Assembly: GCA_964247125.1 (NCBI GenBank)
Contig: CAXTSZ010000002.1
Location: 2,825-66,824, forward strand
Reading direction: 5' to 3'
Source of the DNA: an uncultured bacterium
Lineage (GTDB): Bacteria > Cyanobacteriota > Cyanobacteriia > Cyanobacteriales > Chamaesiphonaceae
DNA: 64,000 nucleotides
Shown: one piece after another, positions 1-64,000 of the stretch
How the letters are laid out: every line of letters begins with the position of its first letter
Numbering within the stretch: the first letter of the stretch is position 1
Position numbers and translations under genes: made by a program
The notes under the pieces: model-generated
The model's database searches: none
What the model was told of the DNA's origin: nothing
Seen by the model: the letters and a program-made list of their open reading frames with translations, nothing else

Positions 1-687
1 TCCTTACTCCGCGATCCGGAAACGGCGGCGGCGATCGTCCGCGCCGTAGTCCAAGCCGTCAACATTCCGGTCACCGTCAAAACTCGGATCGGCTGGTCGG
101 ATAGCGAAATCAATATTTTGAGCTTCGCCAAACTAATGGAAGACTCTGGTGCCCAGATGCTTACTGTCCACGGTCGCACCCGTGCTCAAGGCTACAATGG
201 CCCCGCTAAGTGGGACTGGATTCGGCAGGTCAAGGAAATTTTGACCATTCCGGTGATTGGCAATGGCGATATGTTCTCGGTGCAAGCAGCAGTGGACTGC
301 CTCGAACAAACTGGGGCTGATGGGGTGATGTGTTCGCGCGGTACTTTGGGCTATCCCTTTTTGGTAGGCGAGGTCGATCACTTTTTAAAAACTGGCGAAG
401 AACTAGTGCCACCGACGCCGATCGAACGCCTAGAATGTGCCCGCGATCATTTGCAAGCGCTGTTTGACTACAAGGGAATTTATGGTGTGCGCCAAGCCCG
501 GAAGCACCTCACTTGGTATGCCAAGGGTTTTGCGGGGGCGGCGGAGTTGCGTGGTAAGTTGGCGCTGATTGAAACGGTAGAGGGGGGGACGGAGTTGCTC
601 GATCGACATATTCAATACTTAGCCGATTTGGGCAGCGCGGCATCTACCCCAGAGGAATTGGCTTTTCCGGTTTTAGCGCAGGTGTAA
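1..687 (+). CDS. dus: tRNA-dihydrouridine synthase (Dus family), 5' end cut by window edge
   Basis: The frame is open from nt 1 (SLLRDPETAAAIVRAV..VTVKTRIGW) and continues into the tracked ORF 118..687. Dus-type TIM-barrel motifs LTVHGRTRAQGY and IPVIGNGD, with a C-terminal helical domain. Confidence 0.85.
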   Translation, partial: SLLRDPETAAAIVRAVVQAVNIPVTVKTRIGWSDSEINILSFAKLMEDSGAQMLTVHGRTRAQGYNGPAKWDWIRQVKEILTIPVIGNGDMFSVQAAVDCLEQTGADGVMCSRGTLGYPFLVGEVDHFLKTGEELVPPTPIERLECARDHLQALFDYKGIYGVRQARKHLTWYAKGFAGAAELRGKLALIETVEGGTELLDRHIQYLADLGSAASTPEELAFPVLAQV

Positions 688-927
688 TTTTTGCTGCATT
701 AGTTTGGAATAGTTCTCGAAACCTTCGATCGGATCGTCAAACCCATCCAGAATTTTGACTAAACCTTGGGCACTACCGAATTTAGGTTTTGGTAAAGCTG
801 GATTGAGTAACATTAGCGTGACGATCATCCCATCATTCCGCGCAATCATTACTTCTTCTCCACTTACCACTACATCAATTAATTCAGGCAGACGATCCTG
901 TGCTTCTTGTAGCGTAAGGGTTTGCAT
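673..927 (-). CDS. Type II antitoxin: Phd/YefM-like N-terminus with DUF2281-like C-terminal tail; no cognate toxin visible
   Basis: 84 aa. N-terminus MQTLTLQEAQDRLPELIDVV..EEVMIARND is Phd/YefM-like. C-terminal KPKFGSAQGLVKILDGFDDPIEGFENY matches the FGSxKG..DFDxP..F..Y tail of VapB/DUF2281 antitoxins. The 3' end overlaps dus convergently by 15 nt. Confidence 0.7.
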   Translation of the reverse strand: MQTLTLQEAQDRLPELIDVVVSGEEVMIARNDGMIVTLMLLNPALPKPKFGSAQGLVKILDGFDDPIEGFENYSKLMQQKLHLR

Positions 928-976
928 CAGATAGATAATAAATAATTTCTTCTATTGTATCTAAAATTTCTCATGG

Positions 977-1117
977 TTATTGAAAGTTTCGATAAATGCC
1001 GATAGGGAAGAAGACATCACCACCACGATTACCACAAGCATCAATTGCTCTCTGGATGGATATGCGATCGTCTACTACACCATCTCCAATAGCTCCAAAA
1101 TCTTTGACATTAAACAT
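977..1117 (-). pseudogene. Truncated N-terminal fragment of a pectate-lyase-superfamily (Pectate_lyase_3 / tailspike-like beta-helix) protein
   Basis: My own translation of the minus strand gives MFNVKDFGAIGDGVVDDRISIQRAIDACGNRGGDVFFPIGIYRNFQ* (46 codons). It matches the family N-terminal signature xNVKDFGAxGDGxxDDxxAIQxAIDA...GGxVxFPxGxY, and a stop comes where several hundred more residues are expected. The tracked ORF 980..1174 (+) is its mirror. Confidence 0.6.
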
Positions 1118-1395
1118 AAATACCGTCAATTCAAATCTGGAGCTTCATCTCTAGGGGATTTGGTGGTAGTTTAGTTGAATAATTCTTTTCCTTTGAAGTA
1201 ATATATTGCAGATTCCTTATCGAAAAAGTAACATGAAACTTTTCAAGAATGTTCTACTTGTTTTATCAGCAACATTTCTGTTTACAGGAAATCCTTCTAC
1301 TGGATTCTTCTTTGCAATCTGAGTGGTAACAATATCACTGTTGATCTAGCGATTGAAAATAACACTGCTGGCGATTAATTACAGGAAATTAAACG

Positions 1396-1875
1396 ATGTG
1401 GAAAGTTAAAATGTACTCGCAGGGTGTCGATATTACCCTAGTCGAATTGAGAAAGATCGGTGAAAACTTAGGGATCTTGTTTCCACCAGACTATGAGATG
1501 TTTGTTCTCATGGGACTAGCTGGTGGTCAGCCACATTCCAATTCATTTCTTATTTGTCCAGATATGGGCGATGCAACCATTAGCCAGTTCATAAATCCGC
1601 AGAAAATTGCGGACAAAATAGAAAATGCGCCGCACTTATACGGTGACAATCTCATCCCCATTGCTCAGGAAGGGACAGGCGATAGTATTTGCTTGAAGCG
1701 TAATGATAATGGTATTCACTATGTTGCCCATGAGTATCTTGACGACCCCAAACGCGCACTGACATTATTGGCACCAACTTGGAGTGACTTTCTTGAGAGA
1801 GTTGAGCCTTATTCACTTGATTACCCTGTAATCTTCTCCAAGTCGATCGAATTAGTTAAGAATATACCAGATTAA
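1396..1875 (+). CDS. SMI1/KNR4 (SUKH-1) family protein, immunity-protein type
   Basis: 159 aa. LRKIGENLGILFPPDYEMFVLMGLAGG matches the SUKH-1 L..E..LG..LP.DY..FL...NG motif. The later IPIAQEGTGDSICL...HE block is also family-typical. Confidence 0.7.
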   Translation: MWKVKMYSQGVDITLVELRKIGENLGILFPPDYEMFVLMGLAGGQPHSNSFLICPDMGDATISQFINPQKIADKIENAPHLYGDNLIPIAQEGTGDSICLKRNDNGIHYVAHEYLDDPKRALTLLAPTWSDFLERVEPYSLDYPVIFSKSIELVKNIPD

Positions 1876-1877
1876 AA

Positions 1878-1908
1878 AGCGATCAAGTTTGATACTTGAT
1901 CGCTTTTT
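1878..1908 (+). terminator. Rho-independent terminator after the SUKH gene
   Basis: Perfect 11-bp stem agcgatcaagt / acttgatcgct (1878-1888 / 1894-1904), 5-nt loop, then a T-run at 1904-1908. Confidence 0.75.
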
Positions 1909-1921
1909 CATTGATCGATTC

Positions 1922-1991
1922 AGTTAAAACTATGTTGGATTGGATTGGCGTTGGCGTTGGCTACCGGAGGTAATCGCTCTTGATGCTCGAT
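1922..1991 (+). repeat. Copy A of a ~70-nt dispersed repeat flanking the MazEF cassette
   Basis: agttaaaactatg..ggattggcgttggcgttggctaccggaggtaatcgctcttgatgctcgat aligns with 2679-2748 with roughly ten mismatches or indels. The 12-nt head cagttaaaacta recurs at 2011-2022, overlapping the mazF stop codon. Confidence 0.7.
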
Positions 1992-2019
1992 GATTCTCGG
2001 TCGATCGAATCAGTTAAAA

Positions 2020-2364
2020 CTACAAATACAAAATAGTTCTGATACCGTCATCTATTTCCGATTGCAAGATATCTGGAATCGAACCAATTCTCTCTATTAA
2101 AAATTTTTTATCTAACGTGAGGATCTGAGATACATTTGCAACAGAATCTTTTGGTAATCCCGATGCAGCTCTCGGCAACAACACATTGCCTGGAGCTGCT
2201 GCCAAATTAAGATTAGACGTAATAATCACAACGATGATGGTATTAATATTGCTTTGAGTAAACGTGTCATCTTGAATTACCAACACAGGGCGATTGTATC
2301 CAGGCTCAGATCCGACTGGTTCTGGCAAATTTGCCCACCAAATTTCGCCTCGGTACATTACCAT
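2020..2364 (-). CDS. mazF: MazF/PemK-family type II toxin endoribonuclease
   Basis: 114 aa. GEIWWANLPEPVGSEPGYNRPVLVIQDD...VVIITSN...P.NVLL is the classic PemK/MazF pattern. It overlaps the upstream antitoxin gene by 7 nt. Confidence 0.85.
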   Translation of the reverse strand: MVMYRGEIWWANLPEPVGSEPGYNRPVLVIQDDTFTQSNINTIIVVIITSNLNLAAAPGNVLLPRAASGLPKDSVANVSQILTLDKKFLIERIGSIPDILQSEIDDGIRTILYL

Positions 2365-2594
2365 TCCTCACGCGGTAAAGACATAAATTGCATAGTAGCG
2401 ATCGTTGGATCTAGATCGGAAGATTCTTCACTATAGACTTTATTTAACTGGCTCAAAATTTGCTGACGATTATATTTGCACAGATAGGACTGTAACGCCT
2501 TGGAATAAAGCTCACTACGGGAAATTCCCAATTGCTGGGCTAGGGCTTCAGCTTCCGTAAAAACTGAATCTGGGAGAGAAATAGCAGTTTTCAT
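2358..2594 (-). CDS. Ribbon-helix-helix (CopG/MazE-like) antitoxin
   Basis: MKTAISLPDSVFTEAEALAQQLGISRSELYSKALQSYL is a typical RHH antitoxin N-terminus. I prefer the ATG at 2594 (taagg 7 nt upstream) over the tracked start at 2618. Confidence 0.8.
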   Translation of the reverse strand: MKTAISLPDSVFTEAEALAQQLGISRSELYSKALQSYLCKYNRQQILSQLNKVYSEESSDLDPTIATMQFMSLPREEW

Positions 2595-2624
2595 ACTAAC
2601 CTTAGCTAGAATCATCAATTCTTA

Positions 2625-2653
2625 GTTATACTATTGTTATACCAAGATTGCAA
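2625..2653 (-). promoter_or_regulatory. Putative sigma70-type promoter with direct-repeat operator for the RHH-mazF operon
   Basis: On the minus strand: TTGCAA (2653-2648), 17 nt, TATAAC (2630-2625). The direct repeat GTTATAC-TATT-GTTATAC (2625-2642, plus strand) overlaps the -10 region, as expected for RHH autorepression. Confidence 0.4.
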
Positions 2654-2678
2654 GGGTCTACACCAACGCTAACGAATT

Positions 2679-2748
2679 AGTTAAAACTACGCCAGATTGA
2701 AATTGCGTTGGCGTAGCCTACCGGAGGTAATCGCTCTTGAAGCTCGAT
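2679..2748 (+). repeat. Copy B of the ~70-nt dispersed repeat flanking the MazEF cassette
   Basis: agttaaaactacgccagattgaaattgcgttggcgtagcctaccggaggtaatcgctcttgaagctcgat. It runs into a perfect 20-nt palindrome tgaagctcgatcgagcttca (2738-2757). Confidence 0.7.
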
Positions 2749-2765
2749 CGAGCTTCATTCGATCA

Positions 2766-2978
2766 TTAGCCAACTGCATATTCGGTAAATTGACGCTTAA
2801 AAGGAAAATGAAAGCCAACCACAATAGCAGTCTTAGCAACTCCCATCTCTACAAGCTCCGCCGTAATATCATTTTCAGTACCATTGTGCTGAAGCCAAAT
2901 TCTTCCATCTTTAATATCGAGAATGGGTAAACAATTTTCTGAATCCAGGTCAGACCGTATGGTAGGTTTAAGGTGTGA
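2766..2978 (-). pseudogene. xisI: xisI-like remnant (C-terminal half of the XisI family, no start codon)
   Basis: My minus-strand translation gives ..LPILDIKDGRIWLQHNGTENDITAELVEMGVAKTAIVVGFHFPFKRQFTEYAVG*. This matches the XisI C-terminal signature DIKxGKIWIQxxGTE..IAxELVExGVPKxDIVLxFHxPxxRxxTxFAV. The frame is closed by TGA at 2979-2981, and there is no in-frame ATG before VEMG. Confidence 0.6.
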
Positions 2979-3008
2979 TCAGAATTTTGAGGGCTGGGGA
3001 AAAATTCA

Positions 3009-3650
3009 TTGGGAATAGAATTACGTAGCTTCGTCTTTTTAGACAGTCTACAACCACAACACGCAGCATATATGGGGACTGTGGCACAAGGCTTTTTGCC
3101 CTTGCCTGGCGATAGCTCGCTCTGGATTGAGATTTCGCCCGGAATTGAGATTAATAAAATCACCGATATTGCGCTCAAATCAGCTTCGGTCAAACCCGGA
3201 GTCCAAATCGTGGAACGCTTGTATGGGCTGCTCGAAATTCACTCTAGCTCGCAGGGGGAAACCCAAGCCGCTGGGCGGGCAATTTTAGATTATTTAGGTG
3301 TTAAAAATACCGAAGGATTGAAGCCCCGCGTGGTTTCTAGCCAGATTATTCGGAACATTGATGCCTATCAAACCCAATTAATTAATCGGATGCGGCGCGG
3401 TCATATGCTGCTAGCAGGACAAACATTGTATGTGCTAGAAGTAGAACCAGCTGCCTATGCCGCCTTAGCGGCGAATGAAGCCGAAAAAGCCGCGTCCATC
3501 AATATTTTAGAAGTACAAGCCGTGGGTAGCTTTGGCCGCTTGTATTTGGGTGGCTACGAGCGAGATATTTTGGCAGGAGCCGCTGGTGCTTTAGCAGCGA
3601 TCGAAGGGGTCGCTGGCCGGGAAAAATCTCCCCATCAACGCTTGGAGTGA
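3009..3650 (+). CDS. ccmP: Carboxysome shell protein CcmP (tandem BMC domains)
   Basis: 213 aa. [35 protein letters not shown]...[20 protein letters not shown]...[13 protein letters not shown] is near-collinear with what I recall of S. elongatus CcmP. It uses a TTG start at 3009. Confidence 0.8.
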
Positions 3651-4249
3651 CCTCAATGATCCATACTGAGATTTTTGCGGGGCAAGATTTACGAGGCAAA
3701 GACTTCGCTCTCGCCGATTTACAAGGAATAGTATTTGACCATGCCGATTTGAGTGGCGCTAATTTGCTAGGAGCCAATCTGCGCGGTGCCAGTTTGCAGG
3801 GCACTATCTTAAATGGCGCGAATTTGGTGGGAGCTGATTTAAACGGCGCCAATTTACAACAGGCCGACCTCGGTGAAGCCCACCTCCACCGCGCTAATTT
3901 TTGTTTTGCTAATTTGCGGGCAGCTAATTTGATCAGCGCCGACTTAAACGCTGCCAAGCTATTTGAGGCCGAAATTCAGGGCGCCTATCTCTATCGCAGT
4001 AACTTAAGCTATGCCGATCTAACCCGGGCGCATTTGGCAGGAGCTTATTTAGTGCGATCGAATCTCAGTTATGCCAACCTCACCCAGGCCGATTTACGGT
4101 GGTCTAATCTGCACCAAGCCAATCTGATGAGAGCGAATGTGCGCCGCACACAATTTGACCAGGCTCAATATTTAGGGCAATCGCAACTAGAACTGGCCCA
4201 ATATTGGCAAGAAGCCACCTTTGACCTGATGAAAGACAGCAAAAAATAA
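3647..4249 (+). CDS. Pentapeptide-repeat protein
   Basis: Continuous A(D/N)LxG/A pentapeptide units ([33 protein letters not shown]...). The GTG start overlaps the ccmP stop (GTGA); an alternative ATG lies at 3656. Confidence 0.85.
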
Positions 4250-4258
4250 CCAGTGTGA

Positions 4259-5104
4259 TCAACCGCGCTTTTTCAAAAAGCCTGTAATATCAGTAGTAAG
4301 CATATTAAAACCAGTCGCAGCTGTTTTACGCGTAGACTTCAGAACAGTGGGCGGGACAACAGCAGACAAACCATGAGCATCTGGCTCCATCTCTTTGACC
4401 AGATCAGTCATAATAAGTCGCAGCCCAATTTGTTGAACAGTGGAGATGGGTAAACCAGTCTCCTGCGCAATTTGGGAAATACTAGTGTAGCCATTGGCTA
4501 ATTCCCATACCTGAACTTCTTGAGTATCCAGTTTGAAGGTCGGTAGATCGGAGCGCAGCTTTTTCAGGCTCTTGTCTACCATGGGGAGCTGATGCTCAAA
4601 AAGACGCCAATCTCTTAAGACTCTTAAGCCCAACAAAATGGCTTCGGCAGCAGTAATACTCATGCCAGTCATTTCGGACTGTACCAAAGGCGATTTTTCA
4701 TCAAAATAGAACTCGCCATCGTCAGTTTTGAAAAGCGCACAAACTGGCTGAATCACCTGAGCATGAAACAACAACCGCAGTTGCTCGGTATCGAGCACCC
4801 CAGCGGCATGGAGTTGTGCTCCCAACGGTTGTCCTAGCGATTCTAGCTGGCAGTGCCAAGTAAATATATCAGCTGGTGTAACTAATTTGCGTTTTTTGAT
4901 CATTTCGAGCAAGCCAGTATGTTCTAGATCGCTCGCCATCGCCATAATGCGCCCACTTTGAAACCAAATACAAGCAGGATCTTCTGGAACACTGGCAGAG
5001 TTATTAGCCATAGTTATCGAAAGCAAGCCTGTTCGATAGCCTCGCTGAATAAATTGAAAGATCTTGGCTAGTGAATGTTCTGATAAAGATCCTTGGAAAG
5101 CCAT
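4259..5104 (-). CDS. DUF4388 (PATAN) domain protein
   Basis: MAFQGSLSEHSLAKIFQFIQRGYRTGLLSI is the usual F.G.L....L..I.Q......G.L opening of PATAN/DUF4388. The C-terminus has an HTH-like ISQIAQETGLPISTVQQI segment. The tracked ORF extends to 5128. Confidence 0.7.
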   Translation of the reverse strand: MAFQGSLSEHSLAKIFQFIQRGYRTGLLSITMANNSASVPEDPACIWFQSGRIMAMASDLEHTGLLEMIKKRKLVTPADIFTWHCQLESLGQPLGAQLHAAGVLDTEQLRLLFHAQVIQPVCALFKTDDGEFYFDEKSPLVQSEMTGMSITAAEAILLGLRVLRDWRLFEHQLPMVDKSLKKLRSDLPTFKLDTQEVQVWELANGYTSISQIAQETGLPISTVQQIGLRLIMTDLVKEMEPDAHGLSAVVPPTVLKSTRKTAATGFNMLTTDITGFLKKRG

Positions 5105-5337
5105 TGATGAATCCGGTAGAGAGCGCATTTCAAATATACCAATTACAACTTGCTGCCAACTTAAAAAGTTAAGCAGTTAAATTGGCCATATCTAATTTAT
5201 ACAATAGCTATACAAATAAACCATTCAGTGTGATCACTCATTATTTAGAATAGAGACTTTTTAGCAGCGCGCAGGCTCAGTATTTACACGAGGAATAATC
5301 TGTCAATTATTCAATGGGGCAAGTGAAGCGATCATCT

Positions 5338-5811
5338 TTAGCGGACAGCTTTAAATTCAAATACATCATAAGCACTGCCCCGCAAAACAGAGTCCGTATG
5401 AATACCTTGCAAACGCTGATCGCCAGTTAATACTTCTAAAGCTCCCCCAATTACACCCAGCGTAAAGGTGCATTTGCGGCTCGAACCGAGGGCTTCACCA
5501 GCTGAACAAACAGTTTCAGTACAATAAACTTTGATCACATCGCCTTCTTGCTCAACTTTGTTCACAGCAGTTAAACGGGTACCGTTTTGGCCAACGGCGG
5601 CATCCAATTGGGCGGCAACTTCAGCAATGGCCAATTTGGCATCAGCGAGACCGAGACTAATCGCGATCTTTTTGCCATGAGTTCGACCAGCCGCAATCAA
5701 AGCAATGGCTGTGGCTTTTTCACCCAGAGCATCTTCGATACCAGTAACGATAGATTTGAAAGAGATGATACTACTATAATCACCAAGGTTTTCTCGAATA
5801 GCAGTAGACAT
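5338..5811 (-). CDS. V4R (4-vinyl reductase-like, hydrocarbon-binding) domain protein
   Basis: 157 aa. The C-terminal CTETVCSAGE...KCTFTLGVIGGALE Cys/Gly pattern is typical of V4R domains (COG1719). Confidence 0.5.
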   Translation of the reverse strand: MSTAIRENLGDYSSIISFKSIVTGIEDALGEKATAIALIAAGRTHGKKIAISLGLADAKLAIAEVAAQLDAAVGQNGTRLTAVNKVEQEGDVIKVYCTETVCSAGEALGSSRKCTFTLGVIGGALEVLTGDQRLQGIHTDSVLRGSAYDVFEFKAVR

Positions 5812-5950
5812 GATTTTTCCTAAAGTTGTAATCGGGATGAGTAGTCAGATTGCAACTATCATCCACTGTCATTTATATGTCATGTCTACAACTTAAGCTT
5901 CCGTGAGACCACGAGGATTTAATGACGAGGCAGGCACAGTAACCAAAAAT

Positions 5951-6385
5951 TCAGTATTTATGCGGATAGCCATAGAGTAGTTCGATCGGCAAGCCATCGG
6001 GATCGGCGACAAAAGCCACCTCATATATCTGTGACCCAATTTGTTGCTGATGTGGGGCAAGTAAAACCTGGGGTTCTAGCTCGAATTCTGGGTTAGCTAG
6101 TAATTGAGTAGCAAAACTGGCCAGCCAAGCGGTGAGATTAGGAGCTTGAGTGGTCACATCCAGAGCCAGATGGTAGTAACCCACATAATGTTCATTGTGA
6201 AAAGAATCAGCCACCGGGTGGGGATCAGGAATCTGAATTAGTTCCAAACGAGACTGTTGACCAACCAACCAGCAGGCCAAAGTGTAGCCAGTGGTAAATT
6301 GCTCGCTCATCTCAAAGCCCAAACAGGCATAAAAGGCGATCGATCGATGAATATTGGCGGTCCGAATCGAAATGTGATGCAACAT
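5951..6385 (-). CDS. VOC / glyoxalase-bleomycin resistance family protein
   Basis: MLHHISIRTANIHRSIAFYACLGF and a later HLALDV block, the typical paired beta-alpha-beta-beta-beta module. Confidence 0.75.
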   Translation of the reverse strand: MLHHISIRTANIHRSIAFYACLGFEMSEQFTTGYTLACWLVGQQSRLELIQIPDPHPVADSFHNEHYVGYYHLALDVTTQAPNLTAWLASFATQLLANPEFELEPQVLLAPHQQQIGSQIYEVAFVADPDGLPIELLYGYPHKY

Positions 6386-6395
6386 TAATCTAAAA

Positions 6396-6899
6396 CTAGG
6401 GCGACATCCGAAAGTAAGGGTAGTGAATGGGAATCCCTGGCTCCTTGTCCAGATCGAAATTGATCACGGCCCAACAGGGTTCAGTATTAGCCTCTGGACT
6501 AAAAAACACAGGCAGGCCAAACAATAATGGCAAATTAGATTCACTGATAATCCAGGGCATTCCTTTTTCGAGGTAGCTACCAATTAGATCCTGATAGCGG
6601 TGCGCAATAATCACGCGGGTCGATCGGTAGCCCTGCACATAGAGTTTATCCAAAGCATCATGAATCTCGAAACGAATACCATCGGGATGAGTGTGCTGTC
6701 GATACCACTCGCTCTCCCACAGTTGCCAATGGCGGCCAGATTGCAGATGCACCAGCTCACGGGTGTGGGGGTCAGATTCAAAAGCTCCGTGCCGAGGACA
6801 CAGATATGTATCAGTCAAAGTTAGGCCAGGGATAGCTTGGTGACAGTGAGGGCAGGTGATCTCCGCCCCGAAGATTGGATACTGGAAGGCTAAATTCAT
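6396..6899 (-). CDS. Conserved cyanobacterial protein (TIGR02652-like) with N-terminal Cys-rich zinc-ribbon-like motif
   Basis: YPIFGAEITCPHCHQAIPGLTLTDTYLCPRHGAFE...HLQSGRHWQLW..WYRQHTHPDGIRFEIH. I recall this as the TIGR02652 family. Confidence 0.6.
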   Translation of the reverse strand: MNLAFQYPIFGAEITCPHCHQAIPGLTLTDTYLCPRHGAFESDPHTRELVHLQSGRHWQLWESEWYRQHTHPDGIRFEIHDALDKLYVQGYRSTRVIIAHRYQDLIGSYLEKGMPWIISESNLPLLFGLPVFFSPEANTEPCWAVINFDLDKEPGIPIHYPYFRMSP

Positions 6900-7366
6900 G
6901 TGAGATAATCAGTCAGACGGCTAATATAAGAACCCAATTTATTCATAAAATGTCTGCTTTACGCCCCTATCCTACACCGATTTGTCAGTCTGGGTCGGGA
7001 GTTATTCATTAATCCTTACCTTTTAATAATGAAATACAAAGTGCTAGTTTTCCAAACTTTTTGGGCATCTTTAACATAGTCGGGAAATACCAACTTCATC
7101 GACTTGTCCCAATTTTATGATCGGGTCTTACTCTACCAACTCCATCAATTACTGATAGATCAGGTAGCTTCTGCCGTCGGCATCAAGTGTCGGCATACCA
7201 ATATCCACCAGCCCACAGAATTAAGGATTTTTAATAATTTTACAAAAACAGCTATCAAATTAGCCCTACTAAATTAGGCGGGGTCGGAGAAATTTCAGTT
7301 GATATTGCTGCCTTGGTAGTAGATATCTGATCGTCACATTGCAATCAGTATTTTAGGAGTAGAACG

Positions 7367-8380
7367 ATGGATGACAACAAACAGCAGATAGTTCACTATT
7401 TTATCGAAGAAGCCCAAGAGCATTTAGATGTGGTAGAACAGGGCTTGTTAGATTTGGGCGAAGTCATTAAAGATGCCGATCGAGTCAATGAAATGTTTCG
7501 GGCAGCGCACTCCGTGAAGGGCGGAGCCGCTATGCTGGGTTTTGATAGCATTCAAAAAACTGCCCACGAGCTAGAAGATTGCTTTAAGATCATGCGCGAT
7601 CACGCCATCACTGTCGATCGGCAACTAGAAACCATGTTCCTCAAAGGCTATGACACCCTGAAAGAATTAGTAGGGGAACTCGCCAACTCGCCGACTCTCA
7701 CCCTCCGACCAGAAATCGTCGATCCGATCGTGCAGGGTTCCCGCACTAATTTTGTTGAATTAAAAGAATATTTGAATGACTTGTTGAGCATGGCTACAGT
7801 CAGTCCCGATACGGCACCAAATTTTCAGGCTACGCCAGTACCAGCGATGGCTGTGGCCAACAGCGGGAGTACTCCTACGGCCGTCATTGCACCACCGCTC
7901 AATATCACCGCCAAGGTCATGGAAAACCTCCGAGCAATGTTGGGAGCCTTCAAGCAGGGCGAAACCGCTGCTCCCCGCCAGCAAATTCATCGTTACTGCC
8001 AAAATTTGTCGGCTTTTGGCCCAGAGACAGCAAGCTGGCAGAATATCGTAAAACTTGCGTCTCAGGCCATTAATAATTCGGCCAACACTTATGAAGCATT
8101 AGCGCCAGTAGTGATCAAGGATCTAAAAATAGCTGGCGACTTATTGGCAGCTGGACGCGGCAACGAAGCATTGCCCAGTTCAGTACTGCAATCCCTGGCT
8201 GTTACCGCAGCCCCAGTGTTAACTCCGCTCACAGTAGCTCCCAGCGCACCGGCTCAAATCACCATTCCGCTAGATTCGCGGGCAGCAGCTCAGGCCATTC
8301 TGCGCAGCTTCAATCGCCAGCAAGTCACAGAATTAGTTGTCTTGTTGCACCGGGCCATTAATGCTCCTAAGCAAAACTAG
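7367..8380 (+). CDS. Hpt (histidine phosphotransfer) domain protein with long Ala/Pro-rich C-terminal region
   Basis: [19 protein letters not shown]....[17 protein letters not shown] is the CheA-type Hpt signature (HSxKG). No kinase domain follows. Confidence 0.8.
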
Positions 8381-9137
8381 AGGAACTCGGCGGTACATCT
8401 TGCCACCGACCTGGTCCAACGGATTGCAGGGCATCGGTTAGAGTGATCGCGCCATTGTATAGGGCTTTACCGACAATGACTCCCGTCACTCCGATCGGCT
8501 CTAATGCTAATAAATTTAGTAAATCGCGCACACAACCCACGCCCCCCGAGGCAATCACTGGCACAGTAGTACTGTTAGCCACTGCTGTTAATGCCTCCAA
8601 ATTAGGACCAACTAAAGTACCATCCCGCTGAATATCGGTATAAATAATTGCCGCTGCTCCCCAATCAGCCATTTGCTGTGCCAGGTCGGTGGCTTGCATA
8701 CTGGAAGTCTCTAGCCAGCCTCTGGTGGCTATTTGGCCATCCCGAGCATCCATTCCGATCACAATTTGGCCAGGATACTGCCGACAAAGTTCTTGTACTA
8801 GTGGGGGCTGTTCGATCGCAATGGTGCCCAGAATAACTCTCTCTACGCCTAAATCTAATAACGCCTTAATTGCATGGCCATTGCGCAAGCCACCACCCAC
8901 CTGAATACTCATCTGGCTCACCGCCTGAACAATCTGACTAATTATCGCTAAATTCTCGGGCTGACCAGATTTTGCTCCATCCAAGTCTACTAAATGGAGC
9001 TTAGTGGCTCCTTGGTCTTGCCATTTTTGGGCAACCGCTACAGGATTCTCATCAAAAACTTGGGATTGGGCGTAGTCTCCTTGGTAAAGTCGCACACAGT
9101 TACCACCCAAAAGATCGATCGCCGGGAAAATATCCAT
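8367..9137 (-). CDS. hisA: ProFAR isomerase HisA
   Basis: [22 protein letters not shown]...[11 protein letters not shown]...GGGLR...ASGGV are canonical HisA motifs. Confidence 0.9.
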
Positions 9138-9192
9138 AGAGCCTAGAGATAGAAATTACCTTGATATTTTAGGTCTAATTGGCTGTGCGCTA

Positions 9193-9669
9193 TTAGCTGG
9201 GGGAGTTTTTGTTATTGGCGGTACAACCAGCTTCTTTCAGTAAGCGATTGATGTGGCGGGCGCTCACCGAAATACCCAACTCGGCCTCTAAATGTCGCCG
9301 CAATCCCTCACCAGTCCAGTGGGGAAATTCATAGCCAAATTGCTGAGGGGCCAGACTAGCCAGCTCGATCAGCCGCTGAAGATACTGATCGTTGACAGTT
9401 TTCGGTCTACCGATCGGCTGTTCCTGCCAGAGATGAGATTGATTGGTTTTAACCATCATCATCCAATGTCTGGCCGTGAGTGGCGAGCAACCAATGAGCC
9501 GACAAATTTGGATTTGACTGTGGCCCACATCGGCCAACAGCATAATATCAATGCGTTGACGGTACTCAGACGACAGTTTTTGCTTTAATTCTTGCTCTAG
9601 TAACTGACGTTGGAGAATAGTCAGATACCGACTTAGTTGTGGAACCATAAGTTGCTGCTCAATTATCAT
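9193..9669 (-). CDS. IS630/Tc1-mariner-type transposase N-terminal HTH-like protein without a DDE domain
   Basis: 158 aa. Paired HTH layout (IQICRLIGCSPLTARHWM ... GRPKTVNDQYLQRLIELA ... WTGEGLRRHLEAELGISVSARHINRLLKEAG) like the DNA-binding half of IS630 transposases. No catalytic ORF follows, because hisA starts 55 nt downstream. Confidence 0.55.
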   Translation of the reverse strand: MIIEQQLMVPQLSRYLTILQRQLLEQELKQKLSSEYRQRIDIMLLADVGHSQIQICRLIGCSPLTARHWMMMVKTNQSHLWQEQPIGRPKTVNDQYLQRLIELASLAPQQFGYEFPHWTGEGLRRHLEAELGISVSARHINRLLKEAGCTANNKNSPS

Positions 9670-10139
9670 AGAACCTCTTGAATTATCAAAAATATTGCTT
9701 AAATTAAAATCTCATCTTGATAAGAACTGAGCTATCAGCAGAGTCTCATTTTTCAGACTTCATTCACCAACGTAGCCAACTACTAAAAATTCTGACTCAA
9801 TGTCCCATCATTGGAGATCCGCTAAATGTATGATTTAGATCAATCTTTTCTTGTGATTTGGATCACAAGAAAAAATTAAAACCACCAATAGTGATTCTAC
9901 TGAGGTATCTAGACAAATTAAGTTGTTAAGATGGCAAAGGAAAATCACCCAAAAAAGTCTCCAGTATTTTCAATTAACTAACTTAGAAAAATATTCCGGT
10001 TATGGAACCTGGGGACAGAATATATTAACTATCCGTACTCCGTAGCAAGCTTCCACAATTCGGGTATAGAGATAGCAACGAATGTGTAGAGCATTTTTTA
10101 TTAAAAACAACTATCTTCTGGACATCACCACTAGCCCCA

Positions 10140-10931
10140 ATGATCATAGAGCCTGTAACTAATAACTCTTTATCACAAAAATTAAGTGATTTAAAATCGA
10201 CCCTATTCACTGGCAAACTTTCCTTGCGCGGGCATGCTGGCCAACAATGGCATATACACTTTTATTTAGGGCGAATTCTGTATGCTAGCGGTGGTAATCA
10301 TGGTGTGCGGCGGTGGTTGAGAAGCCTCTCCATATATTGCTTTGCTGCCGATATCTACAAACCAGATTCCTTTGACCGTTTGACAGATATCTCCCCCCTT
10401 AATGAATATGAAATCTTAACATCTTGGGAATACTTCTTACTGATCAACTGGGTTAGAAACAAAAAAATATCCAGACAAAATGCTATTACTTTAATCCAAG
10501 CAGTCATTGTTGAAGTTATTTTTGATATCAATCAATCTATAAATTCTACTTGTGAAGTAATTGCCGAGGAACAGCTAAGTCCTCAACTAGCGTTGTTTGA
10601 CACTGGACATATTTATGCTGATGGCCTGCGGGCTTGGCAAAGCTGGCAGGCAGCCCAGCTCTCGGCTATTTCTCCCGATCAATCACCGGTAATTAGTCAA
10701 CCAGAAATAGTCCGGCTGGATTTCACGAGCACCAACTATGCAGCCTTGACAGTACTATTGGATGGCAAGCGCAGTTTACGAGAAATTGCGGCTCAAACTC
10801 GGCGCAGTGTATTAGAAATATCTGTGTCGCTGGCACCCTACATCCAGAAAGGTGGTGTCAGCCTAGTCAACATTCCAGATTTTGTCAGCCCAGCTGAACA
10901 ATATTTTAGAGTTGGACATGCCCGGTATTAA
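10140..10931 (+). CDS. DUF4388 (PATAN) domain protein, second copy
   Basis: LSDLKSTLFTGKLSLRGHAGQQWHIHFYLGRILYASGG is a PATAN-like N-terminus. The C-terminal LLDGKRSLREIAAQTRRSVLEISVSL segment is winged-helix-like. Confidence 0.6.
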   Translation: MIIEPVTNNSLSQKLSDLKSTLFTGKLSLRGHAGQQWHIHFYLGRILYASGGNHGVRRWLRSLSIYCFAADIYKPDSFDRLTDISPLNEYEILTSWEYFLLINWVRNKKISRQNAITLIQAVIVEVIFDINQSINSTCEVIAEEQLSPQLALFDTGHIYADGLRAWQSWQAAQLSAISPDQSPVISQPEIVRLDFTSTNYAALTVLLDGKRSLREIAAQTRRSVLEISVSLAPYIQKGGVSLVNIPDFVSPAEQYFRVGHARY

Positions 10932-10964
10932 TGGCGAAGCAAGATATAACTAGTAAACCGGTTC

Positions 10965-12191
10965 TTACATCAGCTGCCGGACAATAGCAACAATTCGAGC
11001 AGCTGCCCCCGTAGTTCCCCGGGTATCAGCTAAATCTGCTTGCATTTGCACTAATTTTTCTGGGTGGTCAAGGAAATCAATCACCAAAGTAGCTACTGCC
11101 GATACCGTGATTTTGCCCACCAGTTCGGGAACAATTTCTCGACCAGCCCAGATATTTGGCCAAGCAAACTTACGATTATTCAGCTGTTTAAAAGCCACCC
11201 AATTAATCAGTTTACTGATGGGGGTGCCAACGGCAGGCAACCTGGCCACCATCCCCAATAGGCCATCCCAACTGCGCATCGCATCTAGTTGATAGATGGG
11301 TAACAATACAATCATCGGGATACCCAGCGCCGCCAGTTCTGCTGTATTTGCCCCGATCGTAGTTAAGCACAAGGTACATTGACTGAGGATGTCGTAAGCC
11401 GGAAATTCTGGATGCAAAGTAACCTTCAGACCCTGAGCCGTCTGGAGATAAGATTCATCGCCAGTAACTAGCGTCGCGGTAGTTCCCTGCACCATTTCTA
11501 CTACCGGATTTTGAGTAGTATCGGCAAACTGTGCCAGATACTCGATCGAGATCGCTGGCGCTACTGGCAGAATAAATGTGGTAGCTGGTCGGGCTGCTTG
11601 GACGGCTTCGGCGATCGCCAGAGTAAACGGTAAGCCCATTTGGAGCTTCTGTGCTTTTGACCCAGGCAATAAACCGATCAGAGCGGTGGGGCGCGGCGAC
11701 AGTTCTCGCTGGGTTTGGCCAGCCTCTAGCATCAAGTCGCCAACGACAGTGGCTTTATGCTGATACTGAGCGGGCATGGTCGCTAACACCCGCTCGTTCA
11801 TCACGGCAAAGCGATCGATATACTTTGGCCACCGCGCTGCCAACTCAGCATAAATCAAAGTTTTATAACGAAGTCTTTTGCCAATCAAAACTGGAAATAT
11901 CTGATCGCCACCCAGAAAAATTACTAGTCCCCGCTCGTGCCAATCCCAACGATCGACAGTCTTTCCCCACAACAAAAAATCCCAGAAATATTCAGCAGAT
12001 TGTGACCGGTCAACACCAGGATAAGCTAGGGCAATTTCGGCTTCCCGCCCACCAGCATTCGGGCATGGTGACAAAACCACCGAAATCCGGGCGGCATCAG
12101 CAGCCCATTCTGCCCGCAGCGCTTGCACCACCGGTCTCACCCAAGTGGCAATCTCGCCAGGACCATTGGAAAGAATGAGGATATCTAGCAT
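10965..12191 (-). CDS. Lipid-A-disaccharide synthase-related protein (LpxB-like GT-B fold, TIGR03492-type)
   Basis: 408 aa. MLDILILSNGPGEIATWVRPVV..., later LLPGSK and TIGANTAELAALGIPMIV blocks resemble GT-B LpxB-related proteins conserved in cyanobacteria. Confidence 0.6.
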   Translation of the reverse strand: MLDILILSNGPGEIATWVRPVVQALRAEWAADAARISVVLSPCPNAGGREAEIALAYPGVDRSQSAEYFWDFLLWGKTVDRWDWHERGLVIFLGGDQIFPVLIGKRLRYKTLIYAELAARWPKYIDRFAVMNERVLATMPAQYQHKATVVGDLMLEAGQTQRELSPRPTALIGLLPGSKAQKLQMGLPFTLAIAEAVQAARPATTFILPVAPAISIEYLAQFADTTQNPVVEMVQGTTATLVTGDESYLQTAQGLKVTLHPEFPAYDILSQCTLCLTTIGANTAELAALGIPMIVLLPIYQLDAMRSWDGLLGMVARLPAVGTPISKLINWVAFKQLNNRKFAWPNIWAGREIVPELVGKITVSAVATLVIDFLDHPEKLVQMQADLADTRGTTGAAARIVAIVRQLM

Positions 12192-12205
12192 GGCTACTGT
12201 TTAAG

Positions 12206-13123
12206 CTAAAAAACCACCGGATACACCCAGTCTTGGTAGTCATGATGCTGGCCTTGGGTAATGGCGGTCAGCTCCTGCTGGAGCTTTTGGGTGATGGAGC
12301 CAGGAGCCTGCGGCACGGTGTAGTTTTCAATGCGACTCACTGCCGAAATTTTGGCAGCTGTCCCGCACAAGAAAATCTCATCGGCAATAAATAGCTCTGA
12401 TTTATCGATCGGTCTTTCGACCACTTCAATACCCAGCTTCTTGGCCACCACCATGATGCTATCGCGGGTGATTCCTTCCAAAATATCTTGGTCAGCACCG
12501 GGCGTAAAAAGTCGACCATCCCGCACCATAAAAATGTTCATCCCGGTAGCTTCCGCTACTTTCCCTTGGGAGTTTAGCAAAATTGCTTCATCAAACCCGG
12601 AAGCATGGGCCTCAGTCTTAGCCAGGGAGGACGTAATGTAAGCACCACTAATTTTGCCGCGCAGTGGCAAGCTAATGTCTTCTTGACGATGCCAAGAACT
12701 CATCCGGCAACTGACCCCTCCCGGTTTGGCTAAATATTCACCTAGCGATAGGCCATAGATAAAGAAATTTTGAGCAATATCGTGCAGCCGAGGCGCAATG
12801 CCCAATCCTGATGAGTAGATAAAAGGCCGAATGTAAAAAGGCTTGGTGGGTTTGTTCTGCCGTACAAACTCCACAATATTGGCTTGAATCTTATCAGCCG
12901 GCAAGTCGTAATGCATGTATCTAGCGCTATTGCTGAGTCGCTGACAATGGCGATCGAGCCGAAACAAAATTGCTTGGTGAGGATGGGCTTCATCTACATA
13001 GCCACGCAGGCCACCAAATGCACCGGTGCCATAATGCAGGGCATGAGTTGCAATCGAAATGTTAGCTTCCTTAAAGGGGACAAATTGGCCTTCAAAATAG
13101 GCGATCGGTAAAAAATCTTCCAT
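12206..13123 (-). CDS. ilvE: Branched-chain amino acid aminotransferase
   Basis: 305 aa. HALHYGTGAFGGLRGY, ...YIRP..., EATGMNIFMV, GITRDS are class IV aminotransferase motifs. Confidence 0.9.
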   Translation of the reverse strand: MEDFLPIAYFEGQFVPFKEANISIATHALHYGTGAFGGLRGYVDEAHPHQAILFRLDRHCQRLSNSARYMHYDLPADKIQANIVEFVRQNKPTKPFYIRPFIYSSGLGIAPRLHDIAQNFFIYGLSLGEYLAKPGGVSCRMSSWHRQEDISLPLRGKISGAYITSSLAKTEAHASGFDEAILLNSQGKVAEATGMNIFMVRDGRLFTPGADQDILEGITRDSIMVVAKKLGIEVVERPIDKSELFIADEIFLCGTAAKISAVSRIENYTVPQAPGSITQKLQQELTAITQGQHHDYQDWVYPVVF

Positions 13124-13233
13124 AGGTCTGTAGTGAAATTAAAACAGGTGGCCATCCCGAAGGATATATCTTAGCAGAAAACTAGGAGCAGTCCTATGTC
13201 TCAGCACCTAACACTCGCGATAAATATGATGAT

Positions 13234-14736
13234 TCAAGTGTATTGTTTTAGTCTGTTGTGATACAAAGCCACAATCTGAATGACGACCTGCTCGATCGAC
13301 ATGCCATCTGTCACAATTTCTACTGCATCACTGGCCTTTTGGAGAGGTGCGATCGATCTGGTACTATCCAAATAATCACGATCGGCAATCATTTTTTCTA
13401 ATTCTTTCAGATCCACATGGGCTTGACCCTGATTTTTCAGATCCTCCAGCCGTCGTCTGGCTCTCTCGGCTACTGTCGCCGTCAAAAATATCTTGACCTG
13501 AGCATCCGGGAAAACGTAGGTACACATATCTCGCCCCTCGGCCACTAGCCCGCCCGATCGTCCGATCGCTTGCTGTTGTTGAACTAAAGCAGTGCGGACT
13601 GCTCCCAAAGCAGCAATTACCGAAACCTGGCTGGTCACCGCTAACGTCCGAATCACCGCACTGACATCTTGGCCATTGATCAATACCTGGGTGCCCTGTA
13701 GCTCAATCTGTGATTGGGCAATCAGGTCAGCGATTTCGGCTTCGTTGTCCAGCGCTAACTGAGACTCTAGTACCAACCACGTCACGGCCCGATACATTGC
13801 GCCCGTATCGAGAAACTGTAAACCTAATTCTTTTGCTACCAATTTAGTGACGGTTGATTTGCCCGCCCCGGCTGGACCATCGATCGCAATAATCGGCAAT
13901 CTTTGCGATAGCTGAATATTATCAATCAATCTGGTATTGCCAACTCGGATGGCGATCGCCAGTAAGCCATCTTGTTCAATTTTTTTAATGGCCTGCATGG
14001 TCTGTGGATCAACTAGTTCTAAATACTCTAGCTGCATGACTGGTAACAATTGAGCTTGAGCCGCAGCGATTAATGGTGCTGTTTGGGACTCACCCTGCCG
14101 AAACAAAGTTTGGGCGGCCTGTAAACTCCGATAAATACCAGCAGCCTGCTCTTGGTCAGTAGCACTGAGATATTGATTCCGCGAACTCATGGCCAGTCCA
14201 GAATCTGCCCGCACGATCGGACAACCCACAATTTGCACTGGTATATTCAGATCAGCCACCAGTCGCCGGATGATCGCCAGTTGCTGCGCGTCCTTTTGGC
14301 CAAAATAAGCGCGGGTGGGCTGCACGATATGCAACAGCTTGGTGACGATGGTCGCCACGCCCGTAAAGTGATCAGGTCGTGACTGGCCGCACAGATTATT
14401 GGTCAGGCTGGCGGGCGGAACGACCTGACTCATGTCGCCCAGGATACCGATCGATTGGCTAGTGGGGATAAATAAGGCATCGACACCCGCTTGGGCACAT
14501 AATTCCTGGTCTTGTGCTAGCTGCCGGGGATATTTAGCTAAATCTTCGGTCGGCGCAAATTGCAGCGGATTCACAAAAATACTGACCACCACCCGCTCAT
14601 TTTCCCGGCGTGCTCGATCGATCAAACTCCGGTGGCCTTCATGCAAAGCACCCATTGTCGGTACCAATCCCACCGTTTGTTGCTTCTGAGCATCTAGATA
14701 GCAGCGCAAGCCAAGAATCGTCTGGAAAGAAAGCAT
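13234..14736 (-). CDS. panC: Bifunctional pantoate--beta-alanine ligase / cytidylate kinase
   Basis: The N-terminal half has VPTMGALHEGHRSL (PanC HIGH-like motif). The C-terminal half has IAIDGPAGAGKSTV (Cmk P-loop). This fusion is characteristic of cyanobacteria. Confidence 0.9.
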   Translation of the reverse strand: MLSFQTILGLRCYLDAQKQQTVGLVPTMGALHEGHRSLIDRARRENERVVVSIFVNPLQFAPTEDLAKYPRQLAQDQELCAQAGVDALFIPTSQSIGILGDMSQVVPPASLTNNLCGQSRPDHFTGVATIVTKLLHIVQPTRAYFGQKDAQQLAIIRRLVADLNIPVQIVGCPIVRADSGLAMSSRNQYLSATDQEQAAGIYRSLQAAQTLFRQGESQTAPLIAAAQAQLLPVMQLEYLELVDPQTMQAIKKIEQDGLLAIAIRVGNTRLIDNIQLSQRLPIIAIDGPAGAGKSTVTKLVAKELGLQFLDTGAMYRAVTWLVLESQLALDNEAEIADLIAQSQIELQGTQVLINGQDVSAVIRTLAVTSQVSVIAALGAVRTALVQQQQAIGRSGGLVAEGRDMCTYVFPDAQVKIFLTATVAERARRRLEDLKNQGQAHVDLKELEKMIADRDYLDSTRSIAPLQKASDAVEIVTDGMSIEQVVIQIVALYHNRLKQYT

Positions 14737-14749
14737 GGGAAGTTATAAA

Positions 14750-15244
14750 TCAATTCAAGTATTTAACATACACGCGATCGCACCGCGCTGTTTCAACGCC
14801 AGTGGCTGGTAGGTAACCACTGCTTTCGTAAAGCTGCACCGCTTCAGCTAATACAGTCGCGGTCTCCACCCAGATTTCGTGAAAGTTTTTGTGAGCAATC
14901 GATTTCTCTAGTTCAGCTAGTAAAAACCGACCGCAACCCTTGCCCCGGCTGGCTGGTAGTAAATACATTTTACGAATTTCTACGGCCTGTTCACCACGCT
15001 CAATCGGATAGTAGCCACCACTGCCTACAATTTTGCCTTGTTGTTCCACCGTCCAAAATTCACCACCACGATCGAGATAATACTTTTCAATTTCCAAGAC
15101 ATCCCGGTCGGCCAACTCTGGTTCCCAACCCAAGCCATATTCAGCCAACACGCTGCCAATTACTTGGGCAATGGCCTGTCGATCGGCTGGTTGCCAAGGT
15201 CGCACCAAAAAATCCTGGTAGATGATCATAACAGGGTGATTCAA
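14750..15244 (-). CDS. GNAT family N-acetyltransferase
   Basis: 164 aa. The RGKGCGRFLL acetyl-CoA binding (R/Q-x-x-G-x-G/A) motif. Confidence 0.8.
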   Translation of the reverse strand: MNHPVMIIYQDFLVRPWQPADRQAIAQVIGSVLAEYGLGWEPELADRDVLEIEKYYLDRGGEFWTVEQQGKIVGSGGYYPIERGEQAVEIRKMYLLPASRGKGCGRFLLAELEKSIAHKNFHEIWVETATVLAEAVQLYESSGYLPATGVETARCDRVYVKYLN

Positions 15245-15840
15245 CTGTGAATGCGGGGTTCGGGATGCAAAGTACTGAGCAAATCGCTTTCAATCTCAGC
15301 TAACTCCGCTAACCGGGTTTGGACTAGCGATCTGTCGAAGTAAGTATCCGCCAACGACCAAAAAGCCCCAAAATGCCGTGCTTCCGAGGCCATCAAGCTG
15401 CGATAGAAAGCCGCTAATTTTTGGTCGGGCAGATGGGCAGCCAAGAGTCCTAACCTTTCATGCGAGCGGGCTTCAATGAGGCAACCCACCAACAAAGAAT
15501 CCAACAATCGCTCTTGGCCGTTCGATCGAATCTGCTTCTTCAGACCCGCAGCATAAGGTGGAGAGTTTAGTGCGGCCTGGGCAATGTGGCGATCGGCCAA
15601 AATTTTGTTAACCTGGCTAAAATGTTCTAGCTCTTCTTTAGCGATCGCTGTTAAATATTCAATGAGTTTGGGATAACTAGGATAGCGAAAGATTAAATTC
15701 AGAGCATTATTGGCAGCTTTCAGCTCACAGTGTGAGTGATCTAGTAAGATAATGTCAATATGCTCTAACGCCTGCTCCAACCAAGCAAAGCTAGTCGCTT
15801 GGCGAATTAAATTAATTGTCGGATGAGTTGCAATTGTCAT
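15241..15840 (-). CDS. miaE: tRNA-(ms2io6A37)-hydroxylase MiaE (di-iron)
   Basis: LLDHSHCELKAANNALNLIFRY, EELEHF, EARSHERL and SEARHF are ferritin-like di-iron ExxH motifs typical of MiaE. It overlaps the GNAT gene by 4 nt. Confidence 0.8.
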   Translation of the reverse strand: MTIATHPTINLIRQATSFAWLEQALEHIDIILLDHSHCELKAANNALNLIFRYPSYPKLIEYLTAIAKEELEHFSQVNKILADRHIAQAALNSPPYAAGLKKQIRSNGQERLLDSLLVGCLIEARSHERLGLLAAHLPDQKLAAFYRSLMASEARHFGAFWSLADTYFDRSLVQTRLAELAEIESDLLSTLHPEPRIHS

Positions 15841-15947
15841 GGAATAAATATAACAAGCTTATAGATCACCGTGGGTATCTATAATACTTAAGTATTAACA
15901 CTAACCACTCCCACTTGATGGTGTCCGTTTGCCTACCATAGCTACCT

Positions 15948-16709
15948 ATGTTCAACTTTTTCTCTAAACCTGCTAACAAAAACCGTCGAGTAATCATTGG
16001 TGACGTACATGGTCATTATGATGGCTTGGTTTCGCTACTAGAAAAAGTGGAGCTGGACAGTAACGATCAAGTTTACTTTCTGGGAGACCTCATTGACCGC
16101 GGACCCAAGAGTGCCGAAGTTGTGAAATTTTTGCGCGACAACCAGTATCCCTGTCTACTGGGTAATCACGAGGTCATGTTGCTGCGTGCCGTGAGCGAAG
16201 CAGAACAAGACGATCGCGTTTTGAAATTTTGGCTACAAGCTGGTGGTGATGCCACGCTGGATAGTTATGGGCCAGAGGGGATTTTAAAATCTGATCTAGA
16301 TTGGATGGCTAGTTTGCCCACTTATTTAGATCTGGGCGATGTTTGGCTCGTCCATGCGGGCGTTGACCCATACCTTCGTCTAGATCAACAGGGCGAGCAA
16401 CAGTTTTGCTGGATGCGCGAAAAATTCTTTAGTTCCGCCTTTCCCTATTTTGAAAACAAACTAATTGTGACTGGTCACACTATCACCTTTACACTGCCCG
16501 GTGTTGCACCGGGCGAATTAGCCGCAGGAGTGGGTTGGCTAAATATTGAAACTGGTGCTTACCACCGCAAGAGTGGCTGGATGACGGCTTTAGATATTGA
16601 CAACAAACTAGTGCACCAATTCAACGTTTTCAGTAAAAAATCCCGGTGCAAAAAGCTCGATCAAATTACCAAGCAAATTGACCCGAACCGAGTGACGGCC
16701 TATAACTAG
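15948..16709 (+). CDS. PPP-family metallophosphoesterase (Ser/Thr phosphatase / ApaH-like)
   Basis: GDVHGHYDGL, GDLIDRGP, GNHE and a later GHT motif. Confidence 0.85.
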   Translation: MFNFFSKPANKNRRVIIGDVHGHYDGLVSLLEKVELDSNDQVYFLGDLIDRGPKSAEVVKFLRDNQYPCLLGNHEVMLLRAVSEAEQDDRVLKFWLQAGGDATLDSYGPEGILKSDLDWMASLPTYLDLGDVWLVHAGVDPYLRLDQQGEQQFCWMREKFFSSAFPYFENKLIVTGHTITFTLPGVAPGELAAGVGWLNIETGAYHRKSGWMTALDIDNKLVHQFNVFSKKSRCKKLDQITKQIDPNRVTAYN

Positions 16710-17602
16710 CGGAGCTGCTTAAAAGAAGTGGAGTTGCTAGAAGTAGCGGCTTTATTGGAAACACTACCAAAGTAAGACTGGATACGTTGTCGATAGGAAG
16801 ATCCATCTAGTCCGTAGGTTTGACTGCGGTATTGTACTGGAGTAAGACGTTGCAGATTGGCCACGCGATCGGGTGATGACGGATGAGTACTCAAAAAAGT
16901 TGGCGGATTACTGGCACTATTCAGTTTCTTCATGAACTCTGGCATCGCCGAAGGAGCATAGTTTGCCCGAATCAAGTTATCCAAGCCCCGTCGATCGGCA
17001 TCATATTCATCCGTCCGACTTTGGGGGCGGCGCAACGCTAGCTCGACCCCCACCTGCGCTAAAGTATTTTGGTCGACACCAGCGAGGGAACTAATGCCGC
17101 TAGCAATCATGCGCTGCTTGAGCTGTTCAATACTGTGACGGCCAGTAATATGACCAATTTCATGACCAATCACCCCCGCCAATTGGGCTTCATTGTCAGC
17201 TATTTTCATTAAGCCACTATTGATGTACACATAACCTCCCATCGTAGCGAAAGCATTGATATTTTCGTCTTGGACTACTTGAAAGGTGTATTTGATACTA
17301 GGCCGAGCGCTCACCCGCGCCAGCTTTTGACCAATCCCATCAACATAAGCATTGGCTTCCCGGCTGGGGTGCAACTTGACTTGACCAAGGATCTGTTGGT
17401 TGGTCGTTGCACCCAACTGCATCTCCTGCTGATCCGAAATATTAGATACCTGGATGAGTTGGGCACCGCGAAGAATTAGCTCAAACAACGGAACAGCTCG
17501 GCCTGGTTGAGGCGTAAACAGTGCGATCAAGGCGGACATCACCACCGCGATGAAAATGTATAGACGGCGCTTGGGAATATTCTTAAAATAGTTGTTGAAC
17601 AT
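16706..17602 (-). CDS. M48-family zinc metalloprotease with N-terminal membrane anchor
   Basis: HEIGHITGRH (HExxH) and an N-terminal hydrophobic helix YIFIAVVMSALIALF. Confidence 0.85.
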   Translation of the reverse strand: MFNNYFKNIPKRRLYIFIAVVMSALIALFTPQPGRAVPLFELILRGAQLIQVSNISDQQEMQLGATTNQQILGQVKLHPSREANAYVDGIGQKLARVSARPSIKYTFQVVQDENINAFATMGGYVYINSGLMKIADNEAQLAGVIGHEIGHITGRHSIEQLKQRMIASGISSLAGVDQNTLAQVGVELALRRPQSRTDEYDADRRGLDNLIRANYAPSAMPEFMKKLNSASNPPTFLSTHPSSPDRVANLQRLTPVQYRSQTYGLDGSSYRQRIQSYFGSVSNKAATSSNSTSFKQLR

Positions 17603-17702
17603 AAATGTAAGTTACTACTTAGGCAAGACGTTTGACAAAGGGGATAGAAAAATTGATACTGCTTACTGATACGTTTTAAGAGCAGCATCCAGGAAATTAA
17701 TT

Positions 17703-18269
17703 ATGTCTATTCTAGATCGACAGGGCAGATTATTTGGGAAAATCAGCATCCTTGATGTTGGTGCAGCCTTGGTGATCATGACAGCGATCATCGGCATTTT
17801 CTTTATTCCAGCGGGTAATAGCTCTGGTCCGGTGGTCGGCGGTAAAACTGAAACGGCGGAAGTAGATGTAGTAGTGCGTGGTTTGAATGTTTTAAACCCT
17901 GATAAACTGCGGGAAGATTTTAAGCCAGGGCGTAAATTAAACTTTTTGATTCGGAACCAACCAGCTGGCTCCGTAGAAATTAAGAACGTGCGACAGCTAG
18001 AAAGACTATTGGCACTACCTTTACCCGATGGCACAGCCAAAGCTGTCAAAGATCCGCGTCCCGATTCTTTGAGTACAGATTTGATTATTACGGTTGCTGG
18101 TCAGGGTCAATCGACCGAAGGTGGTTTCACTTTGGGTGGAACAAAAGTTAAAATCGGGACATCCGTAGAAATAGACCAGCAAAACTACAATTTTAATGCC
18201 AGTGTGATTGATGTGCGTTTTGGTGATGCTCTCAAAAAAGCTAGCCTTGTCCCAGCGCCCCGGCCATAG
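17703..18269 (+). CDS. DUF4330 domain protein
   Basis: MSILDRQGRLFGKISILDVGAALVIMTAIIGIFFIP is the characteristic DUF4330 N-terminus. Confidence 0.7.
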   Translation: MSILDRQGRLFGKISILDVGAALVIMTAIIGIFFIPAGNSSGPVVGGKTETAEVDVVVRGLNVLNPDKLREDFKPGRKLNFLIRNQPAGSVEIKNVRQLERLLALPLPDGTAKAVKDPRPDSLSTDLIITVAGQGQSTEGGFTLGGTKVKIGTSVEIDQQNYNFNASVIDVRFGDALKKASLVPAPRP

Positions 18270-18332
18270 AGCAAAATAATGGCCACCTGGAGCAGACTAT
18301 CAACTGACCTGAAATTCCCAAATTAATAACTT

Positions 18333-19802
18333 GTGAAACTTTACTTTGGATTACTAATTAGTTGCTCAATGGCCATGCTGTTGGGTGGCTGCGGTGATAA
18401 ATCGGGATCGCAAAGTAGCTTGGCCGCCAGTTCGCCAGCGCAGCCCAATGCGGTGATTGCCTTGGGGCGAGTGCAACCCCAAGGAGAGGTGATTAAGCTG
18501 TCGGTGGCTAATGCTCAAGATAGTCGGGTCGATCGCATTCTCATCAAGGAAGGTGATTTTGTCCAGAGTAATCAGGTGATTGCGATTCTGCAAGGGATCG
18601 ATCGCAAACAAGCTGATCTCCGCGATGCCCAAGCTGATGTCAAGTTGCGCCAAGTAGAACTCGCCAAAGTCTCGCACGGGGATGTCAAAAAAGCGCAGAT
18701 CGTGGCTCAGAATGCGGTAATTAGTAGGTTGCAAGCGCAGCTGACCAGTACCCAGAAACAACGTGCCGCTGCTTTGGTCAGTGCCCAAGCCCGACTCCGC
18801 AATGCGGAGATTGATTACCAACAACGGAGCCAGCTTTACCAAAACGGTACGGGGCTATTGACGGCCAAGGCCAAGTTAGCTAATACCAGTGCCGAATTTG
18901 CCCGTCGTCGCCAGTTTTATAAAAGTGGTGGGACGTTACTTAGTGGCAGAGCGAAGTTAATAGCAGCTCAACAGCAGTTCGATCGCCAACAATCTTTGTA
19001 CGGCTCGGGGGCAATTAGCAAATCTCAGTTAGAAAAAGCGGCAGAAGAGCTGACATCAGCGCAGGCATTGGTACAGGAAAAAAATATTGATGGCAGATCC
19101 CAAGTGGATAAAGCTGCGGAAGATTTAACCGTGTCCCAAGCTGCGCTCCAGGAAAAAGCTGCTGAAAATAAATTACAACTGGCCAAAACGGCGGCAGACT
19201 TGTTAACTGCGCGGGAAGCAGTGAAGGAAAGAAGAGCCGAATTGGAACAGACCATCCAAACGCTGGCTGCTGAAATTCGGCAAGAGCAAGCTAAGTTGGC
19301 AGAATTACGAGAAATCCGGCCAGCGGATGTCAGTATTGCCCAGGCTCAACTAGAAAAAGCCCAGATTGCCGTGGCCCAAAGGCAAGCGGCCGTGCGGGAT
19401 TCGCAAGTACGGGTACCAGTGGCTGGCCAAATTCTCAAAATTAATACGCGGGTGGGTGAACAGGTCAATACCAGCCAAGGAATTGTAGAGCTAGCTCAAA
19501 CGGCACAGATGTATGTAGTGGCCGAGGTCGCGGAAATAGATGTTGGTAAAATCCAAGAAGGTCAGGCCGCAACGATTACTAGCGAATATAAAAGTTTTGC
19601 CGGAGAACTACAAGGCACGGTCGAACACATTGGTTTGCAGGTGGGACGTAAGCAATCGCAAGAAATTGGTGGCAACAGTCGCGCCACCGATAAGGAAGCG
19701 CGCGTAGTGGCAATTCAAATCCGGGTGGCACCGGGGGATAGCGCTAAAGTCGCTAAATCTACCAATATGCAGGTGCGGGTGCGCTTGCCTTTGCAGCCAT
19801 GA
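18333..19802 (+). CDS. devB: DevB-family (HlyD-type) membrane fusion protein of an ABC exporter
   Basis: 489 aa. The lipobox-like LLGGC is followed by ALGRVQPQGEVIKLS, a long coiled coil, and the beta-barrel VPVAGQILKINTRVGEQV. It is followed by devC and devA, and the stop overlaps the devC start (ATGA). Confidence 0.85.
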   Translation: MKLYFGLLISCSMAMLLGGCGDKSGSQSSLAASSPAQPNAVIALGRVQPQGEVIKLSVANAQDSRVDRILIKEGDFVQSNQVIAILQGIDRKQADLRDAQADVKLRQVELAKVSHGDVKKAQIVAQNAVISRLQAQLTSTQKQRAAALVSAQARLRNAEIDYQQRSQLYQNGTGLLTAKAKLANTSAEFARRRQFYKSGGTLLSGRAKLIAAQQQFDRQQSLYGSGAISKSQLEKAAEELTSAQALVQEKNIDGRSQVDKAAEDLTVSQAALQEKAAENKLQLAKTAADLLTAREAVKERRAELEQTIQTLAAEIRQEQAKLAELREIRPADVSIAQAQLEKAQIAVAQRQAAVRDSQVRVPVAGQILKINTRVGEQVNTSQGIVELAQTAQMYVVAEVAEIDVGKIQEGQAATITSEYKSFAGELQGTVEHIGLQVGRKQSQEIGGNSRATDKEARVVAIQIRVAPGDSAKVAKSTNMQVRVRLPLQP

Positions 19803-20971
19803 AAAAAATAATTAAAAAATGGCCAGAGTTTCAGCGACCATTAGCTTGGGCACAGCTATCGCACCAAAAAATGCGCATGGGGGTAGCCATGGGGGGCATT
19901 GCTTTTGCTAATGTTTTGATTTTTATGCAGCTCGGGTTTTTACAGTTATTTTCTGGTGGGGCAACGCTCCTCCCGGGGCATTTGCGCGGCGATTTGTTTC
20001 TAATGAACGCGGATTCCAAATATATTAGTGCTAGTCCTTTCGATCGCACCTTGCTTTATCAAGCAGCCGCTTTTGAGGGCGTGATCAAAGCCGCACCACT
20101 ATATGCTCGGTATGCAGTATGGGCTTATGACAAAGAGCGAATTTCCTACGATACGCGGGTGTTTGCTTATAATCCAACGATGCCTGCTTTCGATTTACTG
20201 GCGATCAATCAGCAGCAATCCAAGCTATCAGAGCCATTTACTGTTTTGTTCGATCAAATGTCTCAAGCAAAGTTGGGGCCAGTAGTTACCGATCTGGCTA
20301 CCAAGGGTACGTCCGGAGCGTTTCTAAACAGTCGGCGGATGGTGGTGAATGGTTTATTTCCGTTGGGCTCTTCTTTCTTTTTGAGTTCCGGGAATGTAGT
20401 GACCAGCGAAATGACCTATGCCGAGCTTTTTGGCACAGAATCTTTGCAGCAAGTCGCGGTGGGCGCTATCTATGTCCAGCCCGGTACTAATTTGCTAGCG
20501 CTGAAGCAGGGGATTGAAAAAAATGTACCGGGGATTAAGGTTTTTACTCCCGCAGAATTGCAGCAGAAGGAAATCGATTTTCAAAACGAAAATCCCAGCG
20601 GCATTATTTTTGAGTTTGGAGCTATCATGGGCTTTATTGTGGGGGTAGCGATCGTCTATCAAGTCTTGTACAGCGATATTAGTGACCATCTATCGGAATA
20701 TGCCACGCTGAAGGCGATCGGTTATTCTGGCCGGACATTGCTGATTGTGATTTTTCAAGAAGCGGCCTTGTTAGCCGTCTTGGGATACATTCCCGGTTTT
20801 GTGGCCACGTTGGGCATGTACCAGTTGCTAACGGTATTAACCAAACTAGAACTAGTGATGGAGCTGGGACTCGCCCTGAATGTGTTTGGCATAACGTTGG
20901 TCATGTGTTTGATTTCGGCGGCGATCGCTTCCAATAAACTCCGATCTGCTGATCCGGCTGATGTATTTTGA
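19799..20971 (+). CDS. devC: DevC-family ABC exporter permease (FtsX-like)
   Basis: 390 aa. N-terminal TM helix, large periplasmic domain, and a C-terminal FtsX-type bundle (YATLKAIGYS...). Confidence 0.85.
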   Translation: MKKIIKKWPEFQRPLAWAQLSHQKMRMGVAMGGIAFANVLIFMQLGFLQLFSGGATLLPGHLRGDLFLMNADSKYISASPFDRTLLYQAAAFEGVIKAAPLYARYAVWAYDKERISYDTRVFAYNPTMPAFDLLAINQQQSKLSEPFTVLFDQMSQAKLGPVVTDLATKGTSGAFLNSRRMVVNGLFPLGSSFFLSSGNVVTSEMTYAELFGTESLQQVAVGAIYVQPGTNLLALKQGIEKNVPGIKVFTPAELQQKEIDFQNENPSGIIFEFGAIMGFIVGVAIVYQVLYSDISDHLSEYATLKAIGYSGRTLLIVIFQEAALLAVLGYIPGFVATLGMYQLLTVLTKLELVMELGLALNVFGITLVMCLISAAIASNKLRSADPADVF

Positions 20972-20979
20972 AGTGATTT

Positions 20980-21651
20980 ATGGTTCCCACTATTCAAATT
21001 GAAAATCTTCACTATGGTTTTGGCAAAGGCCATTTGCAAAAGCCCGTGCTAATTGATATTAATCTGGCGATCGCCCCCGGCGAGATCGTGATCTTAACGG
21101 GACCCTCGGGTAGTGGCAAAACCACTTTGCTGACGCTGATTGGGGCATTGCGATCGATGCAAACGGGCAGTCTCAAAATTCTCGATCAAGAACTGCGGGG
21201 TGCCAGCCAAACGCAATTGGTACAAGCTCGCAGTCAGATCGGGTTTATTTTTCAGGCGCACAACCTCCTGAAAAGCTTGATGGCCTGGGAGAATGTCAGT
21301 ATGCCGCTGAAATTGCAGCCCCAGATCAAAGACCGACAGGCTCGGGCGATCGATATTTTACAAACAGTGGGTTTAGGGGATCGCACCCACTATTACCCCG
21401 ATAATCTGTCAGGGGGACAAAAGCAGCGGGTAGCGATCGCCCGGGCGTTAGTCAGTGAGCCACGGCTGATTTTAGCAGATGAACCGACGGCGGCGTTAGA
21501 TAGTAAATCTGGCCGAGAGATCGTGAACTTAATGCAAGCTTTAGCTAAAGAACAAGGCTGTGCAATTTTAATAGTTACCCACGATAACCGAATTCTGGAT
21601 GCAGCCGATCGGCTAATTCATATGGAAGATGGTTGTATATCCTCTGGATAA
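20980..21651 (+). CDS. devA: DevA-family ABC transporter ATP-binding protein
   Basis: Walker A GPSGSGKTT, signature LSGGQKQR, Walker B ILADEPT. Confidence 0.9.
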   Translation: MVPTIQIENLHYGFGKGHLQKPVLIDINLAIAPGEIVILTGPSGSGKTTLLTLIGALRSMQTGSLKILDQELRGASQTQLVQARSQIGFIFQAHNLLKSLMAWENVSMPLKLQPQIKDRQARAIDILQTVGLGDRTHYYPDNLSGGQKQRVAIARALVSEPRLILADEPTAALDSKSGREIVNLMQALAKEQGCAILIVTHDNRILDAADRLIHMEDGCISSG

Positions 21652-22217
21652 TTCCAGTTGGTAAACATCTGGGGGGTGGTGAGGGGCATTGGTGCTACCA
21701 TCTCAGTACATAGCCACTTCTGAAAAGATTGACCACCAGCCCGAATGAAACTATCTAAGCTGGGGCGGCAGCTAATGTGATAGTAACCACATAATGCTTC
21801 CCACCCTTTAGCTTGCGGGGCAAGATAGGCGATCGCTTCCTTGGGGACATGCTCTAAATCTTCCAACCATCCTTGGAGCGTGACCGCATCGATGCCGGGT
21901 AGATCACAGGCTAGTAATAAAATCCAATCGGCAGTAATTTGCTGAAGACTTTGCTGAAAAGCCAGCAGTGGTCCCTGTGGTGGGACGCTTTCTAACAACC
22001 ATCGACAATCTGCTGGCAATATGTCTTGATAGCGCTCTGGCCAAGGGGTGATGATATAAACTTGATCTGTAGATACTCGTGCCACATCATATACTCGCCG
22101 CAGGAGAGGTACCTTATTGATTGTCAGTAACGCTTTATCCTGCCGCATTCTTCGACTCTGACCACCGGCCAACAGGACAGTCACTATCTTTTCCTTAGAT
22201 ATTTTCATGGATTTCAA
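21618..22217 (-). CDS. mobA: Molybdenum cofactor guanylyltransferase
   Basis: VLLAGGQSRRMRQDKALL and LLLACDLP motifs. It overlaps devA convergently by 34 nt. Confidence 0.8.
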   Translation of the reverse strand: MKSMKISKEKIVTVLLAGGQSRRMRQDKALLTINKVPLLRRVYDVARVSTDQVYIITPWPERYQDILPADCRWLLESVPPQGPLLAFQQSLQQITADWILLLACDLPGIDAVTLQGWLEDLEHVPKEAIAYLAPQAKGWEALCGYYHISCRPSLDSFIRAGGQSFQKWLCTEMVAPMPLTTPQMFTNWNYPEDIQPSSI

Positions 22218-22297
22218 CTCTTGTTCATAGCAAACTTGCGGTTGGCTCTTTGTTTTTTGTGGTTAAAATTAATTAATAGCACTATTACTAGATTTCA

Positions 22298-22552
22298 ATG
22301 AAAATACCACCTCTAAATCAGGCAGATATCGATCGAGTGGTAGAAATGGCCTGGGAAGATCGGACAACCTTTGAAGCAATCGAACTCCAATTTGGCCTGC
22401 AAGAAAAGCATGTCATTGCCCTCATGCGCCGTGAAATGCAAATTTCTAGTTTTAAAATGTGGCGAGAGCGGGTCACTAGTCGCAAAACCAAGCATCTGCA
22501 ACAGCGCGAATTTATTGCGGGTCGCTTTCAATCTCACAACACCAAGAAATAG
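22298..22552 (+). CDS. TIGR03643 (DUF2805) family small protein
   Basis: DIDRVVEMAWEDRTTFEAIELQFGLQEKHVIALMRREM...FKMWRERV matches the TIGR03643 core as I recall it. Confidence 0.7.
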   Translation: MKIPPLNQADIDRVVEMAWEDRTTFEAIELQFGLQEKHVIALMRREMQISSFKMWRERVTSRKTKHLQQREFIAGRFQSHNTKK

Positions 22553-22566
22553 GGTTTTGATTGCTC

Positions 22567-24054
22567 ATGTTCGCCGCCAGCATTGTCTTTCCGCATCAGC
22601 TCTACCATCATCATCCCGCACTGTCCCTCGATCGACCAGTATATCTAGTGGAAGAATGGCTGTATTTCCATCAATATCGTTTTCATAAACAGAAGCTACT
22701 ACTCCATCGATCGACCATGCAAATGTATGCCGATCACCTACAGCAACAGGGATATAAAGTTAGATATATCGCCGCGACTACGTCGGATTGCGATATCCAA
22801 AAACTTATTCCTCAGCTTCCGAACATCAAAGAACTACACTATACCGCCTTAGTCGATGACTGGCTGCAACAGCGATTAACAAATGCCGCTGGAGCAAGAA
22901 TTAAGCTGATTGCCTATCCTTCACCCAATTTTTTGAATGAACCAGAGGAAGTAGCTGAATTTTTCGCCCGTCGCAAAAGCTATAAGCAAACCGACTTCTA
23001 TATTGACCAGCGGAAAAAGCGGCAAATACTGATAGATAGCCATGGCAAGCCAGTCGGTGGACAGTGGACTTACGACACCGACAATCGTCGTAAATATCCA
23101 AAAAACCAAACCCCACCTCCTGTACAGTTACCGGGCTTAAATAGTTATGTAAAAGAGGCGCAGATCTATGTCGATCAATATTTCCCGGATAACTACGGAT
23201 CTACCCAGCAGCCTTTTGCCGCCGGCTATTACCCGACGACTTTTGCCGAAGCCGCCGACTACTTACAAGACTTTTTGGCAGTGCGTTTGCGGGATTTTGG
23301 TGCTTATGAAGATGCGATCGTCTCCGCGCAATCTATTCTGCACCACTCCCTGCTCACGCCCATGCTAAATATTGGCTTGCTTACACCTCAGCAGATTTTG
23401 ACAGCCGTTTTAGCGATCGCTGACCAAATTCCTCTCAATAGCTTAGAAGGATTCATTCGCCAAATCATGGGCTGGCGAGAATTTATCCGACTGACTTATG
23501 AACGGGCTGGGCGGCAGCAGCGCACTTGTAACTATTGGAAATTCTCTAAACCAATACCACCTAGCTTCTGGACAGGCGAAACGGGGATTGCTCCCTTGGA
23601 TATCGTCATTAAAAGAACACTAAAAAGTGGCTACTGCCATCATATTGAGCGGCTGATGGTGCTGGGTAATTTCATGCTGTTGTGTGAGTTCGACCCTGAT
23701 GAAGTGTATCGCTGGTTTATGGAAATGTTCGTCGATGCCTACGACTGGGTAATGGTGCCGAATGTCTATGCGATGAGCCAGTTTGCTGATGGCGGCGGCA
23801 TGTGTACAAAGCCTTACATTAGTGGTAGTAATTATTTGATGAAAATGAGCAATTTTAGTAAAGGAGATTGGCAGCCAATTTGGGACGGTCTTTTTTGGCG
23901 ATTTATGCATATTCATCGCGATTTTTTTCTCTCTAATCCGCGCTTAGGAATGCTAGTCGGTACTTTTGACAAAATGACGACAGAAAAGAGAGAACAACAT
24001 CTCCAGAACGCTGAGAATTTCTTAGTGAAAATCAACTATTCTAAGGATATTTAA
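22567..24054 (+). CDS. Cryptochrome/photolyase-family protein of the FeS-BCP / (6-4) photolyase PhrB-like type (COG3046)
   Basis: ~495 aa. The N-terminal IVFPHQLY..., C-terminal GYCHHIERLMVLGNF and VDAYDWVMVPNVYAMSQFADGG blocks are typical of the photolyase-related COG3046 group. The ATG at 22567 is preferred to the TTG at 22561. Confidence 0.75.
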   Translation: MFAASIVFPHQLYHHHPALSLDRPVYLVEEWLYFHQYRFHKQKLLLHRSTMQMYADHLQQQGYKVRYIAATTSDCDIQKLIPQLPNIKELHYTALVDDWLQQRLTNAAGARIKLIAYPSPNFLNEPEEVAEFFARRKSYKQTDFYIDQRKKRQILIDSHGKPVGGQWTYDTDNRRKYPKNQTPPPVQLPGLNSYVKEAQIYVDQYFPDNYGSTQQPFAAGYYPTTFAEAADYLQDFLAVRLRDFGAYEDAIVSAQSILHHSLLTPMLNIGLLTPQQILTAVLAIADQIPLNSLEGFIRQIMGWREFIRLTYERAGRQQRTCNYWKFSKPIPPSFWTGETGIAPLDIVIKRTLKSGYCHHIERLMVLGNFMLLCEFDPDEVYRWFMEMFVDAYDWVMVPNVYAMSQFADGGGMCTKPYISGSNYLMKMSNFSKGDWQPIWDGLFWRFMHIHRDFFLSNPRLGMLVGTFDKMTTEKREQHLQNAENFLVKINYSKDI

Positions 24055-24944
24055 AACCGGGTGAGCCATCTCAGAATGGCCGAATTCACCAATTCGGGGT
24101 ATTCATCATGAGGACAATGGCCGCCGTCTGGAATAGTAATAATTTCGATATCTTGACCTTGCTCTTGCAGCCGTCGGAAAGCAGCTGCTCCGGCTACTGG
24201 TGTCCAGGGATCAGCCTCACCCCAAATTACTAAGATGGGGCAGTTAATCGATTTCAACAGCTCCCTCGTCTCGGTGCCCGGTGCCGCCCCAATGACAGCG
24301 GCAAAAACTTGTTGGGCACCTTCATCACAGGAAGGTTGGTAGAGTAGCTCCACTAGATCTTCCGTGATGGCTTCTTTGCGGAAATAGACTTGTCCTAAGC
24401 TTTTGCGAATATTTTTTTTGCTTCGAATGCGATCGAAGATCAACGGACCAAAAGCTGGTGACTTTACTACGTTCATAAACAAGTTCATGGTTTGTCGCCA
24501 GAACCAGTTCAAATCGGTAGGTCGATGGGTTAACCCCCCTGCACAATTAATTAAAATAGCGCCCGCGCACATGGCTGGCTGATTGGCCATCGCGGTCAGA
24601 GTCACTAACCCACCAATGGAGTTACCCACCAACACTGTTGGTTCTTGAATATGTGCTTGCCAAAAGTCGGCGATTAACTCGGCCCATAGCTCCATACTGT
24701 AGGCAATCGGTGCTTTGGTTGAAGCGCCAAAACCCAATAGATCGATCGCATAGACTCGATAACCCCCAGCGGCTAATTCACTGATGTTGTTACGCCAATG
24801 ACCGATCGAGGCCCCGAAGCCATGAATCAGGAGGAGGGGTTGACCTCCGCCTTTGACGGTGTAAACAATTTGATAACCACGCCAGCTCCAGATTTGCCGG
24901 TCAATGCGATCGATCTTAGTGAGAACTTCAATCAGGGCGGGCAT
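24051..24944 (-). CDS. Alpha/beta hydrolase
   Basis: LLLIHGFGAS, nucleophile elbow GNSIGG, C-terminal GGHCPHDE. Confidence 0.85.
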   Translation of the reverse strand: MPALIEVLTKIDRIDRQIWSWRGYQIVYTVKGGGQPLLLIHGFGASIGHWRNNISELAAGGYRVYAIDLLGFGASTKAPIAYSMELWAELIADFWQAHIQEPTVLVGNSIGGLVTLTAMANQPAMCAGAILINCAGGLTHRPTDLNWFWRQTMNLFMNVVKSPAFGPLIFDRIRSKKNIRKSLGQVYFRKEAITEDLVELLYQPSCDEGAQQVFAAVIGAAPGTETRELLKSINCPILVIWGEADPWTPVAGAAAFRRLQEQGQDIEIITIPDGGHCPHDEYPELVNSAILRWLTRF

Positions 24945-25009
24945 TTATAAAGTTTTGATAAGGAACATCACTTTATTTTAAGGGAAATAACCTTGGCCGC
25001 CCAGTAAAG

Positions 25010-27277
25010 TTAAGGCATCTGCAAGGGAATCATGCCATTCTCTGGCAAATAACTGCGATAACGACCATGATCAGCAAAGAACATCATCATTTGCAGGGCA
25101 TAATCTGGCTCGATATTTAGATCTTCCCAGGGTATGGCAATCTCTAGGCATTTATCCCAGGCCACCCGCGCACTAGAAGGGCGATGTTCCCATTGGTCAT
25201 AATCGATCGCCTCTTGAAACCAGCAGGTTAAATTTTGCAAATTGATTTGGAGCCGGTGGTGAAAGCGATAATTCAATGGTGCTTCAGGGGGCATTTCGGC
25301 TAAGGGCAGCAGACTATTGTGCATCGTCTGGTTACTATAAAACCAGGTGAGGTTTAGCTCAGTTGGAATATCGACACCGGGCTTAGTGCCCTGTTTAAAA
25401 TCTAGCCGCACATAAAAATTTTGGTGATCCACACCATAATAAACCCGCTGGATCGTGCTGCTTTGGTGCATCGTGCCCCTTGCTCCGCCAATTTCCATTT
25501 TGCCTGCCATATTCCAGTCTTGCTCATCACCCCGCCCATCAATCACTGGATGAATAAAGCCTTCGGGGCGATGTTCGGTACGGCGATGGTGACTTTCAAT
25601 ATATTGATAGAGTTCGGAGGGCACCTGCTCATTCAAAGATTGATACAGTGCGACTAAATGCTCCCGAAACAGTTGATCAAACATGGCATCGTTGTTCGAT
25701 GAATGACCTTCGCCGAACCACCAAAACCAGTCCGAGCCTTCAGCGGCATAGAGTGCTGACCAGGCTTCTGGGTTATTTTCGGGGGTTGCTTCGGGATGAT
25801 TGGCTAAGGTCTGACGTGCAGCAGTCAACAGATCCCAAGCCCGATTCTTCACGGGATCGCCGATCCAGGTGGTTAAGCTGCCATCGACCCAAGAGCCGGT
25901 ATGCAGCTGTTGGCTGGGAATTTCGGCAGTAGGTGGAAATTGAGTAATAAATTCATTGACGGTGACGAGTTTAAAACGCTCATCGTCACTAAATTGTTGA
26001 TACAAGTGTTCTAGAAAGGGTTTGCCATCCAGATGATAATGTTCCCAGCAGTTTTCACCATCGAGAGCGATCGTTACCAACCAGGGTTTATCTAAAGATT
26101 CAGAATTAGTGTCTTTAGAATTAGTATCTTCAGGATCAGCCGATGGTGGTGCTTGTTTGGCCGCCAAAGAATCTCGAATGGCGGCTAAATGACCAATTAA
26201 GTCGGCGGTAGCCTGCTGAGGTTCCATACCGCTGTAAGTAAAGCCAATCAAATCGGAGAGGCGGTGATCGCGGAAGACCATTGCCAAATCACCATGTTCA
26301 GTAGCTAGCTTGTAGGGACGGTATAACAGCTCAGGTTCTTGAACATTGCCATAATGATCGCGATGGAAGAAGTGCTTGATGGAATGACCCAAAATAGATT
26401 CATCAGAACAGAGCCATTTAAAGCCTTGCTCGGCAACATAAGGCAAGATGGCCGGACTCACCGCCTGCTCTGATGGCCATAGACCTTGGGGAGCGCGACC
26501 AAACCGATCCTTGTACATATCCCAAGCTTTACCTAAGTGGCGGGGAATATCTTCTGCCCAAGAGAATCTTTGCTGGGGCAAGTCCATATTGGGCACGGCA
26601 ACTCGACCCACATTGGTATCGGCGAGCAGCGGCAAGATGGGATGTGAGTAAGGAGTGGTGGTAATCTCTAGCTGGCCAGTTTCCTGCATTTCGCGGTGCT
26701 TAGGGATAATCCGGGCAATGATCTCGCGCTGCTTAGAATAGATTCGTTGTCGATCGCTCAACGTAAAGTCATGATCTTTTGCCAGCCAGTCAGCAATTTC
26801 TGGATCTTCCCAAAATAGCGGGTCGAACCAGGATAAATTATGCCAAGCCAGTAGATCGCTGTAGTCGCGTTCTTGCCAGTTATCTAAGCACCAGGGTTCC
26901 CCATGCTCTTGACGCTGATCGAATAGTTCTCGGTAGCGAGGATGGGGATCGATCAGGGTATGGTGGTTACCATCAAAAAAGTGGCGAATAATAAACTGCC
27001 GCTGCTGGGTTTTGAGTTGCTCGAAGGGCATCAAGGCCAACTCTAAGTAAGGATCGAAGGCCGTGCCTGCGACATAGTCTTCTAGTTGCTCAATGAGAGA
27101 AGGAACTAAATTAACAGTTTGGTGCAGCTTGGGATATTTTTCCAGCAGCAAAATTAAATCCAGATAATCCTTAGTACCATGTAGTCTGACCCAAGGCATG
27201 CGATATTTGCCATCGCGGCACTTGTAGAGTGGCTGATGCTGATGCCAGATAAATGCAATGTAGAGAGGATGAGACAT
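25010..27277 (-). CDS. Glycoside hydrolase family 57 protein
   Basis: 755 aa. FIWHQHQPLYK....WVRLHGTKDYLD is the GH57 N-terminal signature, with later GQLEITTTPYSHPILPLL and WPSEQAVS blocks. Confidence 0.85.
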   Translation of the reverse strand: MSHPLYIAFIWHQHQPLYKCRDGKYRMPWVRLHGTKDYLDLILLLEKYPKLHQTVNLVPSLIEQLEDYVAGTAFDPYLELALMPFEQLKTQQRQFIIRHFFDGNHHTLIDPHPRYRELFDQRQEHGEPWCLDNWQERDYSDLLAWHNLSWFDPLFWEDPEIADWLAKDHDFTLSDRQRIYSKQREIIARIIPKHREMQETGQLEITTTPYSHPILPLLADTNVGRVAVPNMDLPQQRFSWAEDIPRHLGKAWDMYKDRFGRAPQGLWPSEQAVSPAILPYVAEQGFKWLCSDESILGHSIKHFFHRDHYGNVQEPELLYRPYKLATEHGDLAMVFRDHRLSDLIGFTYSGMEPQQATADLIGHLAAIRDSLAAKQAPPSADPEDTNSKDTNSESLDKPWLVTIALDGENCWEHYHLDGKPFLEHLYQQFSDDERFKLVTVNEFITQFPPTAEIPSQQLHTGSWVDGSLTTWIGDPVKNRAWDLLTAARQTLANHPEATPENNPEAWSALYAAEGSDWFWWFGEGHSSNNDAMFDQLFREHLVALYQSLNEQVPSELYQYIESHHRRTEHRPEGFIHPVIDGRGDEQDWNMAGKMEIGGARGTMHQSSTIQRVYYGVDHQNFYVRLDFKQGTKPGVDIPTELNLTWFYSNQTMHNSLLPLAEMPPEAPLNYRFHHRLQINLQNLTCWFQEAIDYDQWEHRPSSARVAWDKCLEIAIPWEDLNIEPDYALQMMMFFADHGRYRSYLPENGMIPLQMP

Positions 27278-27415
27278 GATAACAGCAGTAAAGGAATTAT
27301 TAATCGATTGACTTTACCCGATTTTAGTCTGAAATTTGTGGGAGAGAGCAAAGTTTACCGAAATAACTTAACGCTTTTGCGGGGATCGAACATTTCACCT
27401 TGAGCACTTCGCCAA

Positions 27416-27676
27416 AATTACGGCCATGAATGCCGTAATCCATCAACCATTTTTACCTAACGAGTAGTGGCTGGTCAAGGGTGGCAGCTCGTTATTGATC
27501 CCCGCCAACGGCGGATCGTCGGCAATACTTGATATTGTCGATCGAGGCTGCAAATTTCCAGTCCCGCTGTCGGTCAGCCGGGACGTTATACCTATCTATC
27601 TGTGCAGAAGATTAAGTGGCTGCGCTGCACCAATATGTCGTCTCCTAAAAACCCGCCGTGATCCCGATGGGTTTTT
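27416..27676. other. Hairpin-dense non-coding segment (candidate structured RNA or long leader); strand and identity unresolved
   Basis: Consecutive stems: attacggc/gccgtaat (27416-27438), aacgag/ctcgtt (27458-27492), ccgcc/ggcgg (27501-27513), gtcccg/cgggac (27561-27584), gtgcag/ctgcac (27602-27630). There is a symmetric A5-stem-T5 terminator-like element at 27647-27676. Confidence 0.25.
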
Positions 27677-28107
27677 ATGGTGCTTGGCAATCAGCATCAA
27701 TCCTGCGCGGTATTATTCATCTTGCATTTTTGTAGCTGTAGTTACAGTATTGTTCAATGAATTATTGTGCGGTAGGAACATAACTAAATTTTTGCAGTCA
27801 CCACTACCAAAAAATCACTGGTATAGTGATCCCCGTAAAGAAATGTTGCCAAATGTAAATTAGTTTGCTAGGGTGTTTGTAATAGAGAAATCTACTGCTC
27901 ACGCTGAATCTCTCAACAAGAGGCGTAACGATATGCTAAACAGTTCAGTCTATTCACTTCAAAACTTCGGTTGCTGATTGAACCTTTGCATTTTTAATCT
28001 TCAAACAACTACATAGCTTTCTTCTCTGAGCCTAAAACTTGCTCCGGGCAGACACCTATGCATTTACAACCTCATCCCCACAGCTATCACAGTAAGAGGT
28101 AACGTCA

Positions 28108-28893
28108 ATGAATTTACATCAAAAAACCGCCTTAGTGACCGGTGCTTCGCGGGGTATTGGCCGTGCGATCGCGATCGAGCTGGCTCAGAGTGGTGTGCGC
28201 TGCCTAATTATAGTGGCTCGCAATCACGATAACTTGGTGCAACTTGCTACAGAAATCAAACAAATAGATCTCGCTATTGAAGTTGTTATCCTACCGCTGG
28301 ATTTAACCCAACCCATCACGGTGAATACCGAAATCGCTAAAGCTTGGCGCGATCATGGACCTATTCATCTCTTGGTGAATTGTGCCGGCGTAGCTCACCA
28401 AGGTCTTTTTCTGCAAACGCGTTTTCCGGATGTATATCAAGAAATTTCCTTGAATTTGTTGGGGCTTTATGCCGTCACTCGGTGTGTTGCCAGACGCATG
28501 GTTTCCCAGCAAGAAGGGACGATCGTTAATGTTTCTAGTTTGATGGGGAAAGTGGCAGCTCCCACGATGGCCACCTATTCGGCAACTAAGTTTGCCATTC
28601 TGGGTTTTAGTCAAGCACTGCGCAGTGAACTAGCCGCCGATAACATCAAAGTCGTCACCTTTTTGCCGACCCTCACCGATACCGACATGGTGAAAGACCT
28701 ACAGCGTTTTCGGTGGGTGCGAGCGATGACTCCCCGGCGGGTGGCGAAGGTTCTAATTCAGGGATTGCAGCGCGATCGAGCAGAGATTTTGGTGGGTTGG
28801 CAAAGTCATTTAGCTGTCTACTGTCAGAATCTGGCTCCTCGGCTAATGGAGCGTATTCTTTCTTTATCTACGCCAGTTAGTCTGAGGGCTTAG
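28108..28893 (+). CDS. Short-chain dehydrogenase/reductase (SDR)
   Basis: TGASRGIGRAIA cofactor motif, NCAG, and the catalytic S...YSATK. Confidence 0.9.
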   Translation: MNLHQKTALVTGASRGIGRAIAIELAQSGVRCLIIVARNHDNLVQLATEIKQIDLAIEVVILPLDLTQPITVNTEIAKAWRDHGPIHLLVNCAGVAHQGLFLQTRFPDVYQEISLNLLGLYAVTRCVARRMVSQQEGTIVNVSSLMGKVAAPTMATYSATKFAILGFSQALRSELAADNIKVVTFLPTLTDTDMVKDLQRFRWVRAMTPRRVAKVLIQGLQRDRAEILVGWQSHLAVYCQNLAPRLMERILSLSTPVSLRA

Positions 28894-29227
28894 TCTACTG
28901 GATAATATCGGCTAATCAAGGGGTGGCATTGCCTAGTGACGGGGCGAGTTATCACTACTAATGCGGGGTGATTGTTTGCTCAGACACCGCTCCAATAATC
29001 GGAGCTGGTAGGCGTGTTGAAAGCGCGCTGGATTCAGCATGATCCGAAAAGTAGGATGAAATAACGGCTGATTCAGGAAAGGCCACAAAGGAAACTTGAC
29101 TTTAACTTTAACTGATTGATCGGAGCCCATAAGACAGCCAGGAGTGAGGGTGGTATTGATCTAGATCACAATACACACAATTTGCCACACATCTGTGTTG
29201 CTGACATCCGCCATTTCTTGCATTGAT

Positions 29228-30970
29228 TTAGAATCCCAAATCTGCAAGGGCGAGAGGAGCCGCGATGGCCACGTCGGCATCGCTCTTCTCCGTCCAGTCG
29301 TGACAGCCAATATCTTCATAAAACTTTTGATCATAAGACCGTGTTTTCACCACCACTGGCATGGGCACGGCATGACCCAGAATCAGGGCTTGTTGCTTGG
29401 AGTCCATTTTGGCTAACACCGCCCGTAAACCCTGCGCACCGGACACGCCGGTAAAAATGGCATCAATGTCTTTTTCGTCATTGATCAAAGCTGTGATGCG
29501 CGTGCCAATCTGCGACATTACTTCTTTATCAATGCCAGAGGGACGTTGATCAATCACCAACAAGGTTACAAAATATTTGCGCATTTCGCGGGCGATCGTA
29601 CCAAAGATGGTGCTTTTCACAATGGCCGGGTCGAGGAAGCGGTGGGCTTCTTCGATCGTAATCATCAACTGCTGTGGTTTGTCGGTGGGACTTTTGGTTT
29701 GCAAATATTTTTCAGCTTTTTCGACATAACGTTCATGAATGCGGCGGGTGATCATATTCGTCACTAGCATATAAGACAACATATCGTTTTGGTTGCCAAA
29801 TTCAATTACTACATTTTTGCCAGCATCAATGCTTTGCAACATTTGATCAATATAATTTTGACGACTAGCTGGCCGCAAATATTTGAGCCGCTCCATCCGC
29901 AATAGTTTGCGCTGGAGAGCCATGATTGAACCCATGTGCCCTCTTTTTTCATCACAGAAGTTCTTGATATCCTCATTGGTCATCGCAATGAGTTCTTCGA
30001 TCCAGCCTCCACGAAACTCGCCGTATAAAATATTGGCACTATCCAAACTAGCCTCTGAAATATCCAATTCCCGCCCGACTAAACGGATGTCTTCTACTTC
30101 AATTTGGCTGTAGCTCAGGTAAAGCTCCTGAGCATCACGAATGCCCCGGCGGCGGCTCGATTCAGGATCGAGGGTATAGACAATTACATCGTTGGGGAAA
30201 AGCTGGCGTAAACCTTTGACTGTGCGAATGTTTTTTCCTTCGGCGACTGCTTCCCAGCCGTACTCGGAGTGCATATCAAAGATCAAGTTAACAGCGGCTT
30301 TTTTCCGAATTACGCCAGCGAGGAGCAGCCGGGTGAGGAAGGATTTACCAGTACCGGACTTCCCGAATACGCCATTACTCCGTTCGACAAAGCGATGAAG
30401 GTCTAAGCAGACTGGTACATCCATGTCGAGGGGTTGTCCGATCGCAAAGTTGCAGCGAGTGGGGTCGTCTTCCCAGCCAAAGACCGATCGAAAGTCCTGT
30501 TCGCTGGCATCAAAAACTTCGCTAAAGTGGCTGGGGATTGTTTTGACTGGTAGCAATTCGAGTTCAACACCAGTTTGAGCTTGATAGGATGCTAAGACCG
30601 CGCGCGCTGCGGTATTATCAGGTATTTCTGCCTCCTTTTTTTTACCATTGCCATTAAACCCGTTGGAATCACCTGCTGATGGTCGTCCCAGCATTAACAT
30701 GGGAGCGAGATTGACTGTTCCAAAGGTCGTGCTGCCCGATAAGACATCCATCAAAAAGTCGTCATGGGGATCGGGGGGATGGACGAGAATGCGATCGCTC
30801 GTGGTGCCCAAAGTCACGTCGGTCAGCAAACAGAAAAAATCGTATTTGTGGCCATGTACCACTAGGAATTTGCCTACCCGCATATCTTCTACAGATATGC
30901 CAGGATAAAGCTTTACATCCAAGCCCCCGGTGAGCGAGCCTTGAATAACAGTGCCGAGTGGTTTGTACAT
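29228..30970 (-). CDS. HerA/FtsK-like P-loop ATPase (DUF87-type) with N-terminal HAS-barrel-like domain
   Basis: 580 aa. N-terminal GTVIQGSLTGGLDVKL...VGKFLVVHG barrel-like segment, Walker A GKSGTGKS, Walker B LMITIEEAHRF, and a later LLVIDQRPS block. Confidence 0.75.
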   Translation of the reverse strand: MYKPLGTVIQGSLTGGLDVKLYPGISVEDMRVGKFLVVHGHKYDFFCLLTDVTLGTTSDRILVHPPDPHDDFLMDVLSGSTTFGTVNLAPMLMLGRPSAGDSNGFNGNGKKKEAEIPDNTAARAVLASYQAQTGVELELLPVKTIPSHFSEVFDASEQDFRSVFGWEDDPTRCNFAIGQPLDMDVPVCLDLHRFVERSNGVFGKSGTGKSFLTRLLLAGVIRKKAAVNLIFDMHSEYGWEAVAEGKNIRTVKGLRQLFPNDVIVYTLDPESSRRRGIRDAQELYLSYSQIEVEDIRLVGRELDISEASLDSANILYGEFRGGWIEELIAMTNEDIKNFCDEKRGHMGSIMALQRKLLRMERLKYLRPASRQNYIDQMLQSIDAGKNVVIEFGNQNDMLSYMLVTNMITRRIHERYVEKAEKYLQTKSPTDKPQQLMITIEEAHRFLDPAIVKSTIFGTIAREMRKYFVTLLVIDQRPSGIDKEVMSQIGTRITALINDEKDIDAIFTGVSGAQGLRAVLAKMDSKQQALILGHAVPMPVVVKTRSYDQKFYEDIGCHDWTEKSDADVAIAAPLALADLGF

Positions 30971-31380
30971 AAACAGAGATTTTGTTAGCAGCTTTCCCCA
31001 TCATCTCTGGCTAGAAGTTAGTAGCGTTATTCACCAGATGTGGGGTTGGGGAGATCTTAGCACTCTACTGATAGGAATCACTTCATCCGGCCAATGTTGT
31101 GGGATCTACGCGTAAAGGTTGGAGATTACTTTCCACAGGTGCTGCCGGTAGCGTGAAATCAGCGGGCAATTTTCCCCAAGTAATGGGGGGTGACTGGTTG
31201 AACTGACAAATTTGGATGGCTGTCATCCGCCGTCCTCCCTCTACAAATTGGGTACTGCGGTCACAAAGTACTGGTACCGTTCTTCAACGGTAGCTTAACT
31301 ATTTTGGCACCAAACACTATTAAAATTAAATTTAGTGATTTTTATTGTAATGGATAATCAGCTATGATAAATCATCCTTA

Positions 31381-32139
31381 ATGACATCGTCACAACACTA
31401 TACTTATGGAGTGGTAATATTGGAGTCAAAAGATATAGCGATCGTTTTAACCGGAACAATCACACCCAACACCACTCTAGCTAATAAACATTTAGATCCT
31501 CAAGCCAGGAGAAAAGAGTATTTGAATGCTATTGATTTTTATCGGCAATTTGGAACTGTTTACTTTTTAGAGAACTCGATTTATCTACTGGGTGATGATC
31601 CTGAATTTCAGGATATTCCAAATGTGCTGATCAGAAAATTTCCCGTATCTAATTTCCCTGAAAAAGGTAAAGGCTTTCAGGAATTTGAAATGATTGATGC
31701 TTGGATCAACAGCGAAGTAGATCTGCCATTAAGATGGATAAAAGTTACTGGACGTTACATTTATCAAGATTTTGCAAAAATTAGACAGGAGTGTGATAAG
31801 AATATATCTATTGATATGATGATTAATCAATATCTATTTTCTCAATGGGCAGATGTAGCTATTTTTTGTATTAAAACTGATTATTATCAGCAGTATATAT
31901 TGGGTATCTATAACCAGTGTGATGATAGATCTAGGATTTTGATTGAAAGGGTTATGTATAATCAATTGACCAAATCATCAAAAAATAATATTCGGCGATT
32001 TCACACTTACCTGAAATGCTTGGGAATTGCGGGGAGTACCGGTAAGGAAATTAACAACAGCTGGACGAATCTGATCAATTCTAATATTATTCGCTGGAAC
32101 TATCTAATAGATCAGCGATACATTTGGCTTAGTTTTTAA
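31381..32139 (+). CDS. Hypothetical protein, first gene of the AT-rich island
   Basis: 252-aa ORF with coding-like composition and no motif I can assign. It starts where G+C drops. Confidence 0.5.
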   Translation: MTSSQHYTYGVVILESKDIAIVLTGTITPNTTLANKHLDPQARRKEYLNAIDFYRQFGTVYFLENSIYLLGDDPEFQDIPNVLIRKFPVSNFPEKGKGFQEFEMIDAWINSEVDLPLRWIKVTGRYIYQDFAKIRQECDKNISIDMMINQYLFSQWADVAIFCIKTDYYQQYILGIYNQCDDRSRILIERVMYNQLTKSSKNNIRRFHTYLKCLGIAGSTGKEINNSWTNLINSNIIRWNYLIDQRYIWLSF

Positions 32140-32170
32140 AATTTTCAATGGTAATAAAAAGGCATTTAAA

Positions 32171-32818
32171 ATGTTAGAAAATGATTATGATAAAAAGAAG
32201 TCATCATACTACGATGTCTATCGTCAAGATATTTTATCGCTACTTCCTCGCCATGTAGAGAAGGTCTTGGAAGTTGGTTGCGGCAATGGTAATACGTTGG
32301 CATACTTGAAAGCTAATAACTATTGTGATTGGATTTGTGGCATTGAGCTATTTCCAGAATCTGCGGCAATAGCTCAAGGGAAAGTAGATTTACTTTTTCA
32401 AGGAAATATTGAAGATTTTGACATTCCACTGGAGCCAAACAGTATTGATCTGATCTTATGCTTAGACGTTCTAGAGCATTTAGTCAATCCGGCAGCTGTG
32501 GTGAAGAAACTCCATCAATATTTAACCAAAGACGGCATCATTATTGCTAGTATTCCGAATGTTCGACATTCTTCTGTTCTTTTGCCGCTGCTGTTTCAAA
32601 ATAAGTGGGAGTATCAAGATGCCGGGGTTTTGGACAGAACTCATCTCCGATTCTTTGTAGAGAAGACAGCGATCGATTTAATGACATGTTCTGGATTAAA
32701 ACTAATAAAAGTTGCCCATAACCCAGGATATGTTGGTTCCATAATATTTAATATTTTGACGCTGGGTCTTTTGCGCTCTCTTTTGGCACTTCAGTACTTA
32801 GTTAAGGTAGGCAGATAA
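32171..32818 (+). CDS. Class I SAM-dependent methyltransferase
   Basis: VLEVGCGNGNT (motif I) and ILCLDVLEHL (motif II/III region). Confidence 0.85.
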   Translation: MLENDYDKKKSSYYDVYRQDILSLLPRHVEKVLEVGCGNGNTLAYLKANNYCDWICGIELFPESAAIAQGKVDLLFQGNIEDFDIPLEPNSIDLILCLDVLEHLVNPAAVVKKLHQYLTKDGIIIASIPNVRHSSVLLPLLFQNKWEYQDAGVLDRTHLRFFVEKTAIDLMTCSGLKLIKVAHNPGYVGSIIFNILTLGLLRSLLALQYLVKVGR

Positions 32819-32841
32819 TAGAATTTGTTAAATATTCAAAG

Positions 32842-34125
32842 CTAGCCAATCCAATCCCACCAAGCTACCCGCACGGAGTAAAACAATAGTAGTATTCCAA
32901 ATGCGCCGATCGCCGTGTAACCAGAACGGGGGTGACGAGACAGTAATAAGCCTAGTGCCAGAGATAAGGGTGCGATCGCATAAATATGGCGGTGAATTGA
33001 CATTTTGGTGCCCGATAAAAATAGAAAGCCTAAAGCACACCATCCATATATCAGCAACACCCGGTTTAGTTGCCGTCGGGAATGCCACATTAACCATGTG
33101 GCAGTCAAGGGCATGAGTATTTGTAGTAAAGCTGTAAAATAAGCCATGACTGGCAGCCCTAATAATCCCATCACGGCATATCCCCAGCCAGAATAGTAGC
33201 GGATCAAAATGCCGATTGTGGCGATCAGTGCAATGGCTAGAGCATAGAGATATATGGGTGGATTTAGCGTGAATAACGGGGTTATGATATCTCGGCACAA
33301 ATCAATCCAACTGGGTTGATGCCAATCAGACTGAGCAAGGAAAAAGGCCAATGGCTCATCGAAGCGCATCCAGCAGAATAAGCTAAATGCCATAATGCCT
33401 CCGGCCATCATTAGCGCACTAAGATAAGCTCTCCAAGGACGATGTTCTAACCAGGCCACCAATAACAATGCCGGAATTAGAGCCAAACCGGGTGGTCTGG
33501 TAGCCGTCGCCAGTATTCCCCACAGTGTGGCCCAACTATATTGCCGATTTTCAAAAGTATATAGAGCGGAAATCGTGAAAAGTAAAAAGAATGATTCAGT
33601 GTAGGTGAGGCTACAAAATAAAGATAGTGGAAACCAGGCCATCACCGCTGTTGACCATCTAGCCACCGATCGATTATAAAGCTGATCGATCCATTGATAA
33701 AATACTAGTAGTGCCGCCAGAAAAGTGATGTTACTTAAGATTGTGCCAGCAATATCAAAGGGAATACCTGCTGCTACAAAAAGCCTGACAACTAATGGAT
33801 ATATTGGGAAAAAAGCAATATTATTTTGTTTATGGTTGGCTATATAGGTATATCCTTTATTCACAATATTCCGATAATGCTCTCCATCCCAATGGGTGAA
33901 AAGTTCCCAACTCAGATGAGGAGTGAAATTCTTGATCTGAAGAGTATCTAATTCTGGTTCGTCAAAACCAACTGGCTCAAAATGGTTTAAAGGTGCAATT
34001 AATTGCATTCCAATCGTTAAAATTAGGCGACTGAAGAACCACATAGAAAAAACAAATAAAACCTCATTTGTTCTCCATTTGAGACTTGTAACTGTAAAGT
34101 TGAATTTAGGATTTTTAACAGTCAT
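32842..34125 (-). CDS. Integral-membrane GT-C-type glycosyltransferase, PIG-V/mannosyltransferase-like
   Basis: 427 aa with many TM helices. HWDGEHYRNIVNKGYTY......NIAFFPIYPLVVRL resembles the WDxxxYxxIAxxGY...AFFPLYP signature of PIG-V-like mannosyltransferases. Confidence 0.65.
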   Translation of the reverse strand: MTVKNPKFNFTVTSLKWRTNEVLFVFSMWFFSRLILTIGMQLIAPLNHFEPVGFDEPELDTLQIKNFTPHLSWELFTHWDGEHYRNIVNKGYTYIANHKQNNIAFFPIYPLVVRLFVAAGIPFDIAGTILSNITFLAALLVFYQWIDQLYNRSVARWSTAVMAWFPLSLFCSLTYTESFFLLFTISALYTFENRQYSWATLWGILATATRPPGLALIPALLLVAWLEHRPWRAYLSALMMAGGIMAFSLFCWMRFDEPLAFFLAQSDWHQPSWIDLCRDIITPLFTLNPPIYLYALAIALIATIGILIRYYSGWGYAVMGLLGLPVMAYFTALLQILMPLTATWLMWHSRRQLNRVLLIYGWCALGFLFLSGTKMSIHRHIYAIAPLSLALGLLLSRHPRSGYTAIGAFGILLLFYSVRVAWWDWIG

Positions 34126-34171
34126 GATATCAATAATATTTTATTTGTCTATGAGTATTCATAATAGAGTG

Positions 34172-35305
34172 CTACAGTTTGGAGATTATTGCTTTTCCCA
34201 AGCGAATACCCGGTATCTCAATATATTTATTACTAAATACAGCAACAAAAAAAGTTGCGACTGTAGCTAATAAAAATGAACAGGCAAATGATAGATTTGC
34301 ATCCATACTATCTGCCAACTTATGTATAGCTTTGGGAACTAAACACCAAACAAAAATGAAATGGAATATATACATTGAATAAGAGACCTGACCAATCCTT
34401 TGTAGAAGAATGTTTGAATATTGAAGTTCCTTTACAATGTTTATTAAAAGCACAAATGATATACCTGAGCCAATAGGCATTAAAATTAGCATCCAGTCTT
34501 GCTTAATCTGAAACAACATTATAAGAATTATTGTTATAGTGGTGAAAATTGCAATTTGGATTCTAGTCGAAAATCGAAATCGTGTATTATTTTGATGATA
34601 AAAAAATATCATCATCCCCAACAGAAATGCTGGCAGACGGTTGATGAGATTCCAATCAATAAATGGATGACTAATTATGGTGATCGAAAACCAGTTCCGA
34701 ATTATTAACTGAATTATGATATTCAGAAGTACTGAAAATATAATCAACCAATGTAAGTATATAATTCCCCAGCCTTTATACACCCAGGAAAATAGAGTGA
34801 ATAGCATCGGGAATAAAGCATAAAAAGCCATTTCAGTACCAATTGACCATCCGCCAGGTACAATATTATTATTCGCGGACATCACAAATCCATGAATAAA
34901 TAAAAGATTTGCAATAATGCTTTGAAGATTATATTGAGAATATTGGAGCTGGATATTTGATAAAATATGTGTATATGGCTCTAGTAAGAAATACACAATA
35001 ATTGCCACATAGTATAGTGGTGCAATTCTGAAATATCTGCGTGCAAAAAATGATATTAGTGGCTTTCTTTCTTTTTCTCTTCTGACATGTGATAGACACA
35101 TAGTGTAAGCAGATGCTACAAAGAAAAGTTGTACTCCCATCTGTCCATATTGACTAATAGAAATTACCATTCCTGACAATCCATGGATTGTTTGGCTTGT
35201 ATGAATAAACATTACCATTAGAATCGCAATGGCTCGGATAATGTCTATATAGTCTAGCTTTTCCGTAGAACCAATTACCTTGGTATTATTCATATTATTT
35301 AACAC
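34172..35305 (-). CDS. Acyltransferase family 3 (membrane O-acyltransferase)
   Basis: 377 aa, ~10 TM helices. YIDIIRAIAILMVMFIHT is the Acyl_transf_3 opening, with the conserved His in the first helix. Confidence 0.8.
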   Translation of the reverse strand: MLNNMNNTKVIGSTEKLDYIDIIRAIAILMVMFIHTSQTIHGLSGMVISISQYGQMGVQLFFVASAYTMCLSHVRREKERKPLISFFARRYFRIAPLYYVAIIVYFLLEPYTHILSNIQLQYSQYNLQSIIANLLFIHGFVMSANNNIVPGGWSIGTEMAFYALFPMLFTLFSWVYKGWGIIYLHWLIIFSVLLNIIIQLIIRNWFSITIISHPFIDWNLINRLPAFLLGMMIFFYHQNNTRFRFSTRIQIAIFTTITIILIMLFQIKQDWMLILMPIGSGISFVLLINIVKELQYSNILLQRIGQVSYSMYIFHFIFVWCLVPKAIHKLADSMDANLSFACSFLLATVATFFVAVFSNKYIEIPGIRLGKAIISKL

Positions 35306-35364
35306 TCCTTACGCATTTCTTTGTCGAAAATAATGCCAGCTAATAACATATGAAATACACTATT

Positions 35365-37059
35365 TTAATGGAAAGGTAGACAGTAATAGTGTTTATAATC
35401 GTATCCATTTATATGAGTGCTACTACTTTGAAATGAACAGTTATCCATCTCAATGTTGCCATCATAGTTAATTAGCCATAGAGAAGTACTAACTGTTGCC
35501 GCTTTTAGAGCATTCTGAAGTGTAGTACCACTGGCGGTGTGGTCAGATGATCGATCGAGAAAAAATCTGGGGGCTATTTTCTTATCGCTAGCACCCATAA
35601 ATTGCCATCCTAGTGCTATTAAGTTGCTAGTGTCATTAAGTGTTTTGTGGGTGACAACAATCAGAGTATCATTATTAGAGCTAGTCTTAATGACTTCAGC
35701 CATTATATCGGCACGGGATGCTTTAAGAAAACTCAAATTATTTATGACACAAATGGAACTTGTGAAAATAATAGAAATGAAAATGTATAGTACTACACTC
35801 TTTTTTATGAGGATGGTTTTTATTTTTACATAAGGGTATTCATCCTCAAAACTCTCGCAAATAAAATAGCTTAGCAGTATAATTAGAGCTGGAAAGAAAA
35901 CAAAATGGTATCTGTGTGCTATCAAAAAATTCTTTTTGAAAAAGCAACATATGGAAATCAAAGTAATGATGCTTGACGACAAATATATAGTCAAGAACTT
36001 AATAGGTAAAAAATGAAATTCATCTCTTTTGAAGTTCAAATTATTGCCACTTTGATTTATTAATAAAAACAAAAGAAATATCACAGACAACATAATTGTA
36101 TCAAACATGGCAATGGTAATGACACCATATGATTCTACCGGCAAAAGAAAAAACATGGTAATGCTAGAAACAATTGGCTGCAACAAAAGACTAGCAAGTG
36201 AATCTATTTTGTTGATGTCCGGTAGCCATGCCGTAAGGTCATTCCTTGTATCATTCAGAAAATATACTGGCAACCACGCTAATCCAGTAAGCAGATTTAC
36301 AAGAGTAACAATAAATACCCTAGTAAAAATTAATTTAAATTTGTGTTGAAGTGCTAGTAGCACTAAGGTAAATACTTCAGATATTAATACTACAATAAAA
36401 AAGTAATGACATGCTATCCCTAGAAAGTTCAATCCTACTAGTAACAAAATTGTGGCGATCGGCAAAGAATTAGAATAGATAACTTGTTCGGTAATATAGT
36501 AAAATATTGCCAATGACAATATGACAAGTACAATAGCAAGTGAGTAATGTCTGACATCTTGGGCAAGAGCTATCGAGTATGGCGATAATGTAATTAATAA
36601 GGAAGAGAAAAGCCATACTAATCTATTCTTCTTGAAAAGGCTTTTGGCAAGCCAATACATACTGGGAATCGAAATAATGCTCAAATAGACAGATAAAGAT
36701 CTGGCCGTAAATACTGAAACTAATTTATCAGACGTCTTGAATAAGAAGATCCAAGTATGAAGTAACATAAAATGAAGAGGTGGAACGAAATCCTCAAAAA
36801 AGCCATACTTAAGAACATCTATTAATCCATGGTGATCGTTTATTTCTAACGGCCTTAGTAGAGTTGTTAAGTCGATAATTTTATTGAGGGGGACATCTTT
36901 AAAGCTATTCCCTAGGCCATAAACGATACTAGCAATTTCATCTGTCCATATCACTTTGAGGGTCAGATTATCAAATCTGATTGCAGCACCGACGACAATC
37001 ATCAGAAAAATTGTAACGGAGTTCAAAAGCTGCTGATTAGCAACGAATTTCGTTCTCAT
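35365..37059 (-). CDS. GT-C fold glycosyltransferase (ArnT / family 39-like)
   Basis: 564 aa, polytopic. WTDEIASIVYG in the first periplasmic loop (the D-E motif of GT39/ArnT enzymes), and a C-terminal soluble domain. Confidence 0.65.
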   Translation of the reverse strand: MRTKFVANQQLLNSVTIFLMIVVGAAIRFDNLTLKVIWTDEIASIVYGLGNSFKDVPLNKIIDLTTLLRPLEINDHHGLIDVLKYGFFEDFVPPLHFMLLHTWIFLFKTSDKLVSVFTARSLSVYLSIISIPSMYWLAKSLFKKNRLVWLFSSLLITLSPYSIALAQDVRHYSLAIVLVILSLAIFYYITEQVIYSNSLPIATILLLVGLNFLGIACHYFFIVVLISEVFTLVLLALQHKFKLIFTRVFIVTLVNLLTGLAWLPVYFLNDTRNDLTAWLPDINKIDSLASLLLQPIVSSITMFFLLPVESYGVITIAMFDTIMLSVIFLLFLLINQSGNNLNFKRDEFHFLPIKFLTIYLSSSIITLISICCFFKKNFLIAHRYHFVFFPALIILLSYFICESFEDEYPYVKIKTILIKKSVVLYIFISIIFTSSICVINNLSFLKASRADIMAEVIKTSSNNDTLIVVTHKTLNDTSNLIALGWQFMGASDKKIAPRFFLDRSSDHTASGTTLQNALKAATVSTSLWLINYDGNIEMDNCSFQSSSTHINGYDYKHYYCLPFH

Positions 37060-37407
37060 GATTGTGTTTTGATATTAGATGAATTGCGAGAATACATGAT
37101 AATTATACCGAAAAAGCTTAGAAAGCGTTGAAAAAGTTAAGATGGCGGTCTTGAAAATCCTTAAGGTATAATACACCTGTAACTCCACGGAAATGAAGAG
37201 AGTGGCGATCTGAGAGTGAATCAATCTCAATCTAGATAATCAACTCTTGAAATACAAACTATCCTACCCACCAATGTGATATAACTCCTGAACGGGCTAA
37301 TGATTCGGAAATCTCATTTCCCAAAGTCCTTGTTGACAGTGTGCAAAATTCTTACGAGGAGAATTAATGCTTTGGAATCTCAATTACATAATTAGGTCTT
37401 AAATTCG

Positions 37408-38760
37408 ATGCAGTTACCAGATGGGCCAAAAAATAATCTTTTTCTTCGTTTACTTACAACGCTGGAATGGGTTTATCGCCCAGTTGAATTCTTAGATGAA
37501 TGTGCTGAACGTTATGGTGATCCCATTTGCTTTGGGGGTGAAAAATCTTCACCTGTTATCTATTTTAGCAATCCGGAAGATATTAAGCAGATCTTTACTG
37601 CTCCTCCAGACCTTTTTAGCCGGGGATCTAAAAATCATTTCTTAAAAACACTATTGGGACAAAACTCTTTATTTTTGCTCGATGGTAAAGCTCACAGCCG
37701 TCAGCGTCGCTTATTAATGCCGCCCTTTCATGGGGAGCGGATGCGTGTCTACGGTCAATATATTTGTGAGGCAACTGAACTGACAACCCAGCAATGGAGC
37801 TTAAACAAACCGTTTATTATTCGGGAATCGATCCAAGAGATTTCATTGAAAGTTATTCTACATTGCGTTTTTGGGTTAACTGAAGACTGTTGGCTGGAGG
37901 AGATTTTTCAGCTTCTCAAATCATTCATGGCCAAGATTGATACTCCTGCTTTTGCTAGTTTCATCTTTATTCGGATCCTGCAAAAGGATTTAGGTTCATG
38001 GAGTCCTTGGGGAGATTTTTTGGGTAAAGTGCAACAATTAGATGAACTAATCTATCGAATTATTACTGAACGACGGACTCAACTGCTTGAATCTCGATCG
38101 GACATCTTAAGTTTAATGATGATGGCTCAAGATGAGCAAGGTGAAGCCATGACGGATGTTGAACTCCGTGATGAATTGATTACGTTGTTATTTACTGGTA
38201 ATGATACAACTGTTTCGGCGGTAGTCTGGGCTTTATATTGGATCGATCGTCTCCCAGCAGTCCAAGAGCGATTATTACAAGAATTAGATTCGCTCTCTAA
38301 CTTTGACCCTAGTGATGTTGTACGGCTTCCGTATCTGACAGCAGTTTGTCAAGAAACTCTCCGGATTTATCCGGTGGCACTTTTTGCTACTGCCAGGATT
38401 TTGAAGGCTCCTTTCCAGGTAGGTAATTATTTGTTCAATCCCGGTACCATACTCGTTCCGTCAATTTATTTGACTCATCGGCGGGCAGATATATACCCAG
38501 AACCCACCCAGTTCCAGCCAGAACGTTTTCTAGAGAAACAGTATTCTCCTTATGAGTATCTTCCCTTCGGCGGTGGTAACCGCTCTTGTATCGGCATGGC
38601 TTTTGCAATGTTTCAAATGAAAGTTATACTGGCTAAAATTCTGTGTGATTTTAAGGTGTCCCGAACGAATCAAGATCCGCTTAAACCGTCCCGTCGTAGT
38701 ATCACCGTTGCCCCGCCCAGTAATATGCAAATGATTGTACAGAAGCGTTCTAACAAGTGA
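37408..38760 (+). CDS. Cytochrome P450 (CYP110-like)
   Basis: The LPDGPK N-terminus is typical of cyanobacterial CYP110. K-helix ETLRIYP (ExxR) and heme loop FGGGNRSCIGMAFA. The I-helix reads FTGNDTT. Confidence 0.9.
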   Translation: MQLPDGPKNNLFLRLLTTLEWVYRPVEFLDECAERYGDPICFGGEKSSPVIYFSNPEDIKQIFTAPPDLFSRGSKNHFLKTLLGQNSLFLLDGKAHSRQRRLLMPPFHGERMRVYGQYICEATELTTQQWSLNKPFIIRESIQEISLKVILHCVFGLTEDCWLEEIFQLLKSFMAKIDTPAFASFIFIRILQKDLGSWSPWGDFLGKVQQLDELIYRIITERRTQLLESRSDILSLMMMAQDEQGEAMTDVELRDELITLLFTGNDTTVSAVVWALYWIDRLPAVQERLLQELDSLSNFDPSDVVRLPYLTAVCQETLRIYPVALFATARILKAPFQVGNYLFNPGTILVPSIYLTHRRADIYPEPTQFQPERFLEKQYSPYEYLPFGGGNRSCIGMAFAMFQMKVILAKILCDFKVSRTNQDPLKPSRRSITVAPPSNMQMIVQKRSNK

Positions 38761-38770
38761 ATTTCAGCCT

Positions 38771-39643
38771 ATGCTTTCTACTGTTTCTGCTCCCTATCTT
38801 TGGTCTTGGCAAGGGCAACAGCTAAAAGTAGCCTATTCTACCGGAGGCTGCGGTAAATCGATCTTACTGCTACCCGCTTTTAGTACAGTCTCCAGTCGTG
38901 GCGAAGTGGCCGAGATTGCGACCATCTTGGCCAAGGAATTCCGGGTGACTACCGTAGATTTTCCAGGTTTTGGGGATTCCGATCGATCGCCACTCCCCTA
39001 CAACCCCGATCTATATCAACAATTCCTCACCGACTTTATCCGGGACGTGGTGCCCCAGCCGTTGACAGTCGTAGCCACTGGCCATACCGCCGGCTATGTC
39101 ATGAAATTAGCCCAGCAACAGCCGCATCTTTTTGAACAGATTATTTTGGTAGCTCCAACCTGGCGCGGCCCACTACCAACCATGATGAAAGGCCAAAAGC
39201 CTTGGTTTAAATTTCTCAAAGAATTAGTTCGATCGCCAATTCTCGGTCAAGCCCTTTACCAAATCAATACCACTCCGGGCTTTTTGCGGATGATGTACCA
39301 ACGGCATGTCTACGCCACCGCTGCTAGGATCACCCCAGAATTGATTGCCCACAAACGCCAAATAACCCAACAAGCCGGAGCAAGGTTTGCCCCCGCCGCT
39401 TTTGTGACCGGTGGTTTAGATCCCGTAGACGATCGCGAAACCTTTCAATCTTTCTTTAAAGATCTTCAGATCCCGCTGCTGCTGATCATTGGCGCTGACT
39501 GTCCCCCCAAATCGAAAGCCGAGATGGAGTCGATCGCTCAACTACCAGGAATGAAGACCGTGACGCTACCAGGAACTTTGGGCATGCACGAAGAATATGC
39601 GCCTGAGGTGGCGATCGAGATTCGCCAAGTTCTCCAGCCATGA
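38771..39643 (+). CDS. Alpha/beta-hydrolase-fold protein with Thr at the nucleophile-elbow position
   Basis: LLLPAFSTVSS, FPGFGDSD, elbow VVATGHTAGY (G-H-T-A-G rather than G-x-S-x-G). The ATG at 38771 is preferred to the tracked 38735, which overlaps the P450 gene. Confidence 0.7.
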   Translation: MLSTVSAPYLWSWQGQQLKVAYSTGGCGKSILLLPAFSTVSSRGEVAEIATILAKEFRVTTVDFPGFGDSDRSPLPYNPDLYQQFLTDFIRDVVPQPLTVVATGHTAGYVMKLAQQQPHLFEQIILVAPTWRGPLPTMMKGQKPWFKFLKELVRSPILGQALYQINTTPGFLRMMYQRHVYATAARITPELIAHKRQITQQAGARFAPAAFVTGGLDPVDDRETFQSFFKDLQIPLLLIIGADCPPKSKAEMESIAQLPGMKTVTLPGTLGMHEEYAPEVAIEIRQVLQP

Positions 39644-41136
39644 CCGAGCCAATTGTCACTATGGCCCAAATGCAAGCGATCGAAGGCCAGCTGTTTGCCG
39701 CCGGGATGCCGGTGGCCGCTCTGATGGAAAAAGTTGGTGGCTTAATTAGTCGGCGCTTTCAGCAACTATTTCCGCTGAAGAGTTATGAACGAGTCGGCGT
39801 GGTGTTTGGGGCTGGCCACAATGGTGGTGATGCTTTGGTGGTAGCCAGAGAACTGTATTTTTGCGGCTACCAAGTCATCATCTACAGCCCCAGTGATAAA
39901 TTCAAAGATCTGACAGCTCAACATTATCAATACGCCACCAGTCTGGGGTTAGTGAGAGTTGCTAGCATCACGGAGCTGCAAGATTGCGCGGTGATTCTCG
40001 ATGGAATTTTTGGGTGTGGTCTGGATCGATCGCTAAGTGCCGAATTAGTCGCAGTGATGACAAAGATTAACCAGCTGTCCTTGCCGATCGTCAGTATTGA
40101 TTTACCTTCGGGCATTCATGCTGATACCGGCGCGGTCTTAGGAGCGGCGATTCGAGCTAGCCATACTTTTTGCTTAGGACTCTGGAAACTGGCCTTTGCC
40201 ACAGACCAAGCTCTGGCCTACTTGGGAGCCACCGAGCTGTTGGATTTTGATATGCCCCCAGCCGCTATCCAGGCGGTGTTAGAGACATCAAGTCCGATCC
40301 AAATGATGACGAGGGCCACAGCCGATCGATATCTGCCACGGCAGCGCCCCTTGGTTACACACAAATATCAGCAGGGTCATTTATTACTGGTAGTTGGTTC
40401 CTGGCAATATGCGGGAGCCGCAATCCTGGCTGGACTGGGTGCGAGAGCCAGTGGCGTGGGATTACTATCGATCGCGGTTCCTAATTCTATCAAACTGGCG
40501 CTGCTTCAGCAGTTGCCCGATGCGATCATCATTGGCTGTCCCGAAACAGCGCAAGGTGCGATCGCCCAACTACCAGATTTAAACTGGTCTAAATATACGG
40601 CCATTACCTGCGGCTGTGGTCTCACCACGGAGCCAGTGGCAGTCGTGAAACTATTACTTACCCAAGAACTACCATTGTTGTTGGATGCTGATGCCTTGAA
40701 TATTTTGGCGGAGCTACCCCTAAGTCTGTGGAGCCATCGCGTAGCACCGACGCTCCTTACTCCCCACGAAGGCGAATGGCGCAGACTGTTCCCAGCAGAT
40801 AATAACCAGCGACTAGCTGCCGTGATCCAAAAAGCAGCGCAGACCAGATCGATCGTCCTCCGCAAAGGTGCCCGAACAATCATCTCTGATGGTCAGCAAA
40901 CTTGGGTGATTAATAATGGCACGCCAGCACTGGCGAGAGGGGGCAGTGGTGACGTGTTAACTGGCTTGATCGGCGGCTCGATGTCTGCAACAAAACCAAC
41001 TGATTTACTGCAAACTGTGGCTAGTGCTAACTGGCTTCATGCTCAGGCGGGCAGCCAGGCTGCCCAAGAACGAGGCCTAGCTGGGGTAGATGCTTTTACC
41101 CTCAGCAAATATTTAATACCAGCGATTAGCAATTAG
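39640..41136 (+). CDS. nnr: Bifunctional NAD(P)H-hydrate epimerase / ADP-dependent dehydratase
   Basis: YjeF_N motif GAGHNGGDALVVAREL and the C-terminal carbohydrate-kinase motif GGSGDVLTGLIGG. Confidence 0.9.
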   Translation: MTEPIVTMAQMQAIEGQLFAAGMPVAALMEKVGGLISRRFQQLFPLKSYERVGVVFGAGHNGGDALVVARELYFCGYQVIIYSPSDKFKDLTAQHYQYATSLGLVRVASITELQDCAVILDGIFGCGLDRSLSAELVAVMTKINQLSLPIVSIDLPSGIHADTGAVLGAAIRASHTFCLGLWKLAFATDQALAYLGATELLDFDMPPAAIQAVLETSSPIQMMTRATADRYLPRQRPLVTHKYQQGHLLLVVGSWQYAGAAILAGLGARASGVGLLSIAVPNSIKLALLQQLPDAIIIGCPETAQGAIAQLPDLNWSKYTAITCGCGLTTEPVAVVKLLLTQELPLLLDADALNILAELPLSLWSHRVAPTLLTPHEGEWRRLFPADNNQRLAAVIQKAAQTRSIVLRKGARTIISDGQQTWVINNGTPALARGGSGDVLTGLIGGSMSATKPTDLLQTVASANWLHAQAGSQAAQERGLAGVDAFTLSKYLIPAISN

Positions 41137-41417
41137 TTTTCAGCGCGGTTGGCGACTAGACCCCATAAGAAAATCGCAATAATGGCACCGACAACAGCCA
41201 CCCCAATACTACCCAAGCTTAGAATCTGGCCATTTTTGACTGGAGCCATCAACGTTTTGTATTTCACCAAGTTGTGGAGTGCGCCACCGATGAACGATCC
41301 GGCAATCCCTAAAGCCGCAGTAGCCAAGAAGCCACCACCTTGACGACCAGGGACAATTAGTTTGGCAATCCCACCAGCAATGATACCCAAGATAATCCAA
41401 GCAATGATTCCAAACAT
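41133..41417 (-). CDS. GlsB/YeaQ/YmgE family (transglycosylase-associated) membrane protein
   Basis: 94 aa. Gly-rich TM helices IIAWIILGIIAGGIAKLIVPGRQGGG. Confidence 0.8.
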   Translation of the reverse strand: MFGIIAWIILGIIAGGIAKLIVPGRQGGGFLATAALGIAGSFIGGALHNLVKYKTLMAPVKNGQILSLGSIGVAVVGAIIAIFLWGLVANRAEN

Positions 41418-41572
41418 GTGTTGTTCTCCATAATTATTAGATTCTCTTTAGAATAGCGATTACTTCGATCATTTTGCAGAACTGCGCAAACAATCATCAC
41501 AAAAACAGCGCGCAATTGCTGGAAATAGTTTTTCATTGGAGAATGTGCATAATGACCACATTTTTATAACCA

Positions 41573-43147
41573 ATGGCAATTTCGATCGACTTTGGCACTA
41601 GCAATACCGTAATTGCCCGCTGGAACCCTGCTACGCAGCAAGCCGAGACTATTAATTTGCCAGGATTATCGTTAGTTGCTGCACTTAATCCGCCCTTAAT
41701 CCCCAGTTTGGTCTATGTCAATAATGCCGCTACCAATGATTTCATGATTGGTCAGGCAGTGCGCGATCGAGGTTTAGACATCGCCAGCGATCAACGCTCT
41801 TTTGCTGGATTCAAACGGGGGATTGGGGTAAAAATTCAAGGATTTTTGCCAGAATTAGATGGCCTTCAAATTACCTTTGAGCAAGTTGGAGAATGGTTTT
41901 TGCAACAGGTATTGCGATCGATCGATCTAAACAATGAATCTTTGGTTGTAACGGTGCCTGTCGATAGTTTTGATACTTACCGCAGTTGGTTAGGCCGTGT
42001 TTGTACCCAGCTATCGATCGAACAAGTCTCACTGCTAGATGAATCTACCGCTGCGGCGCTGGGCTATGGTCTCGATAGTGGCTTGATTTTGGTGATCGAT
42101 GGCGGTGGCGGTACGATCGATTTATCCCTCGTTCAACTAGTAGCCACGCCCAGCCAGCAATTGGGTTTTCTGCTTAAATTCGGCAACAAAGTGCTGGATA
42201 AATCCGCCCAAAAACCGCAGTTAGCCAAAGTAATTGCGAAAGCTGGTCAAAATCTGGGGGGCACCGATATCGATCGCTGGATTGCCGAATATCTAGCTGC
42301 CCAGCAAGGCTTACGAGTCACCTCTTTGATCTTACGGCTGGCTGAAAAGCTCAAGATTCAGCTCTCTGCGCAAACCACGGCCACCGAAGTATTTTTTGAT
42401 GACCAAGCCTTTGAAACCTATGAATTTCAGCTTACCCGTACTGAACTAGACCAAATTTTGACCGACCGCGAGCTATTTACCCAGCTAGATGAACTGCTTA
42501 AGTCAATTAATCAGCAGGTTGAACAACAGGACATGAGTCTTAGTAGTGTTGATGCTGTTCTGCTCGTCGGTGGCACCACGCAAATGCCTGCTCTCCAATC
42601 TTGGATTGCCCAGCACTTTGAGCCAAGCAAAATCAAAAATTTTAAGCCCTTTGAAGCGATCGCCCACGGTGCCCTGCAAATTACCCAGGGTTTAGAAGTC
42701 ACTGACTTTTTGTATCATAGCTATGGTATTCGCTACTGGGATCGTCGCCAAAATCGTCATAACTGGCATCGGGTGATTAATGCGGGTCAACCCTACCCCA
42801 TGAATCAGCCCGTCGAAATCATGCTGGGCGCTTCTCAGGCCAATCAACCCAGTATTGAACTAATTATTGGCGAGCTGGGTACCGCAACTGGCAGCACCGA
42901 AATTTACTTTGATGGCGATCGGCTAATCACCAAAAACTTAGCTACCGGCGTGGCTGTCGTTCGACCGCTGAATGACAGCACTGCGGCCAAGAATATTGCC
43001 CAACTTGATCCGCTTGGGTTCCCAGGTAGCGATCGGATTCGAGTGAGGTTTACGGTCGATCGACAGCGCTGTTTGCGCCTCACGGTCTATGACTTACTCA
43101 CTAGTCAAAATCTTATAGAGGATATGGTGGTTGCGGAACTCAGCTAA
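41573..43147 (+). CDS. Hsp70-family (DnaK-like) protein, short form
   Basis: MAISIDFGTSNTVIARW (phosphate-1), DESTAAALGY, VIDGGGGTIDLS (phosphate-2), LLVGGTTQMP (adenosine). At 524 aa it lacks a canonical lid/EEVD tail. Confidence 0.85.
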   Translation: MAISIDFGTSNTVIARWNPATQQAETINLPGLSLVAALNPPLIPSLVYVNNAATNDFMIGQAVRDRGLDIASDQRSFAGFKRGIGVKIQGFLPELDGLQITFEQVGEWFLQQVLRSIDLNNESLVVTVPVDSFDTYRSWLGRVCTQLSIEQVSLLDESTAAALGYGLDSGLILVIDGGGGTIDLSLVQLVATPSQQLGFLLKFGNKVLDKSAQKPQLAKVIAKAGQNLGGTDIDRWIAEYLAAQQGLRVTSLILRLAEKLKIQLSAQTTATEVFFDDQAFETYEFQLTRTELDQILTDRELFTQLDELLKSINQQVEQQDMSLSSVDAVLLVGGTTQMPALQSWIAQHFEPSKIKNFKPFEAIAHGALQITQGLEVTDFLYHSYGIRYWDRRQNRHNWHRVINAGQPYPMNQPVEIMLGASQANQPSIELIIGELGTATGSTEIYFDGDRLITKNLATGVAVVRPLNDSTAAKNIAQLDPLGFPGSDRIRVRFTVDRQRCLRLTVYDLLTSQNLIEDMVVAELS

Positions 43148-43263
43148 ATCCATATCTACAGTTCATCAAGATCAGTTTCTAGATCCCGGAGTTTGGCGTT
43201 GATTGATAAATGGTTTACGATCGTCATGCTGTCCAAAACTTTCATCGGGTACTCTAGGCCGCC

Positions 43264-44643
43264 ATGTTCAGAAAAATAAGCTTTCAAAATTTTAAGTCCT
43301 GGAAAGACACGGGTGAAATAGAGCTAGCTCCGATCACAGGTTTTTTCGGTGCTAACAGTTCTGGGAAGTCATCGATTCTGCAATTTCTTTTGATGTTGAA
43401 GCAGACGATGGAATCAACCGATCGACAGCGAGTTTTGCATACTGGGGACGATCGTAGCTATGTAAATCTGGGCACCCTTCATGATATTGCCCATCAACAT
43501 ATTTTGCCGACTACAATTAGTTTTTCTCTGGAGTGGCTTAGTACAAAAAGAGCCATCGAAATACAGGTGAATAATCCTCCAGCTCCTTCTTCTTCGTTTG
43601 ATAGAATGAGGTTTTCATCGGAAATTTGGATAGATGAAAATGATATATTCATTGACAACTTCTACTATAGATTCTTTTCGGGATCACATCCATATAACAA
43701 TACGGATATGGAACTTAGAAAAAAGAGTCACACGAGAGAAATAGAATATGAATTAAAGTCTGACAGGTGGTCAGGGGCAACTAGAGCTAAACCTCGTGAG
43801 GCATATTGGAAAACTTTGCCATCTCCTATTCGGAACTATGGATTTCCAGAAGAAGCTAACAATCACTATACATTCTTATCTGATTTTGCGCTTGCTTATG
43901 AAAAAGCTTGGCAGTCAACTTATTACCTGGGGCCATTGAGAGAATATCCCAAGCGTACTTATTACTGGTCTGGCGAGAATCCTCAAGATGTCGGTCGCCG
44001 AGGTGAATTTGCTATTCCAGCCCTACTTTCTTCTCGCAAACTACCCCAAATCAAACATGGTGAACAGACAATTACAATCGAAGAGCGTATAGCCATTTGG
44101 TTAAAAGATTTAGGACTTATTGATAGCTTTTGTGTGCAGCCAATTGCTGAAGGTCGTCAGGAATACGAGGTTAAAGTTCGACGCTTTCCTCGGGCTTCTG
44201 ATGTTCTGATTACTGATGTGGGCTTTGGCGTTTCTCAAGTTTTACCTGTCTTAGTCCTTTGTTACTATGTACCAGAAGGATCGACCATTATTTTTGAGCA
44301 GCCAGAGATTCATCTGCATCCATCTGTGCAATCAGGACTAGCTGATGTGCTTATTGATGTAATGAAGACTCGGAATGTTCAAATCATTCTAGAAAGCCAT
44401 AGTGAACATTTACTTCATCGCCTCCAGCGTCGCATTGCCGAAGAAAAAGATGGTCTAACCAATCAAGATGTTAAACTTTATTTCTGCAATTCTGCCCAAG
44501 ATGGCAGCTCTAACCTGACAGCACTGCAAATTGACTCTTTTGGAAACATCGCCAATTGGCCAGAGAATTTCTTTGGCGATGAGATGGGCGATTTATTTGC
44601 CATGACAGAAGCTGCGATGAAACGTCAACTGGTTAATGATTAG
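43264..44643 (+). CDS. ABC/OLD-type AAA_21-like ATPase with DUF3696-like C-terminal tail
   Basis: ISFQNFKSW opening, Walker A GANSSGKSS, YLGPLRE, signature-like DVGFGVSQVLP, Walker B plus D-loop IIFEQPEIHLHP, H-loop ILESHSEHLL, and the tail NWPENFFGDE. Confidence 0.8.
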   Translation: MFRKISFQNFKSWKDTGEIELAPITGFFGANSSGKSSILQFLLMLKQTMESTDRQRVLHTGDDRSYVNLGTLHDIAHQHILPTTISFSLEWLSTKRAIEIQVNNPPAPSSSFDRMRFSSEIWIDENDIFIDNFYYRFFSGSHPYNNTDMELRKKSHTREIEYELKSDRWSGATRAKPREAYWKTLPSPIRNYGFPEEANNHYTFLSDFALAYEKAWQSTYYLGPLREYPKRTYYWSGENPQDVGRRGEFAIPALLSSRKLPQIKHGEQTITIEERIAIWLKDLGLIDSFCVQPIAEGRQEYEVKVRRFPRASDVLITDVGFGVSQVLPVLVLCYYVPEGSTIIFEQPEIHLHPSVQSGLADVLIDVMKTRNVQIILESHSEHLLHRLQRRIAEEKDGLTNQDVKLYFCNSAQDGSSNLTALQIDSFGNIANWPENFFGDEMGDLFAMTEAAMKRQLVND

Positions 44644-45133
44644 GGCTATGAAAGCAGTTATCGATACTAATGTTTTAATCGCGGCTAATGGGCGAGATTG
44701 CACACAAGTGACTATTAACTGTCAACAGCGATCGATGCAATATTTGCGAGATATTCAACAGACTGGAATAATTGCGATCGATGATCGATGGCTAATCTTG
44801 AAGGAGTATCAAAACAAAGTTAATCCATCGGGACAACCTGGTATCGGCGATGCTTTCTTAAAATGGGTCTTGACTAACCAAGCAAATTCTGAACGTTGCA
44901 ATCGCATAAAGATACATCCCATAGAGGGTAAAGGCTTTAAAGAATTCCCCGATGATCCTAGCTTGGAGAAGTTCGATCGATCAGATCGGAAATTCGTCGC
45001 AGTCGCTCTTGCGGCTGCCGATCGCCCGCCGATCATCAATGCTGTCGATTCTGACTGGATGGAGTTTTATGAGTCTTTAACAGAGTGTGGAGTCAAAATC
45101 GAGTTTCTCTGTCCTGATGTTGTAGCTCCATAG
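44636..45133 (+). CDS. PIN-like domain protein (predicted nuclease)
   Basis: KAVIDTNVLIAANG is a PIN first strand with an Asp. Further acidic positions lie in AIDDRW, FDRSDRKFVAVALAA and NAVDSDW. The ATG at 44636 overlaps the ATPase stop by 8 nt; an alternative ATG lies at 44648. Confidence 0.6.
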   Translation: MIRAMKAVIDTNVLIAANGRDCTQVTINCQQRSMQYLRDIQQTGIIAIDDRWLILKEYQNKVNPSGQPGIGDAFLKWVLTNQANSERCNRIKIHPIEGKGFKEFPDDPSLEKFDRSDRKFVAVALAAADRPPIINAVDSDWMEFYESLTECGVKIEFLCPDVVAP

Positions 45134-45146
45134 CCTAGAGGGAAAA

Positions 45147-46373
45147 GTGTCAAGATCTAAAAAGCGAACTGTATTAACAAGCAATGGGCAAGTGTCAGCA
45201 GCCTACCTCCATATCCCCTTCTGTCGCCGACGCTGCTACTACTGCGACTTCCCTGTTTACGTAGTAGGCGACAAACGCAGTGGTGAAAACTCTCAAATGG
45301 TGCAAACCTATGTCGAAGTGATCTGTCAGGAAATCACCGCCAGCCATCACTACGGACAACCCCTCAACACAGTATTTTTCGGCGGTGGCACCCCCTCCCT
45401 TCTCACCCCCTCCCAACTAGCCAAAATTCTCCAGACCTTAGAGAAGTCGATCGGCATTTCCCCCAGTGCCGAAATCTCGATGGAAATTGATCCCGGCACT
45501 TTTACGCTCGATCAACTCCAAGCTTACCTAGCCGCCGGCATCAACCGGATCAGTATGGGCGTTCAAGCTTGGCAAGATCCTTTGCTACAAGTCTGTGGCC
45601 GTTCCCATCACCTTGCCGATATCGAAAAATCGATCGAACTCATCCACCGATCTGCCATCAAAAACTGGAGCCTGGATCTCATCTCCGGCTTACCCGACCA
45701 AACTATGACCATGTGGTTAGAATCATTGGGGAGATCGATCGCCGCCCACCCCACCCACATCTCCGTTTATGATCTCATCGTCGAAGCCCAAACCCCTTTT
45801 GCCAAACAATATCAGCCCAGCGAGTATCCCCTGCCTAGCGATACCATCACCGCCGATATGTATCGCACCGCCCAACAAATTTTAACAACCGCCGGCTACG
45901 AACATTACGAAATCTCTAACTACGCGCAACCAGGGTGCGCTTGCCAGCACAATCAGGTCTACTGGCAAAACCAACCTTACTACGCTTTTGGGATGGGAGC
46001 CGCTAGCTATCTCGATGGCACCCGCTTTACACGTCCCCGTTATACCCAAGATTATTTTCAATGGGTCGCCGCTGGCTGTTGCTACGAACCCGAGATCCTA
46101 GGCCAGACCGAACAATTTTTAGATACCATGATGCTCGGTCTGCGGTTAGCCAGCGGCTTGGAAATTCAGCCATTAATCGCTGCCTTTGGTGGGGATCTGT
46201 GGCAAGCGGCCTGGTCAAAACTCCAACGCTACACTCCCAAATGGGTAATTGTAGACAATCCAGCGCCTGCTTCGGAATTTGTTACCCCCCAGCGGGGCTA
46301 CATCCGACTCCGTGACCCCGAAGGTTTTTTGTATTCTAATACCATCCTCGCCAGCGTATTTGAGCTGGAATAG
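45147..46373 (+). CDS. hemW: Radical SAM heme chaperone HemW (HemN-like)
   Basis: AAYLHIPFCRRRCYYCDF (CxxxCxxC), FFGGGTPS, and a HemN_C-like tail. GTG start 13 nt after the PIN gene stop. Confidence 0.85.
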   Translation: MSRSKKRTVLTSNGQVSAAYLHIPFCRRRCYYCDFPVYVVGDKRSGENSQMVQTYVEVICQEITASHHYGQPLNTVFFGGGTPSLLTPSQLAKILQTLEKSIGISPSAEISMEIDPGTFTLDQLQAYLAAGINRISMGVQAWQDPLLQVCGRSHHLADIEKSIELIHRSAIKNWSLDLISGLPDQTMTMWLESLGRSIAAHPTHISVYDLIVEAQTPFAKQYQPSEYPLPSDTITADMYRTAQQILTTAGYEHYEISNYAQPGCACQHNQVYWQNQPYYAFGMGAASYLDGTRFTRPRYTQDYFQWVAAGCCYEPEILGQTEQFLDTMMLGLRLASGLEIQPLIAAFGGDLWQAAWSKLQRYTPKWVIVDNPAPASEFVTPQRGYIRLRDPEGFLYSNTILASVFELE

Positions 46374-46374
46374 C

Positions 46375-47604
46375 TTACGGATTGATATGATTATCGGTCA
46401 CCCGCCAACTGAGCTTGACATTGATCCAGAAGTTCCAAAGCGTGACGCAGCCGATCGCCATCAAATTGCTGATGTACTGATTGTGAAAGATAAAATTAAA
46501 CAGCACATTGAGAATCAGAGCCTTTAGGACTAACCCCATCAAGCAAATGAGGTTGAACTTGATAAATCGCCGCATCATTTGGCGGCGACCAGGTTGTTTC
46601 GTCACCAAATCATGAAAAGTCCAGCGATCATTCCAAATAAAGTTGTTGATAATAGCCACTTCGCCCGCCAATATTGCACTGCGCGTCAAGGGCAAATGTA
46701 ACATGTGTGTATCTGTCAGCAGATAAAGAATTAGCATATCGATCGCCAACCCACTCAAACCCACTGCCACAAACCGCAAAAACCGACCACTCTTGGCTAG
46801 CCGCAGGCGTAGTAAGTGCCGAATATATTCTACATACTGCTGGGCAGTCACCTTACTTTCGCCACTTTGGCGCTCCTGAAACTCATAACCCACCTCCACT
46901 ATTTTACTCACCTGTCCCCGCCCAACTGCTTCGATCAAAATCTTGTAGCCCAACGGATGGAGGGTGAGATTAGCGATCGCCCTGCGCCGCAGCAAAAAAT
47001 AACCACTCATGGGGTCACTGATGCGACCAATAACTTCTGGCAAAACCACCAAGCCCAAGATCTGTGCCCCTCGTGACAAACAGCGCCGCAACAAACTCCA
47101 TTCGCTTACCCCACCACCGTCGGCATTACGACTAGCCACCGCCAAATCAGCACCTTGCTCTTGCAATGCCTGCCACAGTTGACCCAATACCTCCGGCGGA
47201 TGTTGCAAGTCGGCATCAATCACCCCCAAGACCTGTCCTTGGGCAGCTTGCCAACCCCGAATTACGGCGGTCGCCAAACCCCGCTCATTAGTCCGCCGAA
47301 TTACATGGAGTTGAGGATATTGCTGAATCAACTCAGCGGCTACATCCCAAGTTCGATCCGGGCTATCATCATCCACCACAATTAGTTCATATGCACCGGG
47401 TAAAATGCTATCTAACTTGCTAGCCAATAGCTCAATTATCTGCACAATATTTTGCCGCTCTTGATAAGTGGGTAAAATTAGTGATAACTGAATCTCACTA
47501 TTGCTCAGAGCCGGGATTTGTAGCACTCCCTGCGGATTGGAGAGCAAGTTAACACAAGATGACATAAGCAGCAGCCCCAGACAAGACAATTTCTTCGACC
47601 GCAA
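46375..47604 (-). CDS. Family 2 glycosyltransferase fused to a GtrA-like membrane domain
   Basis: LSLILPTYQERQNI, VVDDDSPDRT and VIDADLQHPP (GT2/DPM1-like), then FLRFVAVGLSGLAIDMLILYLL (GtrA-like). The tracked start is TTG; the ATG at 47565 is an alternative. Confidence 0.8.
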   Translation of the reverse strand: MRSKKLSCLGLLLMSSCVNLLSNPQGVLQIPALSNSEIQLSLILPTYQERQNIVQIIELLASKLDSILPGAYELIVVDDDSPDRTWDVAAELIQQYPQLHVIRRTNERGLATAVIRGWQAAQGQVLGVIDADLQHPPEVLGQLWQALQEQGADLAVASRNADGGGVSEWSLLRRCLSRGAQILGLVVLPEVIGRISDPMSGYFLLRRRAIANLTLHPLGYKILIEAVGRGQVSKIVEVGYEFQERQSGESKVTAQQYVEYIRHLLRLRLAKSGRFLRFVAVGLSGLAIDMLILYLLTDTHMLHLPLTRSAILAGEVAIINNFIWNDRWTFHDLVTKQPGRRQMMRRFIKFNLICLMGLVLKALILNVLFNFIFHNQYISNLMAIGCVTLWNFWINVKLSWRVTDNHINP

Positions 47605-47699
47605 TTATACGTTGTCCTGTTCCGTCTAATTTGGTGGGTGAGGATTAATAATGGCCAAGAATGGTAGATTTAAGGCAGTATTTAACCCCTTAATTTTGC

Positions 47700-48773
47700 A
47701 TGTGGCGATCGATCAACGCCAATAAGCTTCTGGTCTGGCTATTGCTTAGTGCTACTGCCGCCGCCAATATTTGGTTGTTTTCTCAAGTCTTTCGGTATTT
47801 CGAACATTTGATTACCATTTTGGTGATCTCGGCAATCGTGGCTTTTTTACTCAACTATCCGGTACGGTTTCTCGATCGAGCGGGGATTAGTCGATCGCAG
47901 GCAGTGTTTGTAGTACTAATTATCTCCTTAGTATTGGTGGTAATACTGGGCGTAACCGTTGTGCCCAGCGTGATCGAACAGGTTGCTGGTCTCTCCGAGC
48001 AAGTACCGAAATGGATTCAAGGCAGCAACGAAAATATTAATAACCTAGAGCAACTGGCCCAGAAACGCGGCCTCCGCCTGGATTTTAATGTGCTGCGCAC
48101 CCAGGTCAACTCCAATCTCCAGAAGCAAATTGAAGGATTTGCCAGTCAGGTAGTAACGCTCGCAGTTGGCACCGCCTCGGGCTTACTCGATTTCTTTTTA
48201 ATCATCGTTTTGAGTGTTTACATGCTGATCGATGGCGACAAGATGTGGGATGGCATTATCAAAATGCTGCCACCAGCTTGGGGGAGTTCGCTGGGTGAAG
48301 CTCTGCGCATGAACTTCCAGCGCTTTTTTATCAGTCAGTTTTTGCTAGGGGGCTTTATGGCTCTCGCCTTGACCATTATTTTCTTTTTCTTAGATGTGCC
48401 TTTTGGTCTGTCTTTTGCCATTTTTATTGGTCTTTCGCAGTTGATTCCGTTTGTGGGCGCCACTTTTGGGATTGGGCTAGTCACTCTGCTGGTGCTTCTC
48501 AAAAGCTTGTCTTTGGCACTGTGGGTGGGCGGCGTATCGTTTGTTTTACAACAGATCAAAGACAATTTTTTAGCTCCCAAACTAATGGGCGATTTTATTG
48601 GTCTCAATCCGGTCATGATCTTGCTGGCTGTGTTGATTGGCTTGCAAATCGCGGGCTTCTTGGGTGTGTTAGTGGGAGTGCCGATCGCTGGTACGATCAA
48701 AAGCACGATCGACATGATTCGCCAGTCCCAAAAGTCAGAAGCACTAGCTACTGAATCTGGCGAAAATCGCTAG
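47700..48773 (+). CDS. AI-2E family transporter (PerM-like)
   Basis: 357 aa, ~8 TM helices. Conserved LIPFVGATFG and GVLVGVPIAG blocks. Confidence 0.8.
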   Translation: MWRSINANKLLVWLLLSATAAANIWLFSQVFRYFEHLITILVISAIVAFLLNYPVRFLDRAGISRSQAVFVVLIISLVLVVILGVTVVPSVIEQVAGLSEQVPKWIQGSNENINNLEQLAQKRGLRLDFNVLRTQVNSNLQKQIEGFASQVVTLAVGTASGLLDFFLIIVLSVYMLIDGDKMWDGIIKMLPPAWGSSLGEALRMNFQRFFISQFLLGGFMALALTIIFFFLDVPFGLSFAIFIGLSQLIPFVGATFGIGLVTLLVLLKSLSLALWVGGVSFVLQQIKDNFLAPKLMGDFIGLNPVMILLAVLIGLQIAGFLGVLVGVPIAGTIKSTIDMIRQSQKSEALATESGENR

Positions 48774-48824
48774 TAAAATATTTCCTCGGCATCTACCTGA
48801 GCATCATTGCTCATTTTTACCTGA

Positions 48825-49703
48825 ATGGTTCTACTACCAGAAAAAGAGCAGCTCACCGCTCCGGCGGTCGATCCCCATACCCTCACGCAGCTGGGGATCG
48901 ATCTACTAATTGACCTGGCGCAGCGCGGTGAAATCAACCCCTGGGATGTGCAGGTCATTGATGTTATTGACAATCATCTCAGTCGCATTCCCCAGCAAAT
49001 AGCGGCGATGGTGGGGGGTGATAAGCAGGCTAATTTATCCCTCTCGGGTCAAGCCTTTTTGTGGGCAGCGATGCTGGTACTACTCAAAGCCAACAGCTTA
49101 GAAGAACAGCAGCCGATCGAGAGCGAAGCCGAATTTCTTGAAGAAGATCCCGAACAGCTAGCTCTATTAGAACTAGGAGCCTTGCCCTCTCATCTGGAAC
49201 GACGCATTCGGCGGCGGTTGACAGCTAGCCCGATGCAGCGGCGGCCAGTTACTCTGCATGATTTAATTCATCAGTTGCGCTCGATCGCCGCCAAAATGAG
49301 CGATCAGCCAACTCGCCCCCGCAAAGCCAGACGGGTCAATCTGTCCGCCACCAAAGCAGCCCAGGCGATCGCGGACTTAGCCCATGCCGAAAACCTCACC
49401 GAAACAGCCGCCCAGCTCTCCGAATTCTTGCAGGCCACTGAACTAGACTGGATTGATCTAGAAGAACTGATTCGCCTGTGGGTCAAAGCCATGGAGAACG
49501 ATCGCGGTGAAATTACCACCCACGATCGCGTCGGCGTGTTTTGGGCATTGCTGCTGCTCTCGGCGCAATCCAAAGTCGAACTCACGCAAGAAGAATTCTA
49601 TCGAGAAATTAAGGTGCGTTCCATCTTGGGCGAATCCCTCCCCATCATCGATCTCAACGCCACCATTGGTCTCTCTTCGCCCCCGGCGCTCGATGACAAT
49701 TAA
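48825..49703 (+). CDS. scpA: Segregation and condensation protein A
   Basis: LLIDLAQRGEINPWDVQVIDVID N-terminal kleisin motif and a C-terminal winged helix. Confidence 0.75.
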   Translation: MVLLPEKEQLTAPAVDPHTLTQLGIDLLIDLAQRGEINPWDVQVIDVIDNHLSRIPQQIAAMVGGDKQANLSLSGQAFLWAAMLVLLKANSLEEQQPIESEAEFLEEDPEQLALLELGALPSHLERRIRRRLTASPMQRRPVTLHDLIHQLRSIAAKMSDQPTRPRKARRVNLSATKAAQAIADLAHAENLTETAAQLSEFLQATELDWIDLEELIRLWVKAMENDRGEITTHDRVGVFWALLLLSAQSKVELTQEEFYREIKVRSILGESLPIIDLNATIGLSSPPALDDN

Positions 49704-49724
49704 TTCAACTACAGGAGCCGTCAT

Positions 49725-50867
49725 ATGTTAGTCATCGGACTCATGAGTGGTACCTCCGTCGATGGCATCGACACTGCTCTAGTAGACATTCAGGGCACCA
49801 CCACCGATTTAAAAGTTGCCTTGATCGCTGGTGATACCTATCCCTATCCCCCGGCCTTACGTCAGCAGATCCTCGACGTTTGTGCTGGAGCTAAACTGAG
49901 CATGGCCGAGCTGGCCGAGCTAGATGATGCGATCGCCCATTGCTTTGCCACGGCGGCTCAGTATATTCAAACCGACCAGCCCGCTGAACTCATTGGCTCC
50001 CATGGCCAAACTGTTTTCCACCGCCCCGCTCAACCCCGCCAGCTGGGCTACAGCCAACAATTGGGTCGGGGAGCAGTGATTGCCCAAAAAACTGGATTGA
50101 GGGCGATCGACAATTTTCGCGCTGCGGATATTGCGGCTGGTGGCCAAGGCGCACCATTGGTACCTAAAATAGATGCTTATTTGTTGAGCGATCAGCATTC
50201 CCACCTGTGTATCCAAAATATTGGTGGCATCGGTAACTGTACTTATTTACCCCCCCGCAGCCAAGCCAACTGGGAAGAGCAGGTCACTGGCTGGGACACG
50301 GGGCCAGGGAATAGCCTGATCGACCTGGCGGTGCAGGAACTAAGTCAGGGTCAAAAAACCTACGATCAAGACGGTGATTGGGCTGCTCAAGGCACCATTA
50401 ACCGTGATTTAGTAAACCACTGGCTCCAGCAGGAATATTTTCGCACAGCTCCGCCCAAATCGACTGGGCGAGAGCTATTTGGCCGTGAGTATCTCCAGGC
50501 TTGTCAACAGGATGCCAGTCAGCTGAAGGCCGCCGACTTCCTGGCCACCATTACTGACCTCACAGCGGCCAGCATTGCCAACAGCTACCAGCACTTTTTA
50601 CCCCGGCTGCCCGACCGCGTACTACTCTGTGGTGGTGGGGCACACAATCGTTTTTTGATGCAATGTTTACAAGATCGGTTGCCAACGGCTCAAGTGACAA
50701 CGACGGCGGCGGCAGGATTAAATAGTGATTTTAAAGAAGCGATCGCCTTTGCCGTGTTAGCTTATTGGCGTTGGCACAAGATTCCAGGCAATCTACCGCG
50801 CGTCACTGGCGCGAGCGCTGCCGTACTATTGGGCGATATCCACGGATTCCAACCACAGCGGTTGTGA
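49725..50867 (+). CDS. anmK: Anhydro-N-acetylmuramic acid kinase
   Basis: [34 protein letters not shown]. Confidence 0.9.
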
Positions 50868-50935
50868 ACCCTGCTCGATCGCTGGGTATATTGATCTAGT
50901 ATCTCTCTATCTATCTTTTATTAAGTAATTAGCCA

Positions 50936-51370
50936 GTGACACATACTTTTTTACTTCAGCCAGGTCGTTGGAAATCCACCGGAGTTTGGCAGGAAGGTAG
51001 TAATCCAGCTTTAGCCGTAACTGGTAAAACAGTGGTAGCTTGGAGCGCGGATAATTGGTTTACGATGATTACTAAAATAAATGTTAAAGATCAAGATACT
51101 ACTTGGCAGTATCGAGGCTACTTAGAACCCGAAACCCATCGGTACACCTTCATTTTGACCCATAGTCAAATGGGAAAAATTGAGGGAGAAGGCTGGGTCG
51201 GTGCAAAATCGATAGTTCAAAAATACTGGGTTTTAGATGACCCGCAAAAAAGGAGCGGCTTTGAAGCCTTTTATCAAATCGATGATCACAACTATCGTCT
51301 CGTCCACAGTTCTGCTGGTACCAATCGTCTAGCTAGCTTGATGGAATTGCAGTTTAGTCGTCAGTTGTAG
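50936..51370 (+). CDS. Hypothetical protein (beta-rich, 144 aa)
   Basis: ORF with normal local composition, GTG start, no motif assigned. Confidence 0.5.
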   Translation: MTHTFLLQPGRWKSTGVWQEGSNPALAVTGKTVVAWSADNWFTMITKINVKDQDTTWQYRGYLEPETHRYTFILTHSQMGKIEGEGWVGAKSIVQKYWVLDDPQKRSGFEAFYQIDDHNYRLVHSSAGTNRLASLMELQFSRQL

Positions 51371-51498
51371 GCGATAGACCAAGGAGTATTTTGCTTGTAT
51401 ATTGTAAAGAGAGTTGACCGCCAGAATGGTTTTCATTGCCCCCTTGATTACCAACGATCATCATCGAGAGCCACCACGCTTGCGGAGGCATTGTGGCG

Positions 51499-53007
51499 AT
51501 GAGTAGCAATAAAGACGAAAACTACGGTCGGCTGATCTTGCAACGCTACCAGCTGCTTGAAATAGCTGGCAAAGGATCGATGGGTCAGGTGTATCTGGCT
51601 AAAGATATGTTGCTGGGGGGCGTGAAAGTTGCCGTTAAATTTTTATCCAAGGCCACCATCACTCAGAAAGTTCGCGATCGGTTCATGCAAGAGGCCACCA
51701 TTAGTGCCTTACTGGGTGAAAACAGCATTCACATTGTCAAGGTGCGCGACTACGGTCTCGATGAGACCGAGATGCCTTTCTATGTGATGGAATTTTTACA
51801 TGGCGATAGCCTCAAGGACATTATCCACAAACGGCCGATGCCCCTGCCCCGTTTTTTCAATGTGCTGCGCCAAATTTGTCTGGGTTTAGATTGCGCCCAT
51901 GAAGGCATTGAAATAGATGGGAATCTCTGTCAGGTGATTCACCGTGATATTAAGCCCAGCAATATTATTGTCACCCAAAACCCCACCCTGGGCGACTTTG
52001 TAAAGGTTCTAGACTTTGGCATTGCGCTGCTCCAGTCCGATGACTCTCCCACGGGTTTTATGGGCACCCCGGCCTACTGCTCACCGGAGCAAATGGAAGG
52101 TAAAGTCCTCGATAATCGATCGGACATTTACAGTCTGGGCATCATGATGTTCCAAATGCTGACAGGTGAATTGCCCCTACGACCAGCTACCAGTTCTTTT
52201 GAGGGCTGGTTCAATGTCCATCACAAGGTCGCTCCCAAAACTTTTAAAGAAGCCTGTCCCAAAATCGACATCCCCAAAGAAATAGAGACTTTGGTCATGA
52301 ACTGCATGGCCAAATCCGTTCAGGATCGGCCTCAGAATGTCGAAGAAATCTTAGGGGTCATTGAACATTTAGAGTCTACATACATCTCTGGCACTACCAC
52401 TTCCGGCAGCAAGCGTCCCACCAAATCCACCAGCAAAATCAGTAGTCTGGATGAGCTATGTCTAAAATCTACTTGGCCAGCCGATAAACCCCGCGCTGAA
52501 ATTGTTTTTCCCCGCCTAATGGAGCATGACTCCGAAGTGGGAGCGACTCTTTGGATTATGTTGTCCCGGGCAGAAATCAGCTACTACAAAAAGCAACCGC
52601 CCCACTGTCAGTTTCTCTTTTTAGCAGCCCCACATCCAATGCTGCTTTGGATTGCAGCGCTTTATCATGACGAACAGCAACATCGGTTGCTGCCTTCCTA
52701 CTTAGACTTAAAAAAACAGACCAGCGAACGAACGCTGAGTATTCTAGCCAAGACTCAAAGCTATCGCCTCTTATTCTTTGGTCTAGAAGGAGATAATACT
52801 TGTATTAGTATTATTAAAGGCAAAATCCCTGGTACTAAAGTCTTGAAATTAGAAGAATGGCTATGGGAGAGTCAGGCAACACCTGGTTCTAATGAACAAA
52901 AAATTAGTAGAGGATACCTCAAAGAAGAATTTGAAGCTGTGAAGCCCAAACTAATTAGCAGCCTGAGCCGTAAGCAGCGTAAGGATCAGGTCTTCCTGAC
53001 TCGTTAG
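51499..53007 (+). CDS. Ser/Thr protein kinase with uncharacterised C-terminal domain
   Basis: GKGSMGQVY, VAVKF, HRDIKPSN, DFG, and a GTPAYCSPEQ APE-like motif. About 200 aa C-terminal are of unknown type. The ATG at 51499 is preferred to the GTG at 51493. Confidence 0.85.
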   Translation: MSSNKDENYGRLILQRYQLLEIAGKGSMGQVYLAKDMLLGGVKVAVKFLSKATITQKVRDRFMQEATISALLGENSIHIVKVRDYGLDETEMPFYVMEFLHGDSLKDIIHKRPMPLPRFFNVLRQICLGLDCAHEGIEIDGNLCQVIHRDIKPSNIIVTQNPTLGDFVKVLDFGIALLQSDDSPTGFMGTPAYCSPEQMEGKVLDNRSDIYSLGIMMFQMLTGELPLRPATSSFEGWFNVHHKVAPKTFKEACPKIDIPKEIETLVMNCMAKSVQDRPQNVEEILGVIEHLESTYISGTTTSGSKRPTKSTSKISSLDELCLKSTWPADKPRAEIVFPRLMEHDSEVGATLWIMLSRAEISYYKKQPPHCQFLFLAAPHPMLLWIAALYHDEQQHRLLPSYLDLKKQTSERTLSILAKTQSYRLLFFGLEGDNTCISIIKGKIPGTKVLKLEEWLWESQATPGSNEQKISRGYLKEEFEAVKPKLISSLSRKQRKDQVFLTR

Positions 53008-53092
53008 CCCACGCTCGGCTCCAAAAAATACAATATATTTATTAGTTTAGTAAACCGAGAGGAAAAAATTCTCTCGCTACCCCGAGTGCATT

Positions 53093-54025
53093 ATGAGTTC
53101 TGAAAATTTGTCTACCGAGCAATCGCTGGTTTCCAAGCCGAGCAAACCCGTAAAGCGCCAAAAGAGCGACGTGCCCAAGCCCTCGCGTACTCCTCGGGAC
53201 TACCCACCGCCGTTACCGATGCTGGAACTGAATGGGAATATGCCGATTCCTTTAGCTAGTGAACCGTTGCAGTACCGGGCGATCGGTTTGGTGCGGGGTA
53301 CCTATTCGCCAGCTCCCGATGAATTGACCAGAGGCTCGATGCTAGCTGATGATGGCACTCTGATTGATGCGGTGTTGTTGGGTCGGATCATGAGCCTGAC
53401 CAAAAAACACTTAGATCTAGAGCAGTCTCATCTATGGGTTGTCTATCCCCGGATTCGGAAAGATGATGGCAAATTGCATATCCAGGTGATGGGGATTTGG
53501 GATCCCAAGCTGGTTTATGGCGGTGCAGTTGAGACAGCGGCTGAATTGGATGAAACTTTACCTGCCCTTGAGCAAATGGGCATCCCGGACAATTACTTCT
53601 CGGTAAGAGGCGAGGTGATTTTCCAGGCACGGGATACTAAGGAGATTTTTGTCAAGGTACGCCAAACCCCTCGTAAAAAAGATGAAGAACCACGTCATTT
53701 TAAATTACGCCTAATTGGTGATTTCCCTCAAAAAATGGTCGGAGATTTCTGGGAATTTGATGTGTTGCGCCAGGGCGACGATTTAGTGATTAGAACCGGC
53801 AATCAGGTCGCTGCTTTGCGGCCAAAACCTAGCAAAAGCGGCGGCAAGCCCGGTGGCAGCCATAAGACATTCCGTCCAGGTAATGGTGAAGATCGGCCGC
53901 TGCGAGAAACTGATGGCAAGGCGGGACGACCCATCATTAAAAAATCAGCAGAGGCCGAGGGGGCGATCGCTAGACCAACTACTCGACCACTGCCCAAAAA
54001 GACCGAAAATGCTGCTGTTGATTGA
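53093..54025 (+). CDS. Hypothetical protein with basic, low-complexity termini
   Basis: 310-aa ORF. Lys/Pro-rich N- and C-terminal tails flank a globular core. No motif assigned. Confidence 0.55.
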   Translation: MSSENLSTEQSLVSKPSKPVKRQKSDVPKPSRTPRDYPPPLPMLELNGNMPIPLASEPLQYRAIGLVRGTYSPAPDELTRGSMLADDGTLIDAVLLGRIMSLTKKHLDLEQSHLWVVYPRIRKDDGKLHIQVMGIWDPKLVYGGAVETAAELDETLPALEQMGIPDNYFSVRGEVIFQARDTKEIFVKVRQTPRKKDEEPRHFKLRLIGDFPQKMVGDFWEFDVLRQGDDLVIRTGNQVAALRPKPSKSGGKPGGSHKTFRPGNGEDRPLRETDGKAGRPIIKKSAEAEGAIARPTTRPLPKKTENAAVD

Positions 54026-54093
54026 GCTATTACGTACCATTTACTACGTCTCAGCAGGTAAACTAGGGTCACGATGTTTAAGAAGAGAAAACT

Positions 54094-55329
54094 GTGGCTA
54101 CCATCAACGATAACTACCGAAAGCTCAAAGCTGGATACTTGTTTCCAGAAATTGCGCGGCGCGTAAATATTTTTGCGACAGAGCATCCCCACGCACCGAT
54201 TATCCGGCTGGGGATTGGCGATGTGACTGAACCATTACCGGCGGCCTGTCGATCGGCAATGATGGCGGCGATCGAAGATATGGGTACTCCCTCTGGCTTT
54301 AAGGGCTATGGTCCGGAGCAGGGCTATGCTTGGTTGCGCGAAAAAATTGCCGCTCACGACTTTCAGGCGCGGGGCTGTGATATTAGTGCTGATGAAATCT
54401 TTATCTCGGATGGCTCGAAGTGCGACAACGGCAACATTCTAGATATTTTTGGGAGCAATAACTCGATCGCCGTTACCGATCCAGTCTATCCAGTTTATGT
54501 CGATACCAATGTGATGGCTGGTCATACTGGAGAGGCCAACGAAAAAGGCGAATACGGTGGCCTAGTCTATCTGCCAGTCACCGCTGAAAATAACTTTGTG
54601 GCTCAAATTCCCAGCAAAAAAGTAGACCTAATCTATCTCTGTTTCCCGAATAACCCCACTGGTGCTGTGGCTACCAGAGAACAGCTGCAAGCCTGGGTAG
54701 ACTATGCTAGGGCACACGGCTCGATCATCTTTTTTGATGCGGCTTATGAAGCTTTTATCACCGATCCAGACATTCCCCATTCTATCTACGAAATTCCTGG
54801 CGCTAGAGACTGCGCGATCGAGTTTCGATCTTTCTCTAAAAATGCTGGGTTTACTGGTACCCGGTGCGCTCTGACAGTGGTGCCGAAGACCCTCACTGGC
54901 AAAGCCGCTGACGGCTCCGATGTAGAGCTGTGGCCGCTCTGGAATCGTCGTCAATCCACTAAATTCAATGGTGTTTCTTACATTGTGCAACGCGGTGCCG
55001 AAGCTGTTTATGCCGCAGAGGGTCAAGCGCAGATCAAGGCTTTAGTAAGCTTTTACTTAGAAAACGCCCAAATTATTCGCACCCAGCTCATCGCCGCTGG
55101 TTTCCAAGTCTACGGTGGCGTGAATGCCCCCTATGTCTGGGTGAAAACTCCGGCTGATCTTTCGAGCTGGGATTTCTTTGACAAGCTGTTGCACACCTGC
55201 AATGTGGTGGGTACGCCGGGTTCTGGTTTCGGAGCCGCCGGTGAAGGCTATTTTCGGATTTCGGCTTTCAACAGCCGAGAGAATGTCAACGAAGCGATGC
55301 AGCGGATTACGGCGAAGTTTCAGGGCTAG
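54094..55329 (+). CDS. dapL: LL-diaminopimelate aminotransferase
   Basis: [25 protein letters not shown] is the conserved DapL N-terminus. [13 protein letters not shown] contains the PLP lysine. GTG start. Confidence 0.9.
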
Positions 55330-55390
55330 CTAAAGGGTGGGCGGTGCCCACCCAAAAATTCAAAAATTGAGTGAAACAACGAGGGCAAGA

Positions 55391-57172
55391 ATGGCGCTGA
55401 TCGTCCAGAAGTATGGGGGCACATCGGTTGGCTCGGCAGAGCGGATCAAAGAAGTTGCCAAGCGCGTAATCCGCACGGTTCATGAAGGCCACTCGGTCGT
55501 GGTCGTGGTCTCGGCCATGGCCAAGGCTACTGATAGCCTCGTGGCGCTGGCTCAGGGTGTCGCCACCCATCCCTCCCGGCGGGAAATGGATATGTTGTTG
55601 GCTACTGGCGAACAGGTGACGATCGCTCTGCTGAGTATGGCACTACAAGCTGCTGGTCAAGCCGCTATTTCCCTGACCGGCGCGCAAGTGGGCATTCTCA
55701 CCGAAAAAGAACATACTCGTGCCCGCATTGTTGAAATTGAGACTGATCGCATTACCCGTCATCTCGATCGCCAGGAAGTAGTTGTAGTAGCTGGCTTCCA
55801 GGGAATTAGCTGTCTGGGTGACCTCGAAATTACGACCCTGGGTCGGGGTGGCTCGGATACTTCTGCCGTGGCTTTGGCAGCGGCACTAAAAGCCGACTGT
55901 TGCGAGATCTACACCGATGTACCAGGTATCTATACTACCGATCCGCGCTTGGTGCCCAACGCCCAGTTACTCACCCAAATTACTGCCGATGAAATGCTCG
56001 AGTTGGCCAGCTTAGGGGCGAAAGTTCTCCATCCTCGCGCAGTGGAAATCGCCCGTAACTATGGGGTGCCGCTGGTCGTGAGATCGAGCTGGACAGACGA
56101 TCCGGGCACCAAGGTTATTTCACCCGTTCTTGCTCCTCGACCCCTCAAGAACCTGGAAATTGCCCAAGCGGTAGATGCGGTAGAGTTTACTACCAGCCAA
56201 GCTAAGATTGCCCTGCTCCATGTCCCCGATCGACCAGGGATTGCCGGGAAGCTATTTAAGGAAATGGCGCAAAAAGACGTGGATGTGGATCTGATCATCC
56301 AGTCGATCCATGAAGGGAACACCAACGACATTGCTTTTACGGTGCATCGATCGATCGTGCAGCGTGCCCAGTCGGTGGCCGAAGCGATCGCCCCGGCGCT
56401 GGCAGCGGAGACTGCGACGGTAATTTGTGATGACCAAATTGCCAAAATCAGCGTGGCTGGCGCTGGGATGATTGGACGACCAGCGATCGCCGCCCAAATT
56501 TTCAGGTTGCTAGCTGACGCGCAGATTAATATCCAAATGATCTCGACTTCCGAGATTAAAGTCAGCTGTGTAATTGCCACTGCACACTGTGACCAGGCAG
56601 TGCAGCTGCTGTGTCAACACTTTAGTATTAGTGTTGCTCCCCCACCGACACAGAGCCACCGCGCCAACTCCGTGCCAGTGCGGGGCGTAGCCCTAGACCT
56701 CAAGCAAGCCCGGTTAGCGGTCTTAAATGTCCCCGATAAACCCGGCATGGCCGCTCATCTCTTTGGTCTGCTGGCCGATCGCAATATTAGTGTAGATATG
56801 ATCATCCAGTCGCAACGTACCCGTTTGATCAACGGAGTGACAACGCGCGATATTGCCTGTACCATCGCTCAAGCAGATGCCGAAGATGCCAAAAAAATCC
56901 TAGAGGCTGCTCACTTAGATTGTGGTGAAATTAGCGTGGATGAAGCGATCGCGAAAGTCAGCATTGTGGGTTCGGGTATGATTGGCCAACCAGGCATTGC
57001 CAGCAAAATGTTTCAAGCTTTAGCCAGCGCTGGCATCAATATCCAGATGATTACTACTTCCGAAATCCGGGTGAGCTGTGTGGTGCCGCAAACGCAAGGC
57101 GTGGCCGCGCTCCAAAAGATTCACCAGGCTTTTGAGCTAGCTGGTCAGCAGACTATTTCGGTACCGGGCTAG
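55391..57172 (+). CDS. lysC: Aspartate kinase with duplicated ACT-domain pairs
   Basis: MALIVQKYGGTSV, LGRGGSDT, and two successive ACT-pair regions (IAKISVAGAGM... and IAKVSIVGSGM...), giving the ~590-aa cyanobacterial form. Confidence 0.9.
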   Translation: MALIVQKYGGTSVGSAERIKEVAKRVIRTVHEGHSVVVVVSAMAKATDSLVALAQGVATHPSRREMDMLLATGEQVTIALLSMALQAAGQAAISLTGAQVGILTEKEHTRARIVEIETDRITRHLDRQEVVVVAGFQGISCLGDLEITTLGRGGSDTSAVALAAALKADCCEIYTDVPGIYTTDPRLVPNAQLLTQITADEMLELASLGAKVLHPRAVEIARNYGVPLVVRSSWTDDPGTKVISPVLAPRPLKNLEIAQAVDAVEFTTSQAKIALLHVPDRPGIAGKLFKEMAQKDVDVDLIIQSIHEGNTNDIAFTVHRSIVQRAQSVAEAIAPALAAETATVICDDQIAKISVAGAGMIGRPAIAAQIFRLLADAQINIQMISTSEIKVSCVIATAHCDQAVQLLCQHFSISVAPPPTQSHRANSVPVRGVALDLKQARLAVLNVPDKPGMAAHLFGLLADRNISVDMIIQSQRTRLINGVTTRDIACTIAQADAEDAKKILEAAHLDCGEISVDEAIAKVSIVGSGMIGQPGIASKMFQALASAGINIQMITTSEIRVSCVVPQTQGVAALQKIHQAFELAGQQTISVPG

Positions 57173-57665
57173 GTGTGAAGGCCGGAGTCGGATTAAAAGG
57201 CACCGGTAATGCCAGCGCGGGGCTGGGGTTGGGAATAGTGGTGGTCGGAGCAGCGGTCTCACCAGCGGTAGCTAGAGCCACATTCTCGCCACCAGCCTGC
57301 CGGAGTAAATCCAAAACCTCAATCACGCGCTCGTATTTGACTTGCTTAGATGCATAGAGAACGATCGAGCTATTGGGCTTGGTAATCCGATAGCTTTTAA
57401 TTTGTTGAAATAAAACTTCTAACTGCGGCACGGCCTGTTGCTCGATGAAAGTTTGACCATCGGCATCCAGGCTGACAATCAACAGTTCCCGCGTCTGGGT
57501 TTCCGAGGTCTGAGCCTTGGGAATATCGACACTGATGGCTTGCTGTCTGGCCATTTGCAGACCAGAGAGTAAGAAAAAAGTCAAAATACAAAAAATGATG
57601 TCAATGAGCGGAATTACTTCCACCCGGGGAGCTTGCTCACCTTCATTGCCCAGCTTGATTTTCAT
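57153..57665 (-). CDS. exbD: ExbD/TolR-family biopolymer transport protein
   Basis: VIPLIDIIFCILTFFLL TM segment, a periplasmic domain, and a Pro/Ala-rich tail. It overlaps exbB by 4 nt and lysC convergently by 20 nt. Confidence 0.8.
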   Translation of the reverse strand: MKIKLGNEGEQAPRVEVIPLIDIIFCILTFFLLSGLQMARQQAISVDIPKAQTSETQTRELLIVSLDADGQTFIEQQAVPQLEVLFQQIKSYRITKPNSSIVLYASKQVKYERVIEVLDLLRQAGGENVALATAGETAAPTTTIPNPSPALALPVPFNPTPAFTPSPVPK

Positions 57666-58342
57666 ACTAAGTCGGCTTCTTCGATGAGGGACTGTTCAGA
57701 CTTCAGACATTTTTCCCGATACAATAATTCCAGCTCATTGCCCGATCGCCGGAATAACTTGACTTGGTTAAAAAGCAAACCTTGAAAAATCCAATAAAAA
57801 GCCAAACTAGCGATCGCCACAATCATTCCTGTCGCGGTCGCAATCAACGATTGACTAATCCCCAAGGTGACATTATTGCCGGCCGCCGAGCCAAGTTCAT
57901 TTAATTTCATGCCATCTAGCGATCGAATCAAACCCAAGACCGTCCCCAATAGTCCTAGTAATGGCGCGAGCGCAATGATCGCTTGTAGGGTTTTCTCACC
58001 CCGTCGCATGGCATACAGCTCCTCTTCCGCAGCGGCTTCGAGCGCTAATTTAAAAGATTCGGGATCGAGTTGTTCCCGCTTGAGGGGAGCATACAAAAAA
58101 CGACCAATCGGCTTATGCCGCTCATTGCGGGCAAACTGCGTGGCTTGATCCCACTGGTCGGCAGTGCCGGCATCTAGTACCCGATCGATCGTTTCTTGCT
58201 CTCTGCTCAAAATTTTGGACCAAAACCAGAAACGCTCTAAAACCGTAGCAAGAGCCAACACTGACAAAAATGCCAGTGGCCACATGGCGACACCGCCCAG
58301 TTCAAATAAGCCACCCGGTCCAAAGAATTTGGTTATGGTCAC
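57662..58342 (-). CDS. exbB: MotA/TolQ/ExbB proton-channel protein
   Basis: APLLGLLGTVLGLI and SQSLIATATGMIVAI motifs, three TM helices. Confidence 0.85.
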   Translation of the reverse strand: MTITKFFGPGGLFELGGVAMWPLAFLSVLALATVLERFWFWSKILSREQETIDRVLDAGTADQWDQATQFARNERHKPIGRFLYAPLKREQLDPESFKLALEAAAEEELYAMRRGEKTLQAIIALAPLLGLLGTVLGLIRSLDGMKLNELGSAAGNNVTLGISQSLIATATGMIVAIASLAFYWIFQGLLFNQVKLFRRSGNELELLYREKCLKSEQSLIEEADLV

Positions 58343-58423
58343 AAGACTCTTCTCAACTAGTTCTGATATCTGGCATTGCCCCGTTCATCATAACAAAATA
58401 GGGGCGATCACGATGGCCAAATT

Positions 58424-59371
58424 GTGAGAGGATCGAAGGCGAAGGTCTGCAAGCAAAATACTGTGTCTACCAAACGCCGTCGGTCAATTCTTAATTTTGT
58501 CATTGTCACCGCTGTCATTACGACGCTGGGGGCCGTGCTGTCACCCCTCGCGATCGCCTGGTGGCAAAACAGTAATTTTTGTAATGCCCGACTCCCGATC
58601 GATAAAGTGACGGAGCTGCAAAACCAGGCATTGACTGCTGAAAAAACTTTATTAACTCAGCCAGAAGACCGCATCGCCTTAGAGACAGTAGTAAAAGCTA
58701 AATTGCAATTGAATGACCTGAAGGGGAGTGTGAGTGCGATCGAACGGCTGGCTACTCTCAACCCCCAAGTGCCCCAATATACGGTGCTATTGGCTCAGAC
58801 CCAGCAGTATTTAGGCGATCGAGAAACTGCCATAGCCAGCTATCGTAAGGTTTTGAATGACCAGCCCCAAAATATTCAGGCGCTGCAAGGATTAGTCAGC
58901 TTGTTAGTAGATGGCAAAAAACCAGAAGCGGCGATCGGCGATGTCCAAAAAGCCATCAATGCTCAGGTTGCTAGTGGCACTGCCACCGATGTGGCACCTT
59001 TGAAACTGCTACTGGCTCAAATTTATGTCAGTCAGCAGCGCCAAGCTGATGCTTTGCCTATTTACGATGAGCTAATGCAAGCTAACAGCCAAGATTTTCG
59101 GCCAGTGTTAGCCCGGGGAATTGTTTTCAAGCAGCTCGGCAATATGAACGAGGCTCAATCTTTGTTTAGTCGAGCGGTTGAACTTGCCCCCGCTCAGTAC
59201 AAAGACCAAATTCAAACGATGGCTAAATTAGCAGTGGTACCGACGATTAGCCCCAAGCTACCAACTCCTTTGCCTAGCGCCATTTCTGCCCCCACTGTAG
59301 CTCCTAGTCCACCGGGTGAAAGTGCTATGCCAATTTTGTCGCCGAGTCCAGCCGCGACTGCTACTCACTAA
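58424..59371 (+). CDS. Tetratricopeptide-repeat protein with N-terminal TM anchor
   Basis: TM helix FVIVTAVITTLGAVLSPLAIAWW followed by TPR-like A..Y...L...P.N..AL units. GTG start is uncertain. Confidence 0.65.
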   Translation: MRGSKAKVCKQNTVSTKRRRSILNFVIVTAVITTLGAVLSPLAIAWWQNSNFCNARLPIDKVTELQNQALTAEKTLLTQPEDRIALETVVKAKLQLNDLKGSVSAIERLATLNPQVPQYTVLLAQTQQYLGDRETAIASYRKVLNDQPQNIQALQGLVSLLVDGKKPEAAIGDVQKAINAQVASGTATDVAPLKLLLAQIYVSQQRQADALPIYDELMQANSQDFRPVLARGIVFKQLGNMNEAQSLFSRAVELAPAQYKDQIQTMAKLAVVPTISPKLPTPLPSAISAPTVAPSPPGESAMPILSPSPAATATH

Positions 59372-59384
59372 AATATCTAGATAT

Positions 59385-60266
59385 TTAGGTTGCTGGTTGC
59401 CAGCTTTGCAAAAATCTTAATCCCTGCGCTTGGCCGTGAGCATAGGTCGTTCTTAGCCCCGCCGCACTAGCTCTCGTAAAGTCTACGCCCAGTTCCTTGA
59501 GATGCACAGCTGGCTTAATTACATGAATGGGTGTTTGTTGATAATGCGCTGGCACTGGGTCAATATGGAACATATCTTGGTACAGAATGCCCGGTTCATT
59601 ACTAATGGCAATCACTTCTTGGTAGCCCGCTTGTGCCATCGCCAAAGCTGGGCACAGACAAGTATAGGCCGCATCCACAAAGGGCTGACCTTCAATCCAG
59701 GCCGGTAAATCCCAGGCATGCATAATCCGGGAGGAAGCATAGGCCACTGCCGGGTAATTGTGAGCGGTAATGCGGCGGTGAACGCGATCGCTATGGGTGC
59801 TAAATAGCGCTAACTGTAAATGCTCATTGACCCACTGTCGATCCTTTTTGACCGAAGCCAGCATCAATTTTTTCCCCAGCGCCTGTGCCTGATCAGACTG
59901 AGTTTGCTGAATAGCGGCGGCAGTAATCACCGCATTAGTGGCAATGTATAAATGGGGCGTATCTGCTTGAAACAGCTGGGGGCGCAAAGCTTGACTAAAG
60001 GTTCTAATGCCGCGTTGCATGACCTTACTCATATTTTGCTGCGGTAATTGCAACGCTTCCCAACCCGCTAGCCAATAGTTAATACCCAAATCTGTCGCCC
60101 GACCCAACACTGCCCAGCTCGCCGGAATCACCGAAGAGGAGGCCGCTGCATAGGCATCAGCCTTGATCCCAGCTTGCTCCAAGGCCGTCAGCACCCCATG
60201 GGTAAAGGCTCCCTTAAAACTCCCGACGGGCGTAGCGATCGCCAAGGATTTGCGACGATTGGGCAT
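59385..60266 (-). CDS. Hypothetical protein (possibly a degenerate patatin-like fold)
   Basis: 293 aa. The N-terminal GSFKGAFTHGVLTALEQAGIK...AASSS weakly resembles patatin GxGxxG / GxSxG blocks, but both are degenerate. The start ATG overlaps the gatA stop (TAATG). Confidence 0.4.
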   Translation of the reverse strand: MPNRRKSLAIATPVGSFKGAFTHGVLTALEQAGIKADAYAAASSSVIPASWAVLGRATDLGINYWLAGWEALQLPQQNMSKVMQRGIRTFSQALRPQLFQADTPHLYIATNAVITAAAIQQTQSDQAQALGKKLMLASVKKDRQWVNEHLQLALFSTHSDRVHRRITAHNYPAVAYASSRIMHAWDLPAWIEGQPFVDAAYTCLCPALAMAQAGYQEVIAISNEPGILYQDMFHIDPVPAHYQQTPIHVIKPAVHLKELGVDFTRASAAGLRTTYAHGQAQGLRFLQSWQPAT

Positions 60267-61714
60267 TAGATCTGGGGTCGCTGTTGGTGCCAGGTAGTAG
60301 ATTGCTCATAGACATAAGATGCCTGGAGCAATAAATCTTCCCGTAAGACATTGCCAATAATTTGCATCCCGATCGGCATCCCTTGCGCATCAAAACCACA
60401 CGGAATACTAATACCGGGTAAGCCGGCCAAGTTGACTGGAATTGTCATCAGGTCAGAGAGATACATGCTGAGGGGGTCAGCAGTCTTTTCACCAGCTTTA
60501 AAAGCGGTGGTCGGCGTAGTGGGGGTGATTAAGATATCGACCTGACCAAAGGCCGCTTCAAAATCTTGCTTGATCAGCGTGCGGACTTTCTGTGCCTTTA
60601 AGTAATAGGCATCGTAGTAGCCAGCTGATAAGGCATAGGTACCAAGCATAATGCGGCGTTTGACCTCCGCGCCAAAGCCGTCCGCTCTAGTTTGAGTGTA
60701 CATCGACATCAAATTGTCGGTCTGCGTCCGCATGCCGTATTTGACCCCGTCATAACGAGCCAAATTGGCGGAAGCTTCCGAAGGAGCTAACACGTAGTAG
60801 GTGGGTAGACCATAGCGAAAACGCGGACAGGAAATTTCTTGCACCGTGGCACCTAAAGCCTGGAACTGCGCCACTGCTTTTTGGACAGCTGCTGCCACTA
60901 CTGGGTCTAAGCCCTCGCCAAAGGTTTCGGTAATCACGCCGACCCGTAAGCCTTTGGGTAGTTCTGGCTGGAGTAACTCGGCATATTTTGGAATCTGGAC
61001 ATTTAAACTAGTGGAATCTTGGGGGTCGTAACCGGCGATCGCTTCTAATAAAATTGCCGCATCTTCTACCGTCCGGCCAAAGGGGCCAATTTGGTCGAGG
61101 GAAGAAGCATAGGCCACCAACCCAAATCTAGACACCAAGCCATAGGTGGGCTTTAATCCTACTACTCCACAAAAAGCCGCTGGCTGGCGAATGGAACCAC
61201 CCGTATCCGAACCCAGCGAGACTACTGCTTGGTCAGCGGCCACCGCTGCTGCGGAGCCACCGGAAGAACCACCGGGAACCCGGGTAATGTCCCAGGGATT
61301 GGCGGTAACTTGGTAGCCAGAATTTTCGGTGGAACTGCCCATGGCAAATTCATCCATGTTAGTCTTGCCCAAGGCCACGGCTCCAGCTGCTTGGAGCTTG
61401 CCCGTGACCGTCGATTCGTAGGGCGGGATGAAGCCTTCTAGAATGCGCGAGCCACAGGTTGTTGGAATACCCTGCGTACACATATTGTCTTTGAGGGCGA
61501 TCGGAATCCCCGCCAGTAAACCAATCTCCGTGCCAGCGGCAATTTGCGCATCGACGACCTGCGCCTGTTGCAGCGCCGTCTCGGGAGTAACACACAAAAA
61601 ACTGCGCAGCTGTGGCTCTAACGATTGCAACCGTTCTAATGCCGCCTGGGTGATCTCGACAGCAGAGCGCTCTTTGCTCACCAGCTGTTGGTGTAACTCA
61701 CGAATAGATGCCAT
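60266..61714 (-). CDS. gatA: Glu/Asp-tRNA amidotransferase subunit A
   Basis: Amidase signature [12 protein letters not shown] and [11 protein letters not shown] prefer the start [11 protein letters not shown] at 61714 to the tracked 61765. Confidence 0.9.
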
Positions 61715-61812
61715 AGAAAAATTCCGCAACGAAGTGAATGCTGGCTTGGGCAAGCCGTTCTGCATTATAAATGATTTGCTTACTTCCAGTACAGCGCCAT
61801 TGATCTGTTGGA

Positions 61813-62586
61813 CTAGGCAGTTTTTTGTAATAAGCGTTCTTTAATAACCAGCAGTACGAACTGGGGCAATACCAATATCCGTCGCCAGCGACTCGGTTCT
61901 TGAGCCAAACGAAATAGCCATTCCAGGTTGAGTTTTTGGATGAGTGCTGGCGCCCGCCGCTTGGTGCCCGACCACACATCAAAACTACCGCCGACACCGA
62001 CCCAGATCGATCGAGGACAAATATGCTGGTGCTGGTTAATCCAGATTTCCTGGCGCGGAATCCCCAGCGCCACCAAAATAATGCGGGGTTGTTGAGCTTG
62101 TAATTCCTGGAGGAGCTGGTTTTGCTCGGCTTCGTTGATATAACCGTGGTGTTGGATGACGATCGAGAGTTGTGGTAATTGTTGCTGCCAAAAATCTATG
62201 GCTTTTGGCAATATTTCTGGTTTACCGCCATAAAAAGCGACGGGGCATTCTCCCCCTCGTTCGCCAGCAACCTCTAGCAGTTTGGCACCTAAATCAATGC
62301 CAGCGCAGCGCTGCTGACTAATACCATTGAGTTTCAAGGCCATGATCACCCCGACCCCATCCGCAATGACTAGACCAGCTTGTTGGATGACAGCAGCTAA
62401 CTGTGAGTCTTGCCTAGCCTGCATTACCATTTCAGAATTCATGGTGATCACATGAATCCCCATCCCTCGATCCAATCGACTGATTAACCATCCCAAGTAA
62501 TCTGAGGCCAGACTTACTGATTGCCCTAGAATTGAATATTTTTGCAGAGTTTCATTCACAGATTTTAGGTCTACCAATGGTACCAA
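61813..62586 (-). CDS. WecB/TagA/CpsF-family glycosyltransferase
   Basis: [18 protein letters not shown], and [14 protein letters not shown] motifs. Confidence 0.8.
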
Positions 62587-62738
62587 TTTTATATACTTTA
62601 GATAGTCTTAAATAGACCTTTTGTGTCAATTTCGTTTGACAAATATTATAATGGTACTCGTCACTTCATCCGAATTGTCGGCAGATTCAGATCTGTTATT
62701 TTCCAGGCGCATCGATACCTTAACATTTGATACCAACA

Positions 62739-63211
62739 TGAGTTTATCATCTAGTTCTTTTATCTCAGTGGCGACCAGCACTGCTCTCAGTGGATTATCG
62801 GCGATGGCAGCTTACTCTAACACTGTTCAAAGTTCGGTGGTAACTAGCTCCAGTTCCACATCAAGTTCTAGCTCCAGTAATTCTGAAGTACAACAATCCA
62901 CCATCACCATTAATCGCAGTAGCTTGACCGGAGCTGCTATATTCCTAAAGATTGATACTGCGGCCAATGCTCAGGTTAAAGGAGTAGTGAAAATTAATGG
63001 TCAAGTAGTGGCGAGTTTACCAAGTGCTAGCTTGATCAATTTAACCAGCTGCCTTCATCAATCAACCTGCGAAATTGATATTGCGGGTACATATCTACCC
63101 ACGGCTGCGGTCAAGACCGAAATTTATAGCACAAACAATACACTGCGCTCTACGCTGCAAAGTAGTGGCAGTGGCATGTTGCACCAAAAAATGGTGCTAA
63201 ACATCATCTAG
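62739..63211 (+). CDS. Ser/Thr-rich hypothetical protein
   Basis: MSLSSSSFISVATSTALSGLSAMAAY... then a poly-Ser tract SSSSTSSSSSSNS. The tracked ORF begins at TTG 62621 and the start is uncertain. A possible TTGTGT-17-TATTAT promoter lies at 62621-62649. Confidence 0.45.
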
Positions 63212-63213
63212 AC

Positions 63214-63468
63214 TTAGCCGCTGAGTTGATCTAGCAGCCAACTCGCCACGGGCTGACCATCTTTACGCTTCAGATCAATGTCTACAATTTGGACTTCGCG
63301 GGAGCCAGGAGCGGCAGGGCGTTTGGTAAAAGAGATTTCGTAATCGGCGGCATTTTCATTGCGCTCTTTGAGCCAATCTTGAACTTTGATACTGGCAAAC
63401 AAGCTCTGACCATCTTGAAACATGCGCGAAATTTGTAGCTGGAGGCTGTAAGGAGTGTATTTAGCCAC
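63214..63468 (-). CDS. Small conserved hypothetical protein (84 aa)
   Basis: Clean ORF immediately downstream of the DUF3531 gene on the same strand. No motif assigned. Confidence 0.5.
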   Translation of the reverse strand: MAKYTPYSLQLQISRMFQDGQSLFASIKVQDWLKERNENAADYEISFTKRPAAPGSREVQIVDIDLKRKDGQPVASWLLDQLSG

Positions 63469-63505
63469 GTTGGGGCTCCGGTAAAATTAACATGTGTACT
63501 TTAGC

Positions 63506-63967
63506 TCAGTTATCGTCATTTTCGTCATAGAAAAGAGATTGTTGATGGTCCAGTTCTACCGGCCAATCTTCGTTCTCACCACCAATTACCAGCCGATCGA
63601 GTTCTACATACTCTACGCTTAAGCGCTGTAAGGCGTTGATCAAGACATCGAGGGCGATCGCATCACTAGTCCCCAAATCAAACCAACATCTACCCCAGGT
63701 TCCTAAATATTCAATTTCACCCATGTTGTGCATGACAGCCATCAAGCTATCATCGGCAAGACGCGGATTGTAGTCCATATAGCTCAGATCCAAGCCAGTT
63801 TCTTGCACCTGCATGTTCTCCGCATTAAAACTACCCAGTTTCCCCAGAAAAAACCATGAAGAAAAAGTCTCCTCAATGAGGTTTTGCTCTTGGGTGGAAG
63901 GCACAGTTTTGAATTCTAGCCAAAACCAAACATTGAAGGGGTTGAATTCCCGAAAGACGATTTCCAT
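63506..63967 (-). CDS. DUF3531 domain protein
   Basis: REFNPFNVWFWLEF....SWFFLGKLG.FNAENMQV and GRCWFDLGTSDA blocks, as I recall for DUF3531 (cyanobacteria/plastid lineage). Confidence 0.65.
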   Translation of the reverse strand: MEIVFREFNPFNVWFWLEFKTVPSTQEQNLIEETFSSWFFLGKLGSFNAENMQVQETGLDLSYMDYNPRLADDSLMAVMHNMGEIEYLGTWGRCWFDLGTSDAIALDVLINALQRLSVEYVELDRLVIGGENEDWPVELDHQQSLFYDENDDN

Positions 63968-64000
63968 GGCACTCCTCGAAACAAGCTATATTGTAACCGG

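What the first reader, a model, noticed from the sequence alone, without database searches (positions are those of the whole stretch)
43264..45133. ABC/OLD-type ATPase plus overlapping PIN-like nuclease in a low-GC islet: candidate uncharacterised two-gene defence or abortive-infection module
**ATPase (seen in sequence).** The 459-aa protein has a complete ABC-type ATPase motif set: Walker A GANSSGKSS, YLGPLRE, DVGFGVSQVLP, IIFEQPEIHLHP and ESHSEH. It also has an NWPENFFGDE tail that I associate with DUF3696.

**Second gene (seen in sequence).** Its stop overlaps the start of a 165-aa protein that opens with the PIN strand VIDTNVLIAANG. That protein carries further acidic positions in AIDDRW, FDRSDRKF and NAVDSDW.

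**Composition (seen in sequence).** Hand counts on single 60-nt lines inside the cassette gave 16/60 and 21/60 G+C. The flanking Hsp70-like and hemW genes gave 32/60 and 30/60. The cassette sits between two conserved housekeeping-type genes.

**Context (established knowledge).** AAA_15/AAA_21 ATPases paired with a small nuclease are the architecture of Septu (PtuA+HNH), PARIS (AriA+TOPRIM AriB) and Gabija/OLD.

**Inference.** This is the same logic with a PIN effector. I do not recognise that combination as a named system.
Basis: partly seen in the sequence, partly recalled or inferred. Interest (0 to 1): 0.8.

Follow-up and report, generated by a model that had tools for sequence, protein, structure and literature searches.

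The report
Known HEC-03 phage-defence gene pair
The two overlapping genes are real, but they belong to HEC-03, an ATPase-plus-PIN-nuclease anti-phage system that was already named and tested in 2024, so this is an ordinary extra copy in a cyanobacterium-like genome, not a new system.

Summary
Window 43264-44643 (+) encodes a 459-aa ABC/OLD-type ATPase with a DUF3696 tail. Window 44636-45133 (+) encodes an overlapping 165-aa PIN-like protein.

The claim that the pair is unnamed does not hold. PADLOC models for HEC-03 match both proteins end to end (6e-146 and 1e-40). HEC-03 (ABC ATPase + PIN) was described by Payne et al. (bioRxiv 10.1101/2024.01.29.577857). It protected E. coli from phages, needed both genes, and was toxic when induced. 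The window proteins are 45% and 40% identical to that tested Pseudomonas cichorii pair.

- **Synteny:** 79 of 80 loci from many phyla keep the ATPase directly upstream of the PIN gene, translationally coupled. About 10 of the 80 sit inside Hma systems, the context in which HEC-03 was discovered.
- **PIN fold:** a confident model's top structural matches are all PIN domains, though at weak scores.
- **ATPase motifs:** they are non-canonical (invariant Walker B E-Q, Arg for the Q-loop Gln, GxG signature). Menshen's NsnB, the nearest other named family, has similar substitutions.
- **Low-GC islet:** it is only a modest dip.

Verdict: already known, low interest. The mechanism (trigger, PIN target) remains open.

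The parts
43264..44643 (+). HEC-03 ABC ATPase (459 aa; AAA_15/AAA_21 core plus C-terminal DUF3696 tail). The paper calls it HEC-03A; the PADLOC-DB v2 model that matches it is named HEC-03B.
   Evidence: ORF. Pfam AAA_15, AAA_21 and DUF3696 above threshold. PADLOC HEC-03B 6.1e-146, residues 1-456 against model positions 1-453 of 458. 45% identity, E 3e-110, to the tested P. cichorii WP_025259138.1. AF2 model pLDDT 80; nearest solved structures are PtuA, GajA, SMC, Rad50 and OLD.
43348..43371 (+). Walker A / P-loop, G29-ANSSGK-S36
   Evidence: Read from the sequence. G29, N31, S32, G34 and K35 are invariant in alignment A3.
44296..44322 (+). Non-canonical Walker B region E345-Q346-P-E348-IHLHP. 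Gln occupies the position of the canonical catalytic Glu.
   Evidence: Aligned to OLD 6p74 'IIEEPEMYLHP' and an ABC transporter 'LADEPTSALDP'. EQPEIHLHP is invariant in 32 relatives and is present in the tested P. cichorii protein.
44458..44598 (+). DUF3696 C-terminal tail (residues 399-445), the likely docking element for the PIN-like partner
   Evidence: Pfam DUF3696 5.3e-12, above the cut-off. The docking role is inferred from AlphaFold 3 models of the homologous Menshen NsnB-NsnC pair in PMC12065111. It was not tested here.
44636..45133 (+). HEC-03 PIN-like effector (165 aa from ATG 44636, or 161 aa from ATG 44648). The paper calls it HEC-03B; the PADLOC-DB v2 model that matches it is named HEC-03A.
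   Evidence: PADLOC HEC-03A 1.1e-40, residues 5-161 against model positions 1-153 of 159. 40% identity, E 2e-35, to the tested WP_025259137.1. AF2 pLDDT 92.7. The top 12 PDB fold matches are all PIN domains, best TM 0.54/0.62 to M. tuberculosis VapC 7vwo_A. PIN_3 scores below threshold in 32 of 54 relatives. D10, D49, D72, E103, D114 and D138 are invariant.
44636..44643 (+). 8-nt overlap (ATGATTAG) between the ATPase stop and the first possible PIN start: a translational-coupling junction
   Evidence: Sequence. Across 75 loci the ATPase stop lies a median of 17 nt before the beta1 Asp/Glu codon. 71 of 73 loci have a candidate start within -20 to +15 nt of the stop.

Best explanation
This is a stand-alone chromosomal copy of the HEC-03 anti-phage defence system, a co-translated two-gene module.

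**Shown.** Both proteins are full-length members of the HEC-03 families. They are homologous to the pair that was shown to protect E. coli against phages. The two genes are conserved as a tightly coupled unit across many phyla and on conjugative plasmids.

**Inferred mechanism.**
1. The ATPase oligomerises and holds the PIN-like nuclease in an inactive complex through its C-terminal DUF3696 tails. This mirrors the prediction for the homologous NsnB-NsnC core of Menshen, and what cryo-EM structures of Septu (PtuA-PtuB) and PARIS (AriA-AriB) show in outline.
2. A phage-derived cue is sensed by the variable inserts of the ATPase. This changes its nucleotide state or conformation.
3. The catalytic Glu position is an invariant Gln. 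The nucleotide cycle is therefore more likely a slow ATP-binding switch than fast hydrolysis.
4. The PIN domain is then released or activated. It keeps a conserved acidic set (D10, E57, D114, D138). It cleaves RNA, probably tRNA, rRNA or mRNA as VapC-type PINs do, and this stops phage production, possibly at the cost of host growth.

The confidence of 0.9 is for the identification as HEC-03. It is about 0.7 that the locus is a functional defence module in its host, and about 0.4 for the clamp-and-release RNase mechanism.
For: **Family identity.** PADLOC HEC-03B 6.1e-146 and HEC-03A 1.1e-40, both full length. 45% and 40% identity to the tested P. cichorii pair.

**Published phenotype.** HEC-03 lowered the efficiency of plating of at least two phages by orders of magnitude. 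Both genes were required. The construct was toxic with IPTG.

**Unit behaviour.** 79 of 80 loci from Cyanobacteria, Chloroflexota, Bacteroidota, Planctomycetota, Acidobacteriota, Proteobacteria and others have the ATPase directly upstream on the same strand. Coupling at the stop/start junction is conserved. The two proteins co-diverge (Mantel r 0.62; 0 of 2000 permutations reach it).

**Defence context.** About 10 of 80 loci are embedded HmaA-HmaB-[pair]-HmaC. Copies occur on conjugative plasmids beside AbiEii and Hok/Gef genes. A related lineage has the pair upstream of hemW with a HigB-family toxin gene close by.

**Effector.** The top fold matches are PIN domains, and the acidic residues are invariant.

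**Regulator model.** NsnB is the second-best PADLOC match (3.8e-64, full length). It shares the DUF3696 tail and similar motif substitutions. In published AlphaFold 3 models its tails clamp NsnC's PIN-like domain.
Against: - No experiment exists for this locus or for any cyanobacterial copy. The tested homologue is only 40-45% identical.
- The ATPase-PIN complex, the trigger and the PIN substrate are all inferred. The HEC-03 preprint says the sensing mechanism is unknown.
- PIN assignment is weak by sequence. Pfam scores below threshold. The profile finds no PIN among PDB sequences. hhalign to a VapC sequence recalled from memory aligned only 12 N-terminal residues at 2.4% probability. Foldseek E-values are only about 1e-2.
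- The correspondence of E57, D114 and D138 to the canonical PIN catalytic residues is read from predicted secondary-structure positions, not from a verified superposition.
- The window copy is not in an Hma system. No recognised defence system is confirmed beside it.
Confidence: 0.9

Rival explanations
1. The pair is primarily a toxin-antitoxin or addiction module. A VapC-like PIN toxin is neutralised by the ATPase acting as an unconventional antitoxin. The module stabilises the DNA that carries it, and any phage effect is secondary.
For: - HEC-03 was toxic when induced in E. coli.
- Copies lie among TA genes: AbiEii and Hok/Gef on an Aeromonas conjugative plasmid, and a HigB-family toxin gene close by in L162-L164.
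- In the sister contig L161 a single deletion removed the ATPase together with the PIN beta1 strand and its Asp. That is what one would expect if losing the ATPase alone were lethal.
Against: - Deleting either gene abolished phage defence in the published test.
- The family was found by its embedding inside Hma defence systems, and about 10 of 80 loci here are embedded in that way.
- The ATPase is unrelated to VapB antitoxins.
- This reading is not exclusive of abortive-infection defence.
Confidence: 0.12
2. It is a reduced or partial Menshen (NsnABC) system, not HEC-03.
For: The ATPase matches the PADLOC NsnB model over its full length (3.8e-64). It has the DUF3696 tail and motif substitutions similar to NsnB's, and its partner has a PIN-like fold like the N-terminal domain of NsnC.
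Against: - The HEC-03B model scores far higher (485 against 216 bits).
- No DUF262/NsnA gene is adjacent in the window. None recurs among the 391 neighbour ORFs of the 80 loci.
- The small protein is a single domain without NsnC's C-terminal effector. It keeps conserved acidic residues that NsnC inPIN domains lack.
- It matches no PADLOC model other than HEC-03A at E <= 1.
Confidence: 0.03
3. It is a housekeeping SMC/RecF-like ATPase with an RNA-processing PIN partner, belonging to the conserved Hsp70-like/hemW neighbourhood.
For: The cassette sits between housekeeping-type genes, only 13 nt upstream of the hemW start, with no terminator-like site in between. The GC dip is not an outlier for the window.
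Against: - None of 80 hemW loci from more distant relatives (51-58% identity) has the pair or the Hsp70-like gene nearby.
- Close relatives carry the pair at different sites or have deleted it.
- The distribution across phyla is patchy, and copies occur on conjugative plasmids.
- The family has a demonstrated anti-phage phenotype.
Confidence: 0.03

Closest known systems
HEC-03 (Hma-embedded candidate 3; Payne et al., bioRxiv 10.1101/2024.01.29.577857; PADLOC-DB v2 models PDLC04147 and PDLC04148)
   Same: Both proteins match the family models end to end. They are 40-45% identical to the tested P. cichorii ATCC 10857 pair. They share the gene order ATPase then PIN, overlapping genes, the EQPE Walker B variant and the DUF3696 tail.
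   Different: The window copy stands alone between an Hsp70-like gene and hemW and is not embedded in an Hma system. The host looks cyanobacterial, not a pseudomonad. The beta1 acidic residue is Asp here and Glu in the tested protein. The A/B names are swapped between the paper and the PADLOC-DB v2 models.
Menshen NsnB-NsnC core (Millman 2022 system; analysed in PMC12065111)
   Same: NsnB is an ABC ATPase with a DUF3696 tail and comparable motif changes: Walker B D-E becomes E-N there and E-Q here, an Arg replaces the Q-loop Gln, and GxG replaces SGG. Its partner has a PIN-like fold. NsnB is the second-best PADLOC match, 3.8e-64.
   Different: There is no NsnA (ParB-DUF262) sensor gene. The PIN partner here is a single domain with conserved acidic residues, whereas NsnC has an inactive PIN plus a separate C-terminal toxin domain.
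Septu (PtuA-PtuB), PARIS (AriA-AriB), Gabija (GajA-GajB), retron Ec78/Eco7/Eco8 and OLD nucleases
   Same: All have an OLD/SMC-like ABC ATPase that regulates a nuclease. These are the top structural matches of the ATPase model (E 1e-9 to 1e-11). PADLOC AriA, GajA, Old and PtuA models give partial hits.
   Different: The effector is PIN-like, not HNH or Toprim/DUF4435. Query-normalised TM-scores are only 0.36-0.47 and sequence identity 10-14%. Sequence hits cover only the P-loop and Walker B segments.
VapC-type PIN toxins of VapBC toxin-antitoxin systems
   Same: The fold matches include M. tuberculosis VapC (7vwo_A, 6a7v_C) and Shigella VapC (5ecw_A). There is an N-terminal hydrophobic-D-T-N strand. 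Payne et al. also liken the HEC-03 PIN to VapC.
   Different: There is no VapB-type antitoxin; the partner is a 459-aa ATPase. A roughly 50-residue conserved insert (about residues 62-113, including the invariant GQPGxGD..F..W motif) is absent from the shorter VapC chains. Sequence similarity is not significant.

Membership tests
HEC-03 | ABC ATPase that matches the HEC-03 ATPase profile over its full length | tested here: met
   PADLOC PDLC04148: 6.1e-146, 485 bits, residues 1-456 against model positions 1-453 of 458.
HEC-03 | Small PIN-domain partner that matches the HEC-03 small-protein profile | tested here: met
   PADLOC PDLC04147: 1.1e-40, residues 5-161 against model positions 1-153 of 159.
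HEC-03 | The two genes are adjacent on the same strand, ATPase first | tested here: met
   8-nt overlap in the window. Same arrangement in 79 of 80 loci, with conserved coupling.
HEC-03 | Homology to the experimentally tested representative (P. cichorii ATCC 10857) | tested here: met
   ATPase 45% identity, E 3e-110, over the 399 residues held in the supplement. PIN 40% identity, E 2e-35.
HEC-03 | Embedded inside an Hma (HmaA/B/C) system. This is the context of discovery, not a requirement of the two-gene system. | tested here: not met
   The flanks are an Hsp70-like gene and hemW. The largest ORF in the window is 755 aa, whereas the Hma models are about 940-1180 positions long. About 10 of 80 related loci are embedded.
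HEC-03 | Confers phage resistance that needs both genes | not testable with these tools
   Shown only for the P. cichorii pair in E. coli.
PIN domain superfamily | PIN-type alpha/beta/alpha fold | tested here: met
   AF2 pLDDT 92.7. The top 12 Foldseek PDB hits are all PIN domains, with probability up to 0.99 and best TM 0.54/0.62, but E-values of only about 1e-2.
PIN domain superfamily | Conserved acidic catalytic residues (D-E-D-D type) | tested here: inconclusive
   D10, D114 and D138 are invariant and E57 nearly so. D10 aligns to VapC D7 in a 12-residue hhalign match at 2.4% probability. The other three are assigned only from predicted secondary-structure positions.
PIN domain superfamily | Pfam PIN-clan model above its gathering score | tested here: not met
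   PIN_3 scores 15.6 bits against a cut-off of 27. It is below threshold in 32 of 54 relatives, best E 6e-4.
Menshen (NsnABC) | NsnA gene with a ParB-DUF262 domain next to the ATPase | tested here: not met
   No such gene is next to the pair in the window. None recurs among the neighbours of the 80 loci.
Menshen (NsnABC) | NsnB-type ABC ATPase with a DUF3696 tail | tested here: met
   PADLOC NsnB 3.8e-64, full length. DUF3696 5.3e-12.
Menshen (NsnABC) | NsnC with an inactive PIN N-domain plus a C-terminal effector domain | tested here: not met
   The partner is a 165-aa single domain with conserved acidic residues. No PADLOC NsnC hit at E <= 1.
PARIS / Septu / Gabija | Effector is a Toprim/DUF4435 protein (AriB), an HNH protein (PtuB) or a Toprim fusion with a GajB helicase | tested here: not met
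   The partner is PIN-like. The ATPase has no Toprim domain.
VapBC toxin-antitoxin | Small VapB-type antitoxin gene immediately upstream of the PIN toxin | tested here: not met
   The upstream gene is the 459-aa ABC ATPase.

The most novel reading that the evidence does not exclude
HEC-03 may be the minimal, sensor-less sibling of the Menshen NsnB-NsnC core. The same DUF3696-tailed ABC ATPase carries a naturally hydrolysis-impaired active site: an invariant Gln replaces the catalytic Glu. It would work as an ATP-binding clamp. Here it would hold a PIN domain that is still catalytically active and is itself the toxin. In Menshen the PIN has decayed into an adaptor for other toxins. Neither the HEC-03 preprint nor the Menshen paper, in the passages I read, states this link. 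An RNA ligase gene fused onto the operon in Aeromonas plasmids would fit an RNA-cleaving, repairable mode of action.
Probability: 0.35. Interest if true: 0.4.

Novelty: already known. Interest (0 to 1): 0.18.

Why it matters
For genome annotation, this locus should simply be labelled HEC-03. Public records call the ATPase only 'DUF3696 domain-containing protein' and its partner 'hypothetical protein'.

The finding does not open a new class of defence. Three smaller points have some value:
- HEC-03 is widespread in cyanobacteria and many other phyla, mostly outside Hma systems.
- Its ATPase shares an unusual motif set and the DUF3696 tail with Menshen's NsnB. This suggests a concrete, testable model for how the PIN effector is held and released.
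- A sister lineage shows a one-step loss of the system.

The trigger and the RNA target of HEC-03 remain unknown.

Tried and rejected
- **Source contig.** Looking up the exact ATPase (P0121) returned 'not on record'. I first suspected the small gene was uncalled in the source assembly because its best hit was 85% identical. That was wrong: the exact protein is in the collection as P0241 on the same 104-kb contig.
- **Empty-site test.** A metagenome scan with hemW found only relatives at 51-58% identity. None has the Hsp70-like gene or the pair nearby. No clean empty site was obtained.
- **Sequence-level PIN evidence.** phmmer and the A1 profile against PDB sequences gave nothing or a spurious de novo TIM-barrel repeat hit. 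hhalign of A1 against a VapC sequence recalled from memory aligned only 12 residues at 2.4% probability.
- **NCBIfam.** It gave only sub-threshold partial hits (MAD3 N-terminus, PtuA, Rad50, RecF).
- **Promoter and terminator scan of 42900-45400.** It found fewer sites than shuffled controls and is uninformative.
- **Conserved third gene.** Clustering 391 neighbour ORFs found only the Hma genes, in a subset of loci.
- **RNA ligase.** The ligase seen on an Aeromonas plasmid is absent from the 80 loci and from the window.
- **Phage records.** They hold only partial relatives (48% coverage, 36% identity) of the ATPase.
Full report
**1. The observation**

The two ORFs are real and lie at the stated coordinates. 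The 459-aa ORF is at 43264-44643 (+) and the 165-aa ORF is at 44636-45133 (+). The junction reads ...AATGATTAG..., so the first possible ATG of the small gene overlaps the TAG stop of the ATPase by 8 nt. Most homologues begin at the equivalent of Met5. The true start may therefore be the ATG at 44648, 4 nt after the stop. In either case the genes are translationally coupled.

Pfam places AAA_15 (1.7e-25), AAA_21 (7.5e-20) and DUF3696 (5.3e-12) on the large protein, all above their gathering scores. The small protein reaches only PIN_3 at E 0.03 (15.6 bits against a cut-off of 27).

The composition claim is only partly borne out:
- The cassette is 41.7% GC (GC3 0.34 and 0.40). The immediate neighbours are 48-52% GC (GC3 0.47-0.57).
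- The window mean is 46.6%, with sd 4.5% for same-size windows.
- 13% of such windows are as low or lower.
- A much deeper trough (32% GC) lies at about 30-37 kb.

**2. What it is**

PADLOC-DB models gave full-length matches to a named system:
- HEC-03B matches the ATPase at 6.1e-146 (residues 1-456 against model positions 1-453 of 458).
- HEC-03A matches the small protein at 1.1e-40 (residues 5-161 against model positions 1-153 of 159).

HEC-03 is one of nine 'Hma-embedded candidates' in Payne et al., bioRxiv 10.1101/2024.01.29.577857. The paper describes it as an ABC ATPase associated with a PIN-domain protein. A representative was cloned into E. coli MG1655 deltaRM. The published results were:
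- It reduced the plating of at least two phages by orders of magnitude.
- Both genes were required (their Fig. S3).
- The strain could not be induced with IPTG because of toxicity.
- The PIN protein was likened to VapC ribonucleases.
- The sensing mechanism was left open.

The paper calls the ATPase HEC-03A and the PIN protein HEC-03B. The PADLOC-DB v2 models carry the opposite letters.

The tested pair is from Pseudomonas cichorii ATCC 10857 (WP_025259138.1 and WP_025259137.1; supplementary table 2). The window ATPase is 45% identical to it (E 3e-110, over the 399 residues held). The window PIN-like protein is 40% identical (E 2e-35).

**3. Independent checks of the pair**

The small protein has about 1,400 relatives in the protein collection, many of them cyanobacterial. 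A scan of one genome per species found at least 510 loci. The phyla include Cyanobacteria, Chloroflexota, Bacteroidota, Planctomycetota, Acidobacteriota, Proteobacteria, Thermotogales, Latescibacterota and others.

I examined the best 80 loci:
- In 79 of them a full or contig-truncated ATPase homologue lies directly upstream on the same strand.
- The ATPase stop lies a median of 17 nt (IQR 11-18.5) before the codon of the beta1 Asp/Glu.
- 71 of 73 loci have a candidate PIN start within -20 to +15 nt of the stop.
- The pairwise distances of the two proteins are correlated (Mantel r 0.62; 0 of 2000 permutations reach it).

The pair is therefore inherited as a unit.

I clustered 391 neighbouring ORFs and found no conserved third gene. 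In about 10 loci the pair lies between HmaA/HmaB and HmaC (PADLOC E = 0 for all three). These loci include cyanobacterial copies 62-70% identical to the window. This is the embedding by which HEC-03 was discovered. The window copy is not embedded: its flanks are an Hsp70-family gene and hemW, and the largest ORF in the window is 755 aa.

Full-length relatives at about 45% identity also sit on conjugative plasmids of Aeromonas, Azotobacter and Rhodococcus. There they are annotated only as 'DUF3696 domain-containing protein'. One such locus lies beside AbiEii and Hok/Gef genes. Its 177-aa partner is 43% identical to the window's PIN-like protein.

**4. The PIN-like effector**

An AlphaFold2 model built from 54 relatives is confident (pLDDT 92.7, pTM 0.89). 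Its twelve best matches among solved structures are all PIN domains:
- A. fulgidus AF0591
- human SMG6/EST1A
- M. tuberculosis VapC (7vwo_A, TM 0.54/0.62; 6a7v_C)
- Shigella VapC
- a bacterial PRORP

The E-values are only about 1e-2. Sequence methods see little:
- Nothing among PDB sequences.
- PIN_3 below threshold in 32 of 54 relatives, with no competing family.
- A 12-residue hhalign match of the N-terminal 'DTN' strand to a VapC sequence that I supplied from memory.

D10, D49, D72, E103, D114 and D138 are invariant. E57, D117 and D140 are nearly so. In the model, D10 follows beta1, E57 lies in the helix after beta2, D114 caps the helix after the central strands, and D138 follows the next strand. 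These are the places where the canonical PIN acidic residues sit. This mapping is my inference from predicted secondary structure, not a verified superposition.

A conserved insert of about 50 residues (roughly 62-113, with the invariant GQPGxGD..F..W motif) distinguishes the family from the shorter VapC chains.

**5. The ATPase**

The AlphaFold2 model (pLDDT 80, pTM 0.84) matches ABC ATPase heads that regulate nucleases or DNA transactions. These include retron I-A/Ec78/Eco7 PtuA-type ATPases, Gabija GajA, Septu PtuA, retron Eco8, Thermus OLD, and SMC and Rad50 heads. E-values are 1e-9 to 1e-11, query-normalised TM-scores are 0.36-0.47, and identity is 10-14%. The Septu/PARIS/Gabija analogy is therefore sound, but there is no close solved relative.

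The motif set is not canonical:
- Aligned to OLD ('IIEEPEMYLHP') and to an ABC transporter ('LADEPTSALDP'), the window reads 'IFEQPEIHLHP'. A Gln therefore occupies the catalytic-Glu position.
- The Arg of LGPLR sits where the Q-loop Gln is expected.
- The signature motif is GFG.

E345-Q346-P-E348, R226 and G320-F-G322 are invariant in 32 relatives. EQPE is also present in the tested P. cichorii protein.

The second-best PADLOC match is NsnB of Menshen (3.8e-64, full length). A 2025 analysis of Menshen (PMC12065111) describes the following:
- NsnB is an ABC ATPase with a DUF3696 tail. Its Walker B D-E is replaced by E-N, its Q-loop Gln by Arg, and its SGG by GxG.
- AlphaFold 3 predicts an NsnB tetramer whose paired DUF3696 tails clamp the PIN-like N-domain of NsnC.
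- The PIN-like domains of NsnC have lost their catalytic residues and carry separate C-terminal toxins.

HEC-03 therefore looks like the same ATPase-plus-PIN core, without the NsnA sensor and with a PIN that still has its acidic residues.

**6. Most likely mechanism**

Shown: family membership, the two-gene unit, and (for a homologue) anti-phage activity that needs both genes, plus toxicity on induction.

Inferred:
1. The ATPase oligomer sequesters the PIN protein through its DUF3696 tails.
2. A phage cue sensed by the variable inserts alters the nucleotide state of the ATPase. Given the Gln at the catalytic position, this is more likely an ATP-binding switch than rapid hydrolysis.
3. The PIN nuclease is released or activated and cleaves RNA. 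This stops infection, possibly through growth arrest.

My confidence is about 0.9-0.95 that this is HEC-03. It is about 0.7 that the locus is a functional defence module in its host. It is about 0.4 for the clamp-and-release RNase mechanism.

**7. Local history**

Contig L161 is about 90% identical to the window on both sides. It lacks window 43260-44677, which is the whole ATPase gene plus the first 14 codons of the PIN gene, including the VIDTN strand. Short microhomology lies at the junction. The system was therefore present at this site in a common ancestor and was lost in one step in a sister lineage.

Other relatives show different arrangements:
- In L162-L164 the pair (82% and 72% identical) is again upstream of hemW. 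Four extra genes lie in between, including a HigB-family toxin gene, and the upstream neighbour is a leucyl-tRNA synthetase.
- In L165-L167 (75% identical) the pair is at an unrelated site.
- Eighty hemW loci from more distant relatives have no pair nearby.

This is the behaviour of a mobile accessory cassette. It is not a recent insertion into this particular genome.

**8. Verdict**

The defence interpretation is right in kind. The novelty claim is wrong. The locus is a member of an already named, catalogued and experimentally supported system, so interest is low. The residual value lies in the link between HEC-03 and Menshen and in the unusual catalytic-site Gln. Together these give a testable model for a system whose mechanism is still unknown.

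Noticed in passing
L161:1-7334 compared with window 41264-50000: A sister contig about 90% identical in DNA has a single 1.4-kb deletion of window 43260-44677. The deletion removes the whole ATPase gene and the first 14 codons of the PIN gene, including the catalytic-strand Asp. It leaves a 175-aa remnant ORF (P0002). Short microhomology (ATCG..TACT) lies at the junction.
   Followed up: yes
L162:8614-13742 (also L163 and L164): In a related lineage the HEC-03 pair is also upstream of hemW. Two hypothetical genes and a HigB-toxin gene with a 133-aa partner lie between them, and the upstream neighbour is a leucyl-tRNA synthetase. The region upstream of hemW looks like a small variable spot for toxin and defence genes.
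   Followed up: partly
L168:7001-9629 (Aeromonas veronii plasmid NZ_AP022291.1): On conjugative Aeromonas plasmids the HEC-03 pair is followed 4 nt later by an 'RNA ligase family protein' gene and sits beside AbiEii and Hok/Gef toxin genes. An RNA ligase next to a putative RNase hints at an RNA target. The ligase is absent from the window and from the 80 genome loci.
   Followed up: partly
window 29228-38760: This is the deepest low-GC trough of the window (down to 32% GC near 34.2-36.1 kb). It holds a HerA/DUF87-type ATPase (29228-30970, minus strand; partial PADLOC HerA hits around 1e-29), a small methyltransferase, a PIG-V-like mannosyltransferase, an acyltransferase_3 and a cytochrome P450. 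It is probably a horizontally acquired envelope or modification island. No complete defence system was recognised.
   Followed up: partly
window 51493-53007: A 504-aa Ser/Thr protein kinase matches PADLOC PD-T4-6 models (4.6e-62) and mad6 through its kinase domain only. Orthologues occupy the same position in L161 and L162. It is more likely a generic cyanobacterial kinase than a defence gene.
   Followed up: no
PADLOC-DB v2 models PDLC04147 and PDLC04148: The letter names are swapped between sources. The preprint calls the ATPase HEC-03A and the PIN protein HEC-03B. The PADLOC-DB v2 model named HEC-03B (458 positions) matches the ATPase, and the model named HEC-03A (159 positions) matches the PIN protein.
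   Followed up: yes
window 45134-45147: Only 13 nt separate the PIN stop from the GTG start of hemW, and no terminator-like site lies in between. The cassette may therefore be co-transcribed with hemW.
   Followed up: partly
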